In this document: positions 1-64,000 of the stretch, in pieces
How the letters are laid out: every line of letters begins with the position of its first letter
Numbering within the stretch: the first letter of the stretch is position 1
Virus record (IMG/VR): IMGVR_UViG_3300021963_000021
Span: 186,001-250,000 of that record
Reading direction: 5' to 3' (one strand)
DNA length: 64,000 bases
The notes under the pieces: generated by a model
Seen by the model: the letters and a program-made list of their open reading frames with translations, nothing else
What the model was told of the DNA's origin: nothing
Database searches by the model: none
Position numbers and translations under genes: made by a program

Positions 1-131
1 TTGACCTCTTTTAGGTCTGGACATTCTTTAAACATTTCTTCAGGTGCGTCTGGAAAAGACATCTTAACAGGTGCTGTAGTCATACAACCTGCTAAGAGTA
101 ATACTGGTAATAAGATTAAAAGTCTTTTCAT
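1..131 (-). CDS. o-spanin (Rz1-like) lipoprotein, partial (runs off window)
   Basis: Not in ORF track. Manual translation MKRLLILLPVLLLAGCMTTAPVKMSFPDAPEEMFKECPDLKEV: signal peptide, LAGC lipobox, Pro-rich; ATGA overlap with upstream i-spanin. Confidence 0.75.
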   Translation of the reverse strand, partial: MKRLLILLPVLLLAGCMTTAPVKMSFPDAPEEMFKECPDLKEV

Positions 132-592
132 TTTTTATCTTTTTTAATTGTTTTCGCTGAGTGATTTAAAATATTAACTGCGTCATCTGGTACTTTACAT
201 TCGGCATTGATGATCACTTCTTTTTCTTTGATTTCTTCTTGTACAACTATTTTGGTATCAGTGATTACTTGGACTCGGTCCTTGTACTCGACAACAATTT
301 TTTCGTTTACCTGTTGTGACTTTTCTTCAGCAGCCGCCACTTGTTTTTCTAGTTCAGCAACACGCTCTCTCCACATTATTTCGACACCATAGCCGCCTTT
401 GAAATACACGCCGGCAGTTAGCAGTAACACACCGATGATCTGGATTGGAGTGCGATACTGATTAACAAATGGTATAAACTTAATGAAGAATCCTGCTAGA
501 GTGCCTACAGCACCGATAAGCAGGACCGTGTTAATAATCCATAGCAAAACGGAATCTGGAATTAAACTGATCATCCAGCCTATCTGCCCCAT
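128..592 (-). CDS. i-spanin (Rz-like) inner-membrane protein
   Basis: N-terminal TM segments, long coiled coil, C-terminal ECKVP..AV..LN; directly followed by a lipoprotein gene. Confidence 0.65.
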   Translation of the reverse strand: MGQIGWMISLIPDSVLLWIINTVLLIGAVGTLAGFFIKFIPFVNQYRTPIQIIGVLLLTAGVYFKGGYGVEIMWRERVAELEKQVAAAEEKSQQVNEKIVVEYKDRVQVITDTKIVVQEEIKEKEVIINAECKVPDDAVNILNHSAKTIKKDKK

Positions 593-593
593 C

Positions 594-1334
594 TTAGACT
601 CCTGATATTCTAATAGTCATAGCTCGGTTGCCGTTTTCTAATACAAAGGCTTCACCGTATTTGTTAATATTAAAGTCGCCTAATAATTTTGTTAACCATA
701 AAGATTCAGCTGTGCTCTTGGTATCAATCTTAAGTGTTTCAGTTAGATCTTTTTGTATGTCGTCCTTGGCTCCGAACTTAACTATATCAAAACTAAACTT
801 CATACCGAATGGTTTTGTTATAGTAATTTTGTTGCCTTCGACAACTATTGAATCCTTGTATGTCTTTCCAAAGAATCGTGTAATTCCATCAACACGTTTT
901 GATTCCATCATAGTTTCATAGTCTAGCGCAGATGTTGGAACAATGCGGTTAATGTTTTCTTCGTTTAGATCATGTGAAGCAGTGCTTCTGTAATACTTGA
1001 ACTTCCACTCTTTGATATTAGTCAGTCTAGTAATACCATCGACTAGTTCGTGGATGTGTTCAGCTAGCTTAGGGCTTCTGGCTAATTCTACGAATACATG
1101 ATAGGTTCCTTCACGATCTTCGCCGGCGCTGACATCAGCGTCTAATACAAAGCCGTACCCTTTTTCTATAAATTCCATCATGTCTTTGGCAGGTGCTCTA
1201 TCTCTAGCTCTAAAAGACAATACGCAGACATCTCTGTCTTCGCCCATCTTGCTTTGGAATGCGTCAATTTCAAAAACATTGAACAGCATATCTTCTAAGT
1301 CATTAGGTCTTAGACCTTCTCTTAGTACTCTCAT
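594..1334 (-). CDS. hypothetical phage protein
   Basis: 246-aa ORF coupled to neighbours; no motif recognised. Confidence 0.6.
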   Translation of the reverse strand: MRVLREGLRPNDLEDMLFNVFEIDAFQSKMGEDRDVCVLSFRARDRAPAKDMMEFIEKGYGFVLDADVSAGEDREGTYHVFVELARSPKLAEHIHELVDGITRLTNIKEWKFKYYRSTASHDLNEENINRIVPTSALDYETMMESKRVDGITRFFGKTYKDSIVVEGNKITITKPFGMKFSFDIVKFGAKDDIQKDLTETLKIDTKSTAESLWLTKLLGDFNINKYGEAFVLENGNRAMTIRISGV

Positions 1335-1849
1335 TATACTTCTCCCTCTACAGGTTCAGTTGTGCCTTGCTGTGCTTGGGTCATTGGCATATCTACCTTG
1401 GGGATATCTTTGTCTACTTGATTTGTCTTGAGATCTCTGTAACCCTTGTTGATATCGAACATTAGTTTCTTAGGCATATGGATTTCAACGATCCATATAG
1501 GTTCGCGGTCGATCTTACCTTTTTTAGTTCCTGGTCGAATATCGTCGGGAGTTTTAATCTTACGAACTTTAGAAAGTTCTTCTTGTTTGTACAGCACTTT
1601 ACAGCCGTAATCTAACAAACGCTTCCCGCCCTGCGGGTTTGGCATTTTTTTAAGTGGCCACATAAAGCTACAGGTGACCCAGTATCTTGAATCTTTTGGA
1701 CCCGCAACAAGCTCTCCGTCGATCCAGTTTTCGTAAACATACAGATCTAGCTCGTCTAACACACGCTCGAAATCCTTCAAAATACTCAAGCTGGTAGTAG
1801 AACCATATATGTTTTCGATGTTTTTTAGCACTTCTTTGATATCTTGCAT
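1334..1849 (-). CDS. hypothetical phage protein (start revised to MQDIKEV)
   Basis: GAGGA RBS before ATG at 1849 and TAAATA motif at 1870-1875. Confidence 0.6.
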   Translation of the reverse strand: MQDIKEVLKNIENIYGSTTSLSILKDFERVLDELDLYVYENWIDGELVAGPKDSRYWVTCSFMWPLKKMPNPQGGKRLLDYGCKVLYKQEELSKVRKIKTPDDIRPGTKKGKIDREPIWIVEIHMPKKLMFDINKGYRDLKTNQVDKDIPKVDMPMTQAQQGTTEPVEGEV

Positions 1850-1996
1850 AGGTGATTTGTCCTCACAAGTATTTATTTCGATCAAAAAGTTATCATAAGT
1901 TATTATATTTTTAAAATGGTTGTAAATATCTGTGTGTTCGGCAACGGCACAAACGGTTTGGGCCCGTGCCTAGCACATCAATAGGAGGCTTACCCT

Positions 1997-2737
1997 TTGA
2001 GAAAAAACCGAAAAGCAGCTAGAAATCTAGCAGTGAAAGAAGTCGATAACGTAGTTCCGTTAAAGCAATTCCTACCAAGGAAGAAAAATAGAGTACTGAT
2101 ATATCCTAAAAACCTCAGTCAAGAAAACTATCTCCTAAAACTCCAAGAAGCTAAAAAACATATTGTATTTGCCGTAGGGCCTGCGGGCACTGGTAAAACT
2201 ATGTTGGCTTGTCAACAGGCAGTGCGCCTATTTCAAGAAGGAGAAGTTGATAAGATTGTTGTAACTCGACCCGCTGTAAGCGTGGATGAGCAGCATGGAT
2301 TCCTACCAGGAACTCTACAACAGAAAATGGAACCTTGGACAAGACCTATTTTTGATGTCTTTGAGGAATATTATTATGCCAAGGAAATTGAGACTTTTGT
2401 CAAAGAAGGAGTGATTGAAATAAGTCCGCTAGCATATATGAGAGGACGAACATTTAAGAAAAGTTTTATCATTGCTGACGAGATGCAGAACGCAACTCCG
2501 AGCCAGATGAAAATGCTGCTAACTAGACTAGGGGAAGGTTCACGTATGGTAGTTACCGGGGACCTACAGCAAGCTGATCGACCAACACACAACGGTTTGC
2601 TGGAATTTTTAAAACTATACGATAATTTTAAAAATCACAGGTACATTGATGTATGTCATTTCACAGTCGCAGACGTGGAAAGACATGAAGCAGTCAAGGA
2701 AATACTTGCGATCTATAAAGAAATTGAAGGGGTATAA
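1997..2737 (+). CDS. phoH: PhoH-family ATPase
   Basis: GPAGTGKT Walker A, TRPAV, RGRTF, DEMQN, RLGEGS, TGDLQQ; TTG start after AGGAGG. Confidence 0.95.
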   Translation: MRKNRKAARNLAVKEVDNVVPLKQFLPRKKNRVLIYPKNLSQENYLLKLQEAKKHIVFAVGPAGTGKTMLACQQAVRLFQEGEVDKIVVTRPAVSVDEQHGFLPGTLQQKMEPWTRPIFDVFEEYYYAKEIETFVKEGVIEISPLAYMRGRTFKKSFIIADEMQNATPSQMKMLLTRLGEGSRMVVTGDLQQADRPTHNGLLEFLKLYDNFKNHRYIDVCHFTVADVERHEAVKEILAIYKEIEGV

Positions 2738-2747
2738 AACAAGAAGT

Positions 2748-3071
2748 CTACTTTTTTAGATATTGAAGTTTGCCTGGGACACCGTCCCAAGCATTAGCAT
2801 CAGGCAGTGGCTCTTTTTTAATTGTTAAATTGGGCCACTGACCGGATAATTCTTTGTTGAGATCAAACCAAAACTTGACATCAATGTCAACATTGCTGTC
2901 GGGAACAATGGCATCTACTGGGCATTCTGGTACACAGACTCCGCAGTCGATACATTCGTCTGGATTGATGGCCAAGAAATTTGGGCCTTCATAGAAACAG
3001 TCAACTGGACATACTGTGACACAGTCTGTATGTTTACATTTGATACAGTTTTCTGTAACTAGATATGCCAT
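2748..3071 (-). CDS. fdxA: 7Fe ferredoxin (FdxA/FdI type)
   Basis: [18 protein letters not shown] and [12 protein letters not shown] motifs. Confidence 0.93.
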
Positions 3072-3991
3072 TAACCGAACAACTTTGACAAGCGGATTAA
3101 AGTTGCGGAGAGATTTATTTCAGGATCCACAATAACACCGTGGTCTAAAAGTCCTTGTTTGACAATTAAGATAGCCTGATTTTGCTTTTCTTCATTACCG
3201 AAGATACTTGGATTATCATACAACCAACGATATACTTCGACCATTTCTTCAGCACGTAGTTTGCCACACAGCAGTTTTCTTGCTTCTTGGATCTTTCCTG
3301 CCTTAAACAATTCAACCATTTCAAACTTCCATTCGACATCGCCTGCGTCTGCTTGATTAGGCTGTGCCAACTTTAGTTCGTGTACATTTTGCTGTACAAG
3401 ATTGATACACTTACGAAGATCTGGATATGTGCTTGACACGTATACATCTAATGTTTCGAGATCAAACTCAACTTCTTCGGTTACTAAGATAGTTGCTACA
3501 CGGGCAATGAATTCAGTTTGATCAATCTTGTCAAATTGGAACTTTTGACAGCGACTTTGGATAGCATCCATGATCATCCAAGGTTTGTTACAGGTTAAAA
3601 TGAACCTTGCTGTCTGATGATATTCTTCCATAACCCCGCGAAGTGCTGCCTGCGCATTATGTGTTAGATAATCAGCCTCGTCTAGCAGCACAACCTTGAA
3701 CGGACCAAACGGGATCATCTGTACAAAGTTTGTGATTTTCTCACGAACATCGTCTACAGAGTTAGTACGTGATGCGTTCAGTTCGAGGATGTCGTATTCT
3801 TCAATGCCAATTTCATTGATTAGCATTTTTGCCATTGTGGTTTTGCCAATGCCTGGAGGCCCACTTAGCAATAAGTGTGGAATGCTCTTGTCTTTGATCC
3901 ACATCTCTACGATTTTCTTTTGATGATCATCACGCCAAACGTATCCGTCTAATGTCTTAGGGCGATACTTTTCTACCCATAAATCTTTCAT
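3071..3991 (-). CDS. sliding-clamp loader ATPase subunit (RFC/T4 gp44-like)
   Basis: [28 protein letters not shown] motifs. Confidence 0.92.
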
Positions 3992-4422
3992 TGTGTTAGC
4001 CCTTTGTTAATTTCTGCTGCTACTACTCTTTGTCTTAGTTCTGTTGTTGAGAAGTTATGCTCACGTTTATTGAAATATAATTCAATATCTCTCATTTCAC
4101 ATTCCCAACGCCCTGTGAAATCTTTTTCCATATACTCTTGTCCTAGTATTCTAACATTAATAGTATAAGAAAGCAAGATGTTTACGAGATCTTGTTCTGT
4201 TTCGTAGACAAGAATTTCGTCGACATACTTACAGGCTTTGAGTTGTTCGTAGCGTTCAAAGACACTTTGGATAGGTTTGTTTTTAGTATCCGGTCTATCG
4301 ATGGTAGGATCAGTTTGTAGGCCTACAATCAAATGATCGCATTGTGTCTTTGCTTCTTTGAGCATCATTATATGCCCAGCGTGGAACAAATCAAACGTTG
4401 AACAGGTAAACCCTATTTTCAC
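3988..4422 (-). CDS. cytidylyltransferase (TagD-like, HxGH family)
   Basis: TFDLFHAGH, LIVGLQTD, ERYEQLKACKYVDEI, STTELR. Confidence 0.85.
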   Translation of the reverse strand: MKIGFTCSTFDLFHAGHIMMLKEAKTQCDHLIVGLQTDPTIDRPDTKNKPIQSVFERYEQLKACKYVDEILVYETEQDLVNILLSYTINVRILGQEYMEKDFTGRWECEMRDIELYFNKREHNFSTTELRQRVVAAEINKGLTQ

Positions 4423-4661
4423 ACCATTTCCTCAACGATGCCTAGAACTTCTGCTAGGGCTAGACAAACACCTGCCATTAACAAGTTACCAGAAATTAAA
4501 ACAACGGCTCCGATAATTCGAATACCGCTTTTGGCAAAACTGATATACTTGTGTTTGACAGGATCAGGAATCTTTACTTCTGGTGTTTCTTTTTTAATAA
4601 CTGCGTCTAGTCTGCTTCTAAGATCTTTCATGATCTCTATATTTTGTTCATGGTCATTCAT
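4419..4661 (-). CDS. small hypothetical membrane protein
   Basis: 80 aa with hydrophobic C-terminus; overlaps both neighbours. Confidence 0.55.
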   Translation of the reverse strand: MNDHEQNIEIMKDLRSRLDAVIKKETPEVKIPDPVKHKYISFAKSGIRIIGAVVLISGNLLMAGVCLALAEVLGIVEEMV

Positions 4662-5079
4662 ATAAAATCTCCTCGGATAGATATCTTTTTAATTCTTTGT
4701 CTGTGGGTTTCACAGTATAATTCTTTTTGAAAAAAATCTCGTAGCTGTCACTGCCGTATTTGCCAATGCCATATAAATCTGTAGCATCGTCGCCGTCCCA
4801 GAATAGATAATCAAAGCTCATTTTTCTCAGTCGTTGTTCTCGGACATTAACCATGCCCAGCGACTTGATAACTTCCTTGACATCTTCGGGTCTACTGCTT
4901 AGATATGCTTTAGGACTAGCCCATCTAGAAAGAAAATCGGGCAGTACTTTTTTAACAGGTTTCCTGCCGGTCTGATTAAGCATGATGACAGACACCATAT
5001 GCTCCCATCCTCGGATCCAAGGATCGCTGGATGTTAGCTGTTGTTGTACCATTAAATCGTCTTTAAGAGGCTGAGTCAT
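4654..5079 (-). CDS. HhH-GPD DNA glycosylase, MBD4-like
   Basis: W..MVSVIMLNQT, LGM...R, LYGIGKYGSDSYEIF, PTDKEL..Y parallel the MBD4 catalytic domain (LHGIGKYGNDSYRIF). Confidence 0.75.
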   Translation of the reverse strand: MTQPLKDDLMVQQQLTSSDPWIRGWEHMVSVIMLNQTGRKPVKKVLPDFLSRWASPKAYLSSRPEDVKEVIKSLGMVNVREQRLRKMSFDYLFWDGDDATDLYGIGKYGSDSYEIFFKKNYTVKPTDKELKRYLSEEILYE

Positions 5080-5084
5080 ACCTC

Positions 5085-5114
5085 ATTATACAAAAAAAAA
5101 TAGGGGCCTGTCAA
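5085..5114 (-). promoter_or_regulatory. sigma70 promoter TTGACA-N18-TATAAT
   Basis: -35 at 5114-5109, -10 at 5090-5085; ATG 5 nt downstream. Confidence 0.7.
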
Positions 5115-5124
5115 GGCCCCTATT
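5091..5124 (-). terminator. intrinsic terminator that overlaps a sigma70 promoter
   Basis: AATAGGGGCCT-TGAC-AGGCCCCTATT hairpin followed by a T9 run, just after the MazG-like gene. Confidence 0.8.
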
Positions 5125-5125
5125 G

Positions 5126-5497
5126 TTATTCTTTTGCCAAAAACGGCTTTAAGTCGGGAGGCGTCCACCCCACTGGTTTGAGTACTTTTCCGTCCTCACG
5201 TTTACGAACCTTGCCTGTTTCTGAATCAATCTTGGCAAAGTTTGTCTTCATGACTTCTTTCCAGGCACCTTCAGCATCTGAGCCTAAACTGTGCATAGCA
5301 CCGATAGTTACTACTAGGATGTCTGTTAAAGCGTCTAAAGTTTCTAGTTGTAGCCCGCCTTTTAATGCTTCGGCTAACTCTGCTACTTCTTCCTCGATCA
5401 GTTTACAGTATAGATAAAATTGATCGTGGTTATAGTGATCGGTGGTTTGATCACAGGCCTTCATAAATTTTTCTTGATCTCGAAATGCGTTTGTCAT
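5126..5497 (-). CDS. MazG-like NTP pyrophosphohydrolase
   Basis: EEEVAEL...LDALTDILVV...N.AK...KREDGKVLKP. Confidence 0.85.
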   Translation of the reverse strand: MTNAFRDQEKFMKACDQTTDHYNHDQFYLYCKLIEEEVAELAEALKGGLQLETLDALTDILVVTIGAMHSLGSDAEGAWKEVMKTNFAKIDSETGKVRKREDGKVLKPVGWTPPDLKPFLAKE

Positions 5498-5886
5498 TTG
5501 TTTTCCAGTCTGTATGCGTCTACGGCTTGTTCTACATGAATGCCTTTGTTGATGTTAACTACGTCTTGAGGCTTTTCGTCGGACCACATGATGATAGATT
5601 TATTTTCTACCAATCTAATAGTGATAGTCTCGCCATCTTCTTGTTCGTATTCAATACCACGAGTCCAGCGACCATGCTCAACGCAGATCCAATCACCTAC
5701 GTTAAACTCCTCTTTGTGCTCTGGACCTACTGCCCATACTCGAGCCCACCGAGGATAGATGCCCTCGACTTTACCGTCATCGTTTTTAATAATGATACCG
5801 GTCTGTGTTTTCTGCTCTCCAAAATACATATCTGAAACCATTACCTTATCTTGTAACAGTCTTAGTTTACCTTTAAGAGCAGCCAT
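5494..5886 (-). CDS. groES: GroES/gp31-like co-chaperonin
   Basis: L.DKVMV, KT.TGIII mobile loop, V.AVGP, VGD. Confidence 0.8.
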   Translation of the reverse strand: MAALKGKLRLLQDKVMVSDMYFGEQKTQTGIIIKNDDGKVEGIYPRWARVWAVGPEHKEEFNVGDWICVEHGRWTRGIEYEQEDGETITIRLVENKSIIMWSDEKPQDVVNINKGIHVEQAVDAYRLENK

Positions 5887-6122
5887 TATTTGTCCTCGGC
5901 TTTCTTAACCTCAGCAGAGTCTGCTTTAACAGCACGTGGATTTCTAGCGTAGTAATCATTCATAATTTCTTCGCGAGTCTTTACGACTCTTCCACCTGCG
6001 CCTAGCTCGTCACCACGAGCATTTACACGAACATTACCCACTGCTGGAGTTAGTTCGTTAACTAGGGCTAGTTTTTCCATATCAACTTCTTTGCCCTGCA
6101 TGCTTTTATAAGTTCTACCCAT
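5886..6122 (-). CDS. hypothetical protein
   Basis: 78-aa coupled ORF with RBS. Confidence 0.55.
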   Translation of the reverse strand: MGRTYKSMQGKEVDMEKLALVNELTPAVGNVRVNARGDELGAGGRVVKTREEIMNDYYARNPRAVKADSAEVKKAEDK

Positions 6123-6597
6123 TATTTCCTCCTTTGAAGAATTCTTCTATTGGCAAGCTATATTTAATACTATCGATCTTATGTACCCCTATCAAATAGA
6201 GTACGTAACTGGCTACTGAACTACCTCGACCTACACCCCAAACTATGTTATTAGCTCTAAGGGTATCAACTAGGTATTTTATAGCTTTTAGCACGTCGAT
6301 CATTTCGTGCTGCTTATATAGATTTATCTCATCTATTAATCTTTGATAATTTTCTTTTGGACATTTTTCAATAAGGAACGCTTCTATATCCATGTCCTGA
6401 TAATCTTTTGGAATAAACCAATCTCTGTTTTTTGGAATTTCAGTAACAGGCATTGGATAGGTTAACTTTTCATCAAAGCAGCGTTTGATATAAAGTTCTA
6501 GGTCGTTGGAAATCTCAGATACTATAGCACCTTCAATGGCGCTAGGACCTCGTTTAAGTATACCGATTATTAGGTCTTGATCTGTATTACTGAACAT
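6115..6597 (-). CDS. DNA polymerase III alpha (DnaE)-like fragment
   Basis: Y.RL..E, GVGRGSSVASYVLYLIGVHKIDSIKY matches the DnaE GxGRGSxxGSxxxYxLGITxxDP motif; only 160 aa. Confidence 0.75.
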   Translation of the reverse strand: MFSNTDQDLIIGILKRGPSAIEGAIVSEISNDLELYIKRCFDEKLTYPMPVTEIPKNRDWFIPKDYQDMDIEAFLIEKCPKENYQRLIDEINLYKQHEMIDVLKAIKYLVDTLRANNIVWGVGRGSSVASYVLYLIGVHKIDSIKYSLPIEEFFKGGNNG

Positions 6598-6829
6598 TAA
6601 TCAATTGATCCAAGTCTTTATCTAGTTTGTTATTACTGTCTGTCATAGTTTGACGATGTCGTCTTGCTAATTCTTCTCTATATATTGTAACAAACATATT
6701 GACTTGTGTCAAGAGATCATAGTTCCCCAAACGTTGCGCTTGGAAGTATTTTTTGGTCAATTCTTGTAATTTAAGCTCTAGCTCAGCATCTTTTAATACA
6801 GTTAGATCTGGAGCAAAAGGGTGTATCAT
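6587..6829 (-). CDS. hypothetical protein
   Basis: 80-aa helical ORF in operon. Confidence 0.5.
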   Translation of the reverse strand: MIHPFAPDLTVLKDAELELKLQELTKKYFQAQRLGNYDLLTQVNMFVTIYREELARRHRQTMTDSNNKLDKDLDQLINVQ

Positions 6830-6830
6830 A

Positions 6831-7427
6831 TTATGAGAATGAACCTAGGTAGTTCATGAACAGCACTTTATCGCCATTGGTTCTGGCTCTAACAATGATT
6901 TCGATTAGAACTGGATTTCCTAAAGCTTCAGTGGCGCCAGTTACTGTTACACTGGTTGGAAAGTTTGAACTTTTCTTAATAGGAATTACACCGTCGGTGA
7001 AAAATGTAGCAGTTCTTGTTGTTGCGCCAATGGCATTAAGTTCCAAAATCATTCTAGAAGAGTTAGCATCGGGTATACCGTCAAACTCGAATTGAACATT
7101 TCGATCTAACACTAATAATTGATGGTCACCGTTGCCAAAGTCTAGAGTGAACAGGGCTGTATTGCTAGTTCCGCCATCAAGTACTTTGTGGGAATTCTGT
7201 CTAAGCACAGCATTAGAAATTTCCTGACCACTGAAATCTCCGCCATTTTCTGTGGCTTCAACTTGAAGACCTGCGGTCTTTGCCTGTAACGCACCAATTT
7301 CTGTAGATGCTGTGTTAAAGGCATTTTTGATAATGCCGAAATTATCACGGAAGCCTTGTGTGTCGTTGTCTATCCCGGCTTTTGGATATGTTTCGTCAAT
7401 TGTTGTGTAAACTATGTTGCTGCTCAT
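6831..7427 (-). CDS. putative virion/baseplate protein
   Basis: G.DNDTQGFRDNF..IK.AF N-terminal motif; structural gene context. Confidence 0.55.
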   Translation of the reverse strand: MSSNIVYTTIDETYPKAGIDNDTQGFRDNFGIIKNAFNTASTEIGALQAKTAGLQVEATENGGDFSGQEISNAVLRQNSHKVLDGGTSNTALFTLDFGNGDHQLLVLDRNVQFEFDGIPDANSSRMILELNAIGATTRTATFFTDGVIPIKKSSNFPTSVTVTGATEALGNPVLIEIIVRARTNGDKVLFMNYLGSFS

Positions 7428-10003
7428 TATACTTTTTCTCCACGTTGCGGAAATGCTAGATATTTATCCTCTATAATTCCGTCGACAGAATCTATGATAT
7501 AGCGGTCTACATCAAAGTCTATCGTTTTAAAATCAAATTCGCTGTTTTTTATTCTTAATATAATTTCGTCTGCGTAGCCCGGTTTTACAAAACAAATAGG
7601 AATCGCACTGACAAATCCTGGTTCTACATACCCGTTTTCTTGTATGCTACGCATCCACAGCGGCAAATAGGTGCGATCTCGTTGACCAACACCTTTTATA
7701 CGTTTTCGCATATTTTTAATACTGTTTGGAAACACTCTTTGGTGATCCTGGTCACTGACTAACGGAATATCGCTGTCAATTTTTTGTGCTGTTTGATTAA
7801 CTAACACAGGACTATTAATCTTGTTTGGTAATTGTACTGTTCTAGAAATACTCTTTCCGTTTTTTATCAATGGGTCTAAGACATCTACATATACAACTTC
7901 GTAGATTATTTCTTGAGTAGTTTGATCTTTGCCCACAGCTTTTTTAACATCACCAAAAATAAAACGCTTTCTATAATGGTTTCTGCTCATTGCCTGTACA
8001 AAGGTTTCTGACATTTCACTTTCTATACCAGCATATGCCAGCATCTTAAGTTCGTCTTGAACTCCAAATGCTGGGTCGCCATATCTATAGATCTTTTCCG
8101 GAGCAAAAATCACGTTATTAGAAATAAAGTCATTCCAGCTATCACGTTTAGATTTTTTCTGTAATACCTTAAAGTACATATTACTATAGACGATATCTGC
8201 TATACTAGAAATCTTAATTTGAAAAGTCTTTGAGCTTTCTGTGTAGTTAAAGATATCTTTGGCACCTACTACAAATGTGTAAGTTCTATCAAAATCTGTT
8301 AATTGGTTATCAAAGGTAACATTGTAATCGCGATCTGAACTGCCATCCCAGTTATAGAATCTTGTTATACCTGGCTTATCGATAGAACCGATTTGATTTA
8401 CCTTGCCAATGATTTCGCCTGTTGACAGCAATTTTAACCCTGGAGGCAATTCGCCGGATTCGTGTTTGTATAAAACAAGTCCGCCTCTAAGTTTAGACAC
8501 TGCTTCGACATAGAGTTGACTGTCTTTGTTTGGAGATATGCTGCCTAACGCTTGATTACTGAGCCATTCTATTCCACTTTCGATTTCACCGATAACGCTT
8601 AGTTTAAATGTTCTTGGTGTTGAAGCTCTAGTGCCGCTGGTATAGTTAGCAGTAGCAGTCACAGTGAAAATGTAATCTTTGGTAATTCTAGGCTGGTAAG
8701 GTAATTTACCTGTTAGCTCACCGGTGATAGTATCAATAGTTAATCCTGGAGGAACAACGCTGTCGTAGCCAAATATAATTTCAGAATCAATAGATATTCT
8801 AGAAGTTACGTTTGGATCGACATAAACTCTATATCTATAGTTGCTTCTAACTTCTAGGGTTGAATCTAATTTTTCTACGTCTACTATTGTATATGTTCCT
8901 AGCGTACTGTCTGTATAGTCGTAGACATCAGCTATGGCAAACTTTTGATTTTTTCTAGGAATACCATAGTTACCTTTGGCATCTTTAGACATTACAACTT
9001 CTATATACGCATCGTTATCTCGAGCTAATCTAGTAGTGATACCTTTGAACTCTGGGTTTATAGTTTCTACCTTGTAGGAAATGTACCCAGGCAGCGATGG
9101 CGGATCATATACTTCTAAGTATACAGTCGCATAGTTATTGGCACGTCTTAGTCCTAGATTAGATTCTGTTATCCATATAGGATTTCTAACATAGGTATTG
9201 TCCGCACGGAAGATACCTGTACCTACCTGCATTATGGTATTATCTGATCTTAGGAAATCTTCGCTGACTACATAGATTTGAAATGTTCTACGTGTTTCGT
9301 TTATACCGTCTGTGGCTGCTACAGTAAATTGATAGTAACGTGTTAGTCTTCTAGGAAAGTTTGTTTCGTCAAAATAGTCATAGAGTCTATCGTCAAACGT
9401 AAAACTATCAAAACCGTTGACTGGTCTGGTTCCTAGATCGTATGGTGCTGCATCGAAAAGATTCAGATCATAGTTACCGCTGTATATTCTATAATCTAAG
9501 GCAAATATAGGATCAGTAAACCCGCTGATACGCCCAGTATTAGTTAGTGTTAGACCTGGCGGCAATTCGCCACCGTTATATGGAATGTAATATTCAATGG
9601 TATCACCAGCTGGTAAGTCTGGATCTAGTGCTATTAATTGGAAATCTACTTTGTCGTTATCTAAAACAAAAAATGTAGAATTAGGTCCTACAGGTAGCAG
9701 TCCTTCGTTGGTCGCCCATACAGGGCTGTCACTGCCTTCGACTGTGATGTTAAAGGTTCTGTCTTTGCTTTCGACACCGTCATTGGCTCTAACAACAAAT
9801 CTTGAGATCGTTGTTTTTTGTACTTCTAAAGGAGTACCGTTGATTACGCCATTGTCGATCCTAAGACCTCTAGGTAAAGAACCAGCCTGAAGAGAGTAAG
9901 TTACTGTACCCGCAGTTGATGTTGCTACTAACGCAATATTTTGTATGTCGCGTTCGTTAATGGTCCCTAGAGAACCAGATACAGTAATCCATTTTAGTGA
10001 CAT
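7427..10003 (-). CDS. baseplate wedge-like protein with Ig-like repeats
   Basis: Repeated G.LP.GL.L...G.I.G Ig-like motifs; 858 aa; structural context. Confidence 0.6.
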   Translation of the reverse strand: MSLKWITVSGSLGTINERDIQNIALVATSTAGTVTYSLQAGSLPRGLRIDNGVINGTPLEVQKTTISRFVVRANDGVESKDRTFNITVEGSDSPVWATNEGLLPVGPNSTFFVLDNDKVDFQLIALDPDLPAGDTIEYYIPYNGGELPPGLTLTNTGRISGFTDPIFALDYRIYSGNYDLNLFDAAPYDLGTRPVNGFDSFTFDDRLYDYFDETNFPRRLTRYYQFTVAATDGINETRRTFQIYVVSEDFLRSDNTIMQVGTGIFRADNTYVRNPIWITESNLGLRRANNYATVYLEVYDPPSLPGYISYKVETINPEFKGITTRLARDNDAYIEVVMSKDAKGNYGIPRKNQKFAIADVYDYTDSTLGTYTIVDVEKLDSTLEVRSNYRYRVYVDPNVTSRISIDSEIIFGYDSVVPPGLTIDTITGELTGKLPYQPRITKDYIFTVTATANYTSGTRASTPRTFKLSVIGEIESGIEWLSNQALGSISPNKDSQLYVEAVSKLRGGLVLYKHESGELPPGLKLLSTGEIIGKVNQIGSIDKPGITRFYNWDGSSDRDYNVTFDNQLTDFDRTYTFVVGAKDIFNYTESSKTFQIKISSIADIVYSNMYFKVLQKKSKRDSWNDFISNNVIFAPEKIYRYGDPAFGVQDELKMLAYAGIESEMSETFVQAMSRNHYRKRFIFGDVKKAVGKDQTTQEIIYEVVYVDVLDPLIKNGKSISRTVQLPNKINSPVLVNQTAQKIDSDIPLVSDQDHQRVFPNSIKNMRKRIKGVGQRDRTYLPLWMRSIQENGYVEPGFVSAIPICFVKPGYADEIILRIKNSEFDFKTIDFDVDRYIIDSVDGIIEDKYLAFPQRGEKV

Positions 10004-10013
10004 TCATAATCCC

Positions 10014-11426
10014 TTACCAAGAAGTACCAGATACTGCTGATCTCTTCCAGATGTTAGCTATTCCGTCGTAGCTGGCTGTACACACATATATGTAATTGCC
10101 GTCAGCGAAAACCATGCCTTCAACATCGCCTGGCTCTCCGATTGACGCTGAAGGTACAGCATGTCTATATGTCGCTCCAGTTTCTGCTGGATTATAGAAT
10201 TTGATAGTCTCACCGTTTGATGTTGCTCCTGCCGATACTGAGAATGTTTCAGTAGTAGTGATAACACCGCCGATAGCACTGGCTACAGTTCTTAATGACA
10301 CGCCAGGTAAGCTGAACACCGCACCTGCTCTGATACCATCTGTGCTAGCAACTGTGAATGTAGATCTAGATGCTGGACCAGGAACAGCACCATTAAGTGT
10401 TGTAGTTACTGGCAGTTGATTAGCAATCCCGCCTTTGACCTGCATTCTGTGTGATGAACTATCTACAGAAATTGTAGGTATGTTGCCCTCAGGAGTATAT
10501 GGCCAATCTCCCATTTGTATTCTACCACTACCGCCTATGAATAGGTTTCTAAATGGTGTTTGGTCGTATCCCACATCCCAAGCACTAGCAGTTGACGCAA
10601 CTACGTGATTTTTAATAGTACCGTTTAAGTTGACACTGTTTTCGTTTCCGTCAATAAGTGCGAACCCGCCTAGACCTGAATCATTTGGAAACACGCTACC
10701 GTGAAGGTCACCATAGAATTGACCATTGAACGCACCTTCTCCGCCGGATCCTGTGTCGCCGACAGTTACACCTGATGAAGATTTTAACAGGCCTGTAAAT
10801 TCGCCTACTACAGCTCCTGCTACGTTACCTGCTACGTCACCTGTGACATTACCTGTGACATTGCCTAATAGATTTCCTGTAATACCTGCGCTAGCAGATA
10901 TAGTGCTTGTTTCAATTGGGCCAACAACCTTTCCGGTTAGACCATCTAAAAGCTGAACGGAGTTATCAGCAAATACTGATCCTTTAACATCGCCTTCGTG
11001 GAATCCCATGGTGTCAGCGTTGACTTGTCCAGCTTCAACAGTGTCAGCATAGATTGTTCCCCATCTTTTAGTGTCTGTTCCTAGATTGTATGTGCCGTCA
11101 TTGTTTGGAATCAAACTACTTGAAATGTCTGCGGCAAACACAACTTCGTCATCATTGCCAGTTCCTAAGGTGATGTTGCCGTCTGCTGTGATATTGCCAG
11201 ACGCATGTATGTTACCGGTAATGTCTATATTACCAGTACCGACGATGTCGTTGCCACCTAAGTCAATGTCACTAATAAGCTCGCTTCCGCTAGCTATTAG
11301 TTTTCCACCGACTGATCCATCACCAGCGTAAATGGCTCCCTGATCTGTTACGTAGATCAGTTCTCCTTCTAGCGGTGTATACGCTGCTAATTCAGCTGCG
11401 GTTCCTCTTTTTAATCTTAGAGCCAT
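10014..11426 (-). CDS. tail fibre protein (Mtd_N-like N-terminus)
   Basis: MALRLKRGT..E.....P..GE..Y.TD start; Gly/Thr/Val-rich shaft. Confidence 0.6.
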   Translation of the reverse strand: MALRLKRGTAAELAAYTPLEGELIYVTDQGAIYAGDGSVGGKLIASGSELISDIDLGGNDIVGTGNIDITGNIHASGNITADGNITLGTGNDDEVVFAADISSSLIPNNDGTYNLGTDTKRWGTIYADTVEAGQVNADTMGFHEGDVKGSVFADNSVQLLDGLTGKVVGPIETSTISASAGITGNLLGNVTGNVTGDVAGNVAGAVVGEFTGLLKSSSGVTVGDTGSGGEGAFNGQFYGDLHGSVFPNDSGLGGFALIDGNENSVNLNGTIKNHVVASTASAWDVGYDQTPFRNLFIGGSGRIQMGDWPYTPEGNIPTISVDSSSHRMQVKGGIANQLPVTTTLNGAVPGPASRSTFTVASTDGIRAGAVFSLPGVSLRTVASAIGGVITTTETFSVSAGATSNGETIKFYNPAETGATYRHAVPSASIGEPGDVEGMVFADGNYIYVCTASYDGIANIWKRSAVSGTSW

Positions 11427-11438
11427 TCTATTTCTCCG

Positions 11439-12119
11439 TTATATGTTACCTAGGTCTAATTCTGTTTCACTTGGATACACTATAGTACCAAAGTCAAAAT
11501 CTATGTTAGAAAATAAAAATTGAAGAGCATTTTGTGTGATTCCGGTTATACTTCCAAAATCGATGTCAAATACTCCTCTTGCTATATTTTCTCCGCCGAA
11601 ACCGTATATGTTTCCTTCATAGTTGTTAGCGGTAATATCTCCATTGATATTGATATCACCTGTACCTGTGATATCAAAACCATTTAATTCTAAATCGGAA
11701 GTTAGTGTATTGATAGGCGATGCTTCAATAGTTATAACAGTGCCTGAACGGGTTACTGTTACGTTATCACTTCCTTGTAAAGTTAAACTTGTCGTTGGGC
11801 TAGTAGCCGCTACCGTTCCGTTAGAAGTAACGATCTGACTAAAAATATTTTGTAACGGCGATTCGATAGTTATATCGTTGTCGTTTTGCGTGACTGTTAC
11901 ATTGCTACTACCTTTGATAGTTCTAAGTTCTAGCTCGGCTAATGTTTTTTGTTTAAACACTTCAGCACCGTCGCCGATGTTTACACCTATAACTCCTAGT
12001 TCGTTATACAAATCTCTGAAAAGATTGTTAACTTTACCGAATGCAGATCGTAGGTCATCGCCTAAGCCATCGTTAACTTGGTTTCCTAGATTCGGTAGTA
12101 ATGATTCATTCACAGCCAT
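11439..12119 (-). CDS. baseplate protein with T4 gp9/gp10-like N-terminus
   Basis: NDGLGDDLRSAFGKVNNLF motif. Confidence 0.6.
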   Translation of the reverse strand: MAVNESLLPNLGNQVNDGLGDDLRSAFGKVNNLFRDLYNELGVIGVNIGDGAEVFKQKTLAELELRTIKGSSNVTVTQNDNDITIESPLQNIFSQIVTSNGTVAATSPTTSLTLQGSDNVTVTRSGTVITIEASPINTLTSDLELNGFDITGTGDININGDITANNYEGNIYGFGGENIARGVFDIDFGSITGITQNALQFLFSNIDFDFGTIVYPSETELDLGNI

Positions 12120-12156
12120 GTTTTCGCCCTATATCCAATATTTATCAACTGTTCCA

Positions 12157-14805
12157 TTATCCTTTAGCCCTTATTTTTGGACGGGGGTATACACTGCCCG
12201 TAGCGGGTCTATACTGGTAGTTTTTCTTAGGAAATACGTTACCTGTAAGAGGTCTTTCTTGAGGATAATATAGATACAGATTAGCACTGCCTTGTAGATC
12301 TGTAGTATTTGTGGGACCGCTTGGTCCTATTTGTGTTAACTGATTTGATTTAGCATAGGCCAGCAAATAGTTCTTAGCCTGTGCTTGATTCATGTTAGGA
12401 TAGATTTCTAGAGCACATGCTAATACTCCGCAGACCTGCGGGCTAGCCATACTAGTTCCACTTATTTTACCTAGATAGTAACTAGAAGATCTAGGGTCAG
12501 TTGTGCCCGAAGGATACGAACTTATGATATAAGTGCCGGGAGCATAGATATCAGTTCCCGGACCGCAGTCTGAATAGGATGCTTTAACTTCGGTAGATGT
12601 GATATCTACAGAACCCACGCAGATGGTATTGAGATTGTAATTACCACCGGCAGCTATACTGTCGTTGGCTGTTGGGCTACTTCCTCTCATATAATAATAT
12701 ACTTGTCCGGGATATCTAGCTGACATTTCAAAAGTGTTATCCCAGTCTGGGCCACCTGGCAAATCGTGTTTCCATTTTCCATTGCCGGAAGCACCTACAT
12801 ATAGTATACCTTCTGCCTGTGCGTCTTCTACGTCTGCATCCAGCGCAGCTACACGAGCAGGGATACGTTGACCGGCTATGAATCCCCAGGCATTGAGTTG
12901 TTCTGTGGTAAAACTACCTGCGCTAGATTTATTTGCGTTAGCGCCTACTTGTAGGTCGATACGATTCACTGAGTTTTCATAGAATATGTATTCTGCTACC
13001 ATAGTAGGACTTCCTAGAGTTCCACCTATTCCGTTTGTACCTTCAATTCTTACACGGAATGTTCGATCAGGAGTTACTCCGGATGTACCGTAGTAAATGC
13101 GTTGTACTGAATTATCTGCGGCTGTTAACATTATCTTAGGATAGTTAGGAGTTGAAGGACTTATACCACTGTATACATTAGACCCGCCGCCAAGCGTTAG
13201 ATAAAAGTTAGTGCCGACATAAATTTCACTGTATAGGGTACCTAGATATGAAATGTTGAATGGCAATGACAACTGCCAATATCCGTCATCGTTGTTGCCC
13301 ATAGTAGGAGTAGTCGACACAGATAACCCTGTAGTTGATCCTAATGAGTTAGATATGGGAGACACTGTGGCAGTAGCTGTGCCGCCAGGCACTGATACTG
13401 TGGCATTCATAGCTACAGCAGTTACTGGGTTTTCAACAGTGGCATTGTCAATGATTGACACGAACTCGATAGTATATACTGCTGTGTTAGGCAATGCTAC
13501 AGTTTGCTCGATGATCAGTTCAATGTCTCCACCGGAAGTAGATGTTTCTGGGCCAGCTGTGTAGGCGTTGATAACTGTAGCACCTTGTTTGATATTAATG
13601 CCTAATGTCATTGTGGTGGTGCCATTAAACCCGCCTGTGGCAATATTATTGAGCACACTTAAGGTACAGGGTCCTTGAACAGTTGTTGTATATAAGTTAT
13701 CTGGATTTTGATCACCTAGATAGGAAAAGGAAACCTGTCCTCCGTCCTGTGTCCACGCAGCAGGCTTTGATAATATCCTAGAGCTTGCGTCCACGATCGA
13801 CCCTGTTGTGGTAATTCGATTACCGGCATTTTCTAAACCGACTAGATCAGCTAGTTTTGCGTTAGCTGTGTATACTCCACTGAGGCCAAGATATGTAAAA
13901 CTCCCTGTAGGTGCGTATCTTGTTCCTCGGTATGTGACTGCGGTGATATCATTGAAACTCCATTCGTTAGCAAAGATACTCATACCCCAACTGTTGTTTG
14001 TCACTGTTGGGTTTTTTCTACCTGTATTAGGATTTATGCTTTTGTTAGCATGAAACTGTCTTACATAATCCATGACATATGGAAAGTTGTAATTTGCTCC
14101 ATCACCTGCTAGATAATAGATATTATAGATGTTAGCATCTCTAGCCCAACCTTGTGTGTTGCCTGCTACAGTACCTGCTACGTGAGTCGAATGTGAGCCA
14201 GTGCCATACACATAATTAGAAGCTGCGGTTCCTTTAACAACAGGATCATGCTGTCCCCAATTATATTGTACGGTTCTTGTACCGCCTGTACCGTCAGCAT
14301 TGACCGCGAATTCTGGGTGGTTCCAAACTATTCCGTTCTCGTCAACGACAACAACGTCGACATTTTTTCCTGTGGCATTAAGAGTTACAGTACCAGTTTG
14401 CGTAGTAGTTCCGTCTGAACCCCAACCTGATCGTTGCGCACCTTCTGTACAGCGAAGTAACGCAAAATTTTTCATCGTGCTAGATGTAGAACTGGATTTA
14501 TTCCAGTTTGTTGATGTTTGTGTGTATCCGGTAGTGCCTGCGCTGATGCCTCGGTATCTTGGATGTATTTCTACTGATCTTATTCTTGGATCATTTTTTA
14601 ACTGTTCAGCTTCCCAGTCAGTGAGCCAATAATGTGTGTTTCTACTGCTGGGCCTACGTTCTGCCAGCAGTATAGATCTAGTCAGCTCAGTGTTAGGTGG
14701 AGCGATTCCTTGGGTTTCGAGTTCATTATAAATGTCATCAATGTCTAGCATATCGTTTACTGTAACGATATATTCTTTGACCTTGATATAATCTTTTAAA
14801 GACAT
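12157..14805 (-). CDS. subtilisin-like S8 serine protease with large insertion
   Basis: Triad motifs VVVVD, HSTHVAGT and SGTSMASPQV; prodomain-like N-terminus. Confidence 0.9.
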   Translation of the reverse strand: MSLKDYIKVKEYIVTVNDMLDIDDIYNELETQGIAPPNTELTRSILLAERRPSSRNTHYWLTDWEAEQLKNDPRIRSVEIHPRYRGISAGTTGYTQTSTNWNKSSSTSSTMKNFALLRCTEGAQRSGWGSDGTTTQTGTVTLNATGKNVDVVVVDENGIVWNHPEFAVNADGTGGTRTVQYNWGQHDPVVKGTAASNYVYGTGSHSTHVAGTVAGNTQGWARDANIYNIYYLAGDGANYNFPYVMDYVRQFHANKSINPNTGRKNPTVTNNSWGMSIFANEWSFNDITAVTYRGTRYAPTGSFTYLGLSGVYTANAKLADLVGLENAGNRITTTGSIVDASSRILSKPAAWTQDGGQVSFSYLGDQNPDNLYTTTVQGPCTLSVLNNIATGGFNGTTTMTLGINIKQGATVINAYTAGPETSTSGGDIELIIEQTVALPNTAVYTIEFVSIIDNATVENPVTAVAMNATVSVPGGTATATVSPISNSLGSTTGLSVSTTPTMGNNDDGYWQLSLPFNISYLGTLYSEIYVGTNFYLTLGGGSNVYSGISPSTPNYPKIMLTAADNSVQRIYYGTSGVTPDRTFRVRIEGTNGIGGTLGSPTMVAEYIFYENSVNRIDLQVGANANKSSAGSFTTEQLNAWGFIAGQRIPARVAALDADVEDAQAEGILYVGASGNGKWKHDLPGGPDWDNTFEMSARYPGQVYYYMRGSSPTANDSIAAGGNYNLNTICVGSVDITSTEVKASYSDCGPGTDIYAPGTYIISSYPSGTTDPRSSSYYLGKISGTSMASPQVCGVLACALEIYPNMNQAQAKNYLLAYAKSNQLTQIGPSGPTNTTDLQGSANLYLYYPQERPLTGNVFPKKNYQYRPATGSVYPRPKIRAKG

Positions 14806-14806
14806 A

Positions 14807-15946
14807 TTAGCTCTCTAGTTGTATCACTGTGGTTGTAACTGTGATAGTTCTGGTCGATCCGCTTAGATTTGTTACTGCTGCGTAGATATTCGTTGTTGGT
14901 GTAGCATCGTCATTGTATCCTAGCACACCTGGTGAAAGTATCACAGTTTCTGAACCGGCTGTGATAACTTCCGCAATAACCCCTGCTCCTGCGCTAGGAT
15001 CAGTTCCTTGACTTCTGCTAGCGTCTGCTGTTCGTGCTGCGTCAGTGATGTAAAATCTAACCCATGCTGCTGCGTTGGTGTTTATTTTATACATCATGTA
15101 TGTTTTGTAACCTGTTATGGTTATATTGCCTGTGGCATTATTTGCCAGTGAAGCTGTAGTGCCACCGGCTGGAACTCTTGAACCTAGACCAGTCCCGCCA
15201 CCACCACCTGTTACTGTGGTAAAACTAAATCCTCCCGAGCCGTTAGTAGTCAGTACCTGTCCTACTGATCCGTCGGTTATACCTAAATTTAAAATACTTG
15301 TCGGTATTGTTGGTCTTCCTGATAGATCGCCGTATGCTCCGCTAGTAGCCACAGTAGCCAATGATGGTCTTCCTGATAGATCGCCGTACACACCTGATGT
15401 TGCTACAGTGGCCAATGAAGGCCTGCCAGATAGATCACCATATGCTCCGGACGTTGCTACTGTAGCAAATGTAGGTTTTCCAGATACGTTAGACCATGTT
15501 AAACTTGCTGATGTTATAAAACCAGCACCGTTAGTTAACTGATTAGTATTGGTCGGGATCGTAGGTGCTCCAGATACACTTGACCAATTCACTGTACCTG
15601 TCCACGCAGTGCTCTGCTGACTGCTATCTGGAAAATTTAAAGTATCTGCTGATAAGTTACCGACTGTGAGACTTCTGGTAGATGTATTACCTCGAGTTAA
15701 TACAGTATCTATAGTGTCAGTACCGCCCACAACTGCTATAGTTGTACTAGTCCAGGTGTTGGATTCTGGATCCCAACCTATAACATCATTGATCGATGTA
15801 CCGTTTGTTATTCCGAGATCTTCAATAGATTGCGGAATATCAAAATTATAAACTTCTTCAAAGTTGTCGTTTATATCTGATACTGCTAATCGAAGTTTAT
15901 CCCATGTTAAAGGGGGACTGCCTGGGGATATGATTTTTTTAGTCAT
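14807..15946 (-). CDS. tail fibre-like protein
   Basis: N-terminal LR.A...IN.NF motif, 18-aa repeats, Thr/Gly-rich. Confidence 0.6.
   Translation of the reverse strand: MTKKIISPGSPPLTWDKLRLAVSDINDNFEEVYNFDIPQSIEDLGITNGTSINDVIGWDPESNTWTSTTIAVVGGTDTIDTVLTRGNTSTRSLTVGNLSADTLNFPDSSQQSTAWTGTVNWSSVSGAPTIPTNTNQLTNGAGFITSASLTWSNVSGKPTFATVATSGAYGDLSGRPSLATVATSGVYGDLSGRPSLATVATSGAYGDLSGRPTIPTSILNLGITDGSVGQVLTTNGSGGFSFTTVTGGGGGTGLGSRVPAGGTTASLANNATGNITITGYKTYMMYKINTNAAAWVRFYITDAARTADASRSQGTDPSAGAGVIAEVITAGSETVILSPGVLGYNDDATPTTNIYAAVTNLSGSTRTITVTTTVIQLES
15311..15470 (-). repeat. 3 x 54-bp coding tandem repeat (ATVATSGxYGDLSGRPSL)
   Basis: gatagatc recurs at 15321, 15375 and 15429. Confidence 0.85.
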
Positions 15947-18900
15947 TATACTCTTCCTACGACGATTTCAATTGTACCAATTCTATCGCTGTCATAATCT
16001 TCCAGCGCCTTGCCGATTATTGTACCTGGGCTAGCAACAGTACCTGCTGATATCGCAATACCTGCGATACCGCTGGCAACTATTAGATCGCCTTTCTTAA
16101 CTTTACCTACTACCTTAGTTGGAACACGACCTTGTAGTGCTACGCAGGTCCTTGTGCCTTGTTGTTCGGAGTTTAGAACAAACGCAGGATTAGTTGTTAC
16201 TACACCGGCTACTCTAGTTGTTGCGGCTTCGTTGCACAGTGTAATCTCAGAGTCACCGCCGAACATTACTACAGTTCCGGGCTCGTATTCTTTGTCTGAA
16301 GCATACCACTCTGCTAAGTCAGCCCAAGTAGCACTCATTCTAGACCCAGCATTTACGTTCCAATAACCAGAAATGTACCCGTTGGTTAATACACCGCCTG
16401 TGGTTGTTGACGCAAGTGTACCGCCTTTGACGTCAATGACACCGTTGGTTAGTCCGCCAGTATCTGTGAATCTATGTTCACGAGCAATGTATGAAGTATA
16501 CTGTCTAGCTGATGTTGAGCCATCATTTAAACGTATACCTGAACCACCATTGCCGTTTCTTACTAATGTGTAGTAGGAACCAGTCGCGCCGTCGTCTAAC
16601 ACTCTAGTCAATGATGAAGTAGTAGTTGAGTTGACTGTGAAGTTAACCCCGTCACCGGCATTGATCCCACCGGTTAGTGTTATCGATCCGCTGGAAGTAA
16701 CACCCGTGGTAGTCAATGCTCCTATAGCAATTTCACCGCTTGGGCCACGTTGTACGATAGTATTATTAGCATTAGAGCTGCCATAGGTCACAGTGGTAAA
16801 TTTACCTGTACCGGTTCCTGTTGACGACCTAACAACAACACCGATACTTGGAACTTCAGCTCGACTTAGTCCGTCGGCATCCTCGACAATAGTTCTAGCG
16901 TCAATTGGTACAACAGCACCTGTTGGTGTTCCTGTTGTTGGAACACCTCGACGACCTAGTACCTTTGTTACTGTGCCAGACAGTGATGTTTGGTCTGTGG
17001 CATCATACACGCTAGGATCGATGTGAGCAAGTTTAGCTCTTGATATACCTGTAGTAGTTGATGTTGCGTCTTTTAGTGCTAGGAATCCGTTGACAATAGT
17101 AAACTCTGTGTCCTTGGCGCCTGACAGCATACCATATAGTCTTACTTTTGCTGAGCCACTGATTACACCACCGCCGGATGTATTTGCTGGAATATCAAAA
17201 GTATCAGTTGTTACGTTTGAAATTTTCCAGTCACCGTTGATCGCAGTTACAGTAGTTTCACCAGAAATAACAACTACGTTGTTGTTGCTAAATCCGTGAC
17301 CAGCAGCAGTTATCGTGGTAGACACTGTGGTATTTGCTGTGTATGCTGTTACACTATATCCGTCTGCTGTAGTTGCTTTCGCAGTGTTCAACGCAAGTTT
17401 GTGTTGACCAATCGCAGCATCGTAATTAATATCTGCGTCGACAATAGTGTTGTCATTGATTGTGGCATTGATAGTTGTACCACTTCTAGTAAATGTTAGA
17501 TATCCGCCGACTGTGGCGTTGGTAAAGTTTGCTCCAGTGCCAGTAAACACTAATATATCTGAATTAGATACACCGTATGTTGGCGAGCCTGTTTCTGGTC
17601 TCCAACCAGATGGACCATCTTCTAAGTTAGCCATCTTCATGAAGAATCTTGGAACAGCTTCTTCACCGCCTGCTATACCCTGTCTCGGTTGTGGTAAGTT
17701 AAGCACACGGTTGTCGTCCATGTCCAAGTTGCCCTTCATAGACAACTCACCGTTCAGTGCTAGGTAACCTGGACCAATCAGTCCGTCAGTTACACGCACA
17801 CCAAAGTGTGATAGACCTAAACGTCTATCGATATATGTTCTTGTAGCATTTTCTGTTGGCACTGCCTGTGAGTCTGGAAGTCCAGAACCTCCCAATGAAG
17901 TGTCATTAGAGAATTCAGAAATTTCTTGACCTTGACGTAGACGTAAGCTGTCAATACCGCGCAAGTTAATGCTAGCATCAAGAGTTACCTGTCCAGTACC
18001 TTGGTCAACAGCAAAGAAGTCACCGACTCGGAAGTTACCTGATTGGTCAGTGCTTACAAAGAACACACGTCCTTTGCCCTTTTCAATTACTTGATTTTCT
18101 TTGTCCGGAGTGTTAGCCGGAGGTCCAAAGATGTTATTTGGATAGTTAGTATCAGCATAAGAGCCAGTACCGATATCTAAGAAATCGTGTCCTGTTGCTC
18201 TCATAGTTGAAATATTAACAGTAATATCACCGACAGCACCTGCTCTGATACCAGAGTTTAATGTTAGGTTACCGTTGCTGGCATTAACTGAATATGTTAG
18301 ACCACCTAACACCTGTAGAGAACTTGTTCCGCCGCTGAACACACCGAACCCAGTGCTGTCTAGCGTCATAGTCAATGCTGAATCTGTGTACAGCGCAAAA
18401 TTGGTATCGGAAGTGACTACTACAGCCATAGAGCCGCTGGCATCACTTAATCCGTAGACTGTGCCGCCTGTTGTGGCAGTTATCTTAATAGTGCCAGCAC
18501 CTACGGTATGAATAATGTATGTTTCATTGGCAACGATGCCGCCAAACACTACACCTGAGAACACAATTCTTTGACCAGCAGCCAGCCCTGCAGTTGAACT
18601 AACAGTGATATTATCTGTAGATGCTACAGTAGCTGTGGCAGTTATGCTGTAGGTCAACGGATTCACATAATAGGTGTTACCGTTTAACTGAGTCATGCCT
18701 GTAACACCGGTAAACTTGATTCTTCTACCAGCATTTAGATATTGCTCAGTTGATGTTGTGATAACGCAGGGATTGGCCTTGGTAGCTGCTGATACTGTGG
18801 CAGTTCTAGTTACCGCTAACGGATTTGTTAAATTCCTAAAGGTCAATACGCCAATTGGGTTATTTGGATCTGCTGAGTTTACATCATAACCTGTGATTTC

Positions 18901-21900
18901 ATAGACAGAATCTTGATAACCGAAAATATGTCCACCTGTGCCAGTAGTAGATCCGTCGTAGATCGCAGCACCTGTGATAGGATAAACAACACGTTGGCTG
19001 TCTACGAATGATAGTGTCTGTACGGCAATCTGATCATCACCTGTGTTGCCAGACCATGTTGGAACAGTAAATGATGTACTGCCTTCTAACACTGGTAGGT
19101 TAACGTAGTTGTATCCATCTTTACTGCCTACAATAACATCTGCGGTAACTGCGTCAAGTCCTTCGTATTGTGTAAAGCTAAGAACACGTATGGTGTTGGT
19201 TCTATCCTCGTTAAAGATCAGCGCAGTAGAAGGTCTTGTGGCAACGATTTCTTCCTTGCCAGCTATAACAAGTTCTTCGTTTTGACGTATGATTACAGGT
19301 TTACCATTTGGTATGTCGATAGCTAGACCAGTCTGTCCTGTGACTAATCCTAAGCCCAGTGAGCAAACACCGTCTGGTAAATCTTGTGTACTAGCGGTGT
19401 TGATAACGTAGGTCTTAAGACCAAGACGAGTATTGCCGCCTGGATCACCGGTGTGATCGATATCAACAAACGAACCACTTCTTGGAACATACTGATAGTT
19501 GGACACATATAGTGTCAATTCGCCCTCGGCATTGGTTAAATCTAACCCTGGATTTGTATATGCGCTGGCCGTCTGTATCAGAGGGAATTTCAATGATACT
19601 ATGTCTGGAACTTCGTTGGGGTCAGCACCTTCTGCTTTTAGACCGTAGAACCCGTGTGCTGATGAACCGTTCAACGCACGAATCTGCGCACCGTTCAACG
19701 CATACATCGCTGTGTAGCAATAGTAGGTAAACATTGACACAGATTCGATCAAGCCGTTGTTCATAGCAAAGATGCCATAGCCCATGTCGTTGACCTGCGT
19801 AAAGTCATTGCCTAGCATCGACTTGTTACCAGCAGTACCGATAATAATCTTACCACGTCCGTTGCTGACAAAGTCTACAACTGTGGCCTGTATGTTACTG
19901 ATTTCAGCAACCACTAAGTTTCTTGCGCCCTGTAGTGTGGCACTTTGACCTGTGATAGTTGGGTTGACTGTGGCAGTGGCAGTATCATAGTCGCCGTCGG
20001 CAACATAATCTATCAACACATCTGTTAGTGTGTTTGTTCTTGTAGTTTCACTAGCAGATGCTGCTGGTAGTGCTACGTTTTGATTTAATATGTTTCCAAC
20101 TGACTTAGTCCACGATGTGTTGTCGTTGACAACTACATAACCTAATACAGTTTTTAATCTAGCTAAGGCAGCAGCAGTCTTTGCTTCTTGACCTAGGATA
20201 ACAGTTCCACCTGTTGCTAGTGCGCTGTAATAGGCTTCGGCGGCATTCTTGGTTAAGCTGTTGCCACTGTAAAGTATATCATAACACATCGCATCGATGA
20301 TATATCCTACGTCTCTAGAGCAAGCCGCTCCGTCGATGACATCTGAAGATGTAAATGGAGCAATGTTACCTGCTTTTTGTACATTAATCCAAGCAATAAT
20401 TTCTGCTTGAATAAACGCCTTGTTAGCAATTAATATATCCTTGGCCTTGACTTTGTTGTCAGTGCCGCTCATTCCTGTCGGTGTTGGATATGTTATAGCA
20501 GGAACAGATGCTGTTCCATTTTCTATAATATCTCTGATCAGCAACATTCTATCGCTGATTGTATTTCTAGCAGCAGAATATGTTCCTGGGTTTAGAAGTT
20601 TCTTAGCTTCTTCTTCAGCTTTGATGATAGCATTAAGCGTAGCAGTTAACTGATTTGTTGTAACATCAACGGCATATGATCTTAGATATGCTCTTCCTGC
20701 GTTGATAGATTGGAAGTTAGATCCTAACACCATGTCATATAACACAGCATTAACAATCAAGCCAACGTCACGAGAACAATATGTTTCATCATAGGCAGCG
20801 GCAGTTGCTCCGTAGAAAGGAGTATCTAACACGCATTCGTATTGTGGATAGATGCCTGGAACATCTGCGGTATTGCCATCTTGAACTAGTGTTTGGATGT
20901 AACTGATCGCGGTGTTTATGTTATCCGTGATGTTGGCATCAAGTAGATCTTGAGCTTCTAGGTCAATGTCAGTGGCCTGTTGGAACGCAAGTTTGTGTCC
21001 GGTTCCTGTGCCAATACTGGTTATGTTAATTTCAATAGAAGTGTTAACTTCTTTTTCTCTGGCAATCACCAGTTCCAGCGAACGATATAGTTGTACAGTG
21101 TTACCATCAAGCACATAGATGTAATATGTGCCACCGTCTGTTAGCGGACCTTCTGTAGCAGACATTGGTGTGCCACCTTCTGCTGTGTAAACAACTCTTG
21201 ACCCGTTGGTAAAACTATGACCAGGTATAGATATAGAGTTTGTTACTAAGCTAACATCGTTGATAGGATTGAATATTTTAGAAGTTCTTAAAACACTTGG
21301 TGGATCGTTGTTAACGATCTGTGTCATCAAATATTTGCCATACTCGATCGCATCAATAGTTTCGTCGACTTGATCAGCTGGGAATACACGACCAGATTGT
21401 CTAAAGTGTGCGTGACCTGCTCTTAGTGAGTTATTAAAATCACCAAACAAGTCGATAGACACAGCATCAACGATAAATCCAGTGTCACGCTTACACAGTG
21501 CTTCGTCGTAATCTAAACTTGGATAAACTGTATTGATGTATTCTATAACTTCTGATTGTATAAGTTCTTTGTTAGACTGTAGCAGTGATTTGGCTTTATA
21601 GATTTTTTCGCCGTATCTTACAATAACTTCTATGATATCAAAACAATTTCCAAGCACAGTTTCAGCAAGGTCACCGTCAGTGATTGATGGGATGGTTGTC
21701 TGTACTACTGTTCCTACTGCTGGCCATAGATCTTGATTGATTACATAGGTTGCGATTTCTTTGGCTTTAGCTATAGCGTCAGCAGTCTGCGATACCTGTC
21801 CAGATACTACAGTTGCTCCGTTGTTGAAATACAAACGACCTGCTTGTGTACTGTTAATGTAACCGCCATAAAGCACATCTTGTACAACAGCATCGACAAT

Positions 21901-24180
21901 AAGTCCTACGTCTCTATAACATTTTGCTTCGTCATATTCTAGACCAAGAAATTCACCGTTGATCCAAGCGATTGTTTCTGATTGAATAAATGCTCGGTTC
22001 TGTTCTAGCAGTACCTTAGCGCCGAAATATTCAGTTTCGATTTTGTTAACAAGTGTGATACGATATAGTTCGCCGCCCAGCACAAAAGAGTTAGGTAACT
22101 GTGGTTCGCGAACTAGACCACCTATGATAATTTTTTCTGTACTAGTGCCTACGCGGCCTAGTAATATACCTTCTAGGTTTCCTGAGAAGCCGTCGACAAA
22201 CTGACCACCAGCAAATTGTTTTTCGTTGATGCTTCGTGAGAAGCTGGTACCTGTTTGGCAGTAAGGTGATTTAGATCCGATCTGACTGTTTGGATCAAGC
22301 ACCATCATGAATCCGCCATGACCTTGTACTGTTAGGTTTCTAACAATAGTAGCGTCACCGCATAGGAACACGTCCATCTCATTGTTGTCTAACGGTCGGC
22401 TTGAATAGTCTAATGGATCTGTTAGATAGTGATAACCGTATTCGTATTTGGCAGCACGTAGGCCGTCGATGATTTGATCTCTACGGAAATACAAACGTGC
22501 CCAAGGACTTTGGCTAACGCCTTGTTTTGGTCTAATAATAGCACGACGGAATTCACTACCACGTAATGAAACGTTAGGAGGAATTCTTAATGGAAAGTTT
22601 TCATAGTAAACACCAGATTCTATTTCAATAGTAATCTGTATGTCTTTAACTGGCTCACCGTATTCGATAATTTCATCGTTTTCAAATACGCCACTGATCA
22701 ATTCAATATCAAAAATCTCACGGCCAAACGAGTCTCTAGAACCGTTGTGGCTGATAATTTTAGCAACAGCACGTGAGTTTAGACCTCTTAGACATTGACC
22801 TTCACGAAGATCGTCATCAAAGTCTGATCCTTTGTTGTCTGTTTCTAACAATAGTCTTGGTAGGAATATCTCAACAGTAGGAATTACGTCGTAGCCCGAA
22901 CCACCTCTTGCGATAGTGACTTCTTTGATTTCACCGCTGATTTCTGTAACGTAGGCCTCTGTGCCGCCACCAGTTCCGCTGCTGGTAACAATAACCGAAG
23001 CGCCTGAACCATACCCGGAACCACTGTCTGTTACTATGATACTGGTAACTGTAAATCTAGCAGAGATGCTAGCAGTGCCACTACCGCTACCACCTACAAG
23101 ACCTATATTATCTAAATCATCTGGTAGTAGAGAATATACACCCTGTTGCTCAATGGCTACCTGTGTGATGCTTCCTGCGAAGTCCTTTGCTACAACACGT
23201 AGCAGAGCAGGGACAATAGCAGTACCGCCGCTGATACCAAGTGTATCGCCGATTTCGTATCCAGTACCGCCTTGAATGATAGAGATTAATGTATCTGGAT
23301 CGAGACCTAGTCTTGCTTCAGCAAGCGCACCTGCGCCAGACAACGGAGATTCAATAATATCAAACAATGTACAATTTTCTGTACCGTTATTGAATGTAAG
23401 TATTTTTTGGTAAGGTCCTAGTTCGATTGGAGCATCGTTGACTAGTTCTTCTGCTAATTCGCAGGCACGTTGTACACTTCTAAATGCTGTAGACCAAAAA
23501 CGACCTTTTGCGCTTTCTGGAATATCTGTGCGATAATCTTGACCATTAGTAGTAACGTAGATGTTTGTGATACTGCTGAAAGTCTTTGAGTCAACGTAGG
23601 ATTTTGTTGAAGCAACTAACCCGCCATAGTTAACGTCATCAGAGTCTACAGGGTTACGTGAAAGCACTAACGGTCCAGTCATTGTGCCCCAAGATGGACT
23701 AGTAGCACCTGTTTCTGGATTTACAGCATCAACACCTGCTAGGCTTAACTTACCGTCTACATAGCCTTTTGTAGCTGCGTCAGTGTCTACAGAACCTTCG
23801 GAAAGATTAGTAATACGTTTAAAGTTAGCATTAAGATTGGCAGCTAGTGTTGGGTTTCCATCGTTGATCAACGCAGATGCTAATGAGCTAAAACTAATAA
23901 CACCTGGAATAGTTTGGTTAATAACGATGGTAGCATCACCACGTAATTCTTTGAACAACAAGCGTTCGTTGTCGCCGTCGACAACTAACACTTTATTGGT
24001 ATCTGTTGTTAGGTACTGCCCAGGGGTATCGTCTAAGCCGATAAAGCTAAGAGCGCCTTCTTGCCCTAGTACAGCATATAATTCTTGGAAGTTGTCGTTT
24101 ACTTTTTTAAACGAATCACGTATACTATCACCGGTACCGTCGTTGCCTTCGACTCCGATGTTTATTTCTTTTCTTGACAT
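15946..24180 (-). CDS. giant (2744 aa) baseplate/tail-fibre protein
   Basis: gp9/10-like N-terminus NDGTGDSIRDSF.KVN.NF, four CxRD repeats, FCCH-like beta modules, C-terminal ADLAEWY chaperone-like domain. Confidence 0.7.
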   Translation of the reverse strand: MSRKEINIGVEGNDGTGDSIRDSFKKVNDNFQELYAVLGQEGALSFIGLDDTPGQYLTTDTNKVLVVDGDNERLLFKELRGDATIVINQTIPGVISFSSLASALINDGNPTLAANLNANFKRITNLSEGSVDTDAATKGYVDGKLSLAGVDAVNPETGATSPSWGTMTGPLVLSRNPVDSDDVNYGGLVASTKSYVDSKTFSSITNIYVTTNGQDYRTDIPESAKGRFWSTAFRSVQRACELAEELVNDAPIELGPYQKILTFNNGTENCTLFDIIESPLSGAGALAEARLGLDPDTLISIIQGGTGYEIGDTLGISGGTAIVPALLRVVAKDFAGSITQVAIEQQGVYSLLPDDLDNIGLVGGSGSGTASISARFTVTSIIVTDSGSGYGSGASVIVTSSGTGGGTEAYVTEISGEIKEVTIARGGSGYDVIPTVEIFLPRLLLETDNKGSDFDDDLREGQCLRGLNSRAVAKIISHNGSRDSFGREIFDIELISGVFENDEIIEYGEPVKDIQITIEIESGVYYENFPLRIPPNVSLRGSEFRRAIIRPKQGVSQSPWARLYFRRDQIIDGLRAAKYEYGYHYLTDPLDYSSRPLDNNEMDVFLCGDATIVRNLTVQGHGGFMMVLDPNSQIGSKSPYCQTGTSFSRSINEKQFAGGQFVDGFSGNLEGILLGRVGTSTEKIIIGGLVREPQLPNSFVLGGELYRITLVNKIETEYFGAKVLLEQNRAFIQSETIAWINGEFLGLEYDEAKCYRDVGLIVDAVVQDVLYGGYINSTQAGRLYFNNGATVVSGQVSQTADAIAKAKEIATYVINQDLWPAVGTVVQTTIPSITDGDLAETVLGNCFDIIEVIVRYGEKIYKAKSLLQSNKELIQSEVIEYINTVYPSLDYDEALCKRDTGFIVDAVSIDLFGDFNNSLRAGHAHFRQSGRVFPADQVDETIDAIEYGKYLMTQIVNNDPPSVLRTSKIFNPINDVSLVTNSISIPGHSFTNGSRVVYTAEGGTPMSATEGPLTDGGTYYIYVLDGNTVQLYRSLELVIAREKEVNTSIEINITSIGTGTGHKLAFQQATDIDLEAQDLLDANITDNINTAISYIQTLVQDGNTADVPGIYPQYECVLDTPFYGATAAAYDETYCSRDVGLIVNAVLYDMVLGSNFQSINAGRAYLRSYAVDVTTNQLTATLNAIIKAEEEAKKLLNPGTYSAARNTISDRMLLIRDIIENGTASVPAITYPTPTGMSGTDNKVKAKDILIANKAFIQAEIIAWINVQKAGNIAPFTSSDVIDGAACSRDVGYIIDAMCYDILYSGNSLTKNAAEAYYSALATGGTVILGQEAKTAAALARLKTVLGYVVVNDNTSWTKSVGNILNQNVALPAASASETTRTNTLTDVLIDYVADGDYDTATATVNPTITGQSATLQGARNLVVAEISNIQATVVDFVSNGRGKIIIGTAGNKSMLGNDFTQVNDMGYGIFAMNNGLIESVSMFTYYCYTAMYALNGAQIRALNGSSAHGFYGLKAEGADPNEVPDIVSLKFPLIQTASAYTNPGLDLTNAEGELTLYVSNYQYVPRSGSFVDIDHTGDPGGNTRLGLKTYVINTASTQDLPDGVCSLGLGLVTGQTGLAIDIPNGKPVIIRQNEELVIAGKEEIVATRPSTALIFNEDRTNTIRVLSFTQYEGLDAVTADVIVGSKDGYNYVNLPVLEGSTSFTVPTWSGNTGDDQIAVQTLSFVDSQRVVYPITGAAIYDGSTTGTGGHIFGYQDSVYEITGYDVNSADPNNPIGVLTFRNLTNPLAVTRTATVSAATKANPCVITTSTEQYLNAGRRIKFTGVTGMTQLNGNTYYVNPLTYSITATATVASTDNITVSSTAGLAAGQRIVFSGVVFGGIVANETYIIHTVGAGTIKITATTGGTVYGLSDASGSMAVVVTSDTNFALYTDSALTMTLDSTGFGVFSGGTSSLQVLGGLTYSVNASNGNLTLNSGIRAGAVGDITVNISTMRATGHDFLDIGTGSYADTNYPNNIFGPPANTPDKENQVIEKGKGRVFFVSTDQSGNFRVGDFFAVDQGTGQVTLDASINLRGIDSLRLRQGQEISEFSNDTSLGGSGLPDSQAVPTENATRTYIDRRLGLSHFGVRVTDGLIGPGYLALNGELSMKGNLDMDDNRVLNLPQPRQGIAGGEEAVPRFFMKMANLEDGPSGWRPETGSPTYGVSNSDILVFTGTGANFTNATVGGYLTFTRSGTTINATINDNTIVDADINYDAAIGQHKLALNTAKATTADGYSVTAYTANTTVSTTITAAGHGFSNNNVVVISGETTVTAINGDWKISNVTTDTFDIPANTSGGGVISGSAKVRLYGMLSGAKDTEFTIVNGFLALKDATSTTTGISRAKLAHIDPSVYDATDQTSLSGTVTKVLGRRGVPTTGTPTGAVVPIDARTIVEDADGLSRAEVPSIGVVVRSSTGTGTGKFTTVTYGSSNANNTIVQRGPSGEIAIGALTTTGVTSSGSITLTGGINAGDGVNFTVNSTTTSSLTRVLDDGATGSYYTLVRNGNGGSGIRLNDGSTSARQYTSYIAREHRFTDTGGLTNGVIDVKGGTLASTTTGGVLTNGYISGYWNVNAGSRMSATWADLAEWYASDKEYEPGTVVMFGGDSEITLCNEAATTRVAGVVTTNPAFVLNSEQQGTRTCVALQGRVPTKVVGKVKKGDLIVASGIAGIAISAGTVASPGTIIGKALEDYDSDRIGTIEIVVGRV

Positions 24181-24214
24181 TCTAAATGCTCCGGTAAGTA
24201 GACCTTTACTGAAA

Positions 24215-24250
24215 TATTTAGCCCAAAATTTTATAAGCCGAATGTAAATA
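24215..24250. promoter_or_regulatory. divergent T4-type late promoter motifs (TAAATA)
   Basis: TAAATA on minus 24220-24215 and on plus 24245-24250, each just upstream of a start codon. Confidence 0.55.
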
Positions 24251-24254
24251 CCTT

Positions 24255-24542
24255 ATGTATCTACGTCAAGAAACCAGAACTCAGGAATATGTTAGGTCTA
24301 GTAAGCTAGGTAAAGAACATGTCTATAAGAGAGATAAAACAGTAGCTATCTTTAGATGCGATAACTGTGACGGTCCGTTTGAAAGAGATCTCAAGAATAT
24401 AGATCACAGACGTTTGAGCAACAACTATTTTCACTGTTGCCCAAACTGTGATGCTAAACGATTTGCCCAGAAAAAGTCTATAGATAGGAAAAAGATCTGG
24501 GATATGCCAGCTAGCAGTACGCTACCTGTTAGTAAGTACTAG
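24255..24542 (+). CDS. small Zn-ribbon-like protein
   Basis: CDNC and CCPNC pairs. Confidence 0.55.
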   Translation: MYLRQETRTQEYVRSSKLGKEHVYKRDKTVAIFRCDNCDGPFERDLKNIDHRRLSNNYFHCCPNCDAKRFAQKKSIDRKKIWDMPASSTLPVSKY

Positions 24543-24859
24543 ACTTTGAAGCTTTCACCGCAACCGCAACGTGCGGTTTCGTTAGGATTATTAAATTCAA
24601 AACCTTCATTAAGTCCGTTTCGTACCCAGTCCATTTTAAGGCCTGCTATATAGACCATACTCTTGGCATCTGTATAAATTTTAACACCATGACTTTCCCA
24701 AACATCTTCTAGTTCGTTGGGTCGGTCGACATATTCTAAAACATAAGAAAGGCCCGAGCAACCAGTGGTTTTTACACCTACTCGTATACCTAGGCCTTTG
24801 CCTCTACGTTCTAATTGTTGTTTTACTTTTTCAGCTGCTAGTTCTGACAGCGTTATCAT
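24539..24859 (-). CDS. iscA: Fe-S assembly A-type carrier IscA
   Basis: TTGCSGLSY and CGCGESF motifs. Confidence 0.95.
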   Translation of the reverse strand: MITLSELAAEKVKQQLERRGKGLGIRVGVKTTGCSGLSYVLEYVDRPNELEDVWESHGVKIYTDAKSMVYIAGLKMDWVRNGLNEGFEFNNPNETARCGCGESFKV

Positions 24860-25232
24860 GTTTTTCTCTATAATCCTTTACTGCTGCTTTAATCGCATCT
24901 TCTGCCAATATGCTACAATGTATTTTGACCGGAGGTAGGGCGAGCTCTTCTGCAATCGCAGAATTCTTAATGCTTCCTGCTTCGTCAAGAGTCTTACCTT
25001 TGAGCCATTCTGTAACAAGAGAGCTAGACGCAATTGCCGACCCGCATCCGTAAGTTTTGAATTTAGCATCTTCTATAATACCGTTATCGCTGACTTTGAT
25101 CTGTAATTTCATTACGTCCCCACACGCAGGTGCGCCAACCATTCCGGTACCTACATTAGTATCAGACTTATCAAAACTGCCCACATTGCGAGGATTCTCA
25201 TAATGATCAATTACCTTATCACTGTAGGCCAT
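24831..25232 (-). CDS. iscU: Fe-S scaffold IscU
   Basis: YSDKVIDHYENPRN, APACGD, KTYGCGSA, LPPVKIHCS. Confidence 0.97.
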   Translation of the reverse strand: MAYSDKVIDHYENPRNVGSFDKSDTNVGTGMVGAPACGDVMKLQIKVSDNGIIEDAKFKTYGCGSAIASSSLVTEWLKGKTLDEAGSIKNSAIAEELALPPVKIHCSILAEDAIKAAVKDYREKHDNAVRTSS

Positions 25233-25234
25233 AC

Positions 25235-25351
25235 TTACTCCTTGCTAAAAAATCCTTTTATTTTAGCTTCAAGAGTTTTGGCCCAATCCGGTTGTGGAAA
25301 ATGCCACCCAACAAATGCTCCTACTAAACCCCAAAATAGAATTTCTAACAT
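25235..25351 (-). CDS. small membrane protein (38 aa)
   Basis: AGGAG RBS; MLEILFWGLVGAFVGWHFPQP. Confidence 0.55.
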   Translation of the reverse strand: MLEILFWGLVGAFVGWHFPQPDWAKTLEAKIKGFFSKE

Positions 25352-25415
25352 TTTATTTCTCCTTTTTAAACTGCTGTACATATATTTAATAAATATTCCA
25401 CAAGGGAGATTTACT

Positions 25416-25649
25416 ATGTTAAAACTATTAGCCAAACTTTTTGGTGCCAAACCAGCTGCTCCAGCAGAAGCAGAAGCTCCATATAAAGTAGAAGCTCCGG
25501 CGGTTAAGGAAGAAGCGCCTGCTACTCCTGTCGCTGAAAAAGCAACGCAAGCGGTTGTGGAATCTATTGCTCCAGCTAAAAAGCCACGTGCTAAGAAACC
25601 AGCTGCTCCAAAGAAACCTTCAACTCGTAAACCGAAATCAAAGGCCTAA
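25416..25649 (+). CDS. Ala/Pro/Lys-rich histone-like protein
   Basis: GGGAG RBS, TAAATA upstream, basic KKP repeats at the C-terminus. Confidence 0.55.
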   Translation: MLKLLAKLFGAKPAAPAEAEAPYKVEAPAVKEEAPATPVAEKATQAVVESIAPAKKPRAKKPAAPKKPSTRKPKSKA

Positions 25650-26663
25650 TCTTTTAGCTTCTTCGTAGAGTGCGAACGATGCTAGATTTTTAGCCTTGCT
25701 TTCGCACATGATATCGAAGTTTTCTCTAAAACTCAGAGCCCATTCATTAGCTGCTGTATTCCAGTAGAAGTTTGAGTGTGCTCTGAGTTTTGCTTTCTTA
25801 TGACCGCTTTCTAAGAGGGTCTGAAGAGCGGGACGGGTGTCTCCGGAATGTTCTCTAAGTACGTCTTCCCTAGAAACAGAATAGTGTATGACAGGGCGAT
25901 TACCACGCCAACTGTCACTAATCCTTTTAACACGATCGTCAGTTGCTTCAATATATTCTCCGGTTTTAATCCAATGGTGATGTATGTCTAACACTAGAGC
26001 ACAGTCATTGACTAGTTCAATGCTGTCTTCGATGCCCCAGGTCATTTCGTCGTTTTCGATAGTAAGTGTGTTACGAGCTTCGGGCGTCATACGAGCCAGC
26101 GCAGCACGTATTCCCATTGGGCCTTGTCGGCCTGCGATATGAACGTTGATTTTAAAGTCTTGAAACGTTTTGCCAAATCCCATCCAGCGAGCCATGTCCA
26201 CATGATATTCAAACTCCTCTATTGATCGATTTACAATATCTGGGTTATCAGATGCCAGGACAGTAAACTGACCAGGATGAAAAGACAACCGTACATTCCT
26301 CTCGCGAGCCACAGCCCCCACTTGCCCAAATGCTCTCTCGCAATAGGCTCGTACATCGGAACGCCGCCAATAGCTGCCCCAAGTAGGCTCAGTGTAGACA
26401 GGAAGTATATCGCTGCTGAGTCGTACCATTCTAAGATCTTCATCTTGTTCTCCTACCAGAGTAACAAGTTTACGAACAGCTTCTATGTTGGATTCCATTA
26501 AATCCCATAGTTTCTGTTCCGCAACATCCCTGGTTTGTCTATTTAACCAGGCTACAGTAGTGCTGCCAGTATTATACTGTTTACAGTTGTCCTTCTGCTT
26601 GATGCCGTCTATTTGACTAGGACCGTCGATCCACTTACAGGCAAAACCTATTCTTTTGGGCAT
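25638..26663 (-). CDS. uvsE: UV damage endonuclease UvsE/UvdE
   Basis: IGFAC, RLSSD, SFHPGQF, INVH, LTIENDE, VLDIHHH, IHYS, DIMCESKAK. Confidence 0.92.
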   Translation of the reverse strand: MPKRIGFACKWIDGPSQIDGIKQKDNCKQYNTGSTTVAWLNRQTRDVAEQKLWDLMESNIEAVRKLVTLVGEQDEDLRMVRLSSDILPVYTEPTWGSYWRRSDVRAYCERAFGQVGAVARERNVRLSFHPGQFTVLASDNPDIVNRSIEEFEYHVDMARWMGFGKTFQDFKINVHIAGRQGPMGIRAALARMTPEARNTLTIENDEMTWGIEDSIELVNDCALVLDIHHHWIKTGEYIEATDDRVKRISDSWRGNRPVIHYSVSREDVLREHSGDTRPALQTLLESGHKKAKLRAHSNFYWNTAANEWALSFRENFDIMCESKAKNLASFALYEEAKRLGL

Positions 26664-26833
26664 TCTGGATTTTCTTTTTTAGATATGCTGAATGACCCAT
26701 TACCTAGGTCTTCCCACGTTAATGTATCACCAAAATCCCAACCCATCTGATTCAACAGATCGGGAGGAAGCGGCAACATTAAGTCGCCGGTGTCTGGATC
26801 TTCTTCAATAAAAACTGTATAGTTGTTCTTCAT
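26648..26833 (-). CDS. AbrB/MazE-like small DNA-binding protein
   Basis: L.LP.P.DL...MGW..GD.L.W; TTGCTA-N17-TATAAT ends 6 nt before ATG 26833. Confidence 0.55.
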   Translation of the reverse strand: MKNNYTVFIEEDPDTGDLMLPLPPDLLNQMGWDFGDTLTWEDLGNGSFSISKKENPECPKE

Positions 26834-26878
26834 AGTCTTATTATACACTGGTTGATCTAAAATAGCAATATATATTAT

Positions 26879-27706
26879 ATGATCTTTAACTCGTTTCGTC
26901 AACATGGTGCGTTAAACAGTCCGCCGATATTTGATGCCTTTGAAGCAGGCCTGGGAAGAATTGGGCATACAGTTGTTCAAAATCAAATGAATTCGGACGC
27001 TGCTATAATTTGGTCAGTGCTATGGCACGGTAGAATGAAACAGAACAGAGCTGTATGGGATCATTATCGACAACAGAACAGACCCGTTATTGTTCTAGAA
27101 GTCAGTTGCCTACAGCGTGACCACACATGGAAGATTGGCATTAACGGAATCAATGCTGGCTCTTATTTTGTTCCAGCCCAAGTTGATGATACTAGAATTA
27201 AAAAGCTAGGCGTGTCATTACAGTCTTGGCGGCAAGGTGAGAATATAGTTGTTTGTCCACAACACGGATTCAGTCATCAATGGAGAGAAAATCCCAGTGT
27301 TGATGATTGGCTAAGAAATACTATAACGCAAATCCAGCAGCATACTGATCGACCGATAATAGTTAGACCTCATCCTAGATTTCCAGTTAACCTAAAAAAT
27401 ATCACAGTCAGCAAAGCACCATTCAAACAAGATCTGTTGAATGCCTGGGCAGTGGTTAATTGGAACAGCAACCCTGGAATAGAATCTATAATACAGGGTG
27501 TTCCTAGTTTTGTTGGGCCTGATAGTCTTGCTGCGCCAGTTGCGAATACAAATTTAGCTGATATTGAAACACCACAGATGCCTGATCGAACTCAATGGCT
27601 CAACGAACTGGCTTGGACAGAATGGACCATTGAAGAAATGGCCGCCGGCATACCTCAGAAATTATTAATTGATCAAATCCAATTATCGACGATAACAGGA
27701 TCTTGA
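26879..27706 (+). CDS. glycosyltransferase-like/polysaccharide-modifying protein
   Basis: IIVRPHP, VVNWNSN.GIESII.GVP resemble capsule-biosynthesis GT-B proteins. Confidence 0.5.
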   Translation: MIFNSFRQHGALNSPPIFDAFEAGLGRIGHTVVQNQMNSDAAIIWSVLWHGRMKQNRAVWDHYRQQNRPVIVLEVSCLQRDHTWKIGINGINAGSYFVPAQVDDTRIKKLGVSLQSWRQGENIVVCPQHGFSHQWRENPSVDDWLRNTITQIQQHTDRPIIVRPHPRFPVNLKNITVSKAPFKQDLLNAWAVVNWNSNPGIESIIQGVPSFVGPDSLAAPVANTNLADIETPQMPDRTQWLNELAWTEWTIEEMAAGIPQKLLIDQIQLSTITGS

Positions 27707-28368
27707 ACAGCATGGACTGGCGGGTTTCCATGGAATGCTAACACAGCACAGCCGTTGGGTATTTCTGGATTCCTAACAGTTTTGAAAAAACTGTTTTTAC
27801 CAAGTCCGTGTAACTCGTCCCTAGTCCTAACTTCCCATTTATAACTGAGAATCCACTGTTCGGGAAAGAATTTGATCTCTCCACCGTAGATGCTCCATAT
27901 CCAATCTTGATCACCATGGAGCCGTTTGGCCTGTCCAAAGTTATTTTCTAATTTGTCCCATATGTCGTGATACTTGTTAGCAGGCCAACGCATCACAGCA
28001 CTGCCTAGTTTTTGGTATCCCGGTCTAAACACACGACCAACATCCTGTAGTCCTACAAAATGTGAAGCCATGTAAGTGACAAAATGATCTATGTTATTGA
28101 CGATAACCATATCTAGATCAAAATATAATATGGTATCTCCGTCGGGAAAATGTCCGTGTTTAAAGATGTAAGGTTTGTACCACCAACCATCAATAGGCAA
28201 TTTAGGTAGATCTATGATCTCTATATTATCGTTTAGATCTTTTCTATCTTCTGTGAAGCAGATAAAACGATGAGGCATCGTTAGATGCCTCCGTATCATA
28301 TTGTAGAGTTTGTTTACGTATTCTGGACCATATTTGGTTCCATGTTTTAGACAAACGACATTTAACAT
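27673..28368 (-). CDS. GT-A fold glycosyltransferase (GT8-like)
   Basis: YFDLD DxD motif, GDQDW, FHG.P. Confidence 0.7.
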   Translation of the reverse strand: MLNVVCLKHGTKYGPEYVNKLYNMIRRHLTMPHRFICFTEDRKDLNDNIEIIDLPKLPIDGWWYKPYIFKHGHFPDGDTILYFDLDMVIVNNIDHFVTYMASHFVGLQDVGRVFRPGYQKLGSAVMRWPANKYHDIWDKLENNFGQAKRLHGDQDWIWSIYGGEIKFFPEQWILSYKWEVRTRDELHGLGKNSFFKTVRNPEIPNGCAVLAFHGNPPVHAVQDPVIVDNWI

Positions 28369-28526
28369 TACCAGTGCCTTATGACGCCTGCTATGATGAA
28401 TGCGTTTGTAATAAGATATGAAAGAATTATAAATGTGCGAACAAGTGCTACCATATCAGCTTCCTGACTTGTAGCACCAGATTTCTCACCAAGGGCCTTG
28501 GCCCAAATTCTCCAGATATTACGCAT
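28368..28526 (-). CDS. small membrane protein (52 aa)
   Basis: Not in ORF track; MRNIWRIWAKALGEK...RHW, coupled at both ends. Confidence 0.6.
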   Translation of the reverse strand: MRNIWRIWAKALGEKSGATSQEADMVALVRTFIILSYLITNAFIIAGVIRHW

Positions 28527-29089
28527 TAGCCCTCGTAGATTGCCGAATTGGCTCCGTGCTCAAACACTTCGACTGATTTTACACGAACACCTGGATTGAC
28601 AGGATAACGAGATTTGATAAATGAATCATCACTTAATTGAGTTCCGTGTTTCATAGTATCTAACAATTCAGTCATTTTTTCGTAACACATTTTAGCAAAC
28701 ATTTCACAACCAACTCCTGGCACAATGCGCAAATCGCAAATGCCTTGTCGACGATATGGCTCTACCTGTACACGATCTGGCTTACCGTCGTGTTCTGGAT
28801 TTGAGCTCCAACCTGACATTTCTTTGAAACGATCTAGCATTGGATCGTCTTCTGCGATTACCAAAGTATGATCGAACATATGATCTGCCCATTCTTTGAA
28901 CAGTTTAAGACCGCCAAAGTCCATACACCAGTTTTTATCATCTAGTGTTTCGCTTTCAAAGATTAATCTGATACCGATTGAGTATCCGTGTAGTGTTGAA
29001 CAGTGAGAATGAGTCGCTCTCCACTGCCTAAAGCAGCAACTTAAACCCCTATCGTTGCCGTATGTTTTTGTTGAATAGAACTTAGCCAT
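28526..29089 (-). CDS. queD: 6-carboxytetrahydropterin synthase QueD
   Basis: HSHC..LHGY, DFG.LK, FDH, V.VFEH..NSA.Y. Confidence 0.88.
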   Translation of the reverse strand: MAKFYSTKTYGNDRGLSCCFRQWRATHSHCSTLHGYSIGIRLIFESETLDDKNWCMDFGGLKLFKEWADHMFDHTLVIAEDDPMLDRFKEMSGWSSNPEHDGKPDRVQVEPYRRQGICDLRIVPGVGCEMFAKMCYEKMTELLDTMKHGTQLSDDSFIKSRYPVNPGVRVKSVEVFEHGANSAIYEG

Positions 29090-29120
29090 CTCTTGCCTCC
29101 TATGCTTATGAGTAAGTTTG

Positions 29121-29168
29121 ATGACATGCAGAATGTTTATAGAGGGTTGAATGCCATAGAAGTCCTCT
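29121..29168 (-). promoter_or_regulatory. candidate preQ1-I-like pseudoknot in the queD 5' UTR
   Basis: AGAGG/CCTCT stem followed by ATAAA; loop ATGGCAT complementary to downstream ATGTCAT. Confidence 0.4.
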
Positions 29169-29190
29169 TTGTGTCTGTGTATGTTTAATA

Positions 29191-29781
29191 TTATACTTGA
29201 AGATATTTATAAGTCAATAGCTCTACGTTGATTTTTTTCCATTTCTCGGGAATAATCCAATTTTCAGAATTGTATATTTTAAATCTTATGTTTGGAAAAC
29301 ATTCAAATACTTTTTCAGTTTGATGTATCCAGTAAGATGGATCTATGGCATGTGCGTCTGCTTTAACATAATTGCCGGTGCCTTTGTATATATTATTGAC
29401 TTTCTTGTCCGTGTCGTAGAGATCGAACCCTAACAGCCAAACTTCTTCAGAGGCTAGTTGAGCAGCTAACAATACAGCGTATGGTCCACTGCCCCAGTGA
29501 AACGCTTCGTCTGCTCTAAGATCGCCGCTGTATGGTAAATCAGGTACTGCTTTTACTTTTGAATCAGTGAAATGACTTAACCACATAGATCTTGTGTAGA
29601 TATTTTTTATAGGAGTTGGCAGTGCTTCTTTGACCATCCTGCGATCAACACAGACTAAATGATCAACTGTATGATCTCTAGCTATGGCGTTACAGCCCAC
29701 GGACGTGTGATTATCAAGAATGGATTTGAGATCTATAAGGGCTCTGCTTTCCCCGTTACCGATTGCTAATACTGCCGACAC
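29191..29781 (-). CDS. DUF115/sialyltransferase-like protein
   Basis: IGNGES, GCN, GFDL motifs. Confidence 0.45.
   Translation of the reverse strand: MSAVLAIGNGESRALIDLKSILDNHTSVGCNAIARDHTVDHLVCVDRRMVKEALPTPIKNIYTRSMWLSHFTDSKVKAVPDLPYSGDLRADEAFHWGSGPYAVLLAAQLASEEVWLLGFDLYDTDKKVNNIYKGTGNYVKADAHAIDPSYWIHQTEKVFECFPNIRFKIYNSENWIIPEKWKKINVELLTYKYLQV
29204..29211 (-). promoter_or_regulatory. T4 late promoter consensus TATAAATA
   Basis: Exact match upstream of the queD leader. Confidence 0.65.
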
Positions 29782-29782
29782 T

Positions 29783-31219
29783 TTAGCCTATGATGCCAAA
29801 AGGTCTCCAATCACCTGGTGTGCCAGTTCTTGTACATACCCAACCTACTGGTTGACCAGTTTTAGGATCTGTATTCCACATGATGTCACCTTTGTTAAAG
29901 TTACCGTTTTGTGGAGCCTGCTCACCGTAGGTCTGGAGCTGGTTCTTGAATTTGATGGCTCCATTGACATGTAGGTCTACGCTAGGATCCGGAGAGTTTA
30001 CTCCGATAGCTACCTTGCCATGTACTGACACCTGTGTCGGTGATTGTGTTTTATTGCCTAGTGTAATGTTACCGTTGTTGTGTACAGTCACTCTAGCAAC
30101 TTCGTCGGTTTTCAATAGTAGATCGTGATATCCGTGTACACCGACTTCTGCCTGTGACTGCTCGTTGATGTCTAATTTTAACTCAACGCTATTTGCTGAC
30201 AATGAGAAACGACCGGTTGGTGTTAGGTCGCCCATCCATAATCTTTGGGCAGTAGGATCAAAGAACAGGTAATTGTCAAAGTTAACATCACCTAGAACTG
30301 TTAGATTTTTTAATTGGCCTAGTTCTGTTATACGACTTTTACGCACAGTTGGGCCTAGTTCTTGTGCTGTTAGTATATTGATGTTGTCGATCATAAAAGC
30401 ACGATCACGGCCTAGATTGATGCTTTCTGTAGATGTTATTCTATTGCCAGTGTCTAGCACAAATTGTTTTAATGAACCGCTGCCGCTCCAAACCATGCCT
30501 CGACCTTCTAACGGGTTTCCAGCTGATGCTTTAAACTCAATAGGACTGGTTCTTTCTATTCTAATGTCTGCGGAAAGTTCTTGTACTTCTAATTTATTGG
30601 CTTTTAAAAGGCCAGTAACGTTGATATTTTCTGCTGTAAGATCCTTTTCTACAACAGTAGAACCGGAGATATTTTTAACGGAAATAGTGTCTACAAACAC
30701 TGCTTCGTCTTTGATTACCAGTTTATTAGTAGTTGCTTCGTCCTTGATACCAGTGGAAGCAAAGTTCATAATAGACCCGCCCTGGATCAAATTACCACTG
30801 AGCGTTCTTTGGGGAATACGTTTGATTAAATCTGCGTAGTTAATATCAACATTGGCTCTTAGGGTTCCGGATACTGTTAGATCTTGTAAAACAGTCATAG
30901 TGTTTGCTACAACGTTTTCTTCTACAGTAACTGATCCTTTTATGTTGGGAATTCTAGCAGATCGAATGTCTGCGCCTTCGTCGGTTATGCGTATTACCGT
31001 ACCTGTGGCAGAATCTTTTATTCCCGAACTGGCAAAATTCTTAACAGTTCCACCGCTAATTTGGTCGCCAGATATGGCTCCATAGGGTATGGATTTTACT
31101 ATTTCTGAGGTTTTTGAAAGCACAGTTTCTAATGTTACGCTTTCCGAAGATGTTCTTTCTACGGATTTTAGCAGTATTTTTAAACTGTCTAGAGCTTGAT
31201 CGATGTCGGTTTGTTTCAT
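29783..31219 (-). CDS. virion structural/tail-associated protein
   Basis: Duplicated ISG..I.GG...NFAS.GIKD module; C-terminal GD..WN..P..G...GW.C motif. Confidence 0.55.
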   Translation of the reverse strand: MKQTDIDQALDSLKILLKSVERTSSESVTLETVLSKTSEIVKSIPYGAISGDQISGGTVKNFASSGIKDSATGTVIRITDEGADIRSARIPNIKGSVTVEENVVANTMTVLQDLTVSGTLRANVDINYADLIKRIPQRTLSGNLIQGGSIMNFASTGIKDEATTNKLVIKDEAVFVDTISVKNISGSTVVEKDLTAENINVTGLLKANKLEVQELSADIRIERTSPIEFKASAGNPLEGRGMVWSGSGSLKQFVLDTGNRITSTESINLGRDRAFMIDNINILTAQELGPTVRKSRITELGQLKNLTVLGDVNFDNYLFFDPTAQRLWMGDLTPTGRFSLSANSVELKLDINEQSQAEVGVHGYHDLLLKTDEVARVTVHNNGNITLGNKTQSPTQVSVHGKVAIGVNSPDPSVDLHVNGAIKFKNQLQTYGEQAPQNGNFNKGDIMWNTDPKTGQPVGWVCTRTGTPGDWRPFGIIG

Positions 31220-31227
31220 AGTACCAA

Positions 31228-31257
31228 TATTTATCCTTATCCTATATACAATAAATA
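31228..31257. promoter_or_regulatory. divergent TAAATA late promoter motifs
   Basis: Minus 31233-31228 and plus 31252-31257, upstream of the two structural genes. Confidence 0.55.
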
Positions 31258-31276
31258 CTAGGTATGAGGACGAGAG

Positions 31277-34200
31277 ATGCCATTAACTAATATTTTTAAC
31301 CCGTCTACAGCGGTTAACACAGGTACGAACGAAATAACTATTGCCGGACATGGATACCTCCCAAACCAAGGAGTTTTGTATTCTAACGGTGGCGGCTCCA
31401 GCGTGGGCGGGCTAGTTGATGGCTACAAATACTATGTGATTTATATCAACGCCAATACTATACAATTGGCTAATACTGAGGACGAAGCAAGAAACAACAT
31501 AGCTGTCGATCTGCTTTCTACTGGAGCAGGAACGACACATACATTAATTGAAACAAACATATTTCCTAACAGCGCAGCCTATTACGATTTCTATAGAAGA
31601 CTGAGACTGGTGGGAGATGGGTTACCCATAGAAGGTGTAACACTAGAAGCAGACAGTGTTCGAGACAGCCTAACTTTGGTCGCTGGTAATAACATCACAT
31701 TAGAATGCGACACAAATGACATTGCTCTAGATCAATTTACGATCAATGCTCCAAACTATGATTTAAAATTCCTAACAGGAACCAGCGATCTAAGACTTTA
31801 CAATGATGCTGGCCTGGACGAGACTGTGACCTTTAAAGCAGGTACAGGCGTTGCTATCACTCACAACAGTCTAACTGAAATTGAATTTACCAGCTTTGGT
31901 GTTACAGAGTCTGACACACTGGAATCAGTTACTACTCGCGGAAATATCACAAACAACAGACTAGTAATGAATAACATCACAGTAGCTGAGGTTATTTCTA
32001 CTCCGGGCGTCGATGGTGTTAGCGGAATATCGGGATCTAAAATCGGTACTACCAACATCAATACTACAGGTGACGGTACTCTTGATAATGTTCTTCGTTT
32101 TGCTAACACGATAACTTCTAGCAGTGATCCCGCAGAAACTATTACAATAAATTTTACTGTGCCTAACGCAGGTACAATGAGCTATTCGGCGAGCTATATC
32201 GCTGAAAGTGCGATGTTGACTTCTGGCGATGTAACACTACAAAGACAAAATCCTAGTACATTGGTTTGGACTAACTTAGATTCTCAAAGCGGCACATTGG
32301 CCAGAACTGGATATGACGTACAAGGTATCTATGCCGAGCTGAGTTTCACTCCTGTAAATTACAGAATAATTTGGAACTGGACTGGCAATACTTCTTTTGT
32401 TAGATTGGCTTTTAACATCTACTTTGAAGTTGAGCCTGTAGCCGGATATGAATTAATTAAAACAACTACAGAAACAAAACATTTAATTTTGGGAGTCGAT
32501 GACGGCTCGATAACTGTACGCGGCCCTGCGACATTCACAGGATATATCGACACAGAAGGTCTACGCATCTACGAAAACAACATCGTAGGCACAAACTCTA
32601 ATGATGACATAGTCGTTGACCTGAATGGAACAGGTGCTCTAGAACTTAGAGCCACTACATTTAAAACAGATCAAACGACATTTAATTTGATCAACACTGT
32701 GGCAACCACAGTCAATGCTTTTGGTGCTGCTACAACAATCAATGTTGGCGCAAATACAGGTACGTTAACAATTGGAAACCCAACAGTTGTTGGTACACAA
32801 GCAACTCAGAATCTTTACAACACTGTGGCAACTACTGTAAACGCATTTGGTGCTGCGTCTACTATCAATGTTGGCGCAAACTCCGGAACTATCACGATTG
32901 GTAATCCTACACTAGTTGGTACACAGACAACACAGAATGTCTACGACACCGTGGCTACTACTGTAAATGCCTTTGGAGCCGCAACAGCGATAGACATAGG
33001 TGCTAATACAGGCACGATTACGATTAACAATCCTACATTGGTAGGTACACAAACTACTCAAAATGTCTACGACACTGTGGCAACCACAGTTAACGCATTT
33101 GGCGCAGCTACAGCTATAGACCTCGGTGCTACTACTGGTACATTGACTATTAACAATCCCACAGTAGTTGGTACTCAATCTACGCAGAATCTTTACAACA
33201 CAACTGCTACAACACTAAACTTCGCAGGAGCAGCATCAACTATAAACATGGGTGCTAGTGGCGGTGGCGGCACGATGACCATTAGAAACGACAATGTCGT
33301 GATGAATGGAGATCTACAGATTCAAGGTGGTGATATAACCACTAACCAAACATCATTCAATCTACTCGATGGTACAGCAACTACTGTTCAAGCATTTGGT
33401 GCTGCTACAACATTAACTTTTTCGACAGCGGGCGGAACTACAACAGTTAGAGGTAATGTAGTAATCAATCAAGACCTACAGGTCAAAGGTGGTGACATTA
33501 CTACCAATGCTACTACATTTAATTTACTAAACACCGACGCAACGACTATCAACGCTTTCGGTGCTGCGTCTACTATCAACTTAAGAAATCTTGTTATAAC
33601 ATCAAGTAACACGATAGACTCTAGCGACAGTTCTGGAATCACATTTATACCGTTAGTAACATTTAACAGCGACATTGTGGTCGAAAATGATCTAACTGTT
33701 AACAGAGCGATGACAATTGGCACTAACTTGACAGTCACTGGCGACTTGACTGTTAATGGTACAACTGTAACATTAAACACATCGACCTTAGATGTAGAAG
33801 ATCTCAACATAACAGTAGCCAAAGGCGCAGCTACAGCAGCAGCGGCTAACGGCGCAGGATTAACTGTTGACGGGGCATCAGCAACACTAACTTATGCGTC
33901 AGCCGACGATAGTTGGAATTTTAACAAATTATTGAAAGCTACAAGCCTACAAGGCACTCCAGTTGGAACTACCACAAGGGCCGCAGGTAACTTTACTACC
34001 TTAGATGCTAACGGTGATGTAACGTTAGGCGACGCTACTGCTGATACTATCACAGTTAATGGAAAATTTGCTAACGGTACTATACTTCGAGCAGGTACTA
34101 CTGCTACTAACACATTGGCATTAGCTGCCTACGACACTGACACTGGTCCAGCTTGGACTAATTTAATAACATTAACTTCTAGTACAACACCTACACTAAC

Positions 34201-35020
34201 ACTAACATCGACAGGTGTTGGTACTATCAACAACATGAGCATAGGTGCTACTACAGCATCTACAGGTAGATTTACGACATTGAATGTTGTTGATACAACT
34301 ACTACTGCTTATAATTTAAGCCTGGCTTCTACATCATCTACAGCATTAACAGCTGACAGAGCGTTAACGTTTGATGTTGTAAACGCAGCTAGAACAATCA
34401 AGTTAGCAGGCAACGTTGATCTTGCCAATAACTTGACCACTGGTGGTGCTGTTACGTTCTCTGGAGCGTTCTCGTTTACAGGAACGTTATCAAACAATAC
34501 GTCAGTGACATTTCCAACGACAGGAACATTGGCAACCACAGGTAACCTGAGTCAGTTTGCTGCTACGACATCTGCTCAACTGCTCGGTGTTATCAGTGAT
34601 GAAACAGGTAGCGGATCTTTAGTATTTGGCACATCGCCGACTATAGCCACCCCAGACATTACTTTTAAGAATGCCGCTGTTACAGGGGACGCAGACTATG
34701 CGTTCGATGCTTCTGCTACCACTGTGGCATCGTGGATAGCAAACTTTACGACAACACGAACTCTTATCGTTTCAAATCTAACCGCAGGCAGAATGGCAAA
34801 GGTCTATGTAAGAAACACCAACGGTACAGCAAGACTGATCAACGTCACTGCTAGCACAACGGCTGCTGGTCATGTGGCAGTAAACTTAGCTGGAAACTTT
34901 GTAGGTGCCAATGCTGCTGGACAAGTAAGTGCTACTGGAGTAACATTAGTTGCCACCAGCGGTACTGCTGTTATCACAGTGTGGAACGCCGGCGGCAACC
35001 TAGTTGGTATGGTTAATTAA
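31277..35020 (+). CDS. long tail fibre protein (1247 aa)
   Basis: Thr/Gly/Asn-rich with 42-aa repeats; N-terminal module shared with the 2744-aa protein. Confidence 0.7.
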   Translation: MPLTNIFNPSTAVNTGTNEITIAGHGYLPNQGVLYSNGGGSSVGGLVDGYKYYVIYINANTIQLANTEDEARNNIAVDLLSTGAGTTHTLIETNIFPNSAAYYDFYRRLRLVGDGLPIEGVTLEADSVRDSLTLVAGNNITLECDTNDIALDQFTINAPNYDLKFLTGTSDLRLYNDAGLDETVTFKAGTGVAITHNSLTEIEFTSFGVTESDTLESVTTRGNITNNRLVMNNITVAEVISTPGVDGVSGISGSKIGTTNINTTGDGTLDNVLRFANTITSSSDPAETITINFTVPNAGTMSYSASYIAESAMLTSGDVTLQRQNPSTLVWTNLDSQSGTLARTGYDVQGIYAELSFTPVNYRIIWNWTGNTSFVRLAFNIYFEVEPVAGYELIKTTTETKHLILGVDDGSITVRGPATFTGYIDTEGLRIYENNIVGTNSNDDIVVDLNGTGALELRATTFKTDQTTFNLINTVATTVNAFGAATTINVGANTGTLTIGNPTVVGTQATQNLYNTVATTVNAFGAASTINVGANSGTITIGNPTLVGTQTTQNVYDTVATTVNAFGAATAIDIGANTGTITINNPTLVGTQTTQNVYDTVATTVNAFGAATAIDLGATTGTLTINNPTVVGTQSTQNLYNTTATTLNFAGAASTINMGASGGGGTMTIRNDNVVMNGDLQIQGGDITTNQTSFNLLDGTATTVQAFGAATTLTFSTAGGTTTVRGNVVINQDLQVKGGDITTNATTFNLLNTDATTINAFGAASTINLRNLVITSSNTIDSSDSSGITFIPLVTFNSDIVVENDLTVNRAMTIGTNLTVTGDLTVNGTTVTLNTSTLDVEDLNITVAKGAATAAAANGAGLTVDGASATLTYASADDSWNFNKLLKATSLQGTPVGTTTRAAGNFTTLDANGDVTLGDATADTITVNGKFANGTILRAGTTATNTLALAAYDTDTGPAWTNLITLTSSTTPTLTLTSTGVGTINNMSIGATTASTGRFTTLNVVDTTTTAYNLSLASTSSTALTADRALTFDVVNAARTIKLAGNVDLANNLTTGGAVTFSGAFSFTGTLSNNTSVTFPTTGTLATTGNLSQFAATTSAQLLGVISDETGSGSLVFGTSPTIATPDITFKNAAVTGDADYAFDASATTVASWIANFTTTRTLIVSNLTAGRMAKVYVRNTNGTARLINVTASTTAAGHVAVNLAGNFVGANAAGQVSATGVTLVATSGTAVITVWNAGGNLVGMVN
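32693..33196 (+). repeat. 4 x 126-bp coding tandem repeat plus degenerate copies
   Basis: Unit starts at 32693, 32819, 32945, 33071 and (degenerate) 33197. Confidence 0.9.
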
Positions 35021-36228
35021 GCTACTTTAAGTAGGACTGTATCTTCGTTGATACGTCCGTTGAGCTTGATGTCTACGGCTTTGATATCTTCCAAGAATTT
35101 ACGAAGTGCTACCTTGCCAGCTGCTTTGAACTCTTTGATCTGTTCTTCGGGCTTACGTAGAGTTTTCTGTACGCTCTTAACTTCGTCAAACCCAATCAAC
35201 GAAGTACCCTTAACACGCAGTTCACCATAGGCTGCGGCCACATACTTGCCTAACTTACGAGTTTTAGTGTTAAACACCCAAAGCTCTTGACTACCGATGA
35301 TATCCGCAGGGTTAATCGAAACCAGCTTGAGCTGCTCGTCAGTTTTCTTGAACTTCATCTTAGCAACCAACTTGTCCTTAGGCACAGCTTTCTTAGCACG
35401 TGGCTTGCGATTGACTTTGCCTTCCTGCTGAAGCATGTCACAGGCGCTGATGATTTCCTGATAGAAGTCATGTAGTTTCTTGATCTGTTTCTTAGACAAC
35501 CAAGAATAGCCTTCTTTGAGCTGCTCGTCTTTGCCTGCCATAGCTTCAACGACTTCGTCGAAAGGACGCTGATAAAGATCTTTGATTACGCGAGCATGAG
35601 CACCTTTACATTCCTTGCCTTTGAGCAAGTTAACGATCTTGATAGCCTTTGGATCAAACCCTTCAGGATCTTTTAAGAAGTTGTCATGAGCATCTTCGAT
35701 CTCTTCAGTCATCTTGAAAGCAGCTTCACGAAGACGGTCTTGGATACTAGGTTGAGGAACGCTAGAAACTTCTTTCTTTTCTTCCTCGGGCTCTTTGATA
35801 GTCTTGCCACGTTCAATGGCTTCGACGATTCGCTCTTTAAGAAACACAGTCACAGGCTTTAGATCGCCCATAGTACCAGCAAGCTCTGCCCAATAAATTG
35901 CTTCTTTCTCGTTGAAGTCTGGCATACCGGTGCGTAAGCAACGAGCAATTATAGCAGCCTGGGTAAGATTAAAAGCACCAACGGCTTTAACCAAACGAAT
36001 GTCTTCTGCGGAATATTTGTTTTCCTTCATCCACGCATACAGGTCAGGCAGTAGGTCTGCTACTTTATATTCTGCGTAGTAGTAAGCAACAGCATTGCGA
36101 CGGAAGCGATGAAATTCTTCACCAGTCATTTTCTCCCAATCAGCCCACTTTGGATCAGGATTATGTCCACGACGAACACCTGCTGATACAGAAACTTTCT
36201 TGGGGGTGGATTTGGTTACAGCCATCAT
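35017..36228 (-). CDS. hypothetical protein (403 aa, Lys-rich)
   Basis: AGGAG RBS and its own sigma70 promoter. Confidence 0.65.
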   Translation of the reverse strand: MMAVTKSTPKKVSVSAGVRRGHNPDPKWADWEKMTGEEFHRFRRNAVAYYYAEYKVADLLPDLYAWMKENKYSAEDIRLVKAVGAFNLTQAAIIARCLRTGMPDFNEKEAIYWAELAGTMGDLKPVTVFLKERIVEAIERGKTIKEPEEEKKEVSSVPQPSIQDRLREAAFKMTEEIEDAHDNFLKDPEGFDPKAIKIVNLLKGKECKGAHARVIKDLYQRPFDEVVEAMAGKDEQLKEGYSWLSKKQIKKLHDFYQEIISACDMLQQEGKVNRKPRAKKAVPKDKLVAKMKFKKTDEQLKLVSINPADIIGSQELWVFNTKTRKLGKYVAAAYGELRVKGTSLIGFDEVKSVQKTLRKPEEQIKEFKAAGKVALRKFLEDIKAVDIKLNGRINEDTVLLKVA

Positions 36229-36259
36229 ATGCTCCTATGCTTAGTTAAACAATACTTAT

Positions 36260-36288
36260 ATTATATGCTCAAACGAGCAGCTTGTCAA
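36260..36288 (-). promoter_or_regulatory. sigma70 promoter TTGACA-N17-TATAAT
   Basis: Perfect consensus. Confidence 0.8.
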
Positions 36289-36479
36289 CCGGCTTCTAAA
36301 CGGGCAACTTCTTCAATATCGCCATCTTCGGATTCTTTATAGATCACTACAGCCAAAGCGCCTTGGCCTAAAAGACCTTCTGCTATATCACGGGCTTGTT
36401 TTTCGCTAGCTGTAGTTTCGATTAACTCTTGATGCCCAATTTCGTCTTCTTCCCAAACTTCAAATAGAATGTAGCTCAT
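36285..36479 (-). CDS. hypothetical protein
   Basis: 64-aa acidic ORF, coupled. Confidence 0.5.
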   Translation of the reverse strand: MSYILFEVWEEDEIGHQELIETTASEKQARDIAEGLLGQGALAVVIYKESEDGDIEEVARLEAG

Positions 36480-37003
36480 TTGTCGTTATCATCCCACGGG
36501 ACTGGAATCCAGCCCAGTTTATAAAGATCCTCTCTAATTTCTTCAGTCACAACACCTTCTGGCACATAGCCTTTGACACCTTCGGCGTCTCCGTTGCCTA
36601 AGCCATCACCTATGCCACTACAATACCAATCAATGTAGTCGCCTTGCTGTCGCATGTTAGCAACAATGCCGCCTGCTGATCTCCAAGAGCAACTCCAAAG
36701 TTCTTCTTTCAAGATTGGCATGACCTCTAACTTTTGGAACTGCATATTACACATGGCCGCATACAAATTTTGGGCATAGGCATCACTGGCACGTGCCTTT
36801 TCACAGATCCAGTCAGTGCTTCGGAGGCACCATTCCATATCTTCGGGGTGTGATTGTTCTGCCCACTGATCATCTTCGTTGAGTACTTTTTCAAACCAAT
36901 CTAGATAATTTTGATTTGGTTCTTCTCCCTTTTCAGCGCAGCGTTCGACATACCCTTCCTTTTGAAAGGTATGCCGCTGTGGGCTTTTTGAAACTTTAGA
37001 CAT
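36476..37003 (-). CDS. hypothetical protein
   Basis: 175-aa coupled ORF. Confidence 0.6.
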   Translation of the reverse strand: MSKVSKSPQRHTFQKEGYVERCAEKGEEPNQNYLDWFEKVLNEDDQWAEQSHPEDMEWCLRSTDWICEKARASDAYAQNLYAAMCNMQFQKLEVMPILKEELWSCSWRSAGGIVANMRQQGDYIDWYCSGIGDGLGNGDAEGVKGYVPEGVVTEEIREDLYKLGWIPVPWDDNDK

Positions 37004-37227
37004 CAGTGTAGTTCAGGAGGTTGAAAAGTTTTGACCTGATCTCTGCTGTTAGAGATAGCTTCTATGATACGATTGAACTCGTCGTTAGACAAGGCAGTTT
37101 TGTAGATACTGAGAGCCTGGGCCATCATGATACCAGCAATAGCCATAGCATTGTTTTCATTGACTTTTTGGCCGGTAAATTCCATGTAGTCGTTGTACAG
37201 CATCTCTAGTTCTGAATCTTCGATCAT
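37003..37227 (-). CDS. hypothetical protein
   Basis: 74-aa coupled ORF. Confidence 0.55.
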   Translation of the reverse strand: MIEDSELEMLYNDYMEFTGQKVNENNAMAIAGIMMAQALSIYKTALSNDEFNRIIEAISNSRDQVKTFQPPELH

Positions 37228-37430
37228 TTAATTTGTTCTTTCTGTTTATACTGTCTTTTGAGCCACCACTTATAAATGGCCCAATACTCATCTATTTTAT
37301 AAGGTCTCTCACCGTATGTCAAGTGTTCTTCACAATTTTCTATCCAAATATTGTGAACCCATTTTCGGAACGGGCTGACAATCGGAAGGCTTAGGTGGTC
37401 GTCCCCAACAGTATTCACATTCTTCATCAC
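37224..37430 (-). CDS. hypothetical Trp/Tyr-rich protein (start uncertain)
   Basis: 68-aa ORF overlapping the upstream Cys-rich ORF. Confidence 0.45.
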   Translation of the reverse strand: MMKNVNTVGDDHLSLPIVSPFRKWVHNIWIENCEEHLTYGERPYKIDEYWAIYKWWLKRQYKQKEQIK

Positions 37431-37539
37431 CGCATTTCTCCTCTAACCATTTATCACAGGTTGGACAATAGTGAGCATCAGCTGTTTCTTCATAGAGATT
37501 TGGTCCGCCGCAATCGGGACAGGTCTTGTTTAAGTCCAT
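37330..37539 (-). CDS. Cys-rich Zn-ribbon protein
   Basis: CPDC, CPTC, C.DEECEYC. Confidence 0.5.
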   Translation of the reverse strand: MDLNKTCPDCGGPNLYEETADAHYCPTCDKWLEEKCGDEECEYCWGRPPKPSDCQPVPKMGSQYLDRKL

Positions 37540-38363
37540 AGACCGTGACGCACTTTGATTAATCGAATCATCATTTGTTCGTCTTCTTTCTCGTAGTCGG
37601 CTTCAATCTTACGAAGCAACTTGTGAGCTTTGTCGCTCATTTTTTTGAGTTCGGGACTCTTGTCGTTGCTCCAGCTTAGGCGACCACCGTTGGCTGCTCG
37701 ACTTGCTTCACAATAGTCAGACCAACCACTTGCTTCATATGGGTCTGGTCTGTTGCGGTAAGTTTGTGTCCACCAGGTGTACAGATCTAGGATTTCTTGT
37801 GCTTTGATAGCTTGTGGTGTAAGTTGACCTAGATTTTTTGAATCAGGACCGACTTCATCTTCCTTCCAACGTAGGTTGCGTTGCCATTCGAGATTGTCTA
37901 ATCCTGCCTGTGGACAGCGCCATGTGCGTACACGCCACCAACCGACTGCCCACCAAGGCATGTTGTACTTAGGTCTTTCTTCGGGACTCCATGCTAGATG
38001 CCACCATGCTAGTTCGACTTCGACAAAGTCTTGTAGTTCGTTAAACAGGCATGGTAGGAATCTATTTCCCACATCACACCACACACCGGGCTCAATGTCG
38101 CGAGGGTGAGCGGTAAGAGCATTTGTTTTGGTAATGAAACGATTATTGATGTAATATTTTACAGCATAAAGTTTGTCCGGCACAAAGTAGACAACTTTTT
38201 GTAAGATGTCTAATCCTTCTTCTGCTAACCACCAACGAATGGGATATGCGGCTTTGGCTCTGGCTTCCCATTCGTGCCATTCTTCACTGGTGCCACACTT
38301 TAGCTTCGTGGTTCCACGTAGCCAGTCAGCAAATTTTGAACAGGTCCAATAATGGTTGCGCAT
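37530..38363 (-). CDS. hypothetical Trp-rich protein
   Basis: 277-aa ORF with its own promoter. Confidence 0.65.
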   Translation of the reverse strand: MRNHYWTCSKFADWLRGTTKLKCGTSEEWHEWEARAKAAYPIRWWLAEEGLDILQKVVYFVPDKLYAVKYYINNRFITKTNALTAHPRDIEPGVWCDVGNRFLPCLFNELQDFVEVELAWWHLAWSPEERPKYNMPWWAVGWWRVRTWRCPQAGLDNLEWQRNLRWKEDEVGPDSKNLGQLTPQAIKAQEILDLYTWWTQTYRNRPDPYEASGWSDYCEASRAANGGRLSWSNDKSPELKKMSDKAHKLLRKIEADYEKEDEQMMIRLIKVRHGLWT

Positions 38364-38390
38364 GTTATTTCTTTCGAGTGATTAAACTTA

Positions 38391-38419
38391 ATTATATGAT
38401 CTTTGAAAAACTTTGTCAA
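38391..38419 (-). promoter_or_regulatory. sigma70 promoter TTGACA-N17-TATAAT
   Basis: Perfect consensus. Confidence 0.8.
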
Positions 38420-38625
38420 GAGGCGTCAGTCTTACCCCATTTGATTTTTAACCAAATTCTTTCATGTATATAATAATCTACACTCAAAAGAATATGTAAG
38501 ACTGTGGCGAAACCTGTAGCCTGTCCAATACTGCCTGTGAATAGATAGGTATAGAATATTGTGAATAACCATGCCGTGATACGATAGCTGATCATTCGTG
38601 CGATAGTTCTTTTATGTGTTTCCAT
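38416..38625 (-). CDS. DUF2061-like membrane protein
   Basis: ETHKRT.A..ISYR, YY.HER.W..I.WG. Confidence 0.7.
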   Translation of the reverse strand: METHKRTIARMISYRITAWLFTIFYTYLFTGSIGQATGFATVLHILLSVDYYIHERIWLKIKWGKTDAS

Positions 38626-39005
38626 TATATTTTCCTCTGGTATCCTGCTAGATTGAGTAACACGCTGTATTGCTCGTAGGCTTTTCTTACAGCTTCGTTA
38701 GTTTGTCTAAAGTGAGATTCTTCTCTTTCTTTTTCCATTAGCATATCGAACAGGTCTCTAGGAGCATCGGCTCTTCTATGATTAAAGAAACGATTCTCCA
38801 TTTCTACTAGAGTTTTTAATCTGCTTTCCGGAATTTGTAGAGTATAGAGTTTTTCAGTTTGATACTCGATCATGTCATCTCTAATGATCGCAGCATTTGT
38901 GGGCTCAGTGAAAAAAGTCGGAGGATGGTATCTAGCATACCTCCCTGTGTCGTTTACTATTTTTACTTCGTAGTTTTTACAAAAGTCTTGTAGATCTTGT
39001 TTCAT
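38625..39005 (-). CDS. hypothetical protein
   Basis: 126-aa coupled ORF. Confidence 0.55.
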   Translation of the reverse strand: MKQDLQDFCKNYEVKIVNDTGRYARYHPPTFFTEPTNAAIIRDDMIEYQTEKLYTLQIPESRLKTLVEMENRFFNHRRADAPRDLFDMLMEKEREESHFRQTNEAVRKAYEQYSVLLNLAGYQRKI

Positions 39006-39493
39006 TAATCCCTCTTAAGGATATCCATGAGCTTTTGCTTTTCTTCGATATCTTTGACCATATCGTCATACTGCTTTTTTAAATCTCTTAGCTTGTCCCA
39101 TTTTTCTTCAAGATCGGGCCTGCCGTATAAGATAGCCAGTCGTTCTTCCATCTTGTCCATGAACTCTTTAAGACTCTTCCTGCCGATTTTAATATCAGCA
39201 CTTTCGTCTAGATCGAGACCATCGCCAGTGATCTTTACAGTTCCGTTGCTATTACTAACGCCTGTACCGGTAGTAGACCATTGGACTGGGCTATAGGTAA
39301 ATGATGTACCTGTGCCAATGGTATAGGTTGTACCTGAACCGTAATAAGGAGATGATGTAACAGTACCACCAACAGTAGAGCTAGCACTTCCTGAATACTT
39401 ACCTAGGTCTATAGTAATAGGAGAAATCGTATCGGTAGTGTTATCGCTACTGCTGATGGTTATGATATCATCCGTGAAAGATGATTCGGCCAT
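39005..39493 (-). CDS. hypothetical protein (start revised to MAESSF)
   Basis: Ser/Thr/Gly-rich N-half and coiled-coil C-half. Confidence 0.5.
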   Translation of the reverse strand: MAESSFTDDIITISSSDNTTDTISPITIDLGKYSGSASSTVGGTVTSSPYYGSGTTYTIGTGTSFTYSPVQWSTTGTGVSNSNGTVKITGDGLDLDESADIKIGRKSLKEFMDKMEERLAILYGRPDLEEKWDKLRDLKKQYDDMVKDIEEKQKLMDILKRD

Positions 39494-39500
39494 ATTTTTC

Positions 39501-39695
39501 TTACTTGGCTTTCGCTTCTTTGCGGGCATTCTTCTCTGCTGTGATTTCATTTCTGCGAGCCTTCACTAGCTTACCTACTTCGGCTAACGCCTTACGTGAA
39601 CGTGTACCTGCTGCTGAGTTACCACCTGTGAACTTGGCATCTTCTGCTAAGAAAGATTCAAATGCTGATTTTAATGCTTCTACTGTGTTTGACAT
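39501..39695 (-). CDS. histone H1-like Hc1 family protein
   Basis: F..E..KF..GN.AAGTR.RKAL.E..K..K..R.EI. Confidence 0.75.
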   Translation of the reverse strand: MSNTVEALKSAFESFLAEDAKFTGGNSAAGTRSRKALAEVGKLVKARRNEITAEKNARKEAKAK

Positions 39696-39738
39696 AATAA
39701 TTCCTTTTGTTTATGTGTCTTTTACTTATGATACTAAT

Positions 39739-39849
39739 TGGTGTGGCCGGTAGGATTCGAACCTACAAAGACGGCGGCTATGCCTGTGTCCCTTTCCCGG
39801 GTGCGTTTCACAACGGACTGGAGGTCTACCATGTTCCACTCACGGCCAC
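39739..39849 (-). ncRNA. tRNA-like RNA (111 nt) lacking a canonical anticodon arm
   Basis: GTGGCCG/CGGCCAC acceptor, A73, CCA, GTAGG-TTCGAAT-CCTAC T arm, Leu-like D arm, 54-nt central insert. Confidence 0.7.
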
Positions 39850-39910
39850 AATAATAGTGTAACACAATACTATGTAGTAGAACAAGACACCGGCATAGAA
39901 ATTATAGCCA

Positions 39911-39935
39911 AAAGAAAGCCCGCCGGAGCGGGCTT
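39911..39935 (-). terminator. intrinsic terminator after ahpD
   Basis: AAGCCCGC-TCCG-GCGGGCTT followed by TCTTTT. Confidence 0.8.
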
Positions 39936-39940
39936 GAGTT

Positions 39941-40453
39941 TTAAGCGTTTAATACTTTTGCCAAACTGTTAATCACTGCGGCAATACGACCAATGTCACG
40001 AAGTTGGTCAACAGAGTAACCTTCCTTCTTGAGTGTTTCATAATGCGCCTTAACACAGAAATGGCACTTGCCAACGATGCTGGCAGCTAGACTATAGGAC
40101 TCAAAACGAGCCTTAGTTGTGCCGCCATGATTAGCAATAGCGTTCATGCGCAGTTGCGGAGGTATACCTTCTAAATCGCCGCCGACCATTTCAACATATG
40201 GGTACCATACATTGTTCTGTGCCATTAGCGAACCTGCGGTCATAGCAGCATCACGTTCTTTCTCATCAGTAATGTTGCTCATGATATAAGAAATTAACTT
40301 TCCGTTACCAGTTGACATAGCAGCGGCAAGTGCGCAACCTTCTGCTTCTTCTACTGGCAGTGTGCTACGTTTGATAACAGCATCCAGATTTAGTTTTGTG
40401 TCCTTGGCATATTCTGGCAAGCCTTCTTTAAGTGCGTCTACCCACTGTGTCAT
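39941..40453 (-). CDS. ahpD: alkylhydroperoxidase AhpD
   Basis: LPEYAKD.KLNL, MAQNNVWY, CHFCVKAH. Confidence 0.9.
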   Translation of the reverse strand: MTQWVDALKEGLPEYAKDTKLNLDAVIKRSTLPVEEAEGCALAAAMSTGNGKLISYIMSNITDEKERDAAMTAGSLMAQNNVWYPYVEMVGGDLEGIPPQLRMNAIANHGGTTKARFESYSLAASIVGKCHFCVKAHYETLKKEGYSVDQLRDIGRIAAVINSLAKVLNA

Positions 40454-40863
40454 CGTGTCTGTTCTCCTAGAATTTTATAACCCTTCCCAGTAGGATGGAT
40501 TCCGTCTTTGCTCATATGTGCTTCAGGCCTTGGAAGAACTGTGTCACCGTATTCTTTAGCAATGCGTTCGATAGCATCTTGAGGTATAGGCTTACGTTCT
40601 TTACCAGGACTGATCCAAAAAACACGATCAGCTTTTATTTCTGATCGCATCTTTCGTAGCTCATGTTCGGTTTTTACACCTTTATGATCGTTGGCACCCA
40701 AACTTACAATTACGGTCTTAGAGGGTTGAGCAGAAGCCTTGGCTAGATAATCTTTATTCCATTGCCAACTATTCCATCCACCTTTAGCATAACTTACACA
40801 TTCGGGACGAGCCATCGAAGTTCCAACTGCGATGCTGTCGCCAATAATCATACAATCGAGCAT
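40450..40863 (-). CDS. SGNH/GDSL hydrolase
   Basis: GDSIA, LGAND, DGIHP...GY. Confidence 0.85.
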   Translation of the reverse strand: MLDCMIIGDSIAVGTSMARPECVSYAKGGWNSWQWNKDYLAKASAQPSKTVIVSLGANDHKGVKTEHELRKMRSEIKADRVFWISPGKERKPIPQDAIERIAKEYGDTVLPRPEAHMSKDGIHPTGKGYKILGEQTR

Positions 40864-41402
40864 TATAGGGTTTCTCCTCCGACTGTGCGGTTACAAGCAC
40901 ATAGTTCGCCAGTTTGTAGCGCATCCAATACACGAAGTGTTTCTTCTGGGCTACGACCAACGTTCAAGTTGTTGACAGTAACGTGTTGGATAACGTTGTC
41001 TGGGTCAACAATGAATGTTGCGCGAAGTGCAGCGCCTGCTGGCCAATAAAACACGCCTAGCTGATGTACCAGACTCTTTTCACTGCGCTGTGTGTCAGCA
41101 AACTGAGTATGTGTGATCTTTTGTAGATCTGCGTGTGCTTTCTGCCATGCTACTTTACAGAACTCATTGTCTGTGCTACCTGTGAGCAATACAGCGTCAC
41201 GGTCAGCAAAGTCTGATGTAAGTTTGTCATAGGCTACGATTTCTGTAGGACATACAAATGTAAAATCCTTTGGGTAGTAAACGATTACTTTCCACTTGCC
41301 TTCAAATGACTTTTCGGTAATGTCAAAGAAAGCATCTTCTGGTTGTCCAGGCTTGACACCTGTGATTACAAACGGTTCTAATTGATCGCCAACTGTTTTC
41401 AT
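40863..41402 (-). CDS. ahpC: peroxiredoxin AhpC (AhpD-partnered type)
   Basis: YPKDFTFVCPTE and GELCACN. Confidence 0.95.
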   Translation of the reverse strand: MKTVGDQLEPFVITGVKPGQPEDAFFDITEKSFEGKWKVIVYYPKDFTFVCPTEIVAYDKLTSDFADRDAVLLTGSTDNEFCKVAWQKAHADLQKITHTQFADTQRSEKSLVHQLGVFYWPAGAALRATFIVDPDNVIQHVTVNNLNVGRSPEETLRVLDALQTGELCACNRTVGGETL

Positions 41403-41454
41403 TTTATCTCCTTGTGTGTGTTGAAAACTATACAGAACATAATATTCTATGTTC

Positions 41455-41532
41455 TAATTGTACATTTATTTAAACTATTAATCAAGCAGATTAATAGATT
41501 TTTTTAAAAAATATTTCTATAACGCTTATTGA
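41455..41532 (-). promoter_or_regulatory. ahpC promoter (TTGATT-N17-TACAAT) with OxyR-like box and palindrome
   Basis: ATTG-N7-CAAT-N7-ATAG at about 41532-41517; CTATTAATC/GATTAATAG inverted repeat at 41475-41497. Confidence 0.45.
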
Positions 41533-41537
41533 AAAAA

Positions 41538-42110
41538 TCAATTACGATCGGTGTAATTGTAGTTGACCATAATGCCCCAACTTTCTTCTAGACGTTTTGA
41601 GCTTTGGTCAGCATTGAAATTCACAGACTGTAATTGAGCACCATTGCCAAGATGGAAACGAGCAACTGGATCTTTGCGTGTTTCTATAAACTCGCGGATC
41701 TGTTCTTCTGTCGGAACTTCGCTAAAATGCTTGCGAAGACTTGGAATAGGACTCAGCGTATATAACTGTTCGATGCCTTCTCTGCGGCAATATCTGAGAG
41801 CTTCTTGTATGATGTCAACGCCCACGCCCGCGGCTGCTCCGGGTAAACGGAACACGGTATAGAACATAGCTACTAGTTTTTGTTGACTTGGAGTTAGTAT
41901 GTCATTGACGCTGCGATTCATATGATCAGAGAGTTTGGCGCAGACTAGTGCCATTGGAGTACCTTGTTCTTCTAACGCAAATACAGTTCGACCGTCTACT
42001 AAACGATCTTCAATGGATATTCCTGGATGTACAGGATCCAATTCTAAAAACTTCAACCATTCTGAGTTAAACCCAGGATCACCAAGACGAACTAACATTT
42101 TATTCTCCAA
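41538..42110 (-). CDS. malonyl-CoA decarboxylase catalytic-domain-like protein
   Basis: TLSPIP, DPVARFHLGNGA, N..AD.S....ESWGIMVNY.Y. Confidence 0.75.
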   Translation of the reverse strand: MENKMLVRLGDPGFNSEWLKFLELDPVHPGISIEDRLVDGRTVFALEEQGTPMALVCAKLSDHMNRSVNDILTPSQQKLVAMFYTVFRLPGAAAGVGVDIIQEALRYCRREGIEQLYTLSPIPSLRKHFSEVPTEEQIREFIETRKDPVARFHLGNGAQLQSVNFNADQSSKRLEESWGIMVNYNYTDRN

Positions 42111-42146
42111 TCATAATATGCGTATTTATTCATAGGAATAAAAACC

Positions 42147-42172
42147 AAAAAAAAAGGACCCGAAGGTCCTTT
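42147..42172 (-). terminator. intrinsic terminator
   Basis: AAAGGACC-TTCG-GGTCCTTT followed by a T run. Confidence 0.85.
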
Positions 42173-42181
42173 GAACCTACA

Positions 42182-42394
42182 TCATTTTGATGATAGCAGA
42201 TCTTGAGCTTGTCGTACTTCGTTTTCTAAGTACTCAATTCTTGCTGCCGCTTCGTCTAACAAAGTGGCTATTTTATCTGGTGCGCCTTCTTCTACGCTCT
42301 TACGACCAGGAATTTGTCTCCTAATTTCAGCTCGCTTACGAAGTCGAAACACCAGACTCTGCTCGCTAACGGGCAGGTGGCTTTCATCTTTCAT
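42182..42394 (-). CDS. hypothetical protein
   Basis: 70-aa coupled ORF. Confidence 0.55.
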   Translation of the reverse strand: MKDESHLPVSEQSLVFRLRKRAEIRRQIPGRKSVEEGAPDKIATLLDEAAARIEYLENEVRQAQDLLSSK

Positions 42395-43281
42395 ATCCTC
42401 TCCATAAAGTTTCTAACCCAGGCCAGACGAGCTTGCTCGTCCATGGCTGTGTATTCAACAATGTTGGCACGGATAGCATCTACTAGTGGATAGTATTCTT
42501 CGTCTAGTTGGTGCTTGATATCTTTGTTCAAGTCCACTAACTTGTCTGTACGTGGATTGCGAGCAACCCATTTTGAAGTCAAGTAGTAAGGGCTCTTGAT
42601 CTTAGCACTCACACCATCTTCTGTATAGAATACATAACCTTCGTGTTTACATTCCTTGGCCATTGCTGATAGTCGTGCCATGTTAGTTGTTACACTTTCT
42701 GGCACAAAGCATCCTAGCACACGACTCATTTCCATTAACATGAACGGATCATGTTCGACTATAGAGTTCCATTTGTTTTCACGATAGCCTAGGATGTACA
42801 TGCCTTCCTTTTCAGGAACGATATGCGGGTCGTTACGGTGAACGCACTCAAACATAAATGTATATCCTTGCCAACGATCACACAAGTCAAAATACTTTGT
42901 TTCGTCGATCAGTTCACGTGCCATTTTAACATAGTCGCTGTCTGTGCTACCAGTAGTAGACACCAACAGTTTGCCGTTATGATAAGTCATAGCAACCATG
43001 AATCCGTTGACTTTACGAAATGCTGTAACTTTGGTTTCTGGAGCAAGCACTGGTGCTTCCTTTTCGATGCCATAGTTATAGATTTTAGTAAATGGGTATG
43101 TCACTAGATTGAAGTCAGTGTCTACAATGGATCCACGACATTCCGCAATAAAGGGATTCCACAGACTATCGTAGAACACTTTCTTCTTGTATTTGAGCAC
43201 GTAGATACCTTCACCAGCTTCTTTCATATTAACTAGGTTGCTGGTTTCTACATACTCCTTCAGCTCATCTTTAAACATCAT
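42391..43281 (-). CDS. T4 Rnl1-like RNA ligase
   Basis: ECRG, FTKIYNY, motif I KVNG, STTGS, FE, EGYV, KIKS.YY. Confidence 0.85.
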   Translation of the reverse strand: MMFKDELKEYVETSNLVNMKEAGEGIYVLKYKKKVFYDSLWNPFIAECRGSIVDTDFNLVTYPFTKIYNYGIEKEAPVLAPETKVTAFRKVNGFMVAMTYHNGKLLVSTTGSTDSDYVKMARELIDETKYFDLCDRWQGYTFMFECVHRNDPHIVPEKEGMYILGYRENKWNSIVEHDPFMLMEMSRVLGCFVPESVTTNMARLSAMAKECKHEGYVFYTEDGVSAKIKSPYYLTSKWVARNPRTDKLVDLNKDIKHQLDEEYYPLVDAIRANIVEYTAMDEQARLAWVRNFMERI

Positions 43282-43739
43282 GTTCTCCAGATTTCTTTAT
43301 AGCCTTCTTCTTCAGTTGGCCATTCAAAATTATCAATCATGCTGCGGACAACATGATCGGGGATTGATTTGCCAGGGCGGCTAGCCAAACGACGAGCGTG
43401 TTCTTCGGCAGACGGAGTAGGAAAGACCACAGCGATGTGCCAGTAGTCGGGTAACATACGGAACTTTCTAGCACGACTTTTTACAGTTGTGTTAGTTTGG
43501 TCCCAAATGATATCTCGACCTGCGGCCCTAGCACGAACTACAGCGCGAGTCATTAGACGAACAGCACGTGGCATTACTTCGTCAAAGACTTCGTTGTAGG
43601 TCTTGCCTAGGCGTTTAGCAAACTTTTCTACATAGACATCGGTGGAAATATATTCCATACCTACTGCCCAGGTTTGGCCTGCCAGCCATGTAGTTTTGCC
43701 ACTAGCCGGCACTCCAACTAAAATATATGCTTTAGCCAT
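43278..43739 (-). CDS. polynucleotide kinase-like P-loop kinase (AAA_33)
   Basis: GVPASGKTT, ISTD, IWDQTN, R...R...IP. Confidence 0.85.
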   Translation of the reverse strand: MAKAYILVGVPASGKTTWLAGQTWAVGMEYISTDVYVEKFAKRLGKTYNEVFDEVMPRAVRLMTRAVVRARAAGRDIIWDQTNTTVKSRARKFRMLPDYWHIAVVFPTPSAEEHARRLASRPGKSIPDHVVRSMIDNFEWPTEEEGYKEIWRT

Positions 43740-44280
43740 GATGTGATTTTACCTCTCCGGTCATTGCGTCTGCGATTGCACGTTCCATAGTAACAGCGAT
43801 CATTCCTGTCGCATCCATGCCCATATCACGACAGCGATAACGTTCCATTCCACTGGTACCACCGTGTAAGTGTCCGTGGAAATGAACAGCACCTCTGTGC
43901 ATTTGATCCCATTCAGCGATAGGATAATGGAACATAACTACCCTAGTTTTTTCATATGTCATACACAAGTACGGATGTACTTCTGCGAAACAACTACGAA
44001 ACACAGGGTCGTTTAACAATTTGCGATCGTGGTTGCCCTCGATCAAAATTTTTGTACCATTTAACCGACGCATGATGTTTACTGCTTTTGCCGCAGGCAA
44101 GAACGCAACATCACCTAATATGTAGACTGTGTCTTCCGGAGCGATAGTGTTATTCCATTCCAACACCATTTGCTCGTTCATATAGTCTACATCGTTGTTA
44201 AATCTTGCTCTCGACTGTGGACAGAATTTCATGATATTGGCATGCCCAAAGTGTAAGTCACTGGTTATCCATGTAGTCAT
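43732..44280 (-). CDS. calcineurin-like metallophosphoesterase
   Basis: SDLHFGH, LGD, GNHD, HYP, HGH.H. Confidence 0.9.
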   Translation of the reverse strand: MTTWITSDLHFGHANIMKFCPQSRARFNNDVDYMNEQMVLEWNNTIAPEDTVYILGDVAFLPAAKAVNIMRRLNGTKILIEGNHDRKLLNDPVFRSCFAEVHPYLCMTYEKTRVVMFHYPIAEWDQMHRGAVHFHGHLHGGTSGMERYRCRDMGMDATGMIAVTMERAIADAMTGEVKSHHG

Positions 44281-44303
44281 AATTCGCCCTCTTTATATTT
44301 CAA

Positions 44304-44675
44304 TTATTTCTTTAAAGCTTCTAGGGTAGCAAGCATTGAAGCCCATTGTGTGCTCGGGTCTACACCTTCATTGAAGTTGTGTAGCGCCATTAGGGTTTCA
44401 AATTTGCCTTCTGGAACCTTAAAGAAAATGTTAGCATAGGTACAATCGAAGTCGTCATCGGCGTCATGGCTGTACCAAGGGTGTTCTGACATTTCGTCAA
44501 AAACATCTTCGTAACTTTCTCGGTTACCGCCACCGTTGCGAGTATGAACAACGATATAACCATCTTCTAAATAGACATTTCGAAAACGACCGAAGTCTTC
44601 TCGAGTCTTACCTAACAGAGACAAAATTTTGTCAGTGTCAGGATTCATACCAAACAGCATATTGTACAATGACAT
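44304..44675 (-). CDS. hypothetical protein (start revised to MSLYNMLFG)
   Basis: AGGAG RBS before 44675. Confidence 0.55.
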   Translation of the reverse strand: MSLYNMLFGMNPDTDKILSLLGKTREDFGRFRNVYLEDGYIVVHTRNGGGNRESYEDVFDEMSEHPWYSHDADDDFDCTYANIFFKVPEGKFETLMALHNFNEGVDPSTQWASMLATLEALKK

Positions 44676-44688
44676 ATCGTCTCCTTTC

Positions 44689-45204
44689 TTAGTCCCAATC
44701 TTCCTCACGTTGCGGAGGAACCCAAATTTTCTTGTTGCCAAGCTCGTCGTATTCAAAAGCAACACCATTAATTGTGTGAGGCTCGTTTTCGTCATACGTC
44801 CAACCAAGCACTTTCATCATCTTGTGTTTGACCATTAAGTTGGGGCTACGAAAGACTTCAGTATCACGGAAGCCCATCATTACGCCGACTTCGCAGACAG
44901 CACCCGAACGACAAACACCAGCAACACAATGTACAACAACATTCATTCGTTGTTCCATTGCGTGTTCTAGCAGTCTCACTAGTTGTTCTGCTTGCTGATC
45001 AGTGACTTTGAATTCTTCGCCCCATTTGTCATCTCGTTCTAGATCTAAGAACTCAAACTGATGAGTTTCTTTGAACTGATGCCTAGGAGTAGGAAACTCC
45101 ATAGCAGGATCTACGATCTGTATCAACATAGAGTTGATACCAGCATCAATATGATGACCTTTCGGAATGTCTGCCAACGCTACGTTTTGTATCCAAGGAT
45201 TCAT
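44689..45204 (-). CDS. dual-specificity/tyrosine phosphatase-like protein
   Basis: VVVHCVAGVCRSG CX5R loop; GGAG RBS. Confidence 0.85.
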   Translation of the reverse strand: MNPWIQNVALADIPKGHHIDAGINSMLIQIVDPAMEFPTPRHQFKETHQFEFLDLERDDKWGEEFKVTDQQAEQLVRLLEHAMEQRMNVVVHCVAGVCRSGAVCEVGVMMGFRDTEVFRSPNLMVKHKMMKVLGWTYDENEPHTINGVAFEYDELGNKKIWVPPQREEDWD

Positions 45205-45206
45205 TG

Positions 45207-45884
45207 TTATCTCCATAGTAAGTCAAAGTTACCTTTGAGAACAGTAGAACATTTTGATCTACAACCAGTTAAATGATCTTGAACAGAGTCATCTTGGAAT
45301 CGGTAAGTGCGGATTTTATCTCCACGCATACCTGATCCTACCTGTTGGCGTCTATCACTTGCTATACTATTATTATACGATCTTTTGAGTTCTAAGTCAA
45401 TGCGCTGTTGTAAAGTTGCCATAGCTTCGTTGTAGCTATTTTGGCGACTTCGGCATTCGGCTTTGGCTATTATACCTGTAGGAAGGTGTGTGATGCGGCA
45501 GCTATTTTGGTGCTTGTTCCGAAATTGTCCACCCGCTCCTGTACCGCTGTACCATTCGATCTTGAGATCGTTTTTGGTAACAGCAACAGAGTCAGGATCT
45601 GGAGACCCGTCTATGACAGCGACGGTAACAGTTGAAGTGTGGACACGACCTTTTCGTTCGGTCGGAGGCACTCGCTGGATACGATGACCACCGGGCTCAT
45701 TATCTAAGCCTGATAGATCTACACCCTCTACAAGTATCGAACACTCGCCAGGACGTACATCTATCAGGCGGGTAGTTCAACCCAGTTTATTTCCTAGTTT
45801 TTGGTAAGCGGTCGCGAGATCACTTACGAATAGTTTACTATCTTCGCCGCCTTCTGCGGCACGGATTTCAATAGTGCGTTTCAT
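45207..45884 (-). CDS. prfA-like: class I release factor homologue (RF1-type PxT, GGQ; lacks domain 1) with in-frame UGA at codon 36
   Basis: MKRTIEIRAAEGGEDSKLF...KLG*TTRLI...GGHRIQRVPPTERKGRVHTS...GAGGQ...KIRTY; TGA at 45779-45777, same frame on both sides. The ORF track shows only the downstream part. Confidence 0.85.
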
Positions 45885-46099
45885 GGTTTTCTCCTTTTAT
45901 ACCAACTGTACTTGTCACCATTTGGTAACAGACCGTTGTTAACAGAATCGGCGCCAAAGACGCCGACTATTTCCATACCGTCACCGTTTATGGTAACAAG
46001 TATGCCTAATTCTTTTGCGAAAGCCATTGCTTCCGATAGATCTTTTACTGCTTCCACACAACCTCTACCCGTTGTGTCATTCCATTTTACTTCATACAT
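45881..46099 (-). CDS. hypothetical protein
   Basis: 72-aa coupled ORF. Confidence 0.5.
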   Translation of the reverse strand: MYEVKWNDTTGRGCVEAVKDLSEAMAFAKELGILVTINGDGMEIVGVFGADSVNNGLLPNGDKYSWYKRRKP

Positions 46100-46110
46100 T
46101 CTTTATTTAT

Positions 46111-46188
46111 TGGCCTGCCCGGAGGGATTCGAACCCCCGACCCACAGCTTAGAAGGCTGTTGCTCTAATCCTGCTGAGCTACGGGCAG
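46111..46188 (-). tRNA. tRNA-Arg(TCT)
   Basis: Cloverleaf, loop CTTCTAA, CCA. Confidence 0.95.
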
Positions 46189-46193
46189 AAATT

Positions 46194-46269
46194 TGGAGCG
46201 GGAGACGAGTCTCGAACTCGCGACATCTTGCTTGGAAGGCAAGTGCTCTACCAACTGAGCTACTCCCGC
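46194..46269 (-). tRNA. tRNA-Gly(TCC)
   Basis: Loop CTTCCAA, CCA. Confidence 0.95.
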
Positions 46270-46275
46270 AATGTC

Positions 46276-46479
46276 TTAGGTTGGAAAATATTTTTCCATA
46301 ACTTCCAATTTGTCCATATACTCAGCAATCTGAGCGACTTCTTTTTCGATAGCATCCATAATATCACTGTGTTCGTGGATTGCTGTTGGGTTGTTCAGCA
46401 TCACTTCGACATTCATTTTATGTTTAGTGATGTGTGATCGAAAGTGTTCTTTCGATGCTTCAATGAGTTCTTTACGCAT
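46276..46479 (-). CDS. hypothetical protein (start MRKELIE)
   Basis: Coupled to the upstream ORF stop. Confidence 0.55.
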   Translation of the reverse strand: MRKELIEASKEHFRSHITKHKMNVEVMLNNPTAIHEHSDIMDAIEKEVAQIAEYMDKLEVMEKYFPT

Positions 46480-46736
46480 TATGAGTTCACCGTTTCGCTG
46501 TTTTGCTTCGAATTCCACTCTTGTTTGGCCTTTTGATAGGCGTCTTCGCTTAGGCCATGCCAACCAATACAGTCGCCTGTAGGACTACGACCACAACCGC
46601 AAGTACCTTTTTTCATATCTTCAACTTTTGGAGTCACTTTGTCTTTCCTAAAAATTAAATCGTAATTGTTGTTAAACGCTTTCGATGATGCTCTTGATTG
46701 TATAGCATCACCAGTTATATCGTTTCTTGCTACCAT
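46479..46736 (-). CDS. CDGSH-like Fe-S motif protein
   Basis: CGCGRSPTGDCIGWH (3Cys-1His). Confidence 0.55.
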   Translation of the reverse strand: MVARNDITGDAIQSRASSKAFNNNYDLIFRKDKVTPKVEDMKKGTCGCGRSPTGDCIGWHGLSEDAYQKAKQEWNSKQNSETVNS

Positions 46737-46752
46737 CTACATATCCTCAAAT

Positions 46753-46831
46753 TGGTCCGGGAAGTGGGATTCGAACTCACGATCTCCTGCTCCCAAAGCA
46801 GGCGCTTTAAGCCAGACTAAGCTACACCCGG
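46753..46831 (-). tRNA. tRNA-Pro(TGG)
   Basis: Loop TTTGGGA, CCA. Confidence 0.9.
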
Positions 46832-46835
46832 AAAT

Positions 46836-46909
46836 TGGTTGCGGGTCCTGGAATCGAACCAAGGACTAGAGCTTATGAGACTCTCGAGATACCCCTTCTC
46901 CAACCCGCT
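46836..46909 (-). tRNA. tRNA-Met(CAT), initiator-like
   Basis: Loop CTCATAA, unpaired 1:72, fMet-like D arm. Confidence 0.8.
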
Positions 46910-46916
46910 ATAAACC

Positions 46917-47492
46917 TTATAGGATTCCTTCTTTGGTCAGTGTTGCTACTGCTTCATCGCTTAGAGGAATCTCTGTCTTAATGTTAAGTTCAAGGACTTC
47001 GTCATTGATCTTTTGTTTCTGCTTGCGTAGATTGCTAAGTTCAGTCTTGAACTTGTCAATGTCTCCTGTGCTGAGCACAGAAGTGTCTACGGTATCACTG
47101 TAGCCGTAAATGCTACGACGACTAGTTTCGTTCTTGTCGTTGCGTATCTTATCCAACTTGCCGTTGATTACGACCAAGTCAGCGACTGGTGCGTGTCTGA
47201 CCATTGCTTCTAGCTGACTGATACGCTTGTCAATGAAAGCCGCACGAGTCAACAACAGGTCGATTCCGCTCTGGGCGTTTGCCGCACCTACTAGGCCGCG
47301 GATGTTATATTGCGCAGCCAACAACAGGCCACGACGCTGATCGTTTTCCAACAGCTTCTTGTTGGCAGCATCAATTTCGGCCTTTGCGTCCTGGAACTCA
47401 TTAAGCTGGACATCCAACTTAATATCGATATTTTTCAAAGCATCGCTGATGCTGTTCTGGACTACGTTTGCTTTACGAAGAGTGATGTTCAT
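46917..47492 (-). CDS. hypothetical coiled-coil protein
   Basis: 191 aa with its own promoter and AAGGA RBS. Confidence 0.65.
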   Translation of the reverse strand: MNITLRKANVVQNSISDALKNIDIKLDVQLNEFQDAKAEIDAANKKLLENDQRRGLLLAAQYNIRGLVGAANAQSGIDLLLTRAAFIDKRISQLEAMVRHAPVADLVVINGKLDKIRNDKNETSRRSIYGYSDTVDTSVLSTGDIDKFKTELSNLRKQKQKINDEVLELNIKTEIPLSDEAVATLTKEGIL

Positions 47493-47515
47493 GTGTTTTT
47501 CCTTATGATTTATCT

Positions 47516-47544
47516 ATTATACTGCCTTGACATGCTGTTGTCAA
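47516..47544 (-). promoter_or_regulatory. sigma70 promoter TTGACA-N17-TATAAT
   Basis: Perfect consensus. Confidence 0.8.
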
Positions 47545-47545
47545 C

Positions 47546-47816
47546 AAAAAAATGACGGATCGGTAAAAGGTCAAGTAATAGACCGGACAATAGACAGTGG
47601 AAGGTTTGTAATCTTCCTATGACAATGTACAAGGTACAAAGCACAGAGGTCTATATATTTCCGATTAACAAATGACATTCTATTAGGGATCGGATCACAT
47701 AAACACGGACAGTTTTCAAGACTGTTTGCGTTAAGTTCGGATTAGGCTTGGAGCCTAAGCCATTTTGTCCATCCTCATCTACCTTTTACTTCACCGGCTA
47801 GTTTTAATAAACTAGC
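47546..47816 (-). ncRNA. candidate structured ncRNA (about 270 nt)
   Basis: Nested long-range stems and several hairpins; no ORF on the minus strand. Confidence 0.5.
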
Positions 47817-47821
47817 AAAAC

Positions 47822-47897
47822 TGGTGCCGGTTGTCGGATTCGAACTGACCACATCCGCCTTACAAGAGCGGCGCTCTACCTAATGAGCTAAACCGGC
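47822..47897 (-). tRNA. tRNA-Thr(TGT)
   Basis: Loop CTTGTAA, CCA. Confidence 0.95.
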
Positions 47898-47920
47898 ATA
47901 AAACTATATATCAAACAACT

Positions 47921-48012
47921 TGGCGGAGATAGTTGGATTCGAACCAACGGTAGAGTTTAACCCCTACGACGGTTTAGCAAACCGCTGCCTTCAGCCACTC
48001 AGCCATATCTCC
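47921..48012 (-). tRNA. tRNA-Ser(GCT)
   Basis: Loop TTGCTAA, long variable arm. Confidence 0.95.
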
Positions 48013-48016
48013 GTAT

Positions 48017-48106
48017 TGGCGGAAGCGGTGAGATTCGAACTCACGGAACATTTCTGTTCGTCGGTTTTCAAGACCGGTGCAATCAGCCAGACTCTGCCAC
48101 ACTTCC
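48017..48106 (-). tRNA. tRNA-Ser(TGA)
   Basis: Loop CTTGAAA, long variable arm. Confidence 0.95.
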
Positions 48107-48111
48107 ATAAA

Positions 48112-48187
48112 TGGTAGGTCCTGACAGTCTCGAACTGCCGACATCCGCCGTGTAAAGGCGGCGCTCTACCAACTGAGCTAAGGACCC
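48112..48187 (-). tRNA. tRNA-Val(TAC)
   Basis: Loop TTTACAC, CCA. Confidence 0.95.
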
Positions 48188-48269
48188 AAAAGATCTATTC
48201 TGAAACACACTGGCTGTTGCTTGTCATTGTCTTTAACTACCTCTCGGTGGCGGTAGACCAATGTGTTTT

Positions 48270-49165
48270 AGAATAGTGTTAAGACTGAGATTACATCTTA
48301 ACCATAAGCACCTCTAGCATTACCGTACACCTTGCGAGCATACGTTCTCTAGATATCCACTGAGCCCTATTGCTAGGTATCCCAGTCTGCTTACAGTATC
48401 GCCGTTTTAAGTCAGGCAGTAGACTTGACGCCATATGCTATTCTACACCATCTATCCCGTTAACCTTGCGAGCTATTCGAGTGCGCTAACACTCTACGAA
48501 ACTTCCAGTATAAACTAATGTCACCTTGCGAGCTTCATTAGACTTGATTGTGTTACCACTCAAGTATTAGATACTTTTCACATATGACCGAGGCAGTCTT
48601 TGCGTTTTTGTTTAATGGCTGGAGTTGAACCAGCAACATTCTGTTTAATAGACAGACGATCTACCATTGATCTACATTGCAACCTACCGTGATGAGCTAC
48701 CTCTGTTGCTGTATACTCTTTTGGAATACACAATACAACTCACCACATACCTTTCCTCTCGCGGAGTAATCAGTGATGTTTCACGACCAGTGTCCTGCGT
48801 CAAAACAGTCCACCGCCCATTTACATTGCGCTAAAGCCCTTAGGAGCGACCCCTCGGACAATAACACTACCCTTTCTCATACCAGTTAATAAGTTGGTTT
48901 TGTATGGAAGTCAGCACCACCTGTTACTTTTCACGCACCCTGGTTCCCTTGCGGGCCAGTCGATACGCATTCTTCCCCATACACTTACTTGGCTGTTACA
49001 TCCACCGGTTTTGTCAGTGAACGCATCCTCACGGATGTGAGCAGGCTTGTTTACACGAACCATTGCTGGCGCTAGTATGTAGGCATTCTAGCTTTGGGTC
49101 GATCGCTCGACTTATTCTTCGTAGACGGCGGACCGCCTACAGGATGATAAACCACCCTAGAATTT
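48270..49165 (-). ncRNA. large structured ncRNA, GOLLD-like
   Basis: About 0.9 kb with no long ORF inside a tRNA array; repeated GCAA-capped hairpins and long-range stems. Confidence 0.55.
48611..48681 (-). pseudogene. tRNA-like domain (anticodon ATT) embedded in the large ncRNA
   Basis: Perfect D, anticodon and T arms; two acceptor mismatches; no CCA. Confidence 0.7.
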
Positions 49166-49251
49166 TTAAACCATATAAAAACACACTCACGGACATGGCT
49201 TGTTGGATGCAGCCTGCCTAACCGAACCAACTTCGGCAGTGTGTTTTTATA

Positions 49252-49335
49252 TGGTGCCCCAACCGAGACTTGAACTCGGACGCACTAGGCACTGGCTTCT
49301 AAGACCAGCGTGTCTACCAATTCCACCATCGGGGC
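49252..49335 (-). tRNA. tRNA-Leu(TAG)
   Basis: Loop CTTAGAA, long variable arm. Confidence 0.95.
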
Positions 49336-49393
49336 AATGTTTGTCTAACAATGTTAAAGAGCGTTACGCTGTTTTGTTTAACAGCATATGTAT

Positions 49394-49422
49394 ATTATAT
49401 CTTCTAACTGCCGCTGTGTCAA
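49394..49422 (-). promoter_or_regulatory. internal sigma70 promoter TTGACA-N17-TATAAT
   Basis: Perfect consensus upstream of tRNA-Leu(TAG) and the large ncRNA. Confidence 0.8.
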
Positions 49423-49452
49423 CACATTCTGGACATATTAGAAAATATTTTT

Positions 49453-49526
49453 TGGTGCCCAGACCAAGAATTGAACTTGGAATAATCGCTTATCAAGCGA
49501 CCGTTATACCATTTAACTATCCGGGC
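49453..49526 (-). tRNA. tRNA-Ile(GAT)
   Basis: Loop TTGATAA, CCA. Confidence 0.93.
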
Positions 49527-49535
49527 ATATTGAAT

Positions 49536-49750
49536 TTGTTGTAGTAGTGCCACCATCGTTATTGGCACCATTCACCTGGATTAACAAAGCCCGGGCAGGA
49601 CTCGGTACGTCACTTGGGATACTAGTCCAGTTAGCAACCAATCTGCGCCGATCTTCCGATCAGCCGGGAGTTGAACCCGTCCCCTTCTACTATTTCGGTA
49701 GTTCGAACTTACCTAGATAGCGTGACATTCTCTTGCTGACACTACAACAA
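49536..49750 (-). ncRNA. candidate structured ncRNA (215 nt)
   Basis: 10-bp terminal stem, two T-loop-like hairpins, GGAA tetraloop. Confidence 0.55.
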
Positions 49751-49754
49751 AACT

Positions 49755-49829
49755 TGGCTCCCCAGGGTGGGATCGAACCACCGACAAACGGATTAACAGT
49801 CCGCTACTCTACCTCTGAGCTACTAGGGA
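49755..49829 (-). tRNA. tRNA-Asn(GTT)
   Basis: Loop CTGTTAA. Confidence 0.95.
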
Positions 49830-49835
49830 ATAAAT

Positions 49836-49910
49836 TGGTGGAGGATAGCGGAATCGAACCGCTGACTCAAGCGTGCAAGGCTAGTGTTTTCCCAATTAGA
49901 CTAATCCCCC
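49836..49910 (-). tRNA. tRNA-Ala(TGC)
   Basis: Loop CTTGCAC. Confidence 0.93.
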
Positions 49911-49914
49911 AAAT

Positions 49915-49990
49915 TGGCGCCTCGTAGGGGAGTCGAACCCCTGTGTTCCGCTAGACAGGCGGGCATAATAGACCGTTATATGAACGAGGC
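49915..49990 (-). tRNA. tRNA-Asp(GTC)
   Basis: Loop CTGTCTA. Confidence 0.92.
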
Positions 49991-50000
49991 AAAACTTGTT

Positions 50001-50076
50001 TGGTAGCAGTAGTTGGACTCGAACCAACGATAAACACCGTATGAAGGTGCCGCATTAGCCGCTATGCTATACTGCC
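50001..50076 (-). tRNA. tRNA(CAT), elongator Met or Ile2
   Basis: Loop TTCATAC, paired acceptor. Confidence 0.85.
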
Positions 50077-50080
50077 ATAT

Positions 50081-50225
50081 CCATTTAGAAGTAACACAGT
50101 TTACTATTCTCTTGCTACCGAATGTGTAGTACCTTACAGGTCTACGTTACTAGTATCATCGGCTTTCCGCTTCGAACAAGGTTAGGTCTGATCATGACCC
50201 GACGAGCTGTGTTACTACTAAATGG
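50081..50225 (-). ncRNA. candidate structured ncRNA (145 nt)
   Basis: 18-bp terminal stem with one mismatch; multibranch interior. Confidence 0.55.
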
Positions 50226-50228
50226 TAA

Positions 50229-50305
50229 TGGTGTGCCCTCTGGGATTCGAACCCAGGACCCTCTGATTAAAAGTCAGATGCTCTAACCTACTGAGCTAAG
50301 GGCAC
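50229..50305 (-). tRNA. tRNA-Lys(TTT)
   Basis: Loop CTTTTAA. Confidence 0.95.
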
Positions 50306-50360
50306 AATCGTTTACCAGATTTACCATCATCTCCCATGGTAATTTCCTCCTTAAAAAACT

Positions 50361-50436
<76 letters not shown>

Positions 50437-50442
50437 ATTATA

Positions 50443-50518
50443 TGGTACACGGTACGGGAATCGAACCCGTCTTTCCGCCTTGAAAGGGCAGCGTCCTCAA
50501 CCGATAGACGAACCGTGC
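50443..50518 (-). tRNA. tRNA-Glu(TTC)
   Basis: Loop CTTTCAA. Confidence 0.95.
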
Positions 50519-50546
50519 GTAAAAAATTTTCAATTGTCAAAGAACG

Positions 50547-50623
50547 TGGAGCACAGGGTGGGACTCGAACCCACGAATCAACAGTTTTGCAGACTGCGCC
50601 ATTGGCCTCTCTGGTACCTGTGC
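50547..50623 (-). tRNA. tRNA-Cys(GCA)
   Basis: Loop CTGCAAA, U73. Confidence 0.95.
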
Positions 50624-50637
50624 GTTAAAGTCTATCA

Positions 50638-50666
50638 AGTATATGATAAATCAAACAGCTTGTCAA
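50638..50666 (-). promoter_or_regulatory. internal sigma70 promoter TTGACA-N17-TATACT
   Basis: Near-consensus, upstream of tRNA-Cys. Confidence 0.75.
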
Positions 50667-50751
50667 CTACTATTTTAGGTTTTTGTCGATGATGATCATC
50701 AAAACCGCTAACATGATTAGAACTGCCAATGCCCCATGTGAGTCTCCTTGT

Positions 50752-50825
50752 TGGTGCTCTAGCCAAGAATTGAACTTGAAATTCAGTCTTACCAAGACTG
50801 TGTTATACCATTTAACTACAAGAGC
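50752..50825 (-). tRNA. tRNA-Thr(GGT)
   Basis: Loop TTGGTAA. Confidence 0.93.
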
Positions 50826-50826
50826 A

Positions 50827-50905
50827 TGGTACCCCTGCTCAGATTTGAACTGAGAACAACTTCTCCTTTTGAGAGAGACGACTTTACCAATTTGTCCACA
50901 GGGGC
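50827..50905 (-). tRNA. tRNA-Leu(CAA), short variable arm
   Basis: Loop CTCAAAA; variable region of only about 7 nt. Confidence 0.8.
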
Positions 50906-50911
50906 ATACTT

Positions 50912-50987
50912 TGGTGCTGCCTCCTGGGATCGAACCAGGTTCCTCGGTTCTTCAGACCGGTGCTATGACCACATCAGCTAAAGCAGC
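50912..50987 (-). tRNA. tRNA-Phe(GAA)
   Basis: Loop CTGAAGA. Confidence 0.93.
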
Positions 50988-50997
50988 ATTTAATCTT

Positions 50998-51072
50998 TGG
51001 TGGATCTTGTAGGATTTGAACCTACGACCAACAGCGTGTCGAGCTGCTACTCTACCACTGAGCTAAAGATCC
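50998..51072 (-). tRNA. tRNA-Val(GAC)
   Basis: Loop TCGACAC. Confidence 0.9.
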
Positions 51073-51073
51073 T

Positions 51074-51147
51074 TGGGGTGAAACCGGGAATCGAACCCTG
51101 TCTACCTGTTTCACAGACAGGTGTGCGACCACTACACTAGTAACACC
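51074..51147 (-). tRNA. tRNA-His(GTG)
   Basis: Loop CTGTGAA, G-1:C73; some stem mismatches. Confidence 0.85.
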
Positions 51148-51152
51148 ATTAT

Positions 51153-51229
51153 TGGCCGGCCCGGAGAGACTCGAACTCCCAACCTCTAGTTTCGAAGACT
51201 AGCACTCTAATCCATTGAGTTACGGACCG
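51153..51229 (-). tRNA. tRNA-Arg(TCG)
   Basis: Loop CTTCGAA. Confidence 0.93.
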
Positions 51230-51235
51230 ATAACT

Positions 51236-51309
51236 TGGCTGGGGATGATGGATTCGAACCACCACAGACGGAATCAAAATCCGTAGTCCTACCATTAGAC
51301 GAATCCCCA
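51236..51309 (-). tRNA. tRNA-Gln(TTG)
   Basis: Loop TTTTGAT. Confidence 0.93.
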
Positions 51310-51313
51310 ATAT

Positions 51314-51387
51314 TGGCACCGGACCAGAGACTCGAACTCCGACGAACGGTTTTGGAGACCGTCATGCTGCCATTACATCAGCCCGAT
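51314..51387 (-). tRNA. tRNA-Trp(CCA)
   Basis: Loop CTCCAAA; D stem ATGT/GCAT gives U11:A24. Confidence 0.93.
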
Positions 51388-51388
51388 A

Positions 51389-51742
51389 TTATTTGATTGT
51401 GTCGTACCGAGTATCTTCGGTTTCGATAAAGTTGACCATTCCAACAGAGATATGATATCCTTCTGTTTTCATAGCTTGATATGCTTTTTGATACACGTCT
51501 GATTCTAAGAGATTCTTTTGAAAATCTCTAGCTTTAAACATGTCTTTAGAAAAGAAGTAGACGTTTTCTACTTGTGTTGTAGCATCCCAATCCCATGACT
51601 GCTTATCTTCTATAAGCCCTTGTTCTACACAGTCTTTTAGAAACGCAACGAATTCTAAGGAGATATCTTCTCTAAAGTTGATATCATCTTGGGTCTGAAA
51701 TTCAGCTCCGTAGTAAATTTGCTGTATTTGTGTAGCTATCAT
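51389..51742 (-). CDS. hypothetical protein inside the tRNA array
   Basis: 117 aa, AAGGA RBS, TAAATA motif upstream. Confidence 0.55.
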   Translation of the reverse strand: MIATQIQQIYYGAEFQTQDDINFREDISLEFVAFLKDCVEQGLIEDKQSWDWDATTQVENVYFFSKDMFKARDFQKNLLESDVYQKAYQAMKTEGYHISVGMVNFIETEDTRYDTIK

Positions 51743-51768
51743 GATTGGGATCCTTTTAGCTATTTATC

Positions 51769-51855
51769 TGGTGGAGGAAGTAAGATTCGAACCTACTAGT
51801 CCCTAAGAAAACAGATTTACAGTCTGCCGCACCCCTCCAACTGTGCCGTTCCTCC
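51769..51855 (-). tRNA. tRNA-Tyr(GTA)
   Basis: Loop CTGTAAA, long variable arm. Confidence 0.95.
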
Positions 51856-52100
51856 ATAATAAGTTACGCACTCATAGTCTATGACTACCTGTCCTTCCAG
51901 TCAACGGAAGTAGAATGCGTGTATTGAAATGCTCTCCGCTACGCTGTCATGCCCGTTCCAAGGGTCAAGAGAAAGCATTTTAATACGCTACCATTTATAC
52001 TCCTGCGTTTTCGCCACAGTTTCATCCGGTAGGCCGCCCGTTTGCTGGATGTTTAACGTGCCCAGCGAGGTCCTCGTTACCTCTTTTTCACACGTAGTAC

Positions 52101-52137
52101 AAAATGAAAAACCCCAGGGTTTCTAATCCTGGGGTCC
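52101..52137 (-). terminator. attenuator-type intrinsic terminator ahead of the tRNA array
   Basis: ACCCCAGG-ATTAGAAAC-CCTGGGGT followed by TTTTCATTTT. Confidence 0.85.
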
Positions 52138-52159
52138 TTTGGGTAAGTTTGTGTTGCTT

Positions 52160-52297
52160 TTACGCTACACGATCCTCCCGGGACCCCTGAATCTCTGGTG
52201 TACGATCATTTGATAGACTAATCGCAGACCAATAAGAGGGCATAAAGCCGCCTTGTTTGGCTGAGCAATATTGTCTATGAAGTGATGTCGTTTTCAT
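52160..52297 (-). CDS. putative leader peptide (45 aa, contains all 20 amino acids)
   Basis: Not in ORF track; MKTTSLHRQYCSAKQGGFMPSYWSAISLSNDRTPEIQGSREDRVA*; AAGGA upstream; contains the antiterminator strand 52192-52181. Confidence 0.65.
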   Translation of the reverse strand: MKTTSLHRQYCSAKQGGFMPSYWSAISLSNDRTPEIQGSREDRVA

Positions 52298-52348
52298 TTG
52301 ATTCAAAATTTCCTTAAAAGTTACACGTTATCTCTAACGCATGTCCTT

Positions 52349-52459
52349 ATTGTACATTTATTTAGCCTGCTTGTCAACCCCTATTTTTCTTTCTGGAAAA
52401 ATTTCTGGTCTTCTTACAAACTATGCTTCTATTATATGTTCTTTTTATTTATGTGTCAA
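52349..52459 (-). promoter_or_regulatory. tandem sigma70 promoters
   Basis: TTGACA-N17-TATAAT (52459-52431) and TTGACA-N17-TACAAT (52377-52349). Confidence 0.85.
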
Positions 52460-52488
52460 TTAAAATATACCCAGATTATGTGGCATTT

Positions 52489-53061
52489 TTACAACATTTG
52501 GCTAACATCTTCGTTGAACCTTATGGTAGCAACGACCCTTAGTGTGTCATAGGGATTGTGTACACCATGCGGAACATTGATGCGTAGTATAGCAGGTTTT
52601 GTTAGTTCAAGTCTATGGACTTCTCTTACCGAACTGTGTGAGTTGCCTCCGCAGTCATAGACTGGATAGAACACATCTGGATCGTCATTAACCTTTTCGT
52701 AGAACAGTGTTGTGGTGCCTTCGCAGTGTTCTAAAGGAAAATTCATAGCAAAGGTTGGTTCGTACAAAGTCCAATCTTCGTCTTTGGCATCAATGTGAAT
52801 GAATACTGACTCAGGATTAGCAGGGTCTGTGATTTCCATACTGTTCTTTGGAATACAGAAAAAGATCAATTGTCTAATAGTAAGATTAAAGTTGTCCTTG
52901 AGCATCTTGACCAGGTCAGGAAGTTCTCTTTCGACTTCATCAGGGAAGTGGCACCACCAAAGAGTGTCGGTGTTTCCTTTGGTATTGCGAAAATCAATCA
53001 ATGCCTGTCTATGTTTTTCAAAGTCAGGTATGTTTATAAATTTTGAATATTTCATTCCCAA
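52489..53061 (-). CDS. 2OG-Fe(II) oxygenase/cupin-like protein
   Basis: IHID...NFP...HGV...R.VATIRF. Confidence 0.55.
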   Translation of the reverse strand: MGMKYSKFINIPDFEKHRQALIDFRNTKGNTDTLWWCHFPDEVERELPDLVKMLKDNFNLTIRQLIFFCIPKNSMEITDPANPESVFIHIDAKDEDWTLYEPTFAMNFPLEHCEGTTTLFYEKVNDDPDVFYPVYDCGGNSHSSVREVHRLELTKPAILRINVPHGVHNPYDTLRVVATIRFNEDVSQML

Positions 53062-54188
53062 ACGTGTGCGCCTTTTTTAGGTACAGCAAAATTCAAATAA
53101 GTTTCAATTTTAGCTAGATCTTCTTTGGTTTTCAACGAGCATAGTTCGTTAGCAAAGTGTAATTCAACACCCAAATCTAATGCTAGTTGTAGAAGTTCAC
53201 TTCTACGCTCTACATCGTCGGTTAAACAGTACATGCTACACAGCACAATACCATCAGGGCGTTCTTTTATGTAGTGTTCTAGACCAGGTTGCCAGTCCAT
53301 ATGTTCGTTTTCAAACTCATAGCTGTTGTAACTGATCTTGTTTTTGACACAATATGGTTCTATAATGGCACGCTGCATTGGTAAGGGGATGTCTTTTGAA
53401 AACTTAGAATTCCAGCCAGCATAGGTAATAAAGCTCTTGCCAGTGTAGTCACCGGTCTGTGTTACTTCGTAGTCGCCAGGCAAGCGCATAAAGCCCCCAG
53501 GCAGTCGACGACCCCATTCTTCGCCTTCGATAAGGATACGCATATCCATACTAACACGAGTGTAGCCTTCTTCGTTGTTGACATTTCCGTGTATGTGTTC
53601 TTGGAAGAACAAATGACTCTGACCAGGTTTGAGTGTAACTGGCCATGCGTGTTTTAAACACTCATCTTCAAACTGTTCGAGACTCCACTTTTCAGCTAGT
53701 ACACGTTTAGTGACTTCTCTACTGATATCCAGATCCATCATCCACATGGTGTTAGTGCCTTTAGCTTCTGTAAAAGGTGTCCAAATGGTTCGGCAACCAC
53801 GACCATTGCCAACAAAGATACCTTGGTGGAAGGCCAACCTACGACCAACTTTGGCCTGCTGTGGAATCACTACACGCAGAGTTCCTTGGCGTTGTATCAT
53901 GTAACGTTTGTTTTGTATACGTTGAGGTACAATACTTTGAGCAAACTCGTCAAACAGTTCCATAAAGTCTCTGCGTGAACAGGCATTTTGAACATGCTGG
54001 CTGACTTTAACAATCTCGGGAGGAGATAAAACTTCGTGTAGTGTCTCTAATTCTTTGACCTGTGGTGCGACTTCTTGTACGATCGACAGGGCCCATGCCG
54101 GCCAGTTGTACTTGTTTACATCATAGTTAAGGGTTTTATTATCCCAATGTTCCTGTAAAGGTGTTAAAGTTGCCATTCTATTCTCCAT
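53052..54188 (-). CDS. 2OG-Fe(II) oxygenase fused to a small alpha/beta domain
   Basis: FHQG, LKPGQ..LF..EH.HGN.NN.EGYTRVSMD.R; C-terminal DGIVL.S domain. Confidence 0.6.
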   Translation of the reverse strand: MENRMATLTPLQEHWDNKTLNYDVNKYNWPAWALSIVQEVAPQVKELETLHEVLSPPEIVKVSQHVQNACSRRDFMELFDEFAQSIVPQRIQNKRYMIQRQGTLRVVIPQQAKVGRRLAFHQGIFVGNGRGCRTIWTPFTEAKGTNTMWMMDLDISREVTKRVLAEKWSLEQFEDECLKHAWPVTLKPGQSHLFFQEHIHGNVNNEEGYTRVSMDMRILIEGEEWGRRLPGGFMRLPGDYEVTQTGDYTGKSFITYAGWNSKFSKDIPLPMQRAIIEPYCVKNKISYNSYEFENEHMDWQPGLEHYIKERPDGIVLCSMYCLTDDVERRSELLQLALDLGVELHFANELCSLKTKEDLAKIETYLNFAVPKKGAHVWE

Positions 54189-54200
54189 ATATGCTAATTA

Positions 54201-55301
54201 TCACAAGGAATCACCTTGGACAAAATTTTTAATTTCAGATACTGCTGCTTGATTTAGTAAAGTCGATTCTCCGCACTGGTGAGCGCACCTATCTAATCTA
54301 TTACAATTAGTCCAACTGTCTTTTATCTCGTTGAATATTTTACTGTTGACGATGTCTGATAGGGCTGTGTGATTTAAATCAATGCTTTTTAGCCCACCAT
54401 TGTTTTCTATCATTTCAAATAGTTTAGCTCTGTCTGGGTGAAGCTCGGGTTCGTAGCCATAGAAACGATCCAACAGCCATCCGCAGGGCAACACATAGCC
54501 TTCTGCTGACACACAGACTAGTCCAGTTTTCTGTGCCATACAATTTATGTTAGTGTTCTTAAGGTACGAATCGTAATCGCCAAATTTCTCTACGATTTTG
54601 TCATAGACATCATAGCCTCTGTTGAGGTATTTTTTATCAGTGGCAGGTTTAAGCCATCTTATGATTTTGTTATCCTTGTCGTGTACAGGACTTGCGTCTA
54701 TTTTTTTATGTGTTTTATCAATAAATCTAGAAGTGAACTTGACTACGAATCCTTTGAATCCTAATTCAGTACTGAGTTTTCTTGCTGCGTTGACTTGATG
54801 TTCATTGTGCTGGAATACGATATAACTCCATACAGCGTTGCCGCCTGCTTGTATAAAGTTGCGAGCGTTGTCCATAATTTTATCAAAGTCTGTGCCTATC
54901 CTGTAGAGATGATTAGTGTCTTCGAGACCGTCTACGCCAAAAAACACAGTATCCTGCGGTCTAAGAGTCTTGGCTAATTCTTTCCACCAAGCACTACTGC
55001 GAAGGCTTCCGTTAGTTCTTATGGTTATCTGTGCCTGAGACACAGAGTGAAAGTGTTTAACGATATCTATTAGATCAGGATGTACACAGGGATCACCGTA
55101 GGTGCCACACAATCTTATTTCTTTCATGTGTGCTAGTTCTTTTTCTTTGAACTTTTCTCCAATCCATTCAAGGCTGAGATCCACTAACGGTAGTGTAGGC
55201 CAAGTTTTTCCTCCATAGTAATTTCTAATACATTGAGGACAAGACGCATTACACCTTGTAGTGAGTTCAAATTCTATCTGTGTTAGTTTATCGTAGAACA
55301 T
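54201..55301 (-). CDS. radical SAM protein with C-terminal SPASM-like domain (start MFYDKL)
   Basis: CNASCPQC, GTYGDP, RTNG, DGL, C-terminal Cys cluster. Confidence 0.9.
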   Translation of the reverse strand: MFYDKLTQIEFELTTRCNASCPQCIRNYYGGKTWPTLPLVDLSLEWIGEKFKEKELAHMKEIRLCGTYGDPCVHPDLIDIVKHFHSVSQAQITIRTNGSLRSSAWWKELAKTLRPQDTVFFGVDGLEDTNHLYRIGTDFDKIMDNARNFIQAGGNAVWSYIVFQHNEHQVNAARKLSTELGFKGFVVKFTSRFIDKTHKKIDASPVHDKDNKIIRWLKPATDKKYLNRGYDVYDKIVEKFGDYDSYLKNTNINCMAQKTGLVCVSAEGYVLPCGWLLDRFYGYEPELHPDRAKLFEMIENNGGLKSIDLNHTALSDIVNSKIFNEIKDSWTNCNRLDRCAHQCGESTLLNQAAVSEIKNFVQGDSL

Positions 55302-56356
55302 TAACTGTAGTCTAGTAATTCGCCACGACGTCTTAGGTCTAATGTGGTACAATGAAAGCCGCCTGACAAAGTACTGGCGTGCCGCATAGGCAATGGAATC
55401 ACATCAAAGCCGCGTGATTCTAACATTTTAATCAACGGCAACTGCTCTTTGCCTACCATTATTGTTTTTGGATCTACACTTAGTACATTCATGCCTATGA
55501 ATCTACTGGTAGTTGCTAGTCCACCCGGGCACCATTTGCTCACAGGTATTTCTACAACATCGTCAAAATATATTTTGTCCCACTTTTCAAATATTTTAGG
55601 ACAGTTATTGGGATTTACCCTAGAGGAGTTTAATAACACAGTGTGATCGTTCAGTGGAATGATGGTACTGTCAAAGTGTCCGAAACTATAAATGTGTTCA
55701 GCCATGTGTATTCTATAGCCCAATGGTTCTAACAGATTCTTTAACCACTTCATACCCCATTTATTTCCTGTGTTAGAAATTTGAAACAGAATGTCTTTGC
55801 CTAATCTCACACAGTTAGGAGCATCAAACACTGGCTCTAAATCTCTCAGTGTTGGTTTTGATAGGTCTTCAAAGGTATAACTCTCATCAGGCAGTATAGG
55901 TTTAGGTGCCGACACCCAAGCACATCCGTCTTTGATTGCGTCTAACATGATATCGTGATAGGCCCTTGTTTCAAAATATCTAGCTCGCATACAACTAGGA
56001 GTTTCTATCATGATGTTGCCTAATGGCAGTAACAGATCTCTGGGGCACCAAGTATGATACCCAGAAGTCTTCCAATCAGGAGTGCCGAATTCAGCATCGT
56101 GATTTATGTCTTTAGGTCTATGTACAATAACTCCTAGAGACTTTAGTGTGTCAGACATGACTTCTAGATCTTCATTAGCTTCGTCTATCAGTGCTTTTGG
56201 AAATGGTCCTTCTAGTCCTTTGATCTGTTCTTGTGAATATTCAGTGTAGACCATGCTGTGTGTACTGATGTCAATGTTGGCCATGCGAGCACCAGTGGCT
56301 GTGCCGACAATAATTTCCTCTAACGGATCCCAATGATTGTGACTGGATATTTTCAT
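55301..56356 (-). CDS. amidinotransferase (glycine/inosamine-phosphate, StrB1-like)
   Basis: WDPLEEIIVG, CPRD, FDAPN, HFDST, GGFHC.T.D. Confidence 0.9.
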   Translation of the reverse strand: MKISSHNHWDPLEEIIVGTATGARMANIDISTHSMVYTEYSQEQIKGLEGPFPKALIDEANEDLEVMSDTLKSLGVIVHRPKDINHDAEFGTPDWKTSGYHTWCPRDLLLPLGNIMIETPSCMRARYFETRAYHDIMLDAIKDGCAWVSAPKPILPDESYTFEDLSKPTLRDLEPVFDAPNCVRLGKDILFQISNTGNKWGMKWLKNLLEPLGYRIHMAEHIYSFGHFDSTIIPLNDHTVLLNSSRVNPNNCPKIFEKWDKIYFDDVVEIPVSKWCPGGLATTSRFIGMNVLSVDPKTIMVGKEQLPLIKMLESRGFDVIPLPMRHASTLSGGFHCTTLDLRRRGELLDYS

Positions 56357-56357
56357 G

Positions 56358-57509
56358 TTACTCCTTTACTGTAACTAGATGGGTAAAACTTTTCTGTTTA
56401 AACCATCTTGTTAATTCTTCTTCTGTTATGCTGTAATTATTAGATAAAAAATCTAATAGGCTGTTGTTTCTTTCTGCTTCTTTAACAAATATGTTAAAGT
56501 TATGTTCTATGTCATTACGTATAGCTGCTTTATTTTGTTTTATACTTTGTAAGAATACTTCTGTGTTTAACACTATTAGATCAAAGCGATTGTTTTCGTT
56601 AGATAGATGTCCATACGGGAACATATATTCTTCAAATGTCCTTAATCCTTTTGACACTAGATATTGATATTGTTCTACTTCGCCTGCGAAAATAAAAGGA
56701 TGTCTGTTAACCACAGTGCGCCATGTCTTTTCTGTTAGAAATTTATAATCTGTAGCAGGCGGGTAAGCATTGCCTTCGGATATGATACTGAAACAGGTGC
56801 CGTAAAACACACTGGGATCTATCCAACCAGGATTTTGACACCAATCAGTTTCGTGTATTTTAGTTTCTAATAGCTCTGCTGAGGATAGCCTAGAGTAATC
56901 TTTGGCTGTTGAATACAGATCGTCTATGGATCTATCACAGTCATTTAAGAATTGATCATAGTTATACATATCAGCTAAGGCATTTCTACACCATTCTTTA
57001 TCTGACTCAGTCCAAGGAGGGAAAAAACTATACTCTGATCGATTCAGCAGGCCGCTGTTGTAGAATTTACTCAACAATACTATTCTATTTGATCTAGATG
57101 GTACGCCACCTAGGAACAAAAACTTTTCTGCTGTTGGATTCCACGTAGCAGTTTCTTTGTTATTGTAGCTTTGATAGACCATGTTTAAGTTGAAATCCCA
57201 AAACATGATCTTATAGTTTAGATTTCTTTCGTCTAACTTGTGTTGATAGTCATCGCACATGCCTACAATCAATACAAGATCATTTATATTTTTTGAATAG
57301 CAATAGTCTTGTATACGCTGTAACAGAGAATAGTATTCTTCGTTGTCTTTGTATAAGAATCCGTCAACTAACATTAGACCAATAATAGAATCGCAGCCTT
57401 CTTGGCTGGCAATATCTATTTCTTTTAACACTAGGTCTTTGGTTAGGTCTAAAATGTCTACAGATTTGGTAGTATATAACACTTCGAAATTTATTATCTT
57501 AGCTTTCAT
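56358..57509 (-). CDS. hypothetical, glycosyltransferase-like protein
   Basis: R..R..LL, FSIISE, TEKTWR, HPFI..G, GLRTF. Confidence 0.45.
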   Translation of the reverse strand: MKAKIINFEVLYTTKSVDILDLTKDLVLKEIDIASQEGCDSIIGLMLVDGFLYKDNEEYYSLLQRIQDYCYSKNINDLVLIVGMCDDYQHKLDERNLNYKIMFWDFNLNMVYQSYNNKETATWNPTAEKFLFLGGVPSRSNRIVLLSKFYNSGLLNRSEYSFFPPWTESDKEWCRNALADMYNYDQFLNDCDRSIDDLYSTAKDYSRLSSAELLETKIHETDWCQNPGWIDPSVFYGTCFSIISEGNAYPPATDYKFLTEKTWRTVVNRHPFIFAGEVEQYQYLVSKGLRTFEEYMFPYGHLSNENNRFDLIVLNTEVFLQSIKQNKAAIRNDIEHNFNIFVKEAERNNSLLDFLSNNYSITEEELTRWFKQKSFTHLVTVKE

Positions 57510-58410
57510 CTATGCTACCTAGGTGTAAAAATTTATGAAAGCTGAGTCTATTGGTATTTCCGCCTCTGTTGTATTCTTCCCAACCTGCTCCGCCAATGCC
57601 GAATAACACTGTACTGCTAGGATCAACTTTTAATTGTTGGCAAAATTCTAATTGTTTTTGTTTATAACGATCTGGTATAAAGTCTGGGCTGAATGTTTCA
57701 ATGAATTTCTTTCCTATATATGCGCCTAGACGGTTAACATATTTGCTTTTGTTCAGAACAAACATACTGTCATCATCATCTGTTTTAGTTAGACGCATAC
57801 CGACTCGAGCATGAGCAATAGGAAATGTTTTTGATAGACTAAACACTACGTCAGTTATACAGTTATAACTTAGATCAAACTCAATACCTGAACAAATTCC
57901 GTAATAAGCACAGTCTATTAACACAGGAATTTTCAACTGCTCACACTGTCTTAACACTTCGGCATGTCTACTATGTTGATTTCCGGTGTCGGCAAATGGT
58001 ATAGATATTACTACAGCATCGTTAGCGTCTAAAGGAGAGTTCTCGATGTGCTGCCAGTTGGGCCAACTGTTACGCCAAACCAATTGATGATACATATATT
58101 CGCCTTTGAAACATCTAAATCGTCTGGTATTGTTTTTCATGTAAAACTTATCAAATGATTCAGTGGTTCCGTTTGAATAACATCTATAGGTAAAATTATC
58201 CAAACCTTTGAAACTGTTTTTAGTACCAGATTTAATCCAATCTAAATACTCCGAACAGAAGTTGCCGACAACATTATCATCGTCCAACACATCGTGTACA
58301 TGTTGGAGTGATTCATTAAGCACAGCCATAGTATCAGAATCTCTAATAGCAAAAGAGTTTCCAAATTTTAAATGGCGCTTGTCCATAGGCAATTTTTCTT
58401 CACGGTCCAT
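57499..58410 (-). CDS. PLP-dependent aminotransferase-like protein (start uncertain)
   Basis: LIDCAY, FSLSK, RVGMR. Confidence 0.7.
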   Translation of the reverse strand: MDREEKLPMDKRHLKFGNSFAIRDSDTMAVLNESLQHVHDVLDDDNVVGNFCSEYLDWIKSGTKNSFKGLDNFTYRCYSNGTTESFDKFYMKNNTRRFRCFKGEYMYHQLVWRNSWPNWQHIENSPLDANDAVVISIPFADTGNQHSRHAEVLRQCEQLKIPVLIDCAYYGICSGIEFDLSYNCITDVVFSLSKTFPIAHARVGMRLTKTDDDDSMFVLNKSKYVNRLGAYIGKKFIETFSPDFIPDRYKQKQLEFCQQLKVDPSSTVLFGIGGAGWEEYNRGGNTNRLSFHKFLHLGSIDES

Positions 58411-58449
58411 ACTTGTAGTTATCTGCGCTGTTATTGTATAACTACAAGT

Positions 58450-59208
58450 ATGATATCGCAAGAAGCACTAGATTTTTATAAAAAGAACAAAGACCTGAAA
58501 TGGCGGATGTATCCGATCCCTGAAAATCTAACCACGGATATTGAAAAGGCAAATTGGATACTAAACGAAGCCGAGTTTGGTTGGATAGAATTAGATCTAT
58601 CTATCGATCTTGCTGGCTGGCAATTAGAAGCAGGTCAGTGTCGTGACTATTTTGTTGCCCACAGAGAAAACAGTTCTCATGGATGGCGCAGTTGTTGTAT
58701 ACATGGTATAGGTATTGATAAAACCGGTGCGTGGACCAACTACGGTTATACCGACGAAGCAGACGTTCCTTACCGATGGACTGATCTAGCATACCGAGCT
58801 CCCCAGGTAACCAACTTCTGGAGGAATAATTTCCCTGCTGTTGATTACCGAAGGATTCGATTTATGGATATCATTCCAGGTGGATCCATTAATCCACACA
58901 GCGACAGACCCGGGAATCTACCAGGCGAAGAAAACTTTGATGCTTTGACGTTTGGTGTTCCTGTTAACATAGCCGTGTTACATCCAGAAAGCTGTCACAT
59001 GGTACTAGAAGGATTTGGCACTGTGCCATTCCAAGAAGGTCAAGCATTTATTATCAACATACGACACAGGCATTCTGTGATTAATTTTTCAAATAAACAT
59101 CGTGTACACGTTATCGGCCACAGTAAAGGCTACGGTAAACGGTTAGAAGATTTTGCTAGTCTAGTAGTCAGGAGTTATCAGAAACAATATGAACATTATA
59201 AAGTATAA
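58450..59208 (+). CDS. Asp/Asn beta-hydroxylase-like 2OG-Fe(II) oxygenase
   Basis: IRFM...PGG.I.PHSD, HSVIN, R.H.I. Confidence 0.75.
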   Translation: MISQEALDFYKKNKDLKWRMYPIPENLTTDIEKANWILNEAEFGWIELDLSIDLAGWQLEAGQCRDYFVAHRENSSHGWRSCCIHGIGIDKTGAWTNYGYTDEADVPYRWTDLAYRAPQVTNFWRNNFPAVDYRRIRFMDIIPGGSINPHSDRPGNLPGEENFDALTFGVPVNIAVLHPESCHMVLEGFGTVPFQEGQAFIINIRHRHSVINFSNKHRVHVIGHSKGYGKRLEDFASLVVRSYQKQYEHYKV

Positions 59209-60400
59209 TAGAAATAACGAAAAAAAGAATGTAGTCTATTGTATGGTAGATAATTCTCGTGAATTCTCACCCAGAATTAGACAGATAATAAAAAACATAG
59301 CCGACTATACTGTGTCTAATCTGTATATAAAAAATATAGATCTCTTACAGGGAGAAGATGAAGATATACTTTTAGATATTGCCTGTGATTCTGGATACGA
59401 TCACGCTGTGGTGTTCAACATAGGAACAGAGTTTATAGGCGGCAGTGGCTTCTTTAATGTTGTTGAAAATCTAGTCCAGCAGGATTATTTTATAGCAGGG
59501 CATATACTAGACAGAAAAGATGCTTACTATGAACTACACCATCAGTGTTACATTGTTAATCTGCGCTACTATAAACGATTAGGCAGACCGGAGGTAGGTA
59601 ATCAAGAGCTAGGTGCGCAGCATCGTCAATGCGAACCCTGGAGAAGTCCAGAAAACTATCATGATGATTATACACCTATTTGGGTCTCCGGTGGTGACGA
59701 ACATAAAACATACAATCATAAACTACACGGCTGGAATATACTAGGTATAGCCTTTGAAGAAGATTACAAAGTTGTGGTATTCGATGATGAACTAAGACAA
59801 CACAAACGACATCACTATCCTGAGTCTAATAAGGATTTTAATAAATCCCTACAATGGTTACATTTTAGACAGAACTACTGTGCCAACGATTTTGTACATA
59901 CGGAAAACACTGATTTAGAACACGACATTGGAGTTAGTGATCTACAGCAATTAGTAATACCAGCCAGTGGAACTATGTATACAGATCTCTTGGTCGACGG
60001 AGGATCTGTAATAATGTATGATTACAATCAAAATTCTCTAGACTATTGGAATGAACACTCCCCGTCTGATTATCAATTAAAAAGAGTAGATCTATTAGGA
60101 GCAGAGTTTGACCTCGATGATTTATTCGATACCAGCATACCAAACACACTTATCAATCTAACAAATATTTTCTGTTATGAAGGAACCTGTGCGTTCGCAG
60201 ACATTGACTACAGAGTCTATAAAGAAAATCAACTGTTGGAAAAATTACAGTCACAATGCCCAGACGTATTTGTTAATTTTACAAATAGAGCAGCCATGGG
60301 ATTTATCGATGATTTGAAGTTGTTTGGGAAAGCCAAGGATTTTGAGTTGACAGATTTAAAGAAGGCCTTTAAGCCGACATACTGGTTTTTAAATCGCTGA
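59189..60400 (+). CDS. hypothetical protein (403 aa)
   Basis: Coupled ORF within the enzyme cluster. Confidence 0.55.
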   Translation: MNIIKYNRNNEKKNVVYCMVDNSREFSPRIRQIIKNIADYTVSNLYIKNIDLLQGEDEDILLDIACDSGYDHAVVFNIGTEFIGGSGFFNVVENLVQQDYFIAGHILDRKDAYYELHHQCYIVNLRYYKRLGRPEVGNQELGAQHRQCEPWRSPENYHDDYTPIWVSGGDEHKTYNHKLHGWNILGIAFEEDYKVVVFDDELRQHKRHHYPESNKDFNKSLQWLHFRQNYCANDFVHTENTDLEHDIGVSDLQQLVIPASGTMYTDLLVDGGSVIMYDYNQNSLDYWNEHSPSDYQLKRVDLLGAEFDLDDLFDTSIPNTLINLTNIFCYEGTCAFADIDYRVYKENQLLEKLQSQCPDVFVNFTNRAAMGFIDDLKLFGKAKDFELTDLKKAFKPTYWFLNR

Positions 60401-61523
60401 TTGCTTTATTGAAAAACTGTTGACTTTCTGACCAACTCGGGACATGTTGATAGTTTTCTATGTAGTTATGTAACCACGGATTCAAATCTTTTAGATCTTC
60501 GCTGCGTATTTCATTTAGCTTTCTATGAAAATTTATAAAGTGTCCAAACAGATCCTCTCCGTCTTGATCCATATAATTTAATACCTGTTCGTTGTTTATA
60601 TAAGATCTAACAGCGTCTTTGAACTCTTTAGGTGTATTCTTTAAACTTAGAAACACAGGATATTGTATTACCTGATGTGTTCTAATAAACAACGGATAAT
60701 AGTCTTTTATAAAATCGTCTAGTTCTTGAATCATGTTAGCATTATAGACACTGACTGCGCTGTGTATCATAATAGTTGAACTATTCAAAGGACGATGTCT
60801 AGCAAGGTCGTGCCAAAAGTTCATCACATCTACTACATTATCAAAGTTAGATCCTGATCTAATTACATTGTTTAATTTTCCATAGGCATCTATGCTGAGG
60901 GCTATTTTTATTTTCTTGGCACCTTCAACGGCTTTTAGCACATTACCACTTGGGATAGTAGTACAGTTAGTGCTCATTGATAACGTAATATTATCTAACT
61001 GTGGTAAGGATCCAAGAAACTCGTCAACATCATTGCTAATCGTAGGTTCGCCGCCATAGATATCTACCATCTCTATTTTGCTGATATCTAGTTCTTTGTA
61101 GATGGTATTTTTGTGATACTTCTTGTCGCTTAAGGTTTGTCCATAAAGAAGTTTCTCTTCTTCGTACCAAAGATGACTGTAAGGACTAGCACAGCTACGA
61201 CATTTGAGATTACATACATTGTCAAAAAATATTTCAGCAATCTTTAGAGTGTCAGAGGTATCAACACCAAACTCATCTATGGTCTTTTGACGCATAGATC
61301 TCATACCAGCAGCTTCCTCGGCAGGGCACTGGCAACCTATACCGTGCTGACCATTTAACATACGCTGTCTAAGATCTTCCATATACTTTCCTTGTCGCAC
61401 TTCTTGTATAGGAATTATCTTTTGAAACGGTCCCGAGTCCATGTATTGTCCACAGGGCAGAACTGTGTTATTGGCCTGTAAACTTATACCATTAAATGGA
61501 TACGGGCAGTAGGTGTTGCTCAT
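60369..61523 (-). CDS. radical SAM protein with N-terminal twitch/SPASM-like domain
   Basis: CNLKCRSC, GGEPT, STN, SIDA. Confidence 0.9.
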   Translation of the reverse strand: MSNTYCPYPFNGISLQANNTVLPCGQYMDSGPFQKIIPIQEVRQGKYMEDLRQRMLNGQHGIGCQCPAEEAAGMRSMRQKTIDEFGVDTSDTLKIAEIFFDNVCNLKCRSCASPYSHLWYEEEKLLYGQTLSDKKYHKNTIYKELDISKIEMVDIYGGEPTISNDVDEFLGSLPQLDNITLSMSTNCTTIPSGNVLKAVEGAKKIKIALSIDAYGKLNNVIRSGSNFDNVVDVMNFWHDLARHRPLNSSTIMIHSAVSVYNANMIQELDDFIKDYYPLFIRTHQVIQYPVFLSLKNTPKEFKDAVRSYINNEQVLNYMDQDGEDLFGHFINFHRKLNEIRSEDLKDLNPWLHNYIENYQHVPSWSESQQFFNKAISDLKTSMSA

Positions 61524-62014
61524 AGGTATTCTGTTACCAACAGCATGATCCTAGGAGTATGTCCGATGTTGGCAGCACCGTGTATATCAGTAGGGTCGTC
61601 GAACTCAAACAAATCGCCTTTTTTGTAATTGTTAATTAACTGATCTTTGTAGATGAATACATGACCGGCTTCGTAGTCTTGTAAAGGCATCCAGTATCTT
61701 TTACAGGGTTTATCGTGTGTGTGAGGATCGGCATGTATGGGCATAAACTGTCCGGGCATCATTTTTGTAAACCAACAGTGCGAAGGACCCTGACACCAGG
61801 GTGGGAACATTTTAATGTTTAAATCTTTTTCTTCATATACCCACCAGTTTACTGCTGTTAGATCATACCCGGCTTCTTTAGCTCTAGCATATTCAGCAAC
61901 TTCTTGTGCGTATGCTGGCGGCCAATCTCTAGGTCTTGCTTGACCTTCTTTTTCTAATATGGCTGTAATCCAAAGATCGTTGATCCAGCGGGCGTAGTTG
62001 TTTAACAGTTTCAT
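61520..62014 (-). CDS. 2OG-Fe(II) oxygenase-like protein
   Basis: PGQFMPIHADPH, HGAANIG..PR. Confidence 0.7.
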   Translation of the reverse strand: MKLLNNYARWINDLWITAILEKEGQARPRDWPPAYAQEVAEYARAKEAGYDLTAVNWWVYEEKDLNIKMFPPWCQGPSHCWFTKMMPGQFMPIHADPHTHDKPCKRYWMPLQDYEAGHVFIYKDQLINNYKKGDLFEFDDPTDIHGAANIGHTPRIMLLVTEYL

Positions 62015-63150
62015 GTCTTAAGACCTCTAATCTGATCTATGAAAAATATTTTACTATCTACTCTATTAGGATTCTGTTTTTTGTATTGTTCTATGTATTC
62101 GTAGAACAAAGGATTTGCGTCTTTTAATGTTTCTTGCCTCAGAAAATCTAACTTGGTATGTGCGTTTATAAAATGCTCGAAATGATCTTCGGCATCTTGA
62201 TCTAAGAAATTTAAAATCTCAGCGTATTCATTGCCGTATGCTTCGACGATGGGTCTGATTATCTTTTTATAATCAGCAGGCAAATGATTGATAGAAAGAT
62301 AGTTAGGCCACATCAGCAATCTTCTGGTATGTTTGAATCTAGGAAAATTCGTTTCGGTGAATGTTTTTATAGGTGCTAAAAGATTAACATTATATGCGCT
62401 GACTGTGGTATGTAATTGTATTTCAGTTAGCCCAGTTCGTTGATCAAATAGACTGTCAAACACTTTCATGATTTCGCAAGACGACTCAAAATCAGCACCA
62501 CTTCTAAAATAATCGTTGATGCCTCCATGACCATCTATACTCAATGTTATCCAAAGGTCTTTGGCTCCCCTAAAAATTTCCATCCATCTCTCTGAAGGGA
62601 CCACTGTACAATTCGTGGATATTCCTAGGAAGATATTTTTAAGTTTTCCCTGCTGTAACAAATCATACATGAAGTTTTCGGCTTTTTTGCTTAGGAGAGG
62701 TTCTCCTCCTGAAAGATTAATTTCAGCCAGTTCACTGTAATCTAAATTTTCTTGATATGTGCTAGTGACATACTTTGTGTCAATGAAAGTCTCACCGTAG
62801 AGTTCTTTTTCATCTTCAAATATTAAATGGCTGTTAGTGCTGACACAGCCTCTACATTTGAGATTACACACATTGTCAAAACTGATGTCTAAAACTTTTA
62901 GTTTAGATTTGTAGGTAACACCATATTTTTTAATATAGTCAGTACGTCTAGAATCTTTACCATGCTCTTCGTCATGGTAGCATTGAGCGCAGTTGGGAAC
63001 ACGCTCTCCATTGATCATTGCCTGTTTTACTTTTTCAAAATCTACAATGCCTGTGATTTCGTCGTGTGCCCAATAGCAACAGGGTGCTACTAGATTAGGC
63101 ACTACATTAAGACCGATCCACGGAAATGGACAATATGTATTAGAAGTCAT
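62011..63150 (-). CDS. radical SAM protein, paralogue of 60369-61523
   Basis: CNLKCRGC, GGEPL, STN, SIDG. Confidence 0.9.
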   Translation of the reverse strand: MTSNTYCPFPWIGLNVVPNLVAPCCYWAHDEITGIVDFEKVKQAMINGERVPNCAQCYHDEEHGKDSRRTDYIKKYGVTYKSKLKVLDISFDNVCNLKCRGCVSTNSHLIFEDEKELYGETFIDTKYVTSTYQENLDYSELAEINLSGGEPLLSKKAENFMYDLLQQGKLKNIFLGISTNCTVVPSERWMEIFRGAKDLWITLSIDGHGGINDYFRSGADFESSCEIMKVFDSLFDQRTGLTEIQLHTTVSAYNVNLLAPIKTFTETNFPRFKHTRRLLMWPNYLSINHLPADYKKIIRPIVEAYGNEYAEILNFLDQDAEDHFEHFINAHTKLDFLRQETLKDANPLFYEYIEQYKKQNPNRVDSKIFFIDQIRGLKT

Positions 63151-63965
63151 TAATAACTACCTAAGTTTCCTATGCCGATTTTATTTCTAAAATCGTCTGT
63201 GAATTTACAATCAATCCTTAGACCATATTCTTGCTCTAGGCTGTGTTCCCCGCCATGCCAATCTTGATCATTCCAGAAAGCAGCGTGTGAGTTCACATAG
63301 TGCTTATCTTGTGTGTCTGGATCCCATATATAGAATCCACGTTTTGTACGATATCTAATGTGTATAAATTCGTTGTTATGTGGTGTATAGTAGTCGTTCT
63401 CGAATACACCATTCTTGGCATCTAGATCTCTGTGTTCAAATGCCTTGCCGTTGTGATCGCATAAGAAGAATATCACACGACCTATTCTGTCTATGATATT
63501 CTGCTGCTGTAGATTTTCCACCCAACGTACTACGTTAGGAAAATGTTGGCTTTCTTCGGTCTTTTGGCGTTCGGAATTACGTTCATTCCAATCTCCCTCA
63601 TTCCACAAGAAGTAATATATGTAAGGGTCATTGGCACCTAGTGCTGATTTAAGATATCTAGTAAACAGATTTCTTTGTTTGTAGTCTTTGAAATCTTTAG
63701 GGTATATTTCTTTTCCCTGTACTTTGATAGGATGGTCGTCTGCTAATGCTAGGTATTCTTCATGTGCTTTGTATATTGGTTTCCAGTCCCATTTGTAACT
63801 GCCACGGCTTTGATCAAAGCCCGGCGCCATCCAAGTTCCTTCTTTGGCATAATCTCTAGCCAACGCAAGGCCTTTACATATCTCAGGATGTAAATCTATG
63901 AACCCTTGTATGTCCAAATAAGGGTCTAAATTAATATAAGGGTGTCCACCAATACCGCGAATCAT
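63150..63965 (-). CDS. 2OG-Fe(II) oxygenase-like protein
   Basis: EHRD, DQDWHG, LRID. Confidence 0.55.
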   Translation of the reverse strand: MIRGIGGHPYINLDPYLDIQGFIDLHPEICKGLALARDYAKEGTWMAPGFDQSRGSYKWDWKPIYKAHEEYLALADDHPIKVQGKEIYPKDFKDYKQRNLFTRYLKSALGANDPYIYYFLWNEGDWNERNSERQKTEESQHFPNVVRWVENLQQQNIIDRIGRVIFFLCDHNGKAFEHRDLDAKNGVFENDYYTPHNNEFIHIRYRTKRGFYIWDPDTQDKHYVNSHAAFWNDQDWHGGEHSLEQEYGLRIDCKFTDDFRNKIGIGNLGSY

Positions 63966-64000
63966 ACAACTACTTATTCGCTATATACGATATGAACAAC

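Follow-up and report, generated by a model that had tools for sequence, protein, structure and literature searches.

The known systems closest to the element examined here are the class I preQ1 riboswitches (Rfam RF00522; B. subtilis and T. tengcongensis types; PMC10639078), small H-type pseudoknots in the leaders of 7-deazaguanine pathway genes with a 5-bp P1, a 12-nt P1 loop and a P2 of 4 bp. Their L1 is short and begins with a conserved U, the C closing L2 directly before the P1 3' strand forms a Watson-Crick pair with preQ1, and an A-rich L3 runs directly into a P2 3' strand that overlaps the Shine-Dalgarno sequence or favours a terminator, which makes them OFF switches (PMC10639078). In other H-type pseudoknot aptamers (SAM-II/SAM-V, preQ1-II, guanidine-III, fluoride), all of them in Rfam, the pseudoknot is likewise the whole aptamer, loop-helix triples are likely, and the knot sequesters the Shine-Dalgarno sequence or acts transcriptionally. 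The opposite logic is found in translational ON riboswitches such as the Vibrio vulnificus add adenine riboswitch, a three-way junction in which an aptamer strand pairs with the ribosome-binding site or start region until the ligand locks it into the aptamer and frees the start site. Phage leaders can also be operated by proteins, as in the T4 gene 32 pseudoknot and in the Com activation of Mu mom, a DNA-modification gene switched on by opening a start-codon hairpin. Riboswitches themselves are reported to be very rare in phages: a survey of known classes found only a handful of examples, and its authors asked whether phages use classes yet to be discovered (PMC5473149).

A conserved pseudoknot in the leader of a phage queD-like gene

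We analyzed a 64-kb window of a giant phage genome (IMG/VR record IMGVR_UViG_3300021963_000021, positions 186,001 to 250,000), in which an initial annotation had placed a preQ1-riboswitch-like pseudoknot in front of queD. The structural observation holds: all elements are present on the minus strand. The P1 5' strand AGAGG (29168-29164) pairs with CCUCU (29145-29141) across an 18-nt loop, AUAAA (29140-29136) follows, and the loop segment AUGGCAU (29157-29151) is complementary over 7 bp, one of them G.U, to AUGUCAU (29127-29121), 38 nt upstream of the start codon. Between the strands lie L1, ACUUCU (29163-29158), L2, UCAAC (29150-29146), and L3, AUAAACAU followed by UCUGC (29140-29128). The Shine-Dalgarno sequence AGGAGG (29101-29096) stands 6 nt before the AUG (29089-29087), and in the nested minimum-energy fold its GAG (29099-29097) pairs with CUC (29112-29110). 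The promoter assignment required correction. The proposed promoter TATAAATA (29211-29204) occurs only once in the window, where 4.6 occurrences are expected by chance, and lies in the spacer of a better-supported sigma-70-like promoter at 29217-29190, with TTGACT (29217-29212), 16 nt and TATAAT (29195-29190) giving 11 of 12 matches. This promoter overlaps the end of the upstream 196-aa ORF, whose stop is at 29193-29191. Among 160 related upstream regions, 61 have a promoter of at least 9/12, most often with the -10 box ending 7 nt before P1. No terminator is present in the leader.

The gene below (29089-28526, minus strand) encodes a 187-aa protein with the PTPS/QueD fold (Pfam PF01242, 8.6e-14, 52 bits against a cut-off of 22.4; phrog_2389, 2e-35). 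It does not reach the equivalog cut-off of TIGR03367 (33.9 bits against 89.25), and the zinc motif CxxxHGH is replaced by CxxxHGY, as in 171 of 172 motif-linked homologues. The QueD proteins of Pseudomonas phage Iggy and Flavobacterium phage immuto, to which it is 41-43% identical, are also of the HGY type; their genes sit with QueE and FolE, with QueC in Iggy and a PRT in immuto, and with DpdA in both. Two further genes are probably co-transcribed (28526-27673, minus strand) and keep the same order in related loci: a 52-aa membrane-like protein (phrog_1679; 28526-28368) and a 231-aa glycosyltransferase-like protein (phrog_1962; 28368-27673). QueE-like genes follow the queD-like gene in 17 related loci. 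The genome of the window encodes FolE, a QueE-like protein (73% identical, phrog_2076) and a PRT, while QueC and DpdA/TGT were not found in it; the DpdA protein search returned an empty answer, which in that search carries no information on absence.

A nucleotide search of cultured phages with 2.5 kb (blastn) gave no match, and the fold of the single leader is not above chance (MFE z-score -0.08). Comparison among relatives shows that the structure is far above chance. In 80 viral contigs collected by QueD protein similarity alone, a covariance model finds a full-length copy (44.8-69.7 bits) directly upstream and on the same strand in 78; of the other two, one locus starts inside the gene and one has no leader. 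An independent DNA pattern scan, which did not constrain the first four P1 5' nucleotides, P2 or P3, found at least 120 more contigs, and P1 was complementary in all of them (116 at 5/5 and 4 at 4/5), although positions specified by the pattern are invariant in these sequences by construction. The motif was recovered in 195 of the first 200 fetched viral contigs, giving 150 unique sequences. Twelve unpaired nucleotides are invariant in the RNA-unbiased alignment, whereas the flanks are not conserved and the downstream proteins range from 27 to 100% identity, with 73 of 172 below 40%. C29162 and U29161 of L1 are invariant in the RNA-unbiased set; U29150, C29149, A29148 and C29146 of L2, A29138, A29136, A29134 and UCUGC (29132-29128) of L3, and G29164 of P1 are also invariant. 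A pattern scan of 185,579 prokaryotic genomes produced 19 hits, of which only 6 are real by covariance model, all on MAG contigs of 5.5 to 32 kb, and the other 13 score at most 16.6 bits. The phage's own genome contains no second copy, and none at folE. Iggy and immuto have no leader and no motif despite their homologous QueD.

Covariation of three helices and the start-codon region

An alignment of queD leaders from related phages had been named in advance as a check on the pseudoknot, with absence of covariation counting against it; both stems were found to covary strongly. P1 is paired in 99.3% of cells, 4 of its 5 pairs show changes on both sides, and pair types alternate (AU/UA at one pair, CG/AU/UA at another). 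RNAalifold predicts the same helix on the unbiased set, but recovered only P1 on the full leaders. A MAFFT alignment of the whole core placed P2 out of register (67.5% paired), and a contiguous-helix scan for P2 gave only a modest excess (4.59 against 4.13 bp with swapped tails), because some classes have an internal mismatch. Anchored on the invariant UCA and UCUGC, P2 is ungapped: its five inner pairs, formed by the cores GGCAU (29155-29151) and AUGUC (29127-29123), are 81-93% paired, and the closing pair occurs as UA 58, CG 20, AU 18 and GC 12. The covariation score of 0.604 compares with 0.219 in shuffles (0/500 reach it) and at most 0.233 when the partner is slid.

The P2 3' strand is also complementary to the start-codon region. 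In the window, GUCAUC (29125-29120), which shares five nucleotides (29125-29121) with the P2 3' strand, pairs with GAUGGC (29090-29085), which includes the AUG, to form a third helix, P3. Across relatives, 89.8% of P3 cells are paired, the six core pairs are 98-100% paired, the pair at position -1 occurs as CG 63 and UA 31, and slid controls reach only 26-65%. At least 6 contiguous bp are present in 97.4% of 152 unique leaders, against 24.8% after shuffling. The helix covers the start codon in 105 leaders and only the Shine-Dalgarno region in 45, and overlaps the P2 3' core by at least 2 nt in 144 of 152. Part of the constancy of its 3' strand is not due to RNA structure, since that strand is constrained by coding (AUG GCN). 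Covariation extends over all three strands: genes that begin AUG GCA have loop GGCAU and anti-strand AUGYC, while genes that begin AUG ACU U have loop GACUU and anti-strand AAGUC. The P2 5' strand of the window, AUGGCAU, mimics the start-codon region AUGGCU. P2 and P3 exclude each other, so a stabilised pseudoknot should free the ribosome site. A six-codon upstream ORF in the P1 loop was rejected as a mechanism, because most relatives have no AUG there.

Comparison with preQ1 riboswitches and alternative explanations

The interpretation of the initial annotation, a variant class I preQ1 riboswitch, is only partly supported. A genuine conserved H-type pseudoknot does lie in the leader of a phage queD-type gene, and its 5-bp P1, the invariant C29146, which occupies the position of the ligand-pairing C, and the A-rich stretch after P1 resemble preQ1-I; the WUAWAAA tail recalls the Rfam consensus (...UC CCaCu AUAAAAAA). 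Membership is not supported. Scoring with the Rfam preQ1 models had been suggested beforehand as a test, and neither RF00522, RF01054, RF02680 nor any other Rfam family matches at E<=10 in positions 28900-29400 of the window or in 8 related loci; at gathering thresholds, only GOLLD and tRNAs are found elsewhere in the window and nothing at the leader. A Paenibacillus preQ1-I control scores 34.1 bits (E = 1.8e-5), and our model of the phage motif does not score that control either. The P1 loop is 17-21 nt in relatives, L1 has 4-9 nt, its first nucleotide is A, C or U with conserved C and U at positions 2-3, and P2 has 5-7 bp. The initial annotation had noted the longer loop and the leading A. 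An invariant UCUGC separates the A-tract from P2, so that the nucleotide before the P2 3' strand is a C and not an A, and only one of three preQ1-contacting positions is kept. The P2 3' strand is complementary to the start codon or Shine-Dalgarno sequence 30-45 nt downstream, implying activation, the opposite of all known preQ1 classes.

We consider the element to be an uncatalogued, phage-restricted cis-regulatory RNA at the 5' end of the queD-type mRNA in 7-deazapurine gene clusters that most likely works as a translational ON riboswitch, a reading held with moderate confidence. In this view, an aptamer of about 48 nt competes with a hairpin spanning 29125-29085: without the effector, the anti-start strand would pair with GAUGGC, or with the Shine-Dalgarno sequence in other phages, closing the ribosome-binding site, and an effector that stabilises the pseudoknot would hold this strand in P2 and free the start codon. 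The analysis itself demonstrates the three helices, their covariation and mutual exclusion, the gene association and the restriction to phages; that a small molecule rather than a protein or temperature stabilises the pseudoknot, the direction of the switch and the nature of the ligand are inferences, as no ligand-binding, structure-probing or expression data exist. A conserved aptamer with covarying helices and invariant unpaired nucleotides, joined to two different expression platforms that share a strand with it, and the occurrence of two copies in one gene cluster in front of different genes, are typical riboswitch traits, and the absence of a terminator fits translational control. Against this reading, the nearest-neighbour model cannot score pseudoknots, and forcing the P2 3' strand to stay single-stranded raises the predicted unpaired probability of AUG+3 only from 0.18 to 0.32 and does not open the Shine-Dalgarno sequence (0.42 to 0.36). 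The unremarkable MFE of the single sequence and the absence of the motif from Iggy and immuto also count against it. Our best guess for the ligand is a guanine-like heterocycle of the GTP to pterin to 7-deazapurine route, more likely a precursor such as the FolE product than the end product preQ1.

Among the alternatives, the one that survives best, though unlikely, is a protein-operated switch, in which a phage or host protein, possibly the QueD-like protein itself or another enzyme of the cluster, binds and stabilises or melts the pseudoknot. The same structure and alternative helix apply, the motif is restricted to phages and behaves like a regulon signal within one gene cluster, and the T4 gene 32 and Mu mom leaders provide precedents, which were not tested here, so a protein effector is not excluded. 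Those two leaders have no comparable set of invariant loop nucleotides and no sequence similarity to the motif. A compact pseudoknot with 12 invariant unpaired nucleotides, stems free to covary and interchangeable platforms is the usual signature of a metabolite aptamer, and no RNA-binding protein is consistently encoded next to the motif. Feedback by preQ1 or preQ0 on the phage's own queD is less likely still: the gene is of the QueD type found in phage 7-deazaguanine clusters, but end-product activation of a biosynthetic gene would be odd, and the ON logic makes preQ1, whose binding was not assayed here, a less likely ligand. A ligand-independent element, such as an RNA thermometer or a co-transcriptional folding or mRNA-stability device setting a fixed or temperature-dependent translation level, is also doubtful. 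The P2 and P3 duplexes have similar calculated strength (-5.3 and -6.7 kcal/mol), and in many loci the predicted transcript starts right at P1, yet the invariant loop nucleotides, especially UCUGC, A.A.A and UCA.C, are not needed for a simple helix competition. Chance complementarity, or conservation through recent common descent alone, is compatible with the unremarkable single-sequence fold but is in our judgement refuted by the compensatory changes in three helices, the conservation across divergent proteins and the unconstrained P1 strand being complementary in 120 of 120 pattern hits.

Implications for phage DNA modification

The motif is abundant, absent from Rfam 15 and not described in the literature we could search, including a 2026 noncoding-RNA atlas preprint. 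It precedes, and in our reading controls, the entry enzyme of phage 7-deazapurine synthesis, a pathway that phages use to hypermodify their DNA. A bolder reading, which we regard as possible but somewhat less likely than not, is that this would be the first riboswitch class known only from phages: a small pseudoknot aptamer, distantly preQ1-I-like in shape but with a different pocket, binding a pterin, 7-deazapurine or purine metabolite other than preQ1 (for example the FolE product or a 7-deazapurine base) and switching ON translation of the first committed enzyme of a DNA-hypermodification pathway. Because the pseudoknot strand and the anti-start strand are the same nucleotides, the mechanism is directly accessible to mutation. 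If the element binds a metabolite, it would show how a phage times or meters DNA-modification chemistry, a new ligand or a new way of recognising one, and a compact ON switch of about 100 nt that could be used as a tool.

Sequence of the leader and comparative support for the pseudoknot

The element lies on the minus strand, where a TTGACT hexamer (29217-29212) is followed by a 16-nt spacer containing TATAAATA (29211-29204) and by TATAAT (29195-29190). Downstream of these, AGAGG (29168-29164) is followed by an 18-nt loop, ACUUCU-AUGGCAU-UCAAC, by CCUCU (29145-29141), by AUAAACAU-UCUGC (29140-29128) and by AUGUCAU (29127-29121). A 19-nt spacer then leads to AGGAGG (29101-29096) and to the AUG (29089-29087) of an ORF (29089-28526) encoding a PTPS/QueD-fold protein of 187 aa (PF01242, 8.6e-14; phrog_2389, 2e-35). 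Every element listed in the initial annotation is present, including the 7-bp complementarity, with one G.U, between the loop and the downstream segment, and the observation is confirmed. The promoter had been assigned to TATAAATA, but our promoter scan favors a sigma-70-type promoter with 11 of 12 matches. TATAAATA is under-represented in the 64 kb window, with one occurrence where 4.6 are expected, and is thus not a general promoter word of this phage, although it recurs within 60 nt upstream of the motif in 21 of 160 related loci, usually 11-12 nt before a TATAAT box. The P1 loop also holds a 6-codon uORF (29137-29157, minus strand; AUG GCA UUC AAC CCU CUA UAA), but most relatives have no AUG there, and it is probably incidental to the start-codon mimicry. 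The window is part of a 363,943-bp virus record that CheckV rates as complete.

The single sequence is uninformative: the MFE of the leader is -15.0 kcal/mol, with z = -0.08 against shuffles. Comparison with the leaders of related genes decides the question. A search of IMG/VR with the QueD-like protein returned 350 relatives, of which we retained the 80 best loci, and their leaders show the same motif with obvious compensatory changes. A covariance model built later finds a full-length copy (44.8-69.7 bits) directly upstream and on the same strand in 78 of these 80 protein-selected loci; of the other two, one begins inside the gene and one has no leader. In an alignment of the 50 distinct leaders from this RNA-unbiased set, twelve unpaired or closing positions are invariant: the last G of P1, C and U in L1, the C before the P1 3' strand, and A.A.A and UCUGC in L3. 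The flanks are unconserved. A DNA pattern made from the invariant positions, which left the first four nucleotides of the P1 5' strand, P2 and the whole platform free, matched at least 120 further viral contigs. In all 120 the unconstrained P1 strand is complementary, 116 at 5/5 and 4 at 4/5. The downstream proteins are 27-100% identical to the protein of the window, and 73 of 172 are below 40%; the RNA is therefore conserved across deep divergence.

In 150 distinct cores, 99.3% of P1 cells are paired, and four of the five pairs show changes on both sides, for example AU 123 / UA 23 and CG 99 / AU 32 / UA 19. RNAalifold predicts exactly this helix on the unbiased set. For P2, MAFFT placed part of the sequences out of register, which gave 67.5% paired. 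P2 abuts the invariant UCA of L2 on one side and the invariant UCUGC on the other, and an ungapped 39-column alignment anchored on these brings it into register. The five inner pairs are then 81-93% paired, the closing pair occurs as UA 58, CG 20, AU 18 and GC 12, and the covariation score is 0.604, against 0.219 +/- 0.016 in shuffles (0/500 reach it) and at most 0.233 with slid partners. The two additional A-U pairs of the initial annotation hold in only 34-41% of sequences, and the conserved P2 is therefore 5 bp, extended to 7 bp in the window.

An alternative helix at the translation start

A third helix, P3, was not part of the initial annotation. The nucleotides of the P2 3' strand, together with the next few, are complementary to the translation start. 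In 152 distinct full leaders, the best contiguous helix between the first 14 nt after UCUGC and the ribosome-binding region is at least 6 bp in 97.4%, against 24.8% when the strand is shuffled. It covers the start codon in 105 leaders and only the Shine-Dalgarno region in 45, and it overlaps the five-nucleotide P2 3' core by at least 2 nt in 144 of 152 leaders, and by 4 nt in 84. On a MAFFT alignment of 94 start-codon-type leaders, 89.8% of cells pair, six core pairs reach 98-100% and the non-coding -1 position covaries (CG 63 / UA 31), whereas slid controls give 26-65%. The covariation is three-way: genes that start AUG-GCA have loop GGCAU and anti-strand AUGYC, while genes that start AUG-ACU-U have loop GACUU and anti-strand AAGUC. 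The P2 5' strand is thus a mimic of the start region, and the P2 3' strand can pair with either. In the window, P2 uses 29127-29121 and P3 uses 29125-29120, pairing with 29090-29085. The nested MFE fold contains P1 and P3, plus CUU/AAG and CUC/GAG, the last of which involves the Shine-Dalgarno sequence.

P2 and P3 cannot coexist. The invariant loop nucleotides only make sense in the pseudoknot, so whatever the element senses should stabilize the pseudoknot, which would sequester the anti-start strand and free the AUG. In the second platform type (CCUAUG pairing with CAUAGG) it would free the Shine-Dalgarno sequence instead. While the helices and their covariation are observed in the alignments, the ON switch acting on translation is our inference, as is the kind of metabolite sensed. 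The leader contains no terminator. A conserved aptamer with interchangeable platforms is what riboswitches look like, and so is the presence of two copies in one gene cluster: in two related loci (L021 and L022) copies of the motif lie 1.6 kb apart (L021:1344-1399 and L021:2924-2979, and the same in L022), the first before a 312-aa radical-SAM/SPASM-like gene and the second before the T-fold gene followed by QueE. In many relatives a strong promoter ends 7 nt before P1, so that in this view the aptamer is the very 5' end of the mRNA. The nearest-neighbor model, however, cannot score the knot, and forcing the P2 3' strand to stay single-stranded raises P(unpaired) of AUG+3 only from 0.18 to 0.32 and does not open the Shine-Dalgarno sequence. 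There are no binding or expression data, and a protein effector or a ligand-free competition remains possible. We hold it highly likely that the element is a cis-acting translational switch, somewhat more likely than not that it is a metabolite-sensing ON riboswitch, and unlikely that it is a preQ1-sensing relative of preQ1-I.

Relation to known RNA families and distribution

Comparison with the Rfam preQ1 models had been proposed beforehand as a check on the reading of the leader as a variant class I preQ1 aptamer. No Rfam 15 family matches at E<=10 in the window leader or in eight related loci. As a control, the Rfam PreQ1 model finds a preQ1-I element in a Paenibacillus genome (34.1 bits), whereas our model gives no hit at that element and nothing above 3.6 bits anywhere in that locus. 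Read against the Rfam consensus, the phage motif shares with preQ1-I a 5-bp P1, ...UC before the P1 3' strand and an A-rich tail after P1. It differs in having a loop of 17-21 nt against 12 nt in preQ1-I, a variable base followed by an invariant CU in L1 against a leading U, and an interposed invariant UCUGC against an A-tract that runs straight into CUA. P2 has 5-7 bp against 4 bp in preQ1-I (PMC10639078), and the inferred ON logic contrasts with OFF logic (PMC10639078). We therefore do not file the element under preQ1-I, and the earlier interpretation is partly supported. It works like an H-type pseudoknot aptamer, and its platform works like that of the add adenine ON riboswitch. Elsewhere in the window, a GOLLD RNA (RF02032, 211.6 bits; 48282-48746, minus strand) is embedded in an array of 27 tRNA hits (46114-51855, minus strand), one of which (48614-48678) lies inside the GOLLD match.

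A pattern scan of 185,579 prokaryotic species genomes gave 19 hits, of which only six are real by the covariance model (45-65 bits); the remaining 13 score at most 16.6 bits. All six (L216, L219, L223, L227, L218 and L224) are on MAG contigs of 5.5 to 32 kb from Bacteroidota and 'Rickettsiales' bins, assigned to Bacteroidetes, Chitinophagales, Crocinitomicaceae and 'Rickettsiales MED657'. These are plausibly mis-binned phage DNA, grouped with the hosts, and give a weak hint at the host range. The phage's own genome has a single copy of the motif, and the cultured phages with homologous QueD have none. We found no description of the motif in the literature searched or in one preprint examined for it. 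A review states that riboswitches are rarely found in phages and asks whether phages use undiscovered classes (PMC5473149). The element is a real, strongly conserved, phage-restricted regulatory pseudoknot with a built-in anti-start strand.

The regulated genes and the inferred signal

The protein encoded downstream is a divergent QueD, scoring 33.9 bits against the NCBIfam equivalog cut-off of 89.25. Its zinc-site motif (residues 30-36; 28997-29003, minus strand) is CxxxHGY instead of the canonical CxxxHGH, and HGY is shared by 171 of 172 motif-linked homologues. It is also shared by the QueD genes of Pseudomonas phage Iggy and Flavobacterium phage immuto (L239:3992-4450; L240:3998-4459), which are 41-43% identical and sit in annotated clusters: that of Iggy has QueE, QueC, FolE and DpdA, and that of immuto has QueE, a PRT, FolE and DpdA. 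A QueE-like radical-SAM gene follows the T-fold gene in 17 related loci, and a phosphoribosyltransferase often precedes the motif. A UvdE-like UV-damage endonuclease gene lies at 25638-26663 (minus strand) of the window, and a homologue is found downstream of the motif-controlled T-fold gene in 40 related loci (for example L134:7677-8768), which suggests a conserved linkage.

The phage's own genome carries a 7-deazapurine-type gene set at 158-163 kb (G000:C1 158048-163349; locus L238 8045-13349), which encodes a QueE-like radical-SAM protein (73% identical to the related-locus QueE-like protein used as the query), a phosphoribosyltransferase, a cupin and FolE (GTP cyclohydrolase I). No QueC, TGT or DpdA was detected anywhere in the 364-kb genome, although the empty result of the DpdA protein search does not decide whether that gene is absent. 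The phosphoribosyltransferase suggests, by inference, a nucleotide-level route rather than a transglycosylase route. Eight of the ten radical-SAM (PF04055) hits of the genome are clustered within about 23 kb (G000:C1 240801-263881, from window position 54801 onward), with open frames of 305-491 aa, an unusual density for a phage.

Other genes also lie directly behind the motif in related loci: a canonical HGH QueD in L169, where it stands in tandem with an HGY paralogue behind one motif, a cupin in L158, the radical-SAM gene in L021/L022, and in L170 an unknown 243-aa protein followed by the T-fold gene and QueE. The regulon is therefore the entry into 7-deazapurine synthesis from the FolE product, and as the signal we rank first, by inference, a guanine-like pathway metabolite other than preQ1. 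An ON switch at that point fits a precursor or a need signal better than the end product.

What the first reader, a model, noticed from the sequence alone, without database searches (positions are those of the whole stretch)
39739..39849. Orphan tRNA-like RNA with its anticodon arm replaced by a branched domain
It has a perfect 7-bp acceptor, A73, CCA and T arm, and a D arm (GTGGAACATGGTAGAC) close to that of tRNA-Leu(TAG) in this genome. The central 54 nt form small hairpins (GTG/CAC, CCC/GGG, GGC/GCC) with no 7-nt anticodon loop. Leucylation depends little on the anticodon, so it could be a chargeable non-decoding tRNA, a nuclease decoy or an intron-containing tRNA. It lies apart from the main array, upstream of the Hc1-like gene.
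Basis: partly seen in the sequence, partly recalled or inferred. Interest (0 to 1): 0.65.

Follow-up and report, generated by a model that had tools for sequence, protein, structure and literature searches.

The report
Phage tRNA-Leu look-alike without anticodon
Freshwater T4-like phages carry a conserved small RNA gene whose product looks like a leucine tRNA, except that the anticodon arm is a long capped rod, so the cell can probably handle it as a tRNA but it cannot read codons; what it does is unknown.

Summary
The feature is real. It lies on the minus strand at 39849-39739, 111 nt. It is not an orphan: pattern scans found it in at least 176 IMG/VR viral contigs as 79 distinct variants, once per large contig. 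Two pattern scans of about 185,000 bacterial and archaeal genomes found nothing. Comparative analysis supports a five-arm cloverleaf:
- a 7-bp acceptor stem with A73 and an encoded CCA;
- a tRNA-Leu-type D arm;
- a 5-bp T arm;
- a long variable arm ending in an NUA triloop;
- in place of the anticodon arm, an irregular rod of about 9-10 bp.

95% of cells pair, and 16 of 32 pairs show compensatory changes. The rod tip is GNRA in 51 of 79 variants (GUGA here). Other subfamilies have YCAUA, CUAG or other loops, so the tip is not an anticodon. A sigma-70-type promoter places +1 at G1. In 109 of 114 loci an Hc1-like gene starts about 45 nt downstream. ARAGORN does not call it, and Rfam's tRNA model scores 25.6 bits against a cut-off of 29.

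My best reading is a trans-acting, non-decoding tRNA-Leu mimic that LeuRS can probably charge. Decoy and cis-leader roles remain open. The intron and pseudogene readings are rejected. It appears to be an undescribed family.

The parts
39739..39849 (-). The whole tRNA-like RNA, 111 nt (RNA position i = window 39850 - i).
   Evidence: Covariance model R1 scores it at 123.8 bits, E = 2e-29, and it is the only copy in the 364-kb genome. Rfam tRNA gives 25.6 bits against a cut-off of 29. ARAGORN is silent.
39843..39849 (-). Acceptor stem, 5' strand (G1-G7).
   Evidence: Pairs with 39743-39749. 99.8% of cells pair, and pairs 5:68 and 6:67 covary.
39822..39840 (-). D arm: stem A10-U28 and G11-C27 (plus U12.C26), loop GGAACAUGGUAGA carrying G18G19.
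   Evidence: A-U and G-C are invariant in 79 of 79 variants. The third pair is C-G in the 11 variants with the other D-arm type. The loop is of tRNA-Leu type.
39797..39821 (-). Long arm that replaces the anticodon arm: CC/GG closure, bulge, GU/AC, C.C mismatch, then CGUU/AACG.
   Evidence: 8 of its 9 modelled pairs show compensatory changes, and 92.6% of cells pair. RNAalifold predicts the same helix.
39808..39811 (-). GUGA tetraloop (GNRA) capping the long arm.
   Evidence: GNRA in 51 of 79 variants, with the N and R positions varying freely. Other subfamilies have YCAUA, CUAG and other loops.
39793..39796 (-). Linker G-AAA between the long arm and the variable arm.
   Evidence: The G is conserved and the following 2-4 nt vary.
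39768..39792 (-). Long variable arm: 5-bp outer helix, 3x3 A/C-rich internal loop, GGC/GCC inner helix, AUA triloop (39779-39781).
   Evidence: The helices pair in 98.7% and 99.6% of cells, and both covary. The internal loop is non-Watson-Crick in 49 of 50 variants and fully paired in L028. The triloop is NUA in 78 of 79 variants.
39750..39766 (-). T arm GUAGG-UUCGAAU-CCUAC.
   Evidence: 100% paired, with one covarying pair, U-A to C-G.
39739..39749 (-). Acceptor stem 3' strand (39743-39749), discriminator A73 (39742) and encoded CCA (39739-39741).
   Evidence: ACCA is invariant in all variants.
39856..39885 (-). Promoter-like site: TTGTTC, 18-nt spacer, TGT-TACACT, with G1 as the 7th base after the -10 hexamer.
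   Evidence: It is weak in the window and the consensus scanner does not call it. The same register carries near-consensus TTGAC/TTGCA-17-TATAAT in 30+ homologous loci, always 6 nt before G1.
39916..39935 (-). Intrinsic terminator of the upstream AhpD-like gene, which separates the RNA from upstream transcription.
   Evidence: 8-bp GC-rich stem followed by a T run.
39723..39729 (-). Conserved ATAAGTA motif in the 43-nt spacer between CCA and the Hc1-like start codon.
   Evidence: Present 10-15 nt after CCA in nearly all loci, including L011, where the downstream gene differs. It resembles a T4-type late promoter (TATAAATA), but that is inference only.
39501..39695 (-). Hc1-like histone H1-like protein gene (64 aa), the usual downstream neighbour.
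   Evidence: PF07432, 48.3 bits. An Hc1-like gene follows the RNA in 109 of 114 loci.

Best explanation
This is a genuine single-copy gene of a clade of uncultured freshwater T4-like phages. It encodes a small RNA of about 101-116 nt that mimics the 'top half' and variable arm of a class II tRNA-Leu. The anticodon arm is replaced by a stable, irregular helix of about 9-10 bp capped by a tetraloop, so the RNA cannot decode.

Proposed mechanism:
1. Host RNA polymerase starts at G1 from a sigma-70-type promoter, so there is no leader and no need for RNase P (inferred from the conserved spacing).
2. Transcription runs on into the downstream gene, usually hc1-like (inferred).
3. Host tRNA 3'-end processing frees the RNA at its encoded CCA (inferred).
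4. The folded L-shape presents an acceptor stem, A73-CCA, an elbow and a variable arm that host tRNA-handling proteins accept. The likeliest is leucyl-tRNA synthetase, whose known identity elements all lie outside the anticodon and are all conserved here.
5. The RNA then acts in trans as a non-decoding carrier or competitor, charged or chargeable, and not as an adaptor in translation.

Shown here: the gene, the fold, the lack of an anticodon, the promoter register, the synteny and the restriction to viruses. Inferred: the processing, the charging and the downstream role.
For: - Family size and copy number: at least 176 IMG/VR contigs and 79 distinct variants; one copy per large contig.
- Fold: on a MAFFT alignment of 50 variants, 94.7% of cells pair against 30-45% when partners are slid, and 10 pairs carry compensatory changes (0 of 500 shuffles reach this). 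On 79 variants the figures are 95.0%, 16 of 32 pairs and 209 cells.
- Sequence constraint sits in the top half: G1-G4, G7, U8, A10, G11, G18G19, the T arm and ACCA are invariant, while both central arms change by compensation.
- No anticodon: the tip is GNRA with free N and R, or a different loop in other subfamilies.
- Leucine type: both D-arm versions in the family match the two D-arm types of phage tRNA-Leu isoacceptors. Model R1's best ordinary tRNAs are tRNA-Leu in T4 (34 bits), G003 (39 and 35.9 bits) and G001 (36.5 bits). The E. coli tRNA-Leu identity set (A73, A14, A15-U48, G18G19/U55C56, U54-A58; PMC6614811) is conserved.
- Own promoter: TTGAC-17-TATAAT ends 6 nt before G1 in about 30 distinct upstream sequences.
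- tRNA-like handling: in L009 the RNA heads a tRNA operon, 5 nt before tRNA-Arg.
- Independence from hc1: L011, L090, L101, L107 and L009 have other downstream genes.
Against: - There is no direct evidence of transcription ends, processing or charging. Metatranscriptome data were contigs only; they span the region without showing ends or strand and may include DNA.
- In the window's own genome R1's best ordinary tRNAs are Lys (29.6 bits) and Ser (26.5 bits), not Leu.
- The window's promoter is weak: 7 of 12 consensus matches, not called by the scanner.
- For this single sequence the comparative fold evaluates at -28.9 kcal/mol against an MFE of -38.1, and the MFE z-score is only -1.09.
- LeuRS does not need the rod or the NUA triloop, so charging alone does not explain why they are conserved.
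- The phage encodes no LeuRS, L/F-transferase, CCA-adding enzyme or Ro protein that would point to a partner.
- The near-constant position in the hc1 leader also fits a cis role.
Confidence: 0.5

Rival explanations
1. Decoy or sponge. The RNA is a bait for a host tRNA-targeting defence or toxin that recognises the tRNA body, variable arm or CCA end rather than the anticodon. Examples from my own knowledge are enzymes that modify or extend tRNA 3' ends, and nucleases that cut the acceptor stem. The rod makes the bait immune to anticodon nucleases and keeps it out of the ribosome. Charging is not needed.
For: - Restricted to viruses.
- The phage invests heavily in tRNA biology: 28 tRNAs and an Rnl1-type RNA ligase 2.5 kb away.
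- The anticodon loop has been removed in several independent ways while the top half is frozen.
- Early-type promoter.
- Phage tRNAs are already argued to counter tRNA-targeting defences (PMC10264068).
Against: - No defence system is known that a body-only tRNA-Leu mimic would neutralise.
- The precise conservation of the leucine-type identity set is more than a generic CCA-end bait would need.
- One copy from one promoter is a modest dose for a sponge.
- Nothing here tests binding.
Confidence: 0.22
2. Cis-acting leader module. The tRNA-like fold is the 5' end of the hc1-like mRNA. It works there as a 5'-end stabiliser, or as a processing signal whose cleavage by tRNA 3'-end enzymes sets the mRNA's 5' end and hence its stability or translation. 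This would time the expression of a DNA-condensing protein.
For: - The RNA ends about 45 nt before the hc1-like start codon in 109 of 114 loci.
- In RNA-less relatives (L150, L151, L156, L179) the same promoter block sits directly in front of a short hc1 leader, so the RNA looks like an insertion into that leader.
- No terminator lies between the RNA and hc1.
- Only 44 of the 80 closest hc1 loci have the RNA, so it behaves as an optional module.
Against: - The module also occurs in front of unrelated genes (L011, L090, L101, L107) and at the head of a tRNA operon (L009).
- A simple hairpin would stabilise a 5' end. Full conservation of A73-CCA, the elbow nucleotides and a Leu-type D loop points to tRNA-specific partners.
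- The synteny may only reflect how closely related these phages are.
Confidence: 0.18
3. A decoding tRNA in disguise: either an intron-containing tRNA that is spliced to a normal tRNA, or, in the YCAUA subfamily, a CAU-anticodon tRNA with an extended arm.
For: In subfamily B the tip can be drawn as a 5-bp stem with a 7-nt loop C-Y-C-A-U-A-G, which resembles a Met/Ile2 anticodon loop.
Against: - In the window's subfamily the loop is a 4-nt GNRA whose variable letters would spell six or more different anticodons on one unchanged body.
- 54 nt is far too short for a group I intron, and no intron family matched.
- There are no 3-nt bulges of a bulge-helix-bulge site.
- The bases flanking any possible excision covary as pairs.
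- Even in subfamily B the loop sits 4-5 bp further from the elbow than an anticodon. One variant has UAU instead of CAU.
Confidence: 0.03
4. A decaying tRNA pseudogene with no function.
For: It scores below Rfam's tRNA threshold and ARAGORN does not call it. One 5'-truncated copy exists (L021).
Against: 79 variants keep every helix through compensatory changes, keep the promoter register, and keep invariant tertiary-contact nucleotides and ACCA.
Confidence: 0.02

Closest known systems
Class II tRNA-Leu (bacterial and phage)
   Same: 7-bp acceptor stem, A73-CCA, 3-bp D stem with a Leu-type D loop (both known phage versions), A15/U48, G18G19, T arm and T loop, and a long variable arm. Model R1's best ordinary tRNA hits are tRNA-Leu in three of four other genomes.
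   Different: No 5-bp anticodon stem with a 7-nt loop and no Leu anticodon. Instead there is a rod of about 9-10 bp with a 3-6-nt cap. The variable arm is longer (25 nt) and has a 3x3 internal loop. It scores below the Rfam tRNA threshold.
Phage T4 species 1 RNA (rnaC), and rnaD
   Same: A small stable RNA of a T4-type phage with a tRNA-like T arm (CCGGG-UUCGAAU-CCCGG) and paired ends. Its function is still unknown (PMC9697503).
   Different: rnaC is 139 nt, lies inside the tRNA cluster, has no encoded CCA in the record, and has an imperfect acceptor stem. R1 aligns only part of it, at 21 bits, so homology is not shown.
tRNA-like domain of tmRNA
   Same: An acceptor stem, T arm and reduced D region without an anticodon arm. 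It is charged by a synthetase that ignores the anticodon (my own knowledge).
   Different: tmRNA has G3.U70 for AlaRS, pseudoknots and a tag reading frame, and is more than 250 nt long. Here pair 3:70 is G-C, there is no ORF, and ARAGORN finds no tmRNA.
Minimal tRNA-Leu substrates of E. coli LeuRS
   Same: From my own knowledge (Larkin et al. 2002, not read here), transcripts lacking the anticodon and variable arms are still leucylated. PMC6614811 lists only identity elements outside the anticodon. This RNA is a natural molecule of that design.
   Different: Those are laboratory constructs. This RNA keeps a variable arm and adds a rod, and its charging is untested.
YrlA / bacterial Y RNA with Ro (Rsr)
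   Same: A non-coding RNA with a tRNA-like module. It is also found in some jumbo phages (PMC7824862).
   Different: In YrlA the 5' and 3' ends form the Ro-binding stem rather than an acceptor stem with CCA. There is no Rfam match here and no TROVE gene in the genome.
mascRNA and plant-virus tRNA-like structures
   Same: tRNA mimics that are cut out or used by tRNA enzymes and do not decode (my own knowledge).
   Different: They are eukaryotic or RNA-virus elements at 3' ends, with different folds. There is no sequence or model match.

Membership tests
Canonical tRNA (Rfam RF00005 / ARAGORN) | Scores at or above the family's gathering threshold and is called by a tRNA finder. | tested here: not met
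   25.6 bits against 29, with only the acceptor stem and T arm aligned. ARAGORN tRNAs in the window but not this one, and none of the homologues tested.
Canonical tRNA (Rfam RF00005 / ARAGORN) | A 5-bp anticodon stem with a 7-nt loop (U33, anticodon, R37) at the standard distance from the elbow. | tested here: not met
   The arm is about 9-10 bp with a GNRA tetraloop. The loop letters vary on a constant body.
Canonical tRNA (Rfam RF00005 / ARAGORN) | 7-bp acceptor stem, 5-bp T stem with a 7-nt T loop, discriminator plus CCA, and the elbow nucleotides U8, A14, G18G19, U54-U55-C56, A58. | tested here: met
   All are present and invariant or nearly so in 79 variants.
tRNA-Leu (class II) | Identity elements used by bacterial LeuRS: A73, A14, A15-U48, G18G19/U55C56, U54-A58 (PMC6614811). 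| tested here: met
   Conserved at the sequence level. This shows the elements are present, not that they are recognised.
tRNA-Leu (class II) | A leucine anticodon (NAG or NAA). | tested here: not met
   There is no anticodon loop.
tRNA-Leu (class II) | Leucylation by LeuRS. | not testable with these tools
   This needs an aminoacylation assay.
tmRNA | G3.U70, a tag-peptide reading frame and pseudoknots. | tested here: not met
   Pair 3:70 is G-C in 79 of 79 variants. The RNA is 111 nt with no ORF. ARAGORN finds no tmRNA, and no tmRNA family matched at the loose threshold.
Intron-containing tRNA (group I intron or bulge-helix-bulge) | An excisable insert whose removal leaves a conserved anticodon loop, plus an intron core or two 3-nt bulges around a 4-bp helix. 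| tested here: not met
   No intron family matched. The insert would be 54 nt. The flanking bases covary as pairs, and no triplet is conserved.
T4 rnaC (species 1 RNA) | Alignable sequence and structure over the whole RNA. | tested here: inconclusive
   R1 hits L070:1907-2001 at 21.2 bits, no better than ordinary tRNAs. Only the T arm is clearly shared.
YrlA / Y RNA | A Ro-binding stem formed by the two ends, and a Ro/TROVE partner gene. | tested here: not met
   No Rfam match, and no TROVE domain in the 364-kb genome.

The most novel reading that the evidence does not exclude
Phages have evolved a dedicated non-decoding aminoacyl carrier or mimic. It has a tRNA-Leu body that host LeuRS charges, and a swappable rod tip (GNRA, a CAU anticodon-like loop, CUAG). 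During infection it either delivers leucine to a non-ribosomal acceptor or titrates a host tRNA-sensing factor such as LeuRS, EF-Tu, a defence enzyme that attacks the CCA end, or the ribosomal E site. That would make it a new functional class of viral tRNA mimic in bacteria.
Probability: 0.3. Interest if true: 0.85.

Novelty: new variant of a known kind. Interest (0 to 1): 0.66.

Why it matters
Phage tRNA genes are now seen as weapons in conflicts over the host's tRNA pool, but every case understood so far is a decoding tRNA. This is an abundant, strongly conserved, virus-only RNA. It keeps everything a synthetase or processing enzyme reads on a tRNA-Leu and has deliberately lost the part the ribosome and anticodon nucleases read.

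If it is charged, it would be a natural counterpart of the minimal tRNA-Leu substrates built in the laboratory, and a handle on non-translational uses of aminoacyl-tRNA during infection. If it is a decoy, it points to a host factor that attacks or senses the tRNA body.

It also gives T4's 50-year-old unexplained species 1 RNA a much better-defined analogue, with 79 natural variants for structure-function work. On the practical side, tRNA finders and Rfam miss it, so it goes unannotated in hundreds of viral contigs.

Tried and rejected
- Cultured phages: blastn of 901 nt around the RNA against 50,697 phage records found nothing. The closest cultured carrier of the Hc1-like gene, Synechococcus phage S-SRM01, has no copy anywhere in its genome.
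- Cellular genomes: two pattern scans of about 185,000 species genomes found no cellular copy and no ordinary tRNA sharing the 3' half. These were exact-pattern scans, so distant relatives could be missed.
- Partner genes in the 364-kb genome: no CCA-adding enzyme, TROVE/Ro, class Ia synthetase or L/F-transferase.
- Expression: six metatranscriptomic runs hold parts of the region. Four were laid on it, but they are assembled contigs and give no ends, strand or proof of transcription. I treat this as inconclusive.
- T4 rnaC/rnaD homology: not supported.
- Treating the 3x3 loop of the variable arm as Watson-Crick pairs: only 8.8% of cells pair.
- E. coli L/F-transferase preference (G3:C70, C72, A4:U69, C68; PMC4105747): only G3:C70 and C72 match, so this gives no support.
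- A hairpin after the CCA: present in some loci but not conserved, whereas the ATAAGTA sequence is.
- Literature: six full-text searches found no description of this RNA. A 2023 catalogue of about 8,500 IMG/VR RNA candidates (PMC10690425) may contain it, but its tables are not held.

Full report
**What is in the sequence**

The feature lies on the minus strand, from G1 at 39849 to A111 at 39739. It reads GUGGCCG-UG-AGU-GGAACAUGGUAGA-CCU-CC-AGU-C-CGUU-GUGA-AACG-C-ACC-C-GG-G-AAA-GGGAC-ACA-GGC-AUA-GCC-GCC-GUCUU-U-GUAGG-UUCGAAU-CCUAC-CGGCCAC-A-CCA.

ARAGORN finds 28 ordinary tRNAs at 46.1-51.9 kb but not this one. Rfam release 15 gives nothing above threshold. At a loose threshold the tRNA model aligns only the acceptor stem and T arm, at 25.6 bits (cut-off 29, E = 0.003), and no other family comes near. 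The single-sequence fold is unremarkable, with a z-score of -1.09. The case therefore rests on comparison with relatives.

**It is a large family, not an orphan**

- The exact 28-mer of the T arm plus the 3' acceptor strand occurs in 13 IMG/VR contigs.
- A pattern from the central domain finds 67 contigs.
- A variant with a different T loop finds 56 more.

Together these give at least 176 contigs and 79 distinct sequences of 101-116 nt. Model R1, built from 50 of them, scores all 79 at 71-132 bits. It finds exactly one copy in the window's 364-kb genome (123.8 bits), where every other hit is an ordinary tRNA at 30 bits or less. It also finds one copy in each of three other large contigs.

Two pattern scans of about 185,000 bacterial and archaeal species genomes found nothing. 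The cultured-phage collection has no match. The genome is T4-like, with Gp23 at 272 bits. Near-identical DNA occurs in many freshwater metagenomes from 16 studies.

**The fold**

I tested a five-arm cloverleaf on a plain MAFFT alignment of 50 variants. It pairs in 94.7% of cells, against 30-45% when the 3' partners are slid by 1-3 columns. Ten pairs carry changes on both sides, and no shuffle in 500 reaches this. RNAalifold independently predicts the same central helices. On all 79 variants the figures are 95.0% of cells paired, 16 of 32 pairs with compensatory changes, and 209 such cells. That alignment was fitted to the model and so leans towards it.

The arms are:
- Acceptor stem: 7 bp, with pairs 5:68 and 6:67 covarying.
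- D stem: A10-U and G11-C invariant. The third pair is U.C in most variants and C-G in the 11 variants with the alternative D arm.
- Long arm: a CC/GG closure, a bulge, 3 bp, a mismatch or bulge, 4-5 bp and a cap. Eight of its nine modelled pairs covary.
- Variable arm: a 5-bp outer helix, a 3x3 A/C-rich internal loop, a 3-4-bp inner helix and a triloop. The internal loop pairs in only 8.8% of cells, yet it is fully Watson-Crick in L028, so it is helical.
- T arm: 5 bp with UUCGAAU or UUCGAAA.

For the window's sequence alone the comparative fold scores -28.9 kcal/mol against an MFE of -38.1. This is a caveat, although energy models ignore tRNA tertiary contacts.

**There is no anticodon**

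If the window's tip were read as a 7-nt loop UUGNRAA, it would spell GUG, GAG, GCA, GCG, GGG, GUA or GAA on one near-identical body. That is the signature of a GNRA tetraloop, not of an anticodon.

GNRA caps 51 of 79 variants. A second subfamily has a covarying 5-6-bp stem with loop Y-C-A-U-A, once C-U-A-U-A. A third has CUAG, and single variants have UUUUU, UUAAUU or AUUGUA. In every case the loop sits on a helix about twice the length of an anticodon stem.

The most conserved loop in the centre is the NUA triloop of the variable arm, present in 78 of 79 variants. The intron reading is rejected because the insert is too short, no intron family matched, there is no bulge-helix-bulge, and the flanking bases covary as pairs. 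The pseudogene reading is refuted by the covariation.

**It is leucine-like**

- The window's D region matches its own tRNA-Leu(UAG).
- The family's two D-arm versions (GUGGAAU-UGGYAGAC and GCAAAUUGGCAAAGC) correspond to the two D-arm types seen in phage tRNA-Leu(UAG) and tRNA-Leu(UAA/CAA).
- R1's best ordinary tRNA is tRNA-Leu in T4 (34 bits), in G003 (Leu-UAA 39 bits, Leu-GAG 35.9 bits) and in G001 (Leu-UAG 36.5 bits, then Tyr 29.6 bits).
- In the window's own genome, however, the best are Lys and Ser.
- The E. coli tRNA-Leu identity set quoted in PMC6614811 (A73, A14, A15-U48, G18G19/U55C56, U54-A58) contains nothing from the anticodon, and every element is conserved here.

**Transcription and context**

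In about 30 distinct upstream sequences a near-consensus TTGAC/TTGCA-17-TATAAT promoter ends exactly 6 nt before G1. The RNA is therefore probably made without a leader, carrying a 5' triphosphate. The window's version, TTGTTC-18-(TG)TACACT, is weaker, and the consensus scanner does not call it. The scanner does find the terminator of the upstream AhpD-like gene at 39935-39916.

An Hc1-like gene (PF07432) starts about 45 nt after the CCA in 109 of 114 loci. A conserved ATAAGTA motif lies in between. Of the 80 closest Hc1-like loci in IMG/VR, 44 carry the RNA. Some RNA-less loci have the same promoter block directly before a short hc1 leader. The RNA therefore behaves as an optional module inside that leader.

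The module also occurs before unrelated genes (L011, L090, L101, L107). In the most divergent member (L009, 101 nt) it sits 5 nt upstream of tRNA-Arg(CCU) at the head of a tRNA operon. L021 is a copy that has lost its promoter and its first 25 nt or so.

Metatranscriptome assemblies from three studies cover the RNA. They are contigs that also span the neighbouring genes, so they prove neither transcription nor ends.

**Interpretation**

Sequence-level constraint is concentrated in the parts that tRNA-handling proteins contact: the acceptor stem, A73-CCA, the elbow and the T arm. The two central arms are constrained only in shape.

I therefore read this as a trans-acting tRNA-Leu mimic. It would be made early from its own promoter and released by host 3' processing. 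It is probably accepted by LeuRS, and it is excluded from decoding. Replacement of the anticodon loop would also make it immune to anticodon nucleases.

Whether it works as a charged carrier, as a competitor or decoy for a host factor, or mainly in cis on the downstream mRNA cannot be decided here. I give these readings about 0.5, 0.22 and 0.18. The phage itself encodes no LeuRS, L/F-transferase, CCA-adding enzyme or Ro protein. An Rnl1-type RNA ligase lies 2.5 kb away.

**Comparison with known RNAs, and novelty**

The nearest known things are:
- class II tRNA-Leu, which has the same top half but whose defining anticodon arm is absent here;
- T4's species 1 RNA (rnaC), a tRNA-like stable RNA of a T4-type phage whose function is still unknown (PMC9697503). 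R1 gives it only 21 bits, so it is an analogue and not a shown homologue;
- the tRNA-like domain of tmRNA, which has the same logic but whose G3.U70, tag ORF and size are not met;
- YrlA, for which there is no match and no Ro gene.

Six full-text searches found no description of this RNA, and Rfam 15 has no model for it. I rate it a new variant of a known kind: a phage-encoded tRNA mimic with a defined architecture that has not, to my knowledge, been described.

Noticed in passing
window 48282-48746 (-): A full-length GOLLD RNA (RF02032, 211.6 bits) sits inside the tRNA array. A tRNA is nested in it, called tRNA-Asn with the unusual anticodon AUU at 48610-48681 by ARAGORN and scored at 54.9 bits by Rfam's tRNA model.
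   Followed up: no
window 46111-51855 (-): An array of 28 tRNA genes, nearly all with an encoded CCA. They cover most amino acids and include two Met(CAU), two Leu and two Ser.
   Followed up: partly
window 42391-43281 (-): A T4 Rnl1-type RNA ligase (PF09511, 47 bits), the enzyme family that repairs cut tRNA anticodon loops, lies 2.5 kb from the tRNA-like RNA.
   Followed up: no
window 39941-41402 (-): A phage-borne peroxide-defence pair: an AhpC/TSA peroxiredoxin (40863-41402) and an AhpD-like CMD protein (39941-40453), with a GDSL hydrolase between them. A protein with a malonyl-CoA decarboxylase C-terminal domain lies at 41538-42110.
   Followed up: no
L185, L140, L147, L160, L217-L219 and L222 (e.g. 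L185:1345-1457): A subfamily of the RNA whose long arm ends in a 5-bp stem and the loop C-Y-C-A-U-A-G. This looks like a Met/Ile2 (CAU) anticodon loop mounted on a 4-bp extension. One variant (L236) has UAU instead.
   Followed up: partly
window 39723-39729 (-), and the same place in about 100 loci: An ATAAGTA motif is conserved 10-15 nt after the CCA and travels with the RNA even when the downstream gene differs. A second copy about 30 nt upstream of a start codon at 36259 suggests a late-promoter-like element.
   Followed up: partly
L021 (about 6100-6200, - strand): A copy of the RNA in which the promoter and the first 25 nt or so are replaced by the upstream terminator sequence. This is a deletion derivative or an assembly chimera.
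   Followed up: no
about 50-60 nt upstream of the RNA in most loci: A conserved block CTGCTAATATTTAAC lies next to a divergent radical-SAM gene present in 50 loci. It may be the promoter of that gene.
   Followed up: no
window 39304 and 39361: Metatranscriptome and metagenome contigs of a close relative carry a 21-nt in-frame insertion and a 3-nt deletion in the repetitive 181-aa gene downstream of hc1.
   Followed up: no

What the first reader, a model, noticed from the sequence alone, without database searches (positions are those of the whole stretch)
45207..45884. Truncated RF1-type release factor gated by an in-frame UGA at a conserved Trp
The frame is continuous from ATG 45884 (AGGAG RBS) to TAA 45207 except for TGA at codon 36 (KLG-UGA-TTR), which aligns with the GW of RF1 (YAxxxGWxVE). 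The protein has the PxT (PPT) and GGQ motifs but no domain 1, so it is PrfH-sized with RF1 (UAA/UAG) specificity. The rest of the genome uses TGA as a stop, so synthesis would need UGA readthrough, here in a UGA-A context. That would make the factor only when RF2 termination is weak or Trp-tRNA misreads UGA, a possible termination-sensing switch analogous to RF2 frameshift autoregulation.
Basis: partly seen in the sequence, partly recalled or inferred. Interest (0 to 1): 0.85.

Follow-up and report, generated by a model that had tools for sequence, protein, structure and literature searches.

The report
Phage release factor gated by UGA
A jumbo phage carries a shortened RF1-type translation release factor that can only be made by reading through a stop codon (UGA, at a conserved tryptophan position); selection keeps that stop in every relative, which makes it a new kind of termination-linked expression gate.

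Summary
Window 45884..45207 (-) is one frame of 225 codons, broken only by TGA at codon 36. It encodes an RF1-type factor with the PPT and GGQ motifs and no domain 1.

The TGA is not a lesion. All 114 homologous genes recovered from viral contigs (76 unique, down to about 61% identity) have TGA at this codon. Purine-ending Lys/Glu/Gln codons in the same genes flipped A/G about 12 times each, and this codon never changed. The 35-codon N-piece is under purifying selection (pN/pS 0.25). It supplies the first strand and the codon-reading helix of the fold. TGA is a normal stop in this phage (21 of 66 genes).

More distant domain-1-less relatives in other phages and in bacterial tRNA arrays are recoded at or near the same site, by UGA readthrough or by prfB-like +1 frameshift cassettes (SD, CUU UGA/UAG).

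The most likely mechanism is programmed UGA readthrough as Trp, which ties synthesis of the factor to UGA-termination (RF2) efficiency. The recoding is well supported. The regulatory logic is inferred. The gene sits between a 28-tRNA array and an RNA-repair cassette. I found no prior description.

The parts
45891..45896 (-). Shine-Dalgarno AAGGAG, 6 nt upstream of the ATG
   Evidence: AAGGAG-like sites sit upstream of the start in nearly all relatives.
45780..45884 (-). ORF part 1, codons 1-35. It encodes strand beta1 and helix alpha5 of RF domain 2, including the alpha5 tip GGED (45851-45840).
   Evidence: PCRF/prfA match to RF1 profile positions 107-135. pN/pS is 0.25. In the AF2 model this part forms strand 2-11 and helix 14-34, with block pLDDT of 80-91.
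45777..45779 (-). In-frame UGA at codon 36, the recoding site, in the context GGY UGA R. It aligns with the conserved Trp of RF1.
   Evidence: It is invariant in 76/76 unique homologues, with 0 changes against about 12 at comparable purine-ending codons.
45207..45776 (-). ORF part 2, codons 37-225 plus the TAA stop. It holds the rest of domain 2/4 with PPT (45668-45660) and domain 3 with GGQ (45533-45525).
   Evidence: Foldseek's top hits are ribosome-bound RF1, with TM 0.76.
45881..46099 (-). Conserved 72-aa ORF of unknown function. Its TGA stop overlaps the RF start (ATGA), which suggests translational coupling.
   Evidence: It is conserved directly upstream of the RF gene in most relatives. 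It has no family hit.
46111..51855 (-). Array of 28 tRNA genes directly upstream on the same strand. There is no UCA (opal suppressor) anticodon.
   Evidence: Relatives also have the RF gene beside their tRNA array.
51314..51387 (-). Phage tRNA-Trp(CCA), the candidate near-cognate reader of UGA-36. It has U11:A24, where E. coli trpT has U11:G24.
   Evidence: That A24 is the Hirsh UGA-suppressor state comes from established knowledge and is used only as a lead.
44689..45216 (-). Dual-specificity/PTP-type phosphatase gene immediately downstream of the RF gene. It stays near the RF gene in relatives.
   Evidence: Pfam DSPc, Tc-R-P and PTP-SAK hits. Synteny is shown.
42391..44280 (-). RNA-repair cassette: calcineurin-like phosphoesterase (43732-44280), AAA_33 polynucleotide-kinase-like P-loop kinase (43278-43739) and T4 Rnl1-type RNA ligase (42391-43281).
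   Evidence: The ligase and kinase are found downstream of the RF gene in a minority of the relatives (about 7 loci); the phosphoesterase matches in most of them, mostly at low identity.
42153..47544 (-). Probable transcription unit. It runs from a consensus sigma-70-like promoter (47544-47516, 12/12) to a strong terminator-like hairpin (42172-42153), and spans four tRNAs, the 72-aa ORF, the RF gene and the repair genes.
   Evidence: These are pattern matches only, not evidence of function.

Best explanation
The locus is a functional gene for a domain-1-less, RF1-type class-I release factor (a 'mini-RF') of a roughly 364-kb jumbo phage. The full-length 225-residue protein is made only when a ribosome reads UGA-36 as a sense codon. 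The most probable reader is near-cognate Trp-tRNA(CCA), which restores the Trp that canonical RF1 has at that position. Termination at UGA-36 by host RF2 yields only a 35-residue fragment.

Selection keeps the stop, rather than TGG, because it works as an expression gate. Output of the factor rises when UGA termination is slow relative to Trp-tRNA decoding, meaning RF2 is limiting or Trp-tRNA is abundant, and it falls when RF2 is ample. The product reads UAA/UAG and should work without RF3, because the RF3-contacting domain 1 is missing. It could therefore take over termination at the phage's majority UAA stops and free RF2 for UGA.

The gene is one component of a phage island that backs up or repairs the translation apparatus (tRNA array, mini-RF, phosphatase/kinase/RNA ligase).

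Shown here: the gene is intact, selected and universally recoded, and it is RF1-like in sequence and fold. Inferred: Trp insertion, RF2 dependence, and the physiological role.
For: 1. Selection keeps the stop. All 114 genes (76 unique) have TGA at this codon with 0 parsimony changes. Sixteen conserved Lys/Glu/Gln codons in the same genes changed A<->G 2-21 times (mean 12.4). The two other invariant Trp codons are always TGG.
2. The N-piece is translated and constrained. pN/pS is 0.25 with pS 0.71, the same as the C-piece at 0.29.
3. The N-piece is structurally indispensable. It forms strand 1 and helix alpha5, whose tip reads the first stop-codon base, and it is confidently modelled as part of the RF1 fold.
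4. No conserved start codon or SD follows the stop. Codon 40 is CTG, CTT, CTA, TTG and others.
5. UGA aligns with the RF1 Trp. A same-clade relative, L047, has TGG there.
6. TGA is a genuine stop in this phage. No other gene is interrupted, and no UCA tRNA is present in the window or in the 26 related loci scanned.
7. No SECIS or other conserved RNA structure is present.
8. Relatives in other phages and in bacteria are recoded at or near the same site. Some have an in-frame TGA. Others have +1 frameshift cassettes with an SD-like GGAGG/GGGGG, a 3-nt spacer and CUU UGA, which is the architecture of the RF2-sensing prfB site. Only 4 of about 94 classifiable genes lack recoding.
9. The RF1-type decoding residues (Gln, PPT, His-Thr) are invariant in 122 unique sequences.
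10. The context is never +4 U. It is A in 54 and G in 20 of 74, and +4 U is the strongest terminator context (abstract of PMC5289835).
Against: - There is no experimental evidence of readthrough, of its efficiency, or of the inserted residue.
- An RF1-type product gated by an RF2-read codon gives no direct feedback loop. The proposed indirect loop (relief of RF2 at UAA) is my inference.
- Some frameshift-type homologues use UAG or UAA instead of UGA (8 of 35 frameshift-type genes). RF2-specific sensing therefore cannot be the universal logic of the family.
- No readthrough-stimulating RNA element was found, so efficiency may be only the basal leak of about a percent.
- The host is unknown, so RF2 and tRNA-Trp properties cannot be assessed.
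Confidence: 0.6

Rival explanations
1. Dosage limiter only. The UGA caps expression of a potentially harmful RF3-independent release factor at the basal readthrough level of about a percent, with no sensing function.
For: No stimulatory RNA structure was found. The RBS is strong and the start is coupled to the upstream ORF, so a downstream throttle would make sense. Overexpressed RFs are toxic (PMC12421855).
Against: A weak RBS or start codon would do the same job and would be expected in at least some of 76 diverged lineages. Instead the stop is invariant. Homologues use high-efficiency prfB-type frameshift cassettes, which are sensors rather than simple throttles. Any stop-codon gate also responds to RF concentration by its nature.
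Confidence: 0.18
2. Temporal gate opened by the phage's own tRNA-Trp. The phage tRNA-Trp(CCA) carries U11:A24, the state of the E. coli Hirsh UGA suppressor. It would read UGA-36 efficiently, so the factor appears only after the tRNA array is expressed.
For: Both phage tRNA-Trp genes available have U11:A24, while E. coli trpT has U11:G24. The RF gene always lies beside the tRNA array and is probably co-transcribed with part of it.
Against: An efficient opal-reading tRNA would also extend the 32% of phage proteins that end in TGA. Many normal tRNAs have a Watson-Crick 11:24 pair, and the tRNA-Trp genes of the L058 and L066 arrays have C11:G24. Frameshift-type homologues do not need tRNA-Trp. 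Only two phage tRNA-Trp sequences could be examined.
Confidence: 0.12
3. True autoregulation by a factor with broadened specificity. The mini-RF itself recognises UGA (perhaps all three stops), so UGA-36 is a prfB-like negative feedback site.
For: The family uses UGA, UAG and UAA at its recoding sites. In contrast, prfB never uses the codon its product cannot read (PMC12421855). Mini-RFs differ from RF1 at two decoding elements: the alpha5 tip is GGxD instead of GGxE in 120 of 122 unique sequences, and the middle residue of PxT is always Pro, as in RF2's SPF.
Against: All residues known to set RF1 specificity (first Pro and third Thr of the tripeptide, and the Gln and His-Thr equivalents) are conserved. 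The residue equivalent to the omnipotence mutation RF2-E167K is still acidic. HMM and fold scores are clearly RF1 above RF2.
Confidence: 0.08
4. Dead gene, nonsense allele or assembly error.
For: One in-frame stop early in the gene. Public annotation splits such genes.
Against: The same stop occurs in 76 unique sequences from dozens of independent metagenomes. Both pieces are under purifying selection and all catalytic motifs are intact.
Confidence: 0.005
5. Global code change (host or phage reads UGA as Trp or Gly), selenocysteine insertion, or a two-chain protein made by reinitiation after the stop.
For: Gene callers using code 4 produce full-length 'W36' proteins.
Against: Those calls come from TGA in the DNA. 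21 of 66 genes in the window end in TGA and none contains it in frame. Trp-111 and Trp-224 are always TGG and codon 36 is never TGG. No UCA tRNA, no SECIS and no conserved hairpin were found. No conserved start codon or SD follows the stop.
Confidence: 0.02

Closest known systems
prfB (RF2) programmed +1 frameshift autoregulation
   Same: [quoted passage not shown] In both, bypass competes with RF2. Homologues of the phage gene carry the same cassette (SD, 3 nt, CUU UGA C).
   Different: In the window the bypass is in-frame readthrough, not a frameshift. The product is RF1-type, so the loop is cross-regulation by RF2 rather than self-regulation. The site lies in domain 2 of a protein that has no domain 1. 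Reviews state that readthrough-gated bacterial-type RF genes, and recoding in RF1 genes, are unknown (PMC5009743; PMC12421855).
Mimivirus/Megavirus class-I release factor gene (Jeudy et al. 2012, PMC3521657)
   Same: It is a virus-encoded release factor whose synthesis requires stop-codon readthrough (plus a frameshift), and this is interpreted as bacterial-style autoregulation.
   Different: That protein is of the eukaryotic/archaeal eRF1 type, in a eukaryotic virus. It is unrelated in fold and omnipotent, so it truly autoregulates.
Leviphage Qbeta A1 (readthrough) protein
   Same: It uses programmed in-frame readthrough of UGA by tRNA-Trp in a bacterial virus. This comes from established knowledge and was not tested here.
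   Different: In Qbeta the readthrough adds a C-terminal extension to a functional coat protein. Here the product upstream of the stop is a non-functional 35-residue fragment, and the inserted Trp is a conserved core residue.
PrfH-RtcB2 ribosome rescue and repair module
   Same: PrfH is a domain-1-less class-I RF homologue encoded next to an RNA ligase and RNA-repair genes (PMC6514570; PMC9304027 abstract).
   Different: PrfH lacks the stop-codon tripeptide and recognises damaged ribosomes. The phage factor keeps all RF1 decoding residues. The TIGR03072 score is 38.9 against a cutoff of 166.65. The ligase here is Rnl1-type, not RtcB.
Release factors of stop-codon-recoded phages (Borges et al., bioRxiv 10.1101/2021.08.26.457843) and of huge phages (Al-Shayeb et al. 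2020, PMC7162821)
   Same: These are phage-encoded RF1/RF2 genes near tRNAs and other translation genes.
   Different: Those reports concern genome-wide code change with suppressor tRNAs, and the 'code change' genes are themselves in standard code. Here the genome uses the standard code and the RF gene alone carries the in-frame stop.
RF-1 genes noted inside tRNA arrays of mycobacterial genomes and phages (Morgado & Vicente 2018, PMC5966550)
   Same: An RF1-like gene is associated with a mobile tRNA array.
   Different: No recoding or truncation was reported there.

Membership tests
Bacterial class-I release factor superfamily (PCRF + RF-1 domains) | RF-1 (GGQ) domain and PCRF codon-recognition domain | tested here: met
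   PF00472 scores 2.6e-19. PF03462 hits both pieces. GGQ is at codons 118-120. Foldseek gives TM 0.76 to ribosome-bound RF1.
RF1 (prfA) | PxT tripeptide plus the Gln and His-Thr decoding residues (UAA/UAG specificity) | tested here: met
   The sequence QRVPPTE..GRVHTS is invariant in 122 unique relatives. The prfA HMM scores above prfB (158.6 against 99 bits). PDB RF1 scores 145 bits against 90 for RF2. Specificity itself was not assayed.
RF1 (prfA) | Full four-domain architecture including N-terminal domain 1 (the RF3/L11-stalk contact), and the equivalog score | tested here: not met
   The protein starts at about RF1 residue 112. The 158.6-bit score is below the 400-bit equivalog cutoff. Mini-RFs form their own clade, with 100/100 support, apart from E. 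coli RF1/RF2 and a canonical RF1.
RF2 (prfB) | SPF tripeptide | tested here: not met
   The tripeptide is PPT, not SPF.
PrfH | Match to the PrfH model; altered decoding domain without PxT/SPF; operon with RtcB | tested here: not met
   TIGR03072 scores 38.9 against a cutoff of 166.65. PDB PrfH scores 29 bits. PxT is present. The neighbouring ligase is Rnl1-type. Only the lack of domain 1 is shared.
ArfB / GGQ-only peptidyl-tRNA hydrolases | GGQ domain with a C-terminal tail and no codon-recognition domain | tested here: not met
   Domain 2/4 is present and conserved.
Programmed stop-codon readthrough | In-frame stop with the ORF continuing in the same frame; both parts under purifying selection; the stop itself conserved against sense replacement | tested here: met
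Programmed stop-codon readthrough | Demonstrated readthrough product and identity of the inserted residue | not testable with these tools
   This needs a reporter assay or mass spectrometry.
prfB-type +1 programmed frameshift | SD-like element, 3-nt spacer, CUU UGA C, with the downstream ORF in the +1 frame | tested here: not met
   In the window the downstream ORF is in frame 0 and no CUU precedes the stop. The feature is met in homologues such as L054, L057, L058, L062, L066 and L176-L239.
Stop-codon-reassigned (code 4) phage | Many genes with in-frame TGA, plus an opal suppressor tRNA | tested here: not met
   within the 64-kb window. The other 300 kb of the genome was not seen.
Selenoprotein gene | UGA followed by a bacterial SECIS hairpin | tested here: not met
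   No conserved structure was found (alifold -7.45 kcal/mol). Rfam gives no hit. The UGA aligns with Trp.

The most novel reading that the evidence does not exclude
Mini-RFs are a previously unrecognised, widespread class of mobile class-I release factors. They lack domain 1, have GGxD at the alpha5 tip and carry a PPT tripeptide. They ride with tRNA arrays in phages and mobile elements, and their genes almost always carry a stop-codon checkpoint (readthrough, or a prfB-like +1 frameshift at UGA, UAG or UAA).

In the boldest version of this reading, they have broadened (omnipotent) stop-codon specificity, so every one of these checkpoints is a true autoregulatory loop. Alternatively, the UGA gate senses RF2 being drawn away by ArfA-type rescue of ribosomes on damaged mRNA, which would link induction of the factor to the RNA damage that the adjacent repair cassette deals with.
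Probability: 0.12. Interest if true: 0.95.

Novelty: new variant of a known kind. Interest (0 to 1): 0.86.

Why it matters
Regulation of a release-factor gene by an in-frame stop that is read through was proposed before RF genes were sequenced. It has been reported as never found in bacterial-type RF genes (PMC5009743). A 2025 survey found no programmed recoding in RF1 genes (PMC12421855). This phage gene, and the large family around it, is such a case in natural sequences.

It gives a compact, testable system for three questions: how phages monitor and supplement termination capacity, whether RF1-type factors can work without domain 1 and RF3 in vivo, and how readthrough and +1 frameshifting interconvert in evolution at one site.

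There is also a practical consequence. Thousands of these genes are mis-annotated in public databases as fragments, pseudogenes or code-4 proteins.

Tried and rejected
- A megablast of the region against 50,697 phage records found nothing. tblastn found only hits below 60% identity. No cultured relative is available.
- I searched for a conserved RNA structure or SECIS around the stop. RNAalifold on 28 sequences gave -7.45 kcal/mol with little covariation. Rfam gave nothing but the neighbouring tRNAs.
- I searched for an opal suppressor tRNA in the window and in 26 related loci and found none.
- I looked for other TGA-interrupted genes in the window and found none.
- I looked for conserved protein neighbours of the bacterial mini-RFs by all-against-all BLAST of flanking ORFs. 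Nothing was shared beyond the RF itself and an antisense-ORF artefact. tRNA arrays are shared by some.
- I tested the upstream 72-aa ORF as an Arf-like adaptor. It has no Pfam, PHROG or Atlas lead and no resemblance I could establish.
- I checked for an RF2-E167K-like charge flip as a route to omnipotence. The equivalent residue is Asp, so this was rejected.
- I asked whether huge-phage mini-RFs with two in-frame TGAs reflect a code change. The loci are too short to tell.
- Nine literature searches found no description of a recoded RF1-type gene.

Full report
**1. Observation**

On the minus strand, an ATG at 45884-45882 lies 6 nt after AAGGAG. It opens a frame that runs for 225 codons to TAA (45209-45207), with one interruption: TGA at codon 36 (45779-45777), in the context GGT TGA A.

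Both pieces match release-factor models.
- In Pfam, the C-piece hits RF-1 at 2.6e-19 and PCRF, and the 35-residue N-piece hits PCRF at 4e-5.
- In NCBIfam, prfA scores 158.6 bits, prfB 99 and prfH 38.9. All three are below the equivalog cutoffs.
- Against the PDB, a 79%-identical homologue matches RF1 (145 bits) better than RF2 (90) or PrfH (29). The match begins at about residue 112 of E. coli RF1, so domain 1 is absent.

The stop aligns column-for-column with the RF1 tryptophan. PPT (codons 73-75), GGQ (118-120), and the RF1-type Gln and His-Thr decoding residues are all present.

**2. The stop is not a lesion and not a code change**

The window comes from IMGVR_UViG_3300021963_000021, a 363,943-bp viral contig.

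- *Conservation.* All 37 first-scan viral relatives that cover the site have TGA at the same codon. They fall to about 61% amino-acid identity and give 28 unique genes. All 74 complete genes in a second scan do too. Pooled, this makes 114 genes and 76 unique sequences.
- *Comparison with neighbouring codons.* On a tree of the 76 sequences, codon 36 shows 0 changes. Sixteen conserved Lys/Glu/Gln codons in the same genes switched A/G in the third position 2-21 times each (mean 12.4). The two other invariant Trp codons are TGG in all 76. A neutral TGA<->TGG exchange would therefore have been seen about a dozen times. Selection keeps a stop at codon 36 and keeps sense codons at the other two Trp positions.
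- *Selection on the N-piece.* pN/pS is 0.25 with saturated pS of 0.71, the same as the C-piece at 0.29.
- *Code-4 artefacts.* Proteins in public collections that read 'W36' are code-4 gene calls on short contigs, and their DNA has TGA.
- *Stop usage in the window.* Of 66 tiled ORFs, 21 end in TGA, 39 in TAA and 6 in TAG. No other ORF pair is joined across a TGA.
- *Suppressor tRNAs.* None of the 28 tRNAs in the window, and none of the confidently typed tRNAs in the 26 related loci scanned, has a UCA anticodon; one untyped tRNA-like call in L034 has UCA in its loop.

**3. Why the two pieces must be joined**

An AlphaFold2 model of the homologue has mean pLDDT 76.8. Its best structural matches are ribosome-bound RF1, with TM 0.76.

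Residues 1-35 form the first strand and helix alpha5 of domain 2 (block pLDDT 80-91). The tip of alpha5 (GGED here) is the element that reads the first base of the stop codon in RF1 and RF2, according to established structural knowledge. A C-piece made alone would lack it.

No conserved start codon or SD follows the stop. Codon 40 varies among CTG, CTT, CTA, TTG, GTG and CCC. The +1 frame after the stop closes within five codons. In-frame readthrough is the only route that fits.

**4. How the stop is probably read**

No conserved RNA structure or SECIS follows the UGA. The only invariant context is GGN UGA R, with A at +4 in 54 and G in 20 of 74 genes, and never U. +4 U is the strongest terminator context (abstract of PMC5289835).

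UGA is the leakiest bacterial stop, and its near-cognate reader is tRNA-Trp, as in Qbeta A1 (established knowledge). Trp is also the ancestral residue at this position, and the clade member L047 encodes it as TGG.

The phage's own tRNA-Trp(CCA) has U11:A24, where E. coli trpT has U11:G24. A24 is the Hirsh UGA-suppressor state (established knowledge). This is a lead only, because Watson-Crick 11:24 pairs are common in tRNAs.

**5. The wider family**

A scan of one genome per bacterial species recovered 29 domain-1-less 'PPT' release-factor genes. A second viral scan gave 65 more classifiable ones.

| Recoding type | Bacterial genomes | Second viral scan |
|---|---|---|
| In-frame TGA readthrough | 10 (one of them, L069, has a further in-frame stop) | 42, plus 2 with two in-frame TGAs |
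| +1 frameshift at CUU UGA | 11 | 16 |
| +1 frameshift at CUU UAG | 3 | 4 |
| +1 frameshift at CUU UAA | 0 | 1 |
| Unclear | 1 | (12 loci unclassifiable) |
| No recoding | 4 | 0 |

- The bacterial readthrough cases include isolates: Jiella sp. LLJ827, Thalassospira xianhensis and a Cupriavidus plasmid.
- The bacterial CUU UGA frameshift cases include Thiobacillus denitrificans DSM 12475 and Achromobacter anxifer.
- Most frameshift sites have GGAGG or GGGGG three nucleotides upstream. This is the architecture of the E. coli prfB site, CTT TGA C.
- The sites lie either exactly at the Trp position or about nine codons downstream.
- In a maximum-likelihood tree the mini-RFs form one clade (100/100 support) apart from E. 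coli RF1 and RF2 and a canonical RF1. They split into three sub-clades, and the phage clade groups with the alphaproteobacterial readthrough genes.

Several of the bacterial genes lie inside large tRNA arrays: 31 tRNAs in Thiobacillus, 33 in a Chloroflexota MAG, and 15 on a Variovorax megaplasmid. RefSeq annotates the Variovorax gene as two CDSs, 'hypothetical protein' and 'peptide chain release factor-like protein'.

Two decoding-site features set the family apart from RF1. The alpha5 tip is GGxD instead of GGxE in 120 of 122 unique sequences, and the tripeptide is always PPT.

**6. Genomic setting**

The gene is the first protein gene but one after a 28-tRNA array on the same strand. Its ATG overlaps the TGA of a conserved 72-codon ORF (ATGA).

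It is followed by four repair-type genes:
- a DSP/PTP-type phosphatase;
- a calcineurin-like phosphoesterase;
- an AAA_33 polynucleotide-kinase-like kinase;
- a T4 Rnl1-type RNA ligase.

Together these form an RNA-repair cassette. The phosphatase and the phosphoesterase are found near the RF gene in most relatives, and the kinase and ligase in a minority of them.

A 12/12 sigma-70-like promoter at 47544-47516 and a strong terminator-like hairpin at 42172-42153 bracket this block. These are pattern matches only. The arrangement recalls PrfH-RtcB, but PrfH membership fails on sequence, on motifs and on ligase type.

**7. Mechanism and rivals**

*Best supported.* Programmed UGA-to-Trp readthrough makes the level of a domain-1-less RF1-type factor depend on how slowly UGA is terminated, which means on RF2 activity relative to Trp-tRNA. 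The product should read UAA/UAG. It should not need RF3, because N-terminally truncated RF1/RF2 keep codon-specific release in vitro but lose the RF3 interaction (Mora et al. 2003, cited in PMC6514570; the content is from my own knowledge).

UAA ends 59% of the window's genes, and RF2 shares that load. Extra RF1-type activity would free RF2 for UGA, which closes an indirect feedback loop. This last step is my inference.

*Rivals.*
- A passive dosage throttle.
- A temporal gate opened by the phage tRNA-Trp.
- True autoregulation by a factor with broadened specificity. This is suggested by the mix of UGA, UAG and UAA sites and by the alpha5-tip change. It is opposed by the intact RF1 determinants and by an acidic residue at the RF2-E167 equivalent.
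- Pseudogene, sequencing error, genome-wide code change, selenocysteine insertion and a split protein are effectively excluded.

**8. Novelty**

Atkins et al. [quoted passage not shown] They note only the giant-virus eRF1 case (PMC3521657).

A 2025 survey of 12,753 genomes found no programmed frameshifting in prfA and never found TAG in the prfB motif.

Phage RFs have been reported, and an RF-1 gene inside tRNA arrays has been noted, in neither case with recoding. Within the searchable literature I found no description of this gene family or of its recoding.

I rate it a new variant of a known kind (regulatory recoding of a release-factor gene), of high interest. The recoding itself is close to certain. 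The regulatory logic is unproven.

Noticed in passing
window 42391-45216 (-): An RNA-repair cassette lies directly downstream of the RF gene. It holds a DSP/PTP-type phosphatase, an unknown 167-aa ORF, a calcineurin-like phosphoesterase, an AAA_33 PNK-like kinase and a T4 Rnl1-type RNA ligase. Relatives mostly keep the phosphatase and phosphoesterase downstream of the RF gene; about 7 loci also show the kinase or ligase. The pairing of an RF homologue with a ligase recalls PrfH-RtcB.
   Followed up: partly
L054, L056-L060, L062, L066, L072, L077, L078 (bacterial); L163, L173-L239 (viral): Domain-1-less PPT release-factor genes in other phages and in bacteria carry prfB-like +1 frameshift cassettes (GGAGG/GGGGG, 3 nt, CTT TGA) at or near the Trp position. 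Public annotation does not recognise this recoding.
   Followed up: partly
L047, L068, L075, L176, L188, L190, L233 (CTT TAG); L182 (CTT TAA): Some frameshift-type mini-RF genes use UAG or UAA as the shift-site stop. prfB never uses TAG. This raises the question of which factor these sites sense.
   Followed up: no
L058:1825-9356, L066:448-6357, L079:510-10538: Bacterial mini-RF genes sit inside large tRNA arrays: 31 tRNAs in Thiobacillus denitrificans DSM 12475, 33 in a Chloroflexota MAG, and 15 on a Variovorax megaplasmid. The mini-RF therefore appears to travel with mobile tRNA arrays.
   Followed up: partly
window 45840-45851 (-), and all mini-RF loci: The alpha5 tip, which contacts the first stop-codon base, is GGxD in 120 of 122 unique mini-RFs. 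Canonical RF1 and RF2 have GGxE. The tripeptide is always PPT.
   Followed up: partly
window 51314-51387 (-); L031:1622-1695: The phage tRNA-Trp(CCA) has U11:A24, the base pair created by the Hirsh UGA-suppressor mutation of E. coli tRNA-Trp, which has U11:G24 in the wild type.
   Followed up: partly
L160 (LR745206.1, 634-kb huge phage), L185, L208: Mini-RF genes of AT-rich huge phages have two in-frame TGAs eight codons apart (..EH*..SI*LTG..). The fetched loci are too short to say whether these genomes read TGA as sense.
   Followed up: partly
L079:6827-7531 (Variovorax sp. WDL1 plasmid 2): RefSeq splits the recoded mini-RF gene into a 'hypothetical protein' and a 'peptide chain release factor-like protein'. 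A SecB-like chaperone gene follows it.
   Followed up: no
window 48610-48681 (-): ARAGORN calls a tRNA-Asn with the unusual anticodon ATT. It folds poorly and may be a degenerate or mis-called tRNA.
   Followed up: partly
L034:2029-2117: An 89-nt tRNA-like gene has a long variable arm and an irregular anticodon loop containing UCA. ARAGORN could not type it. It lies in a distant relative's tRNA array.
   Followed up: no
window 45881-46099 (-): A conserved 72-aa ORF with a basic C-terminal tail (..YSWYKRRKP) is coupled to the RF start by an ATGA overlap. It has no family match.
   Followed up: partly
window 41538-42110 (-): A 190-aa ORF has a strong hit (1.5e-20) to only the last ~40 positions of the malonyl-CoA decarboxylase C-terminal domain. 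This is an odd match for a phage gene.
   Followed up: no
window 45372-45400 (-): A near-consensus (11/12) sigma-70-like promoter motif lies inside the RF coding region. It could drive the downstream repair genes independently.
   Followed up: no
window 15946-24180 (-): A 2,744-aa ORF has tail-fibre-like segments.
   Followed up: no
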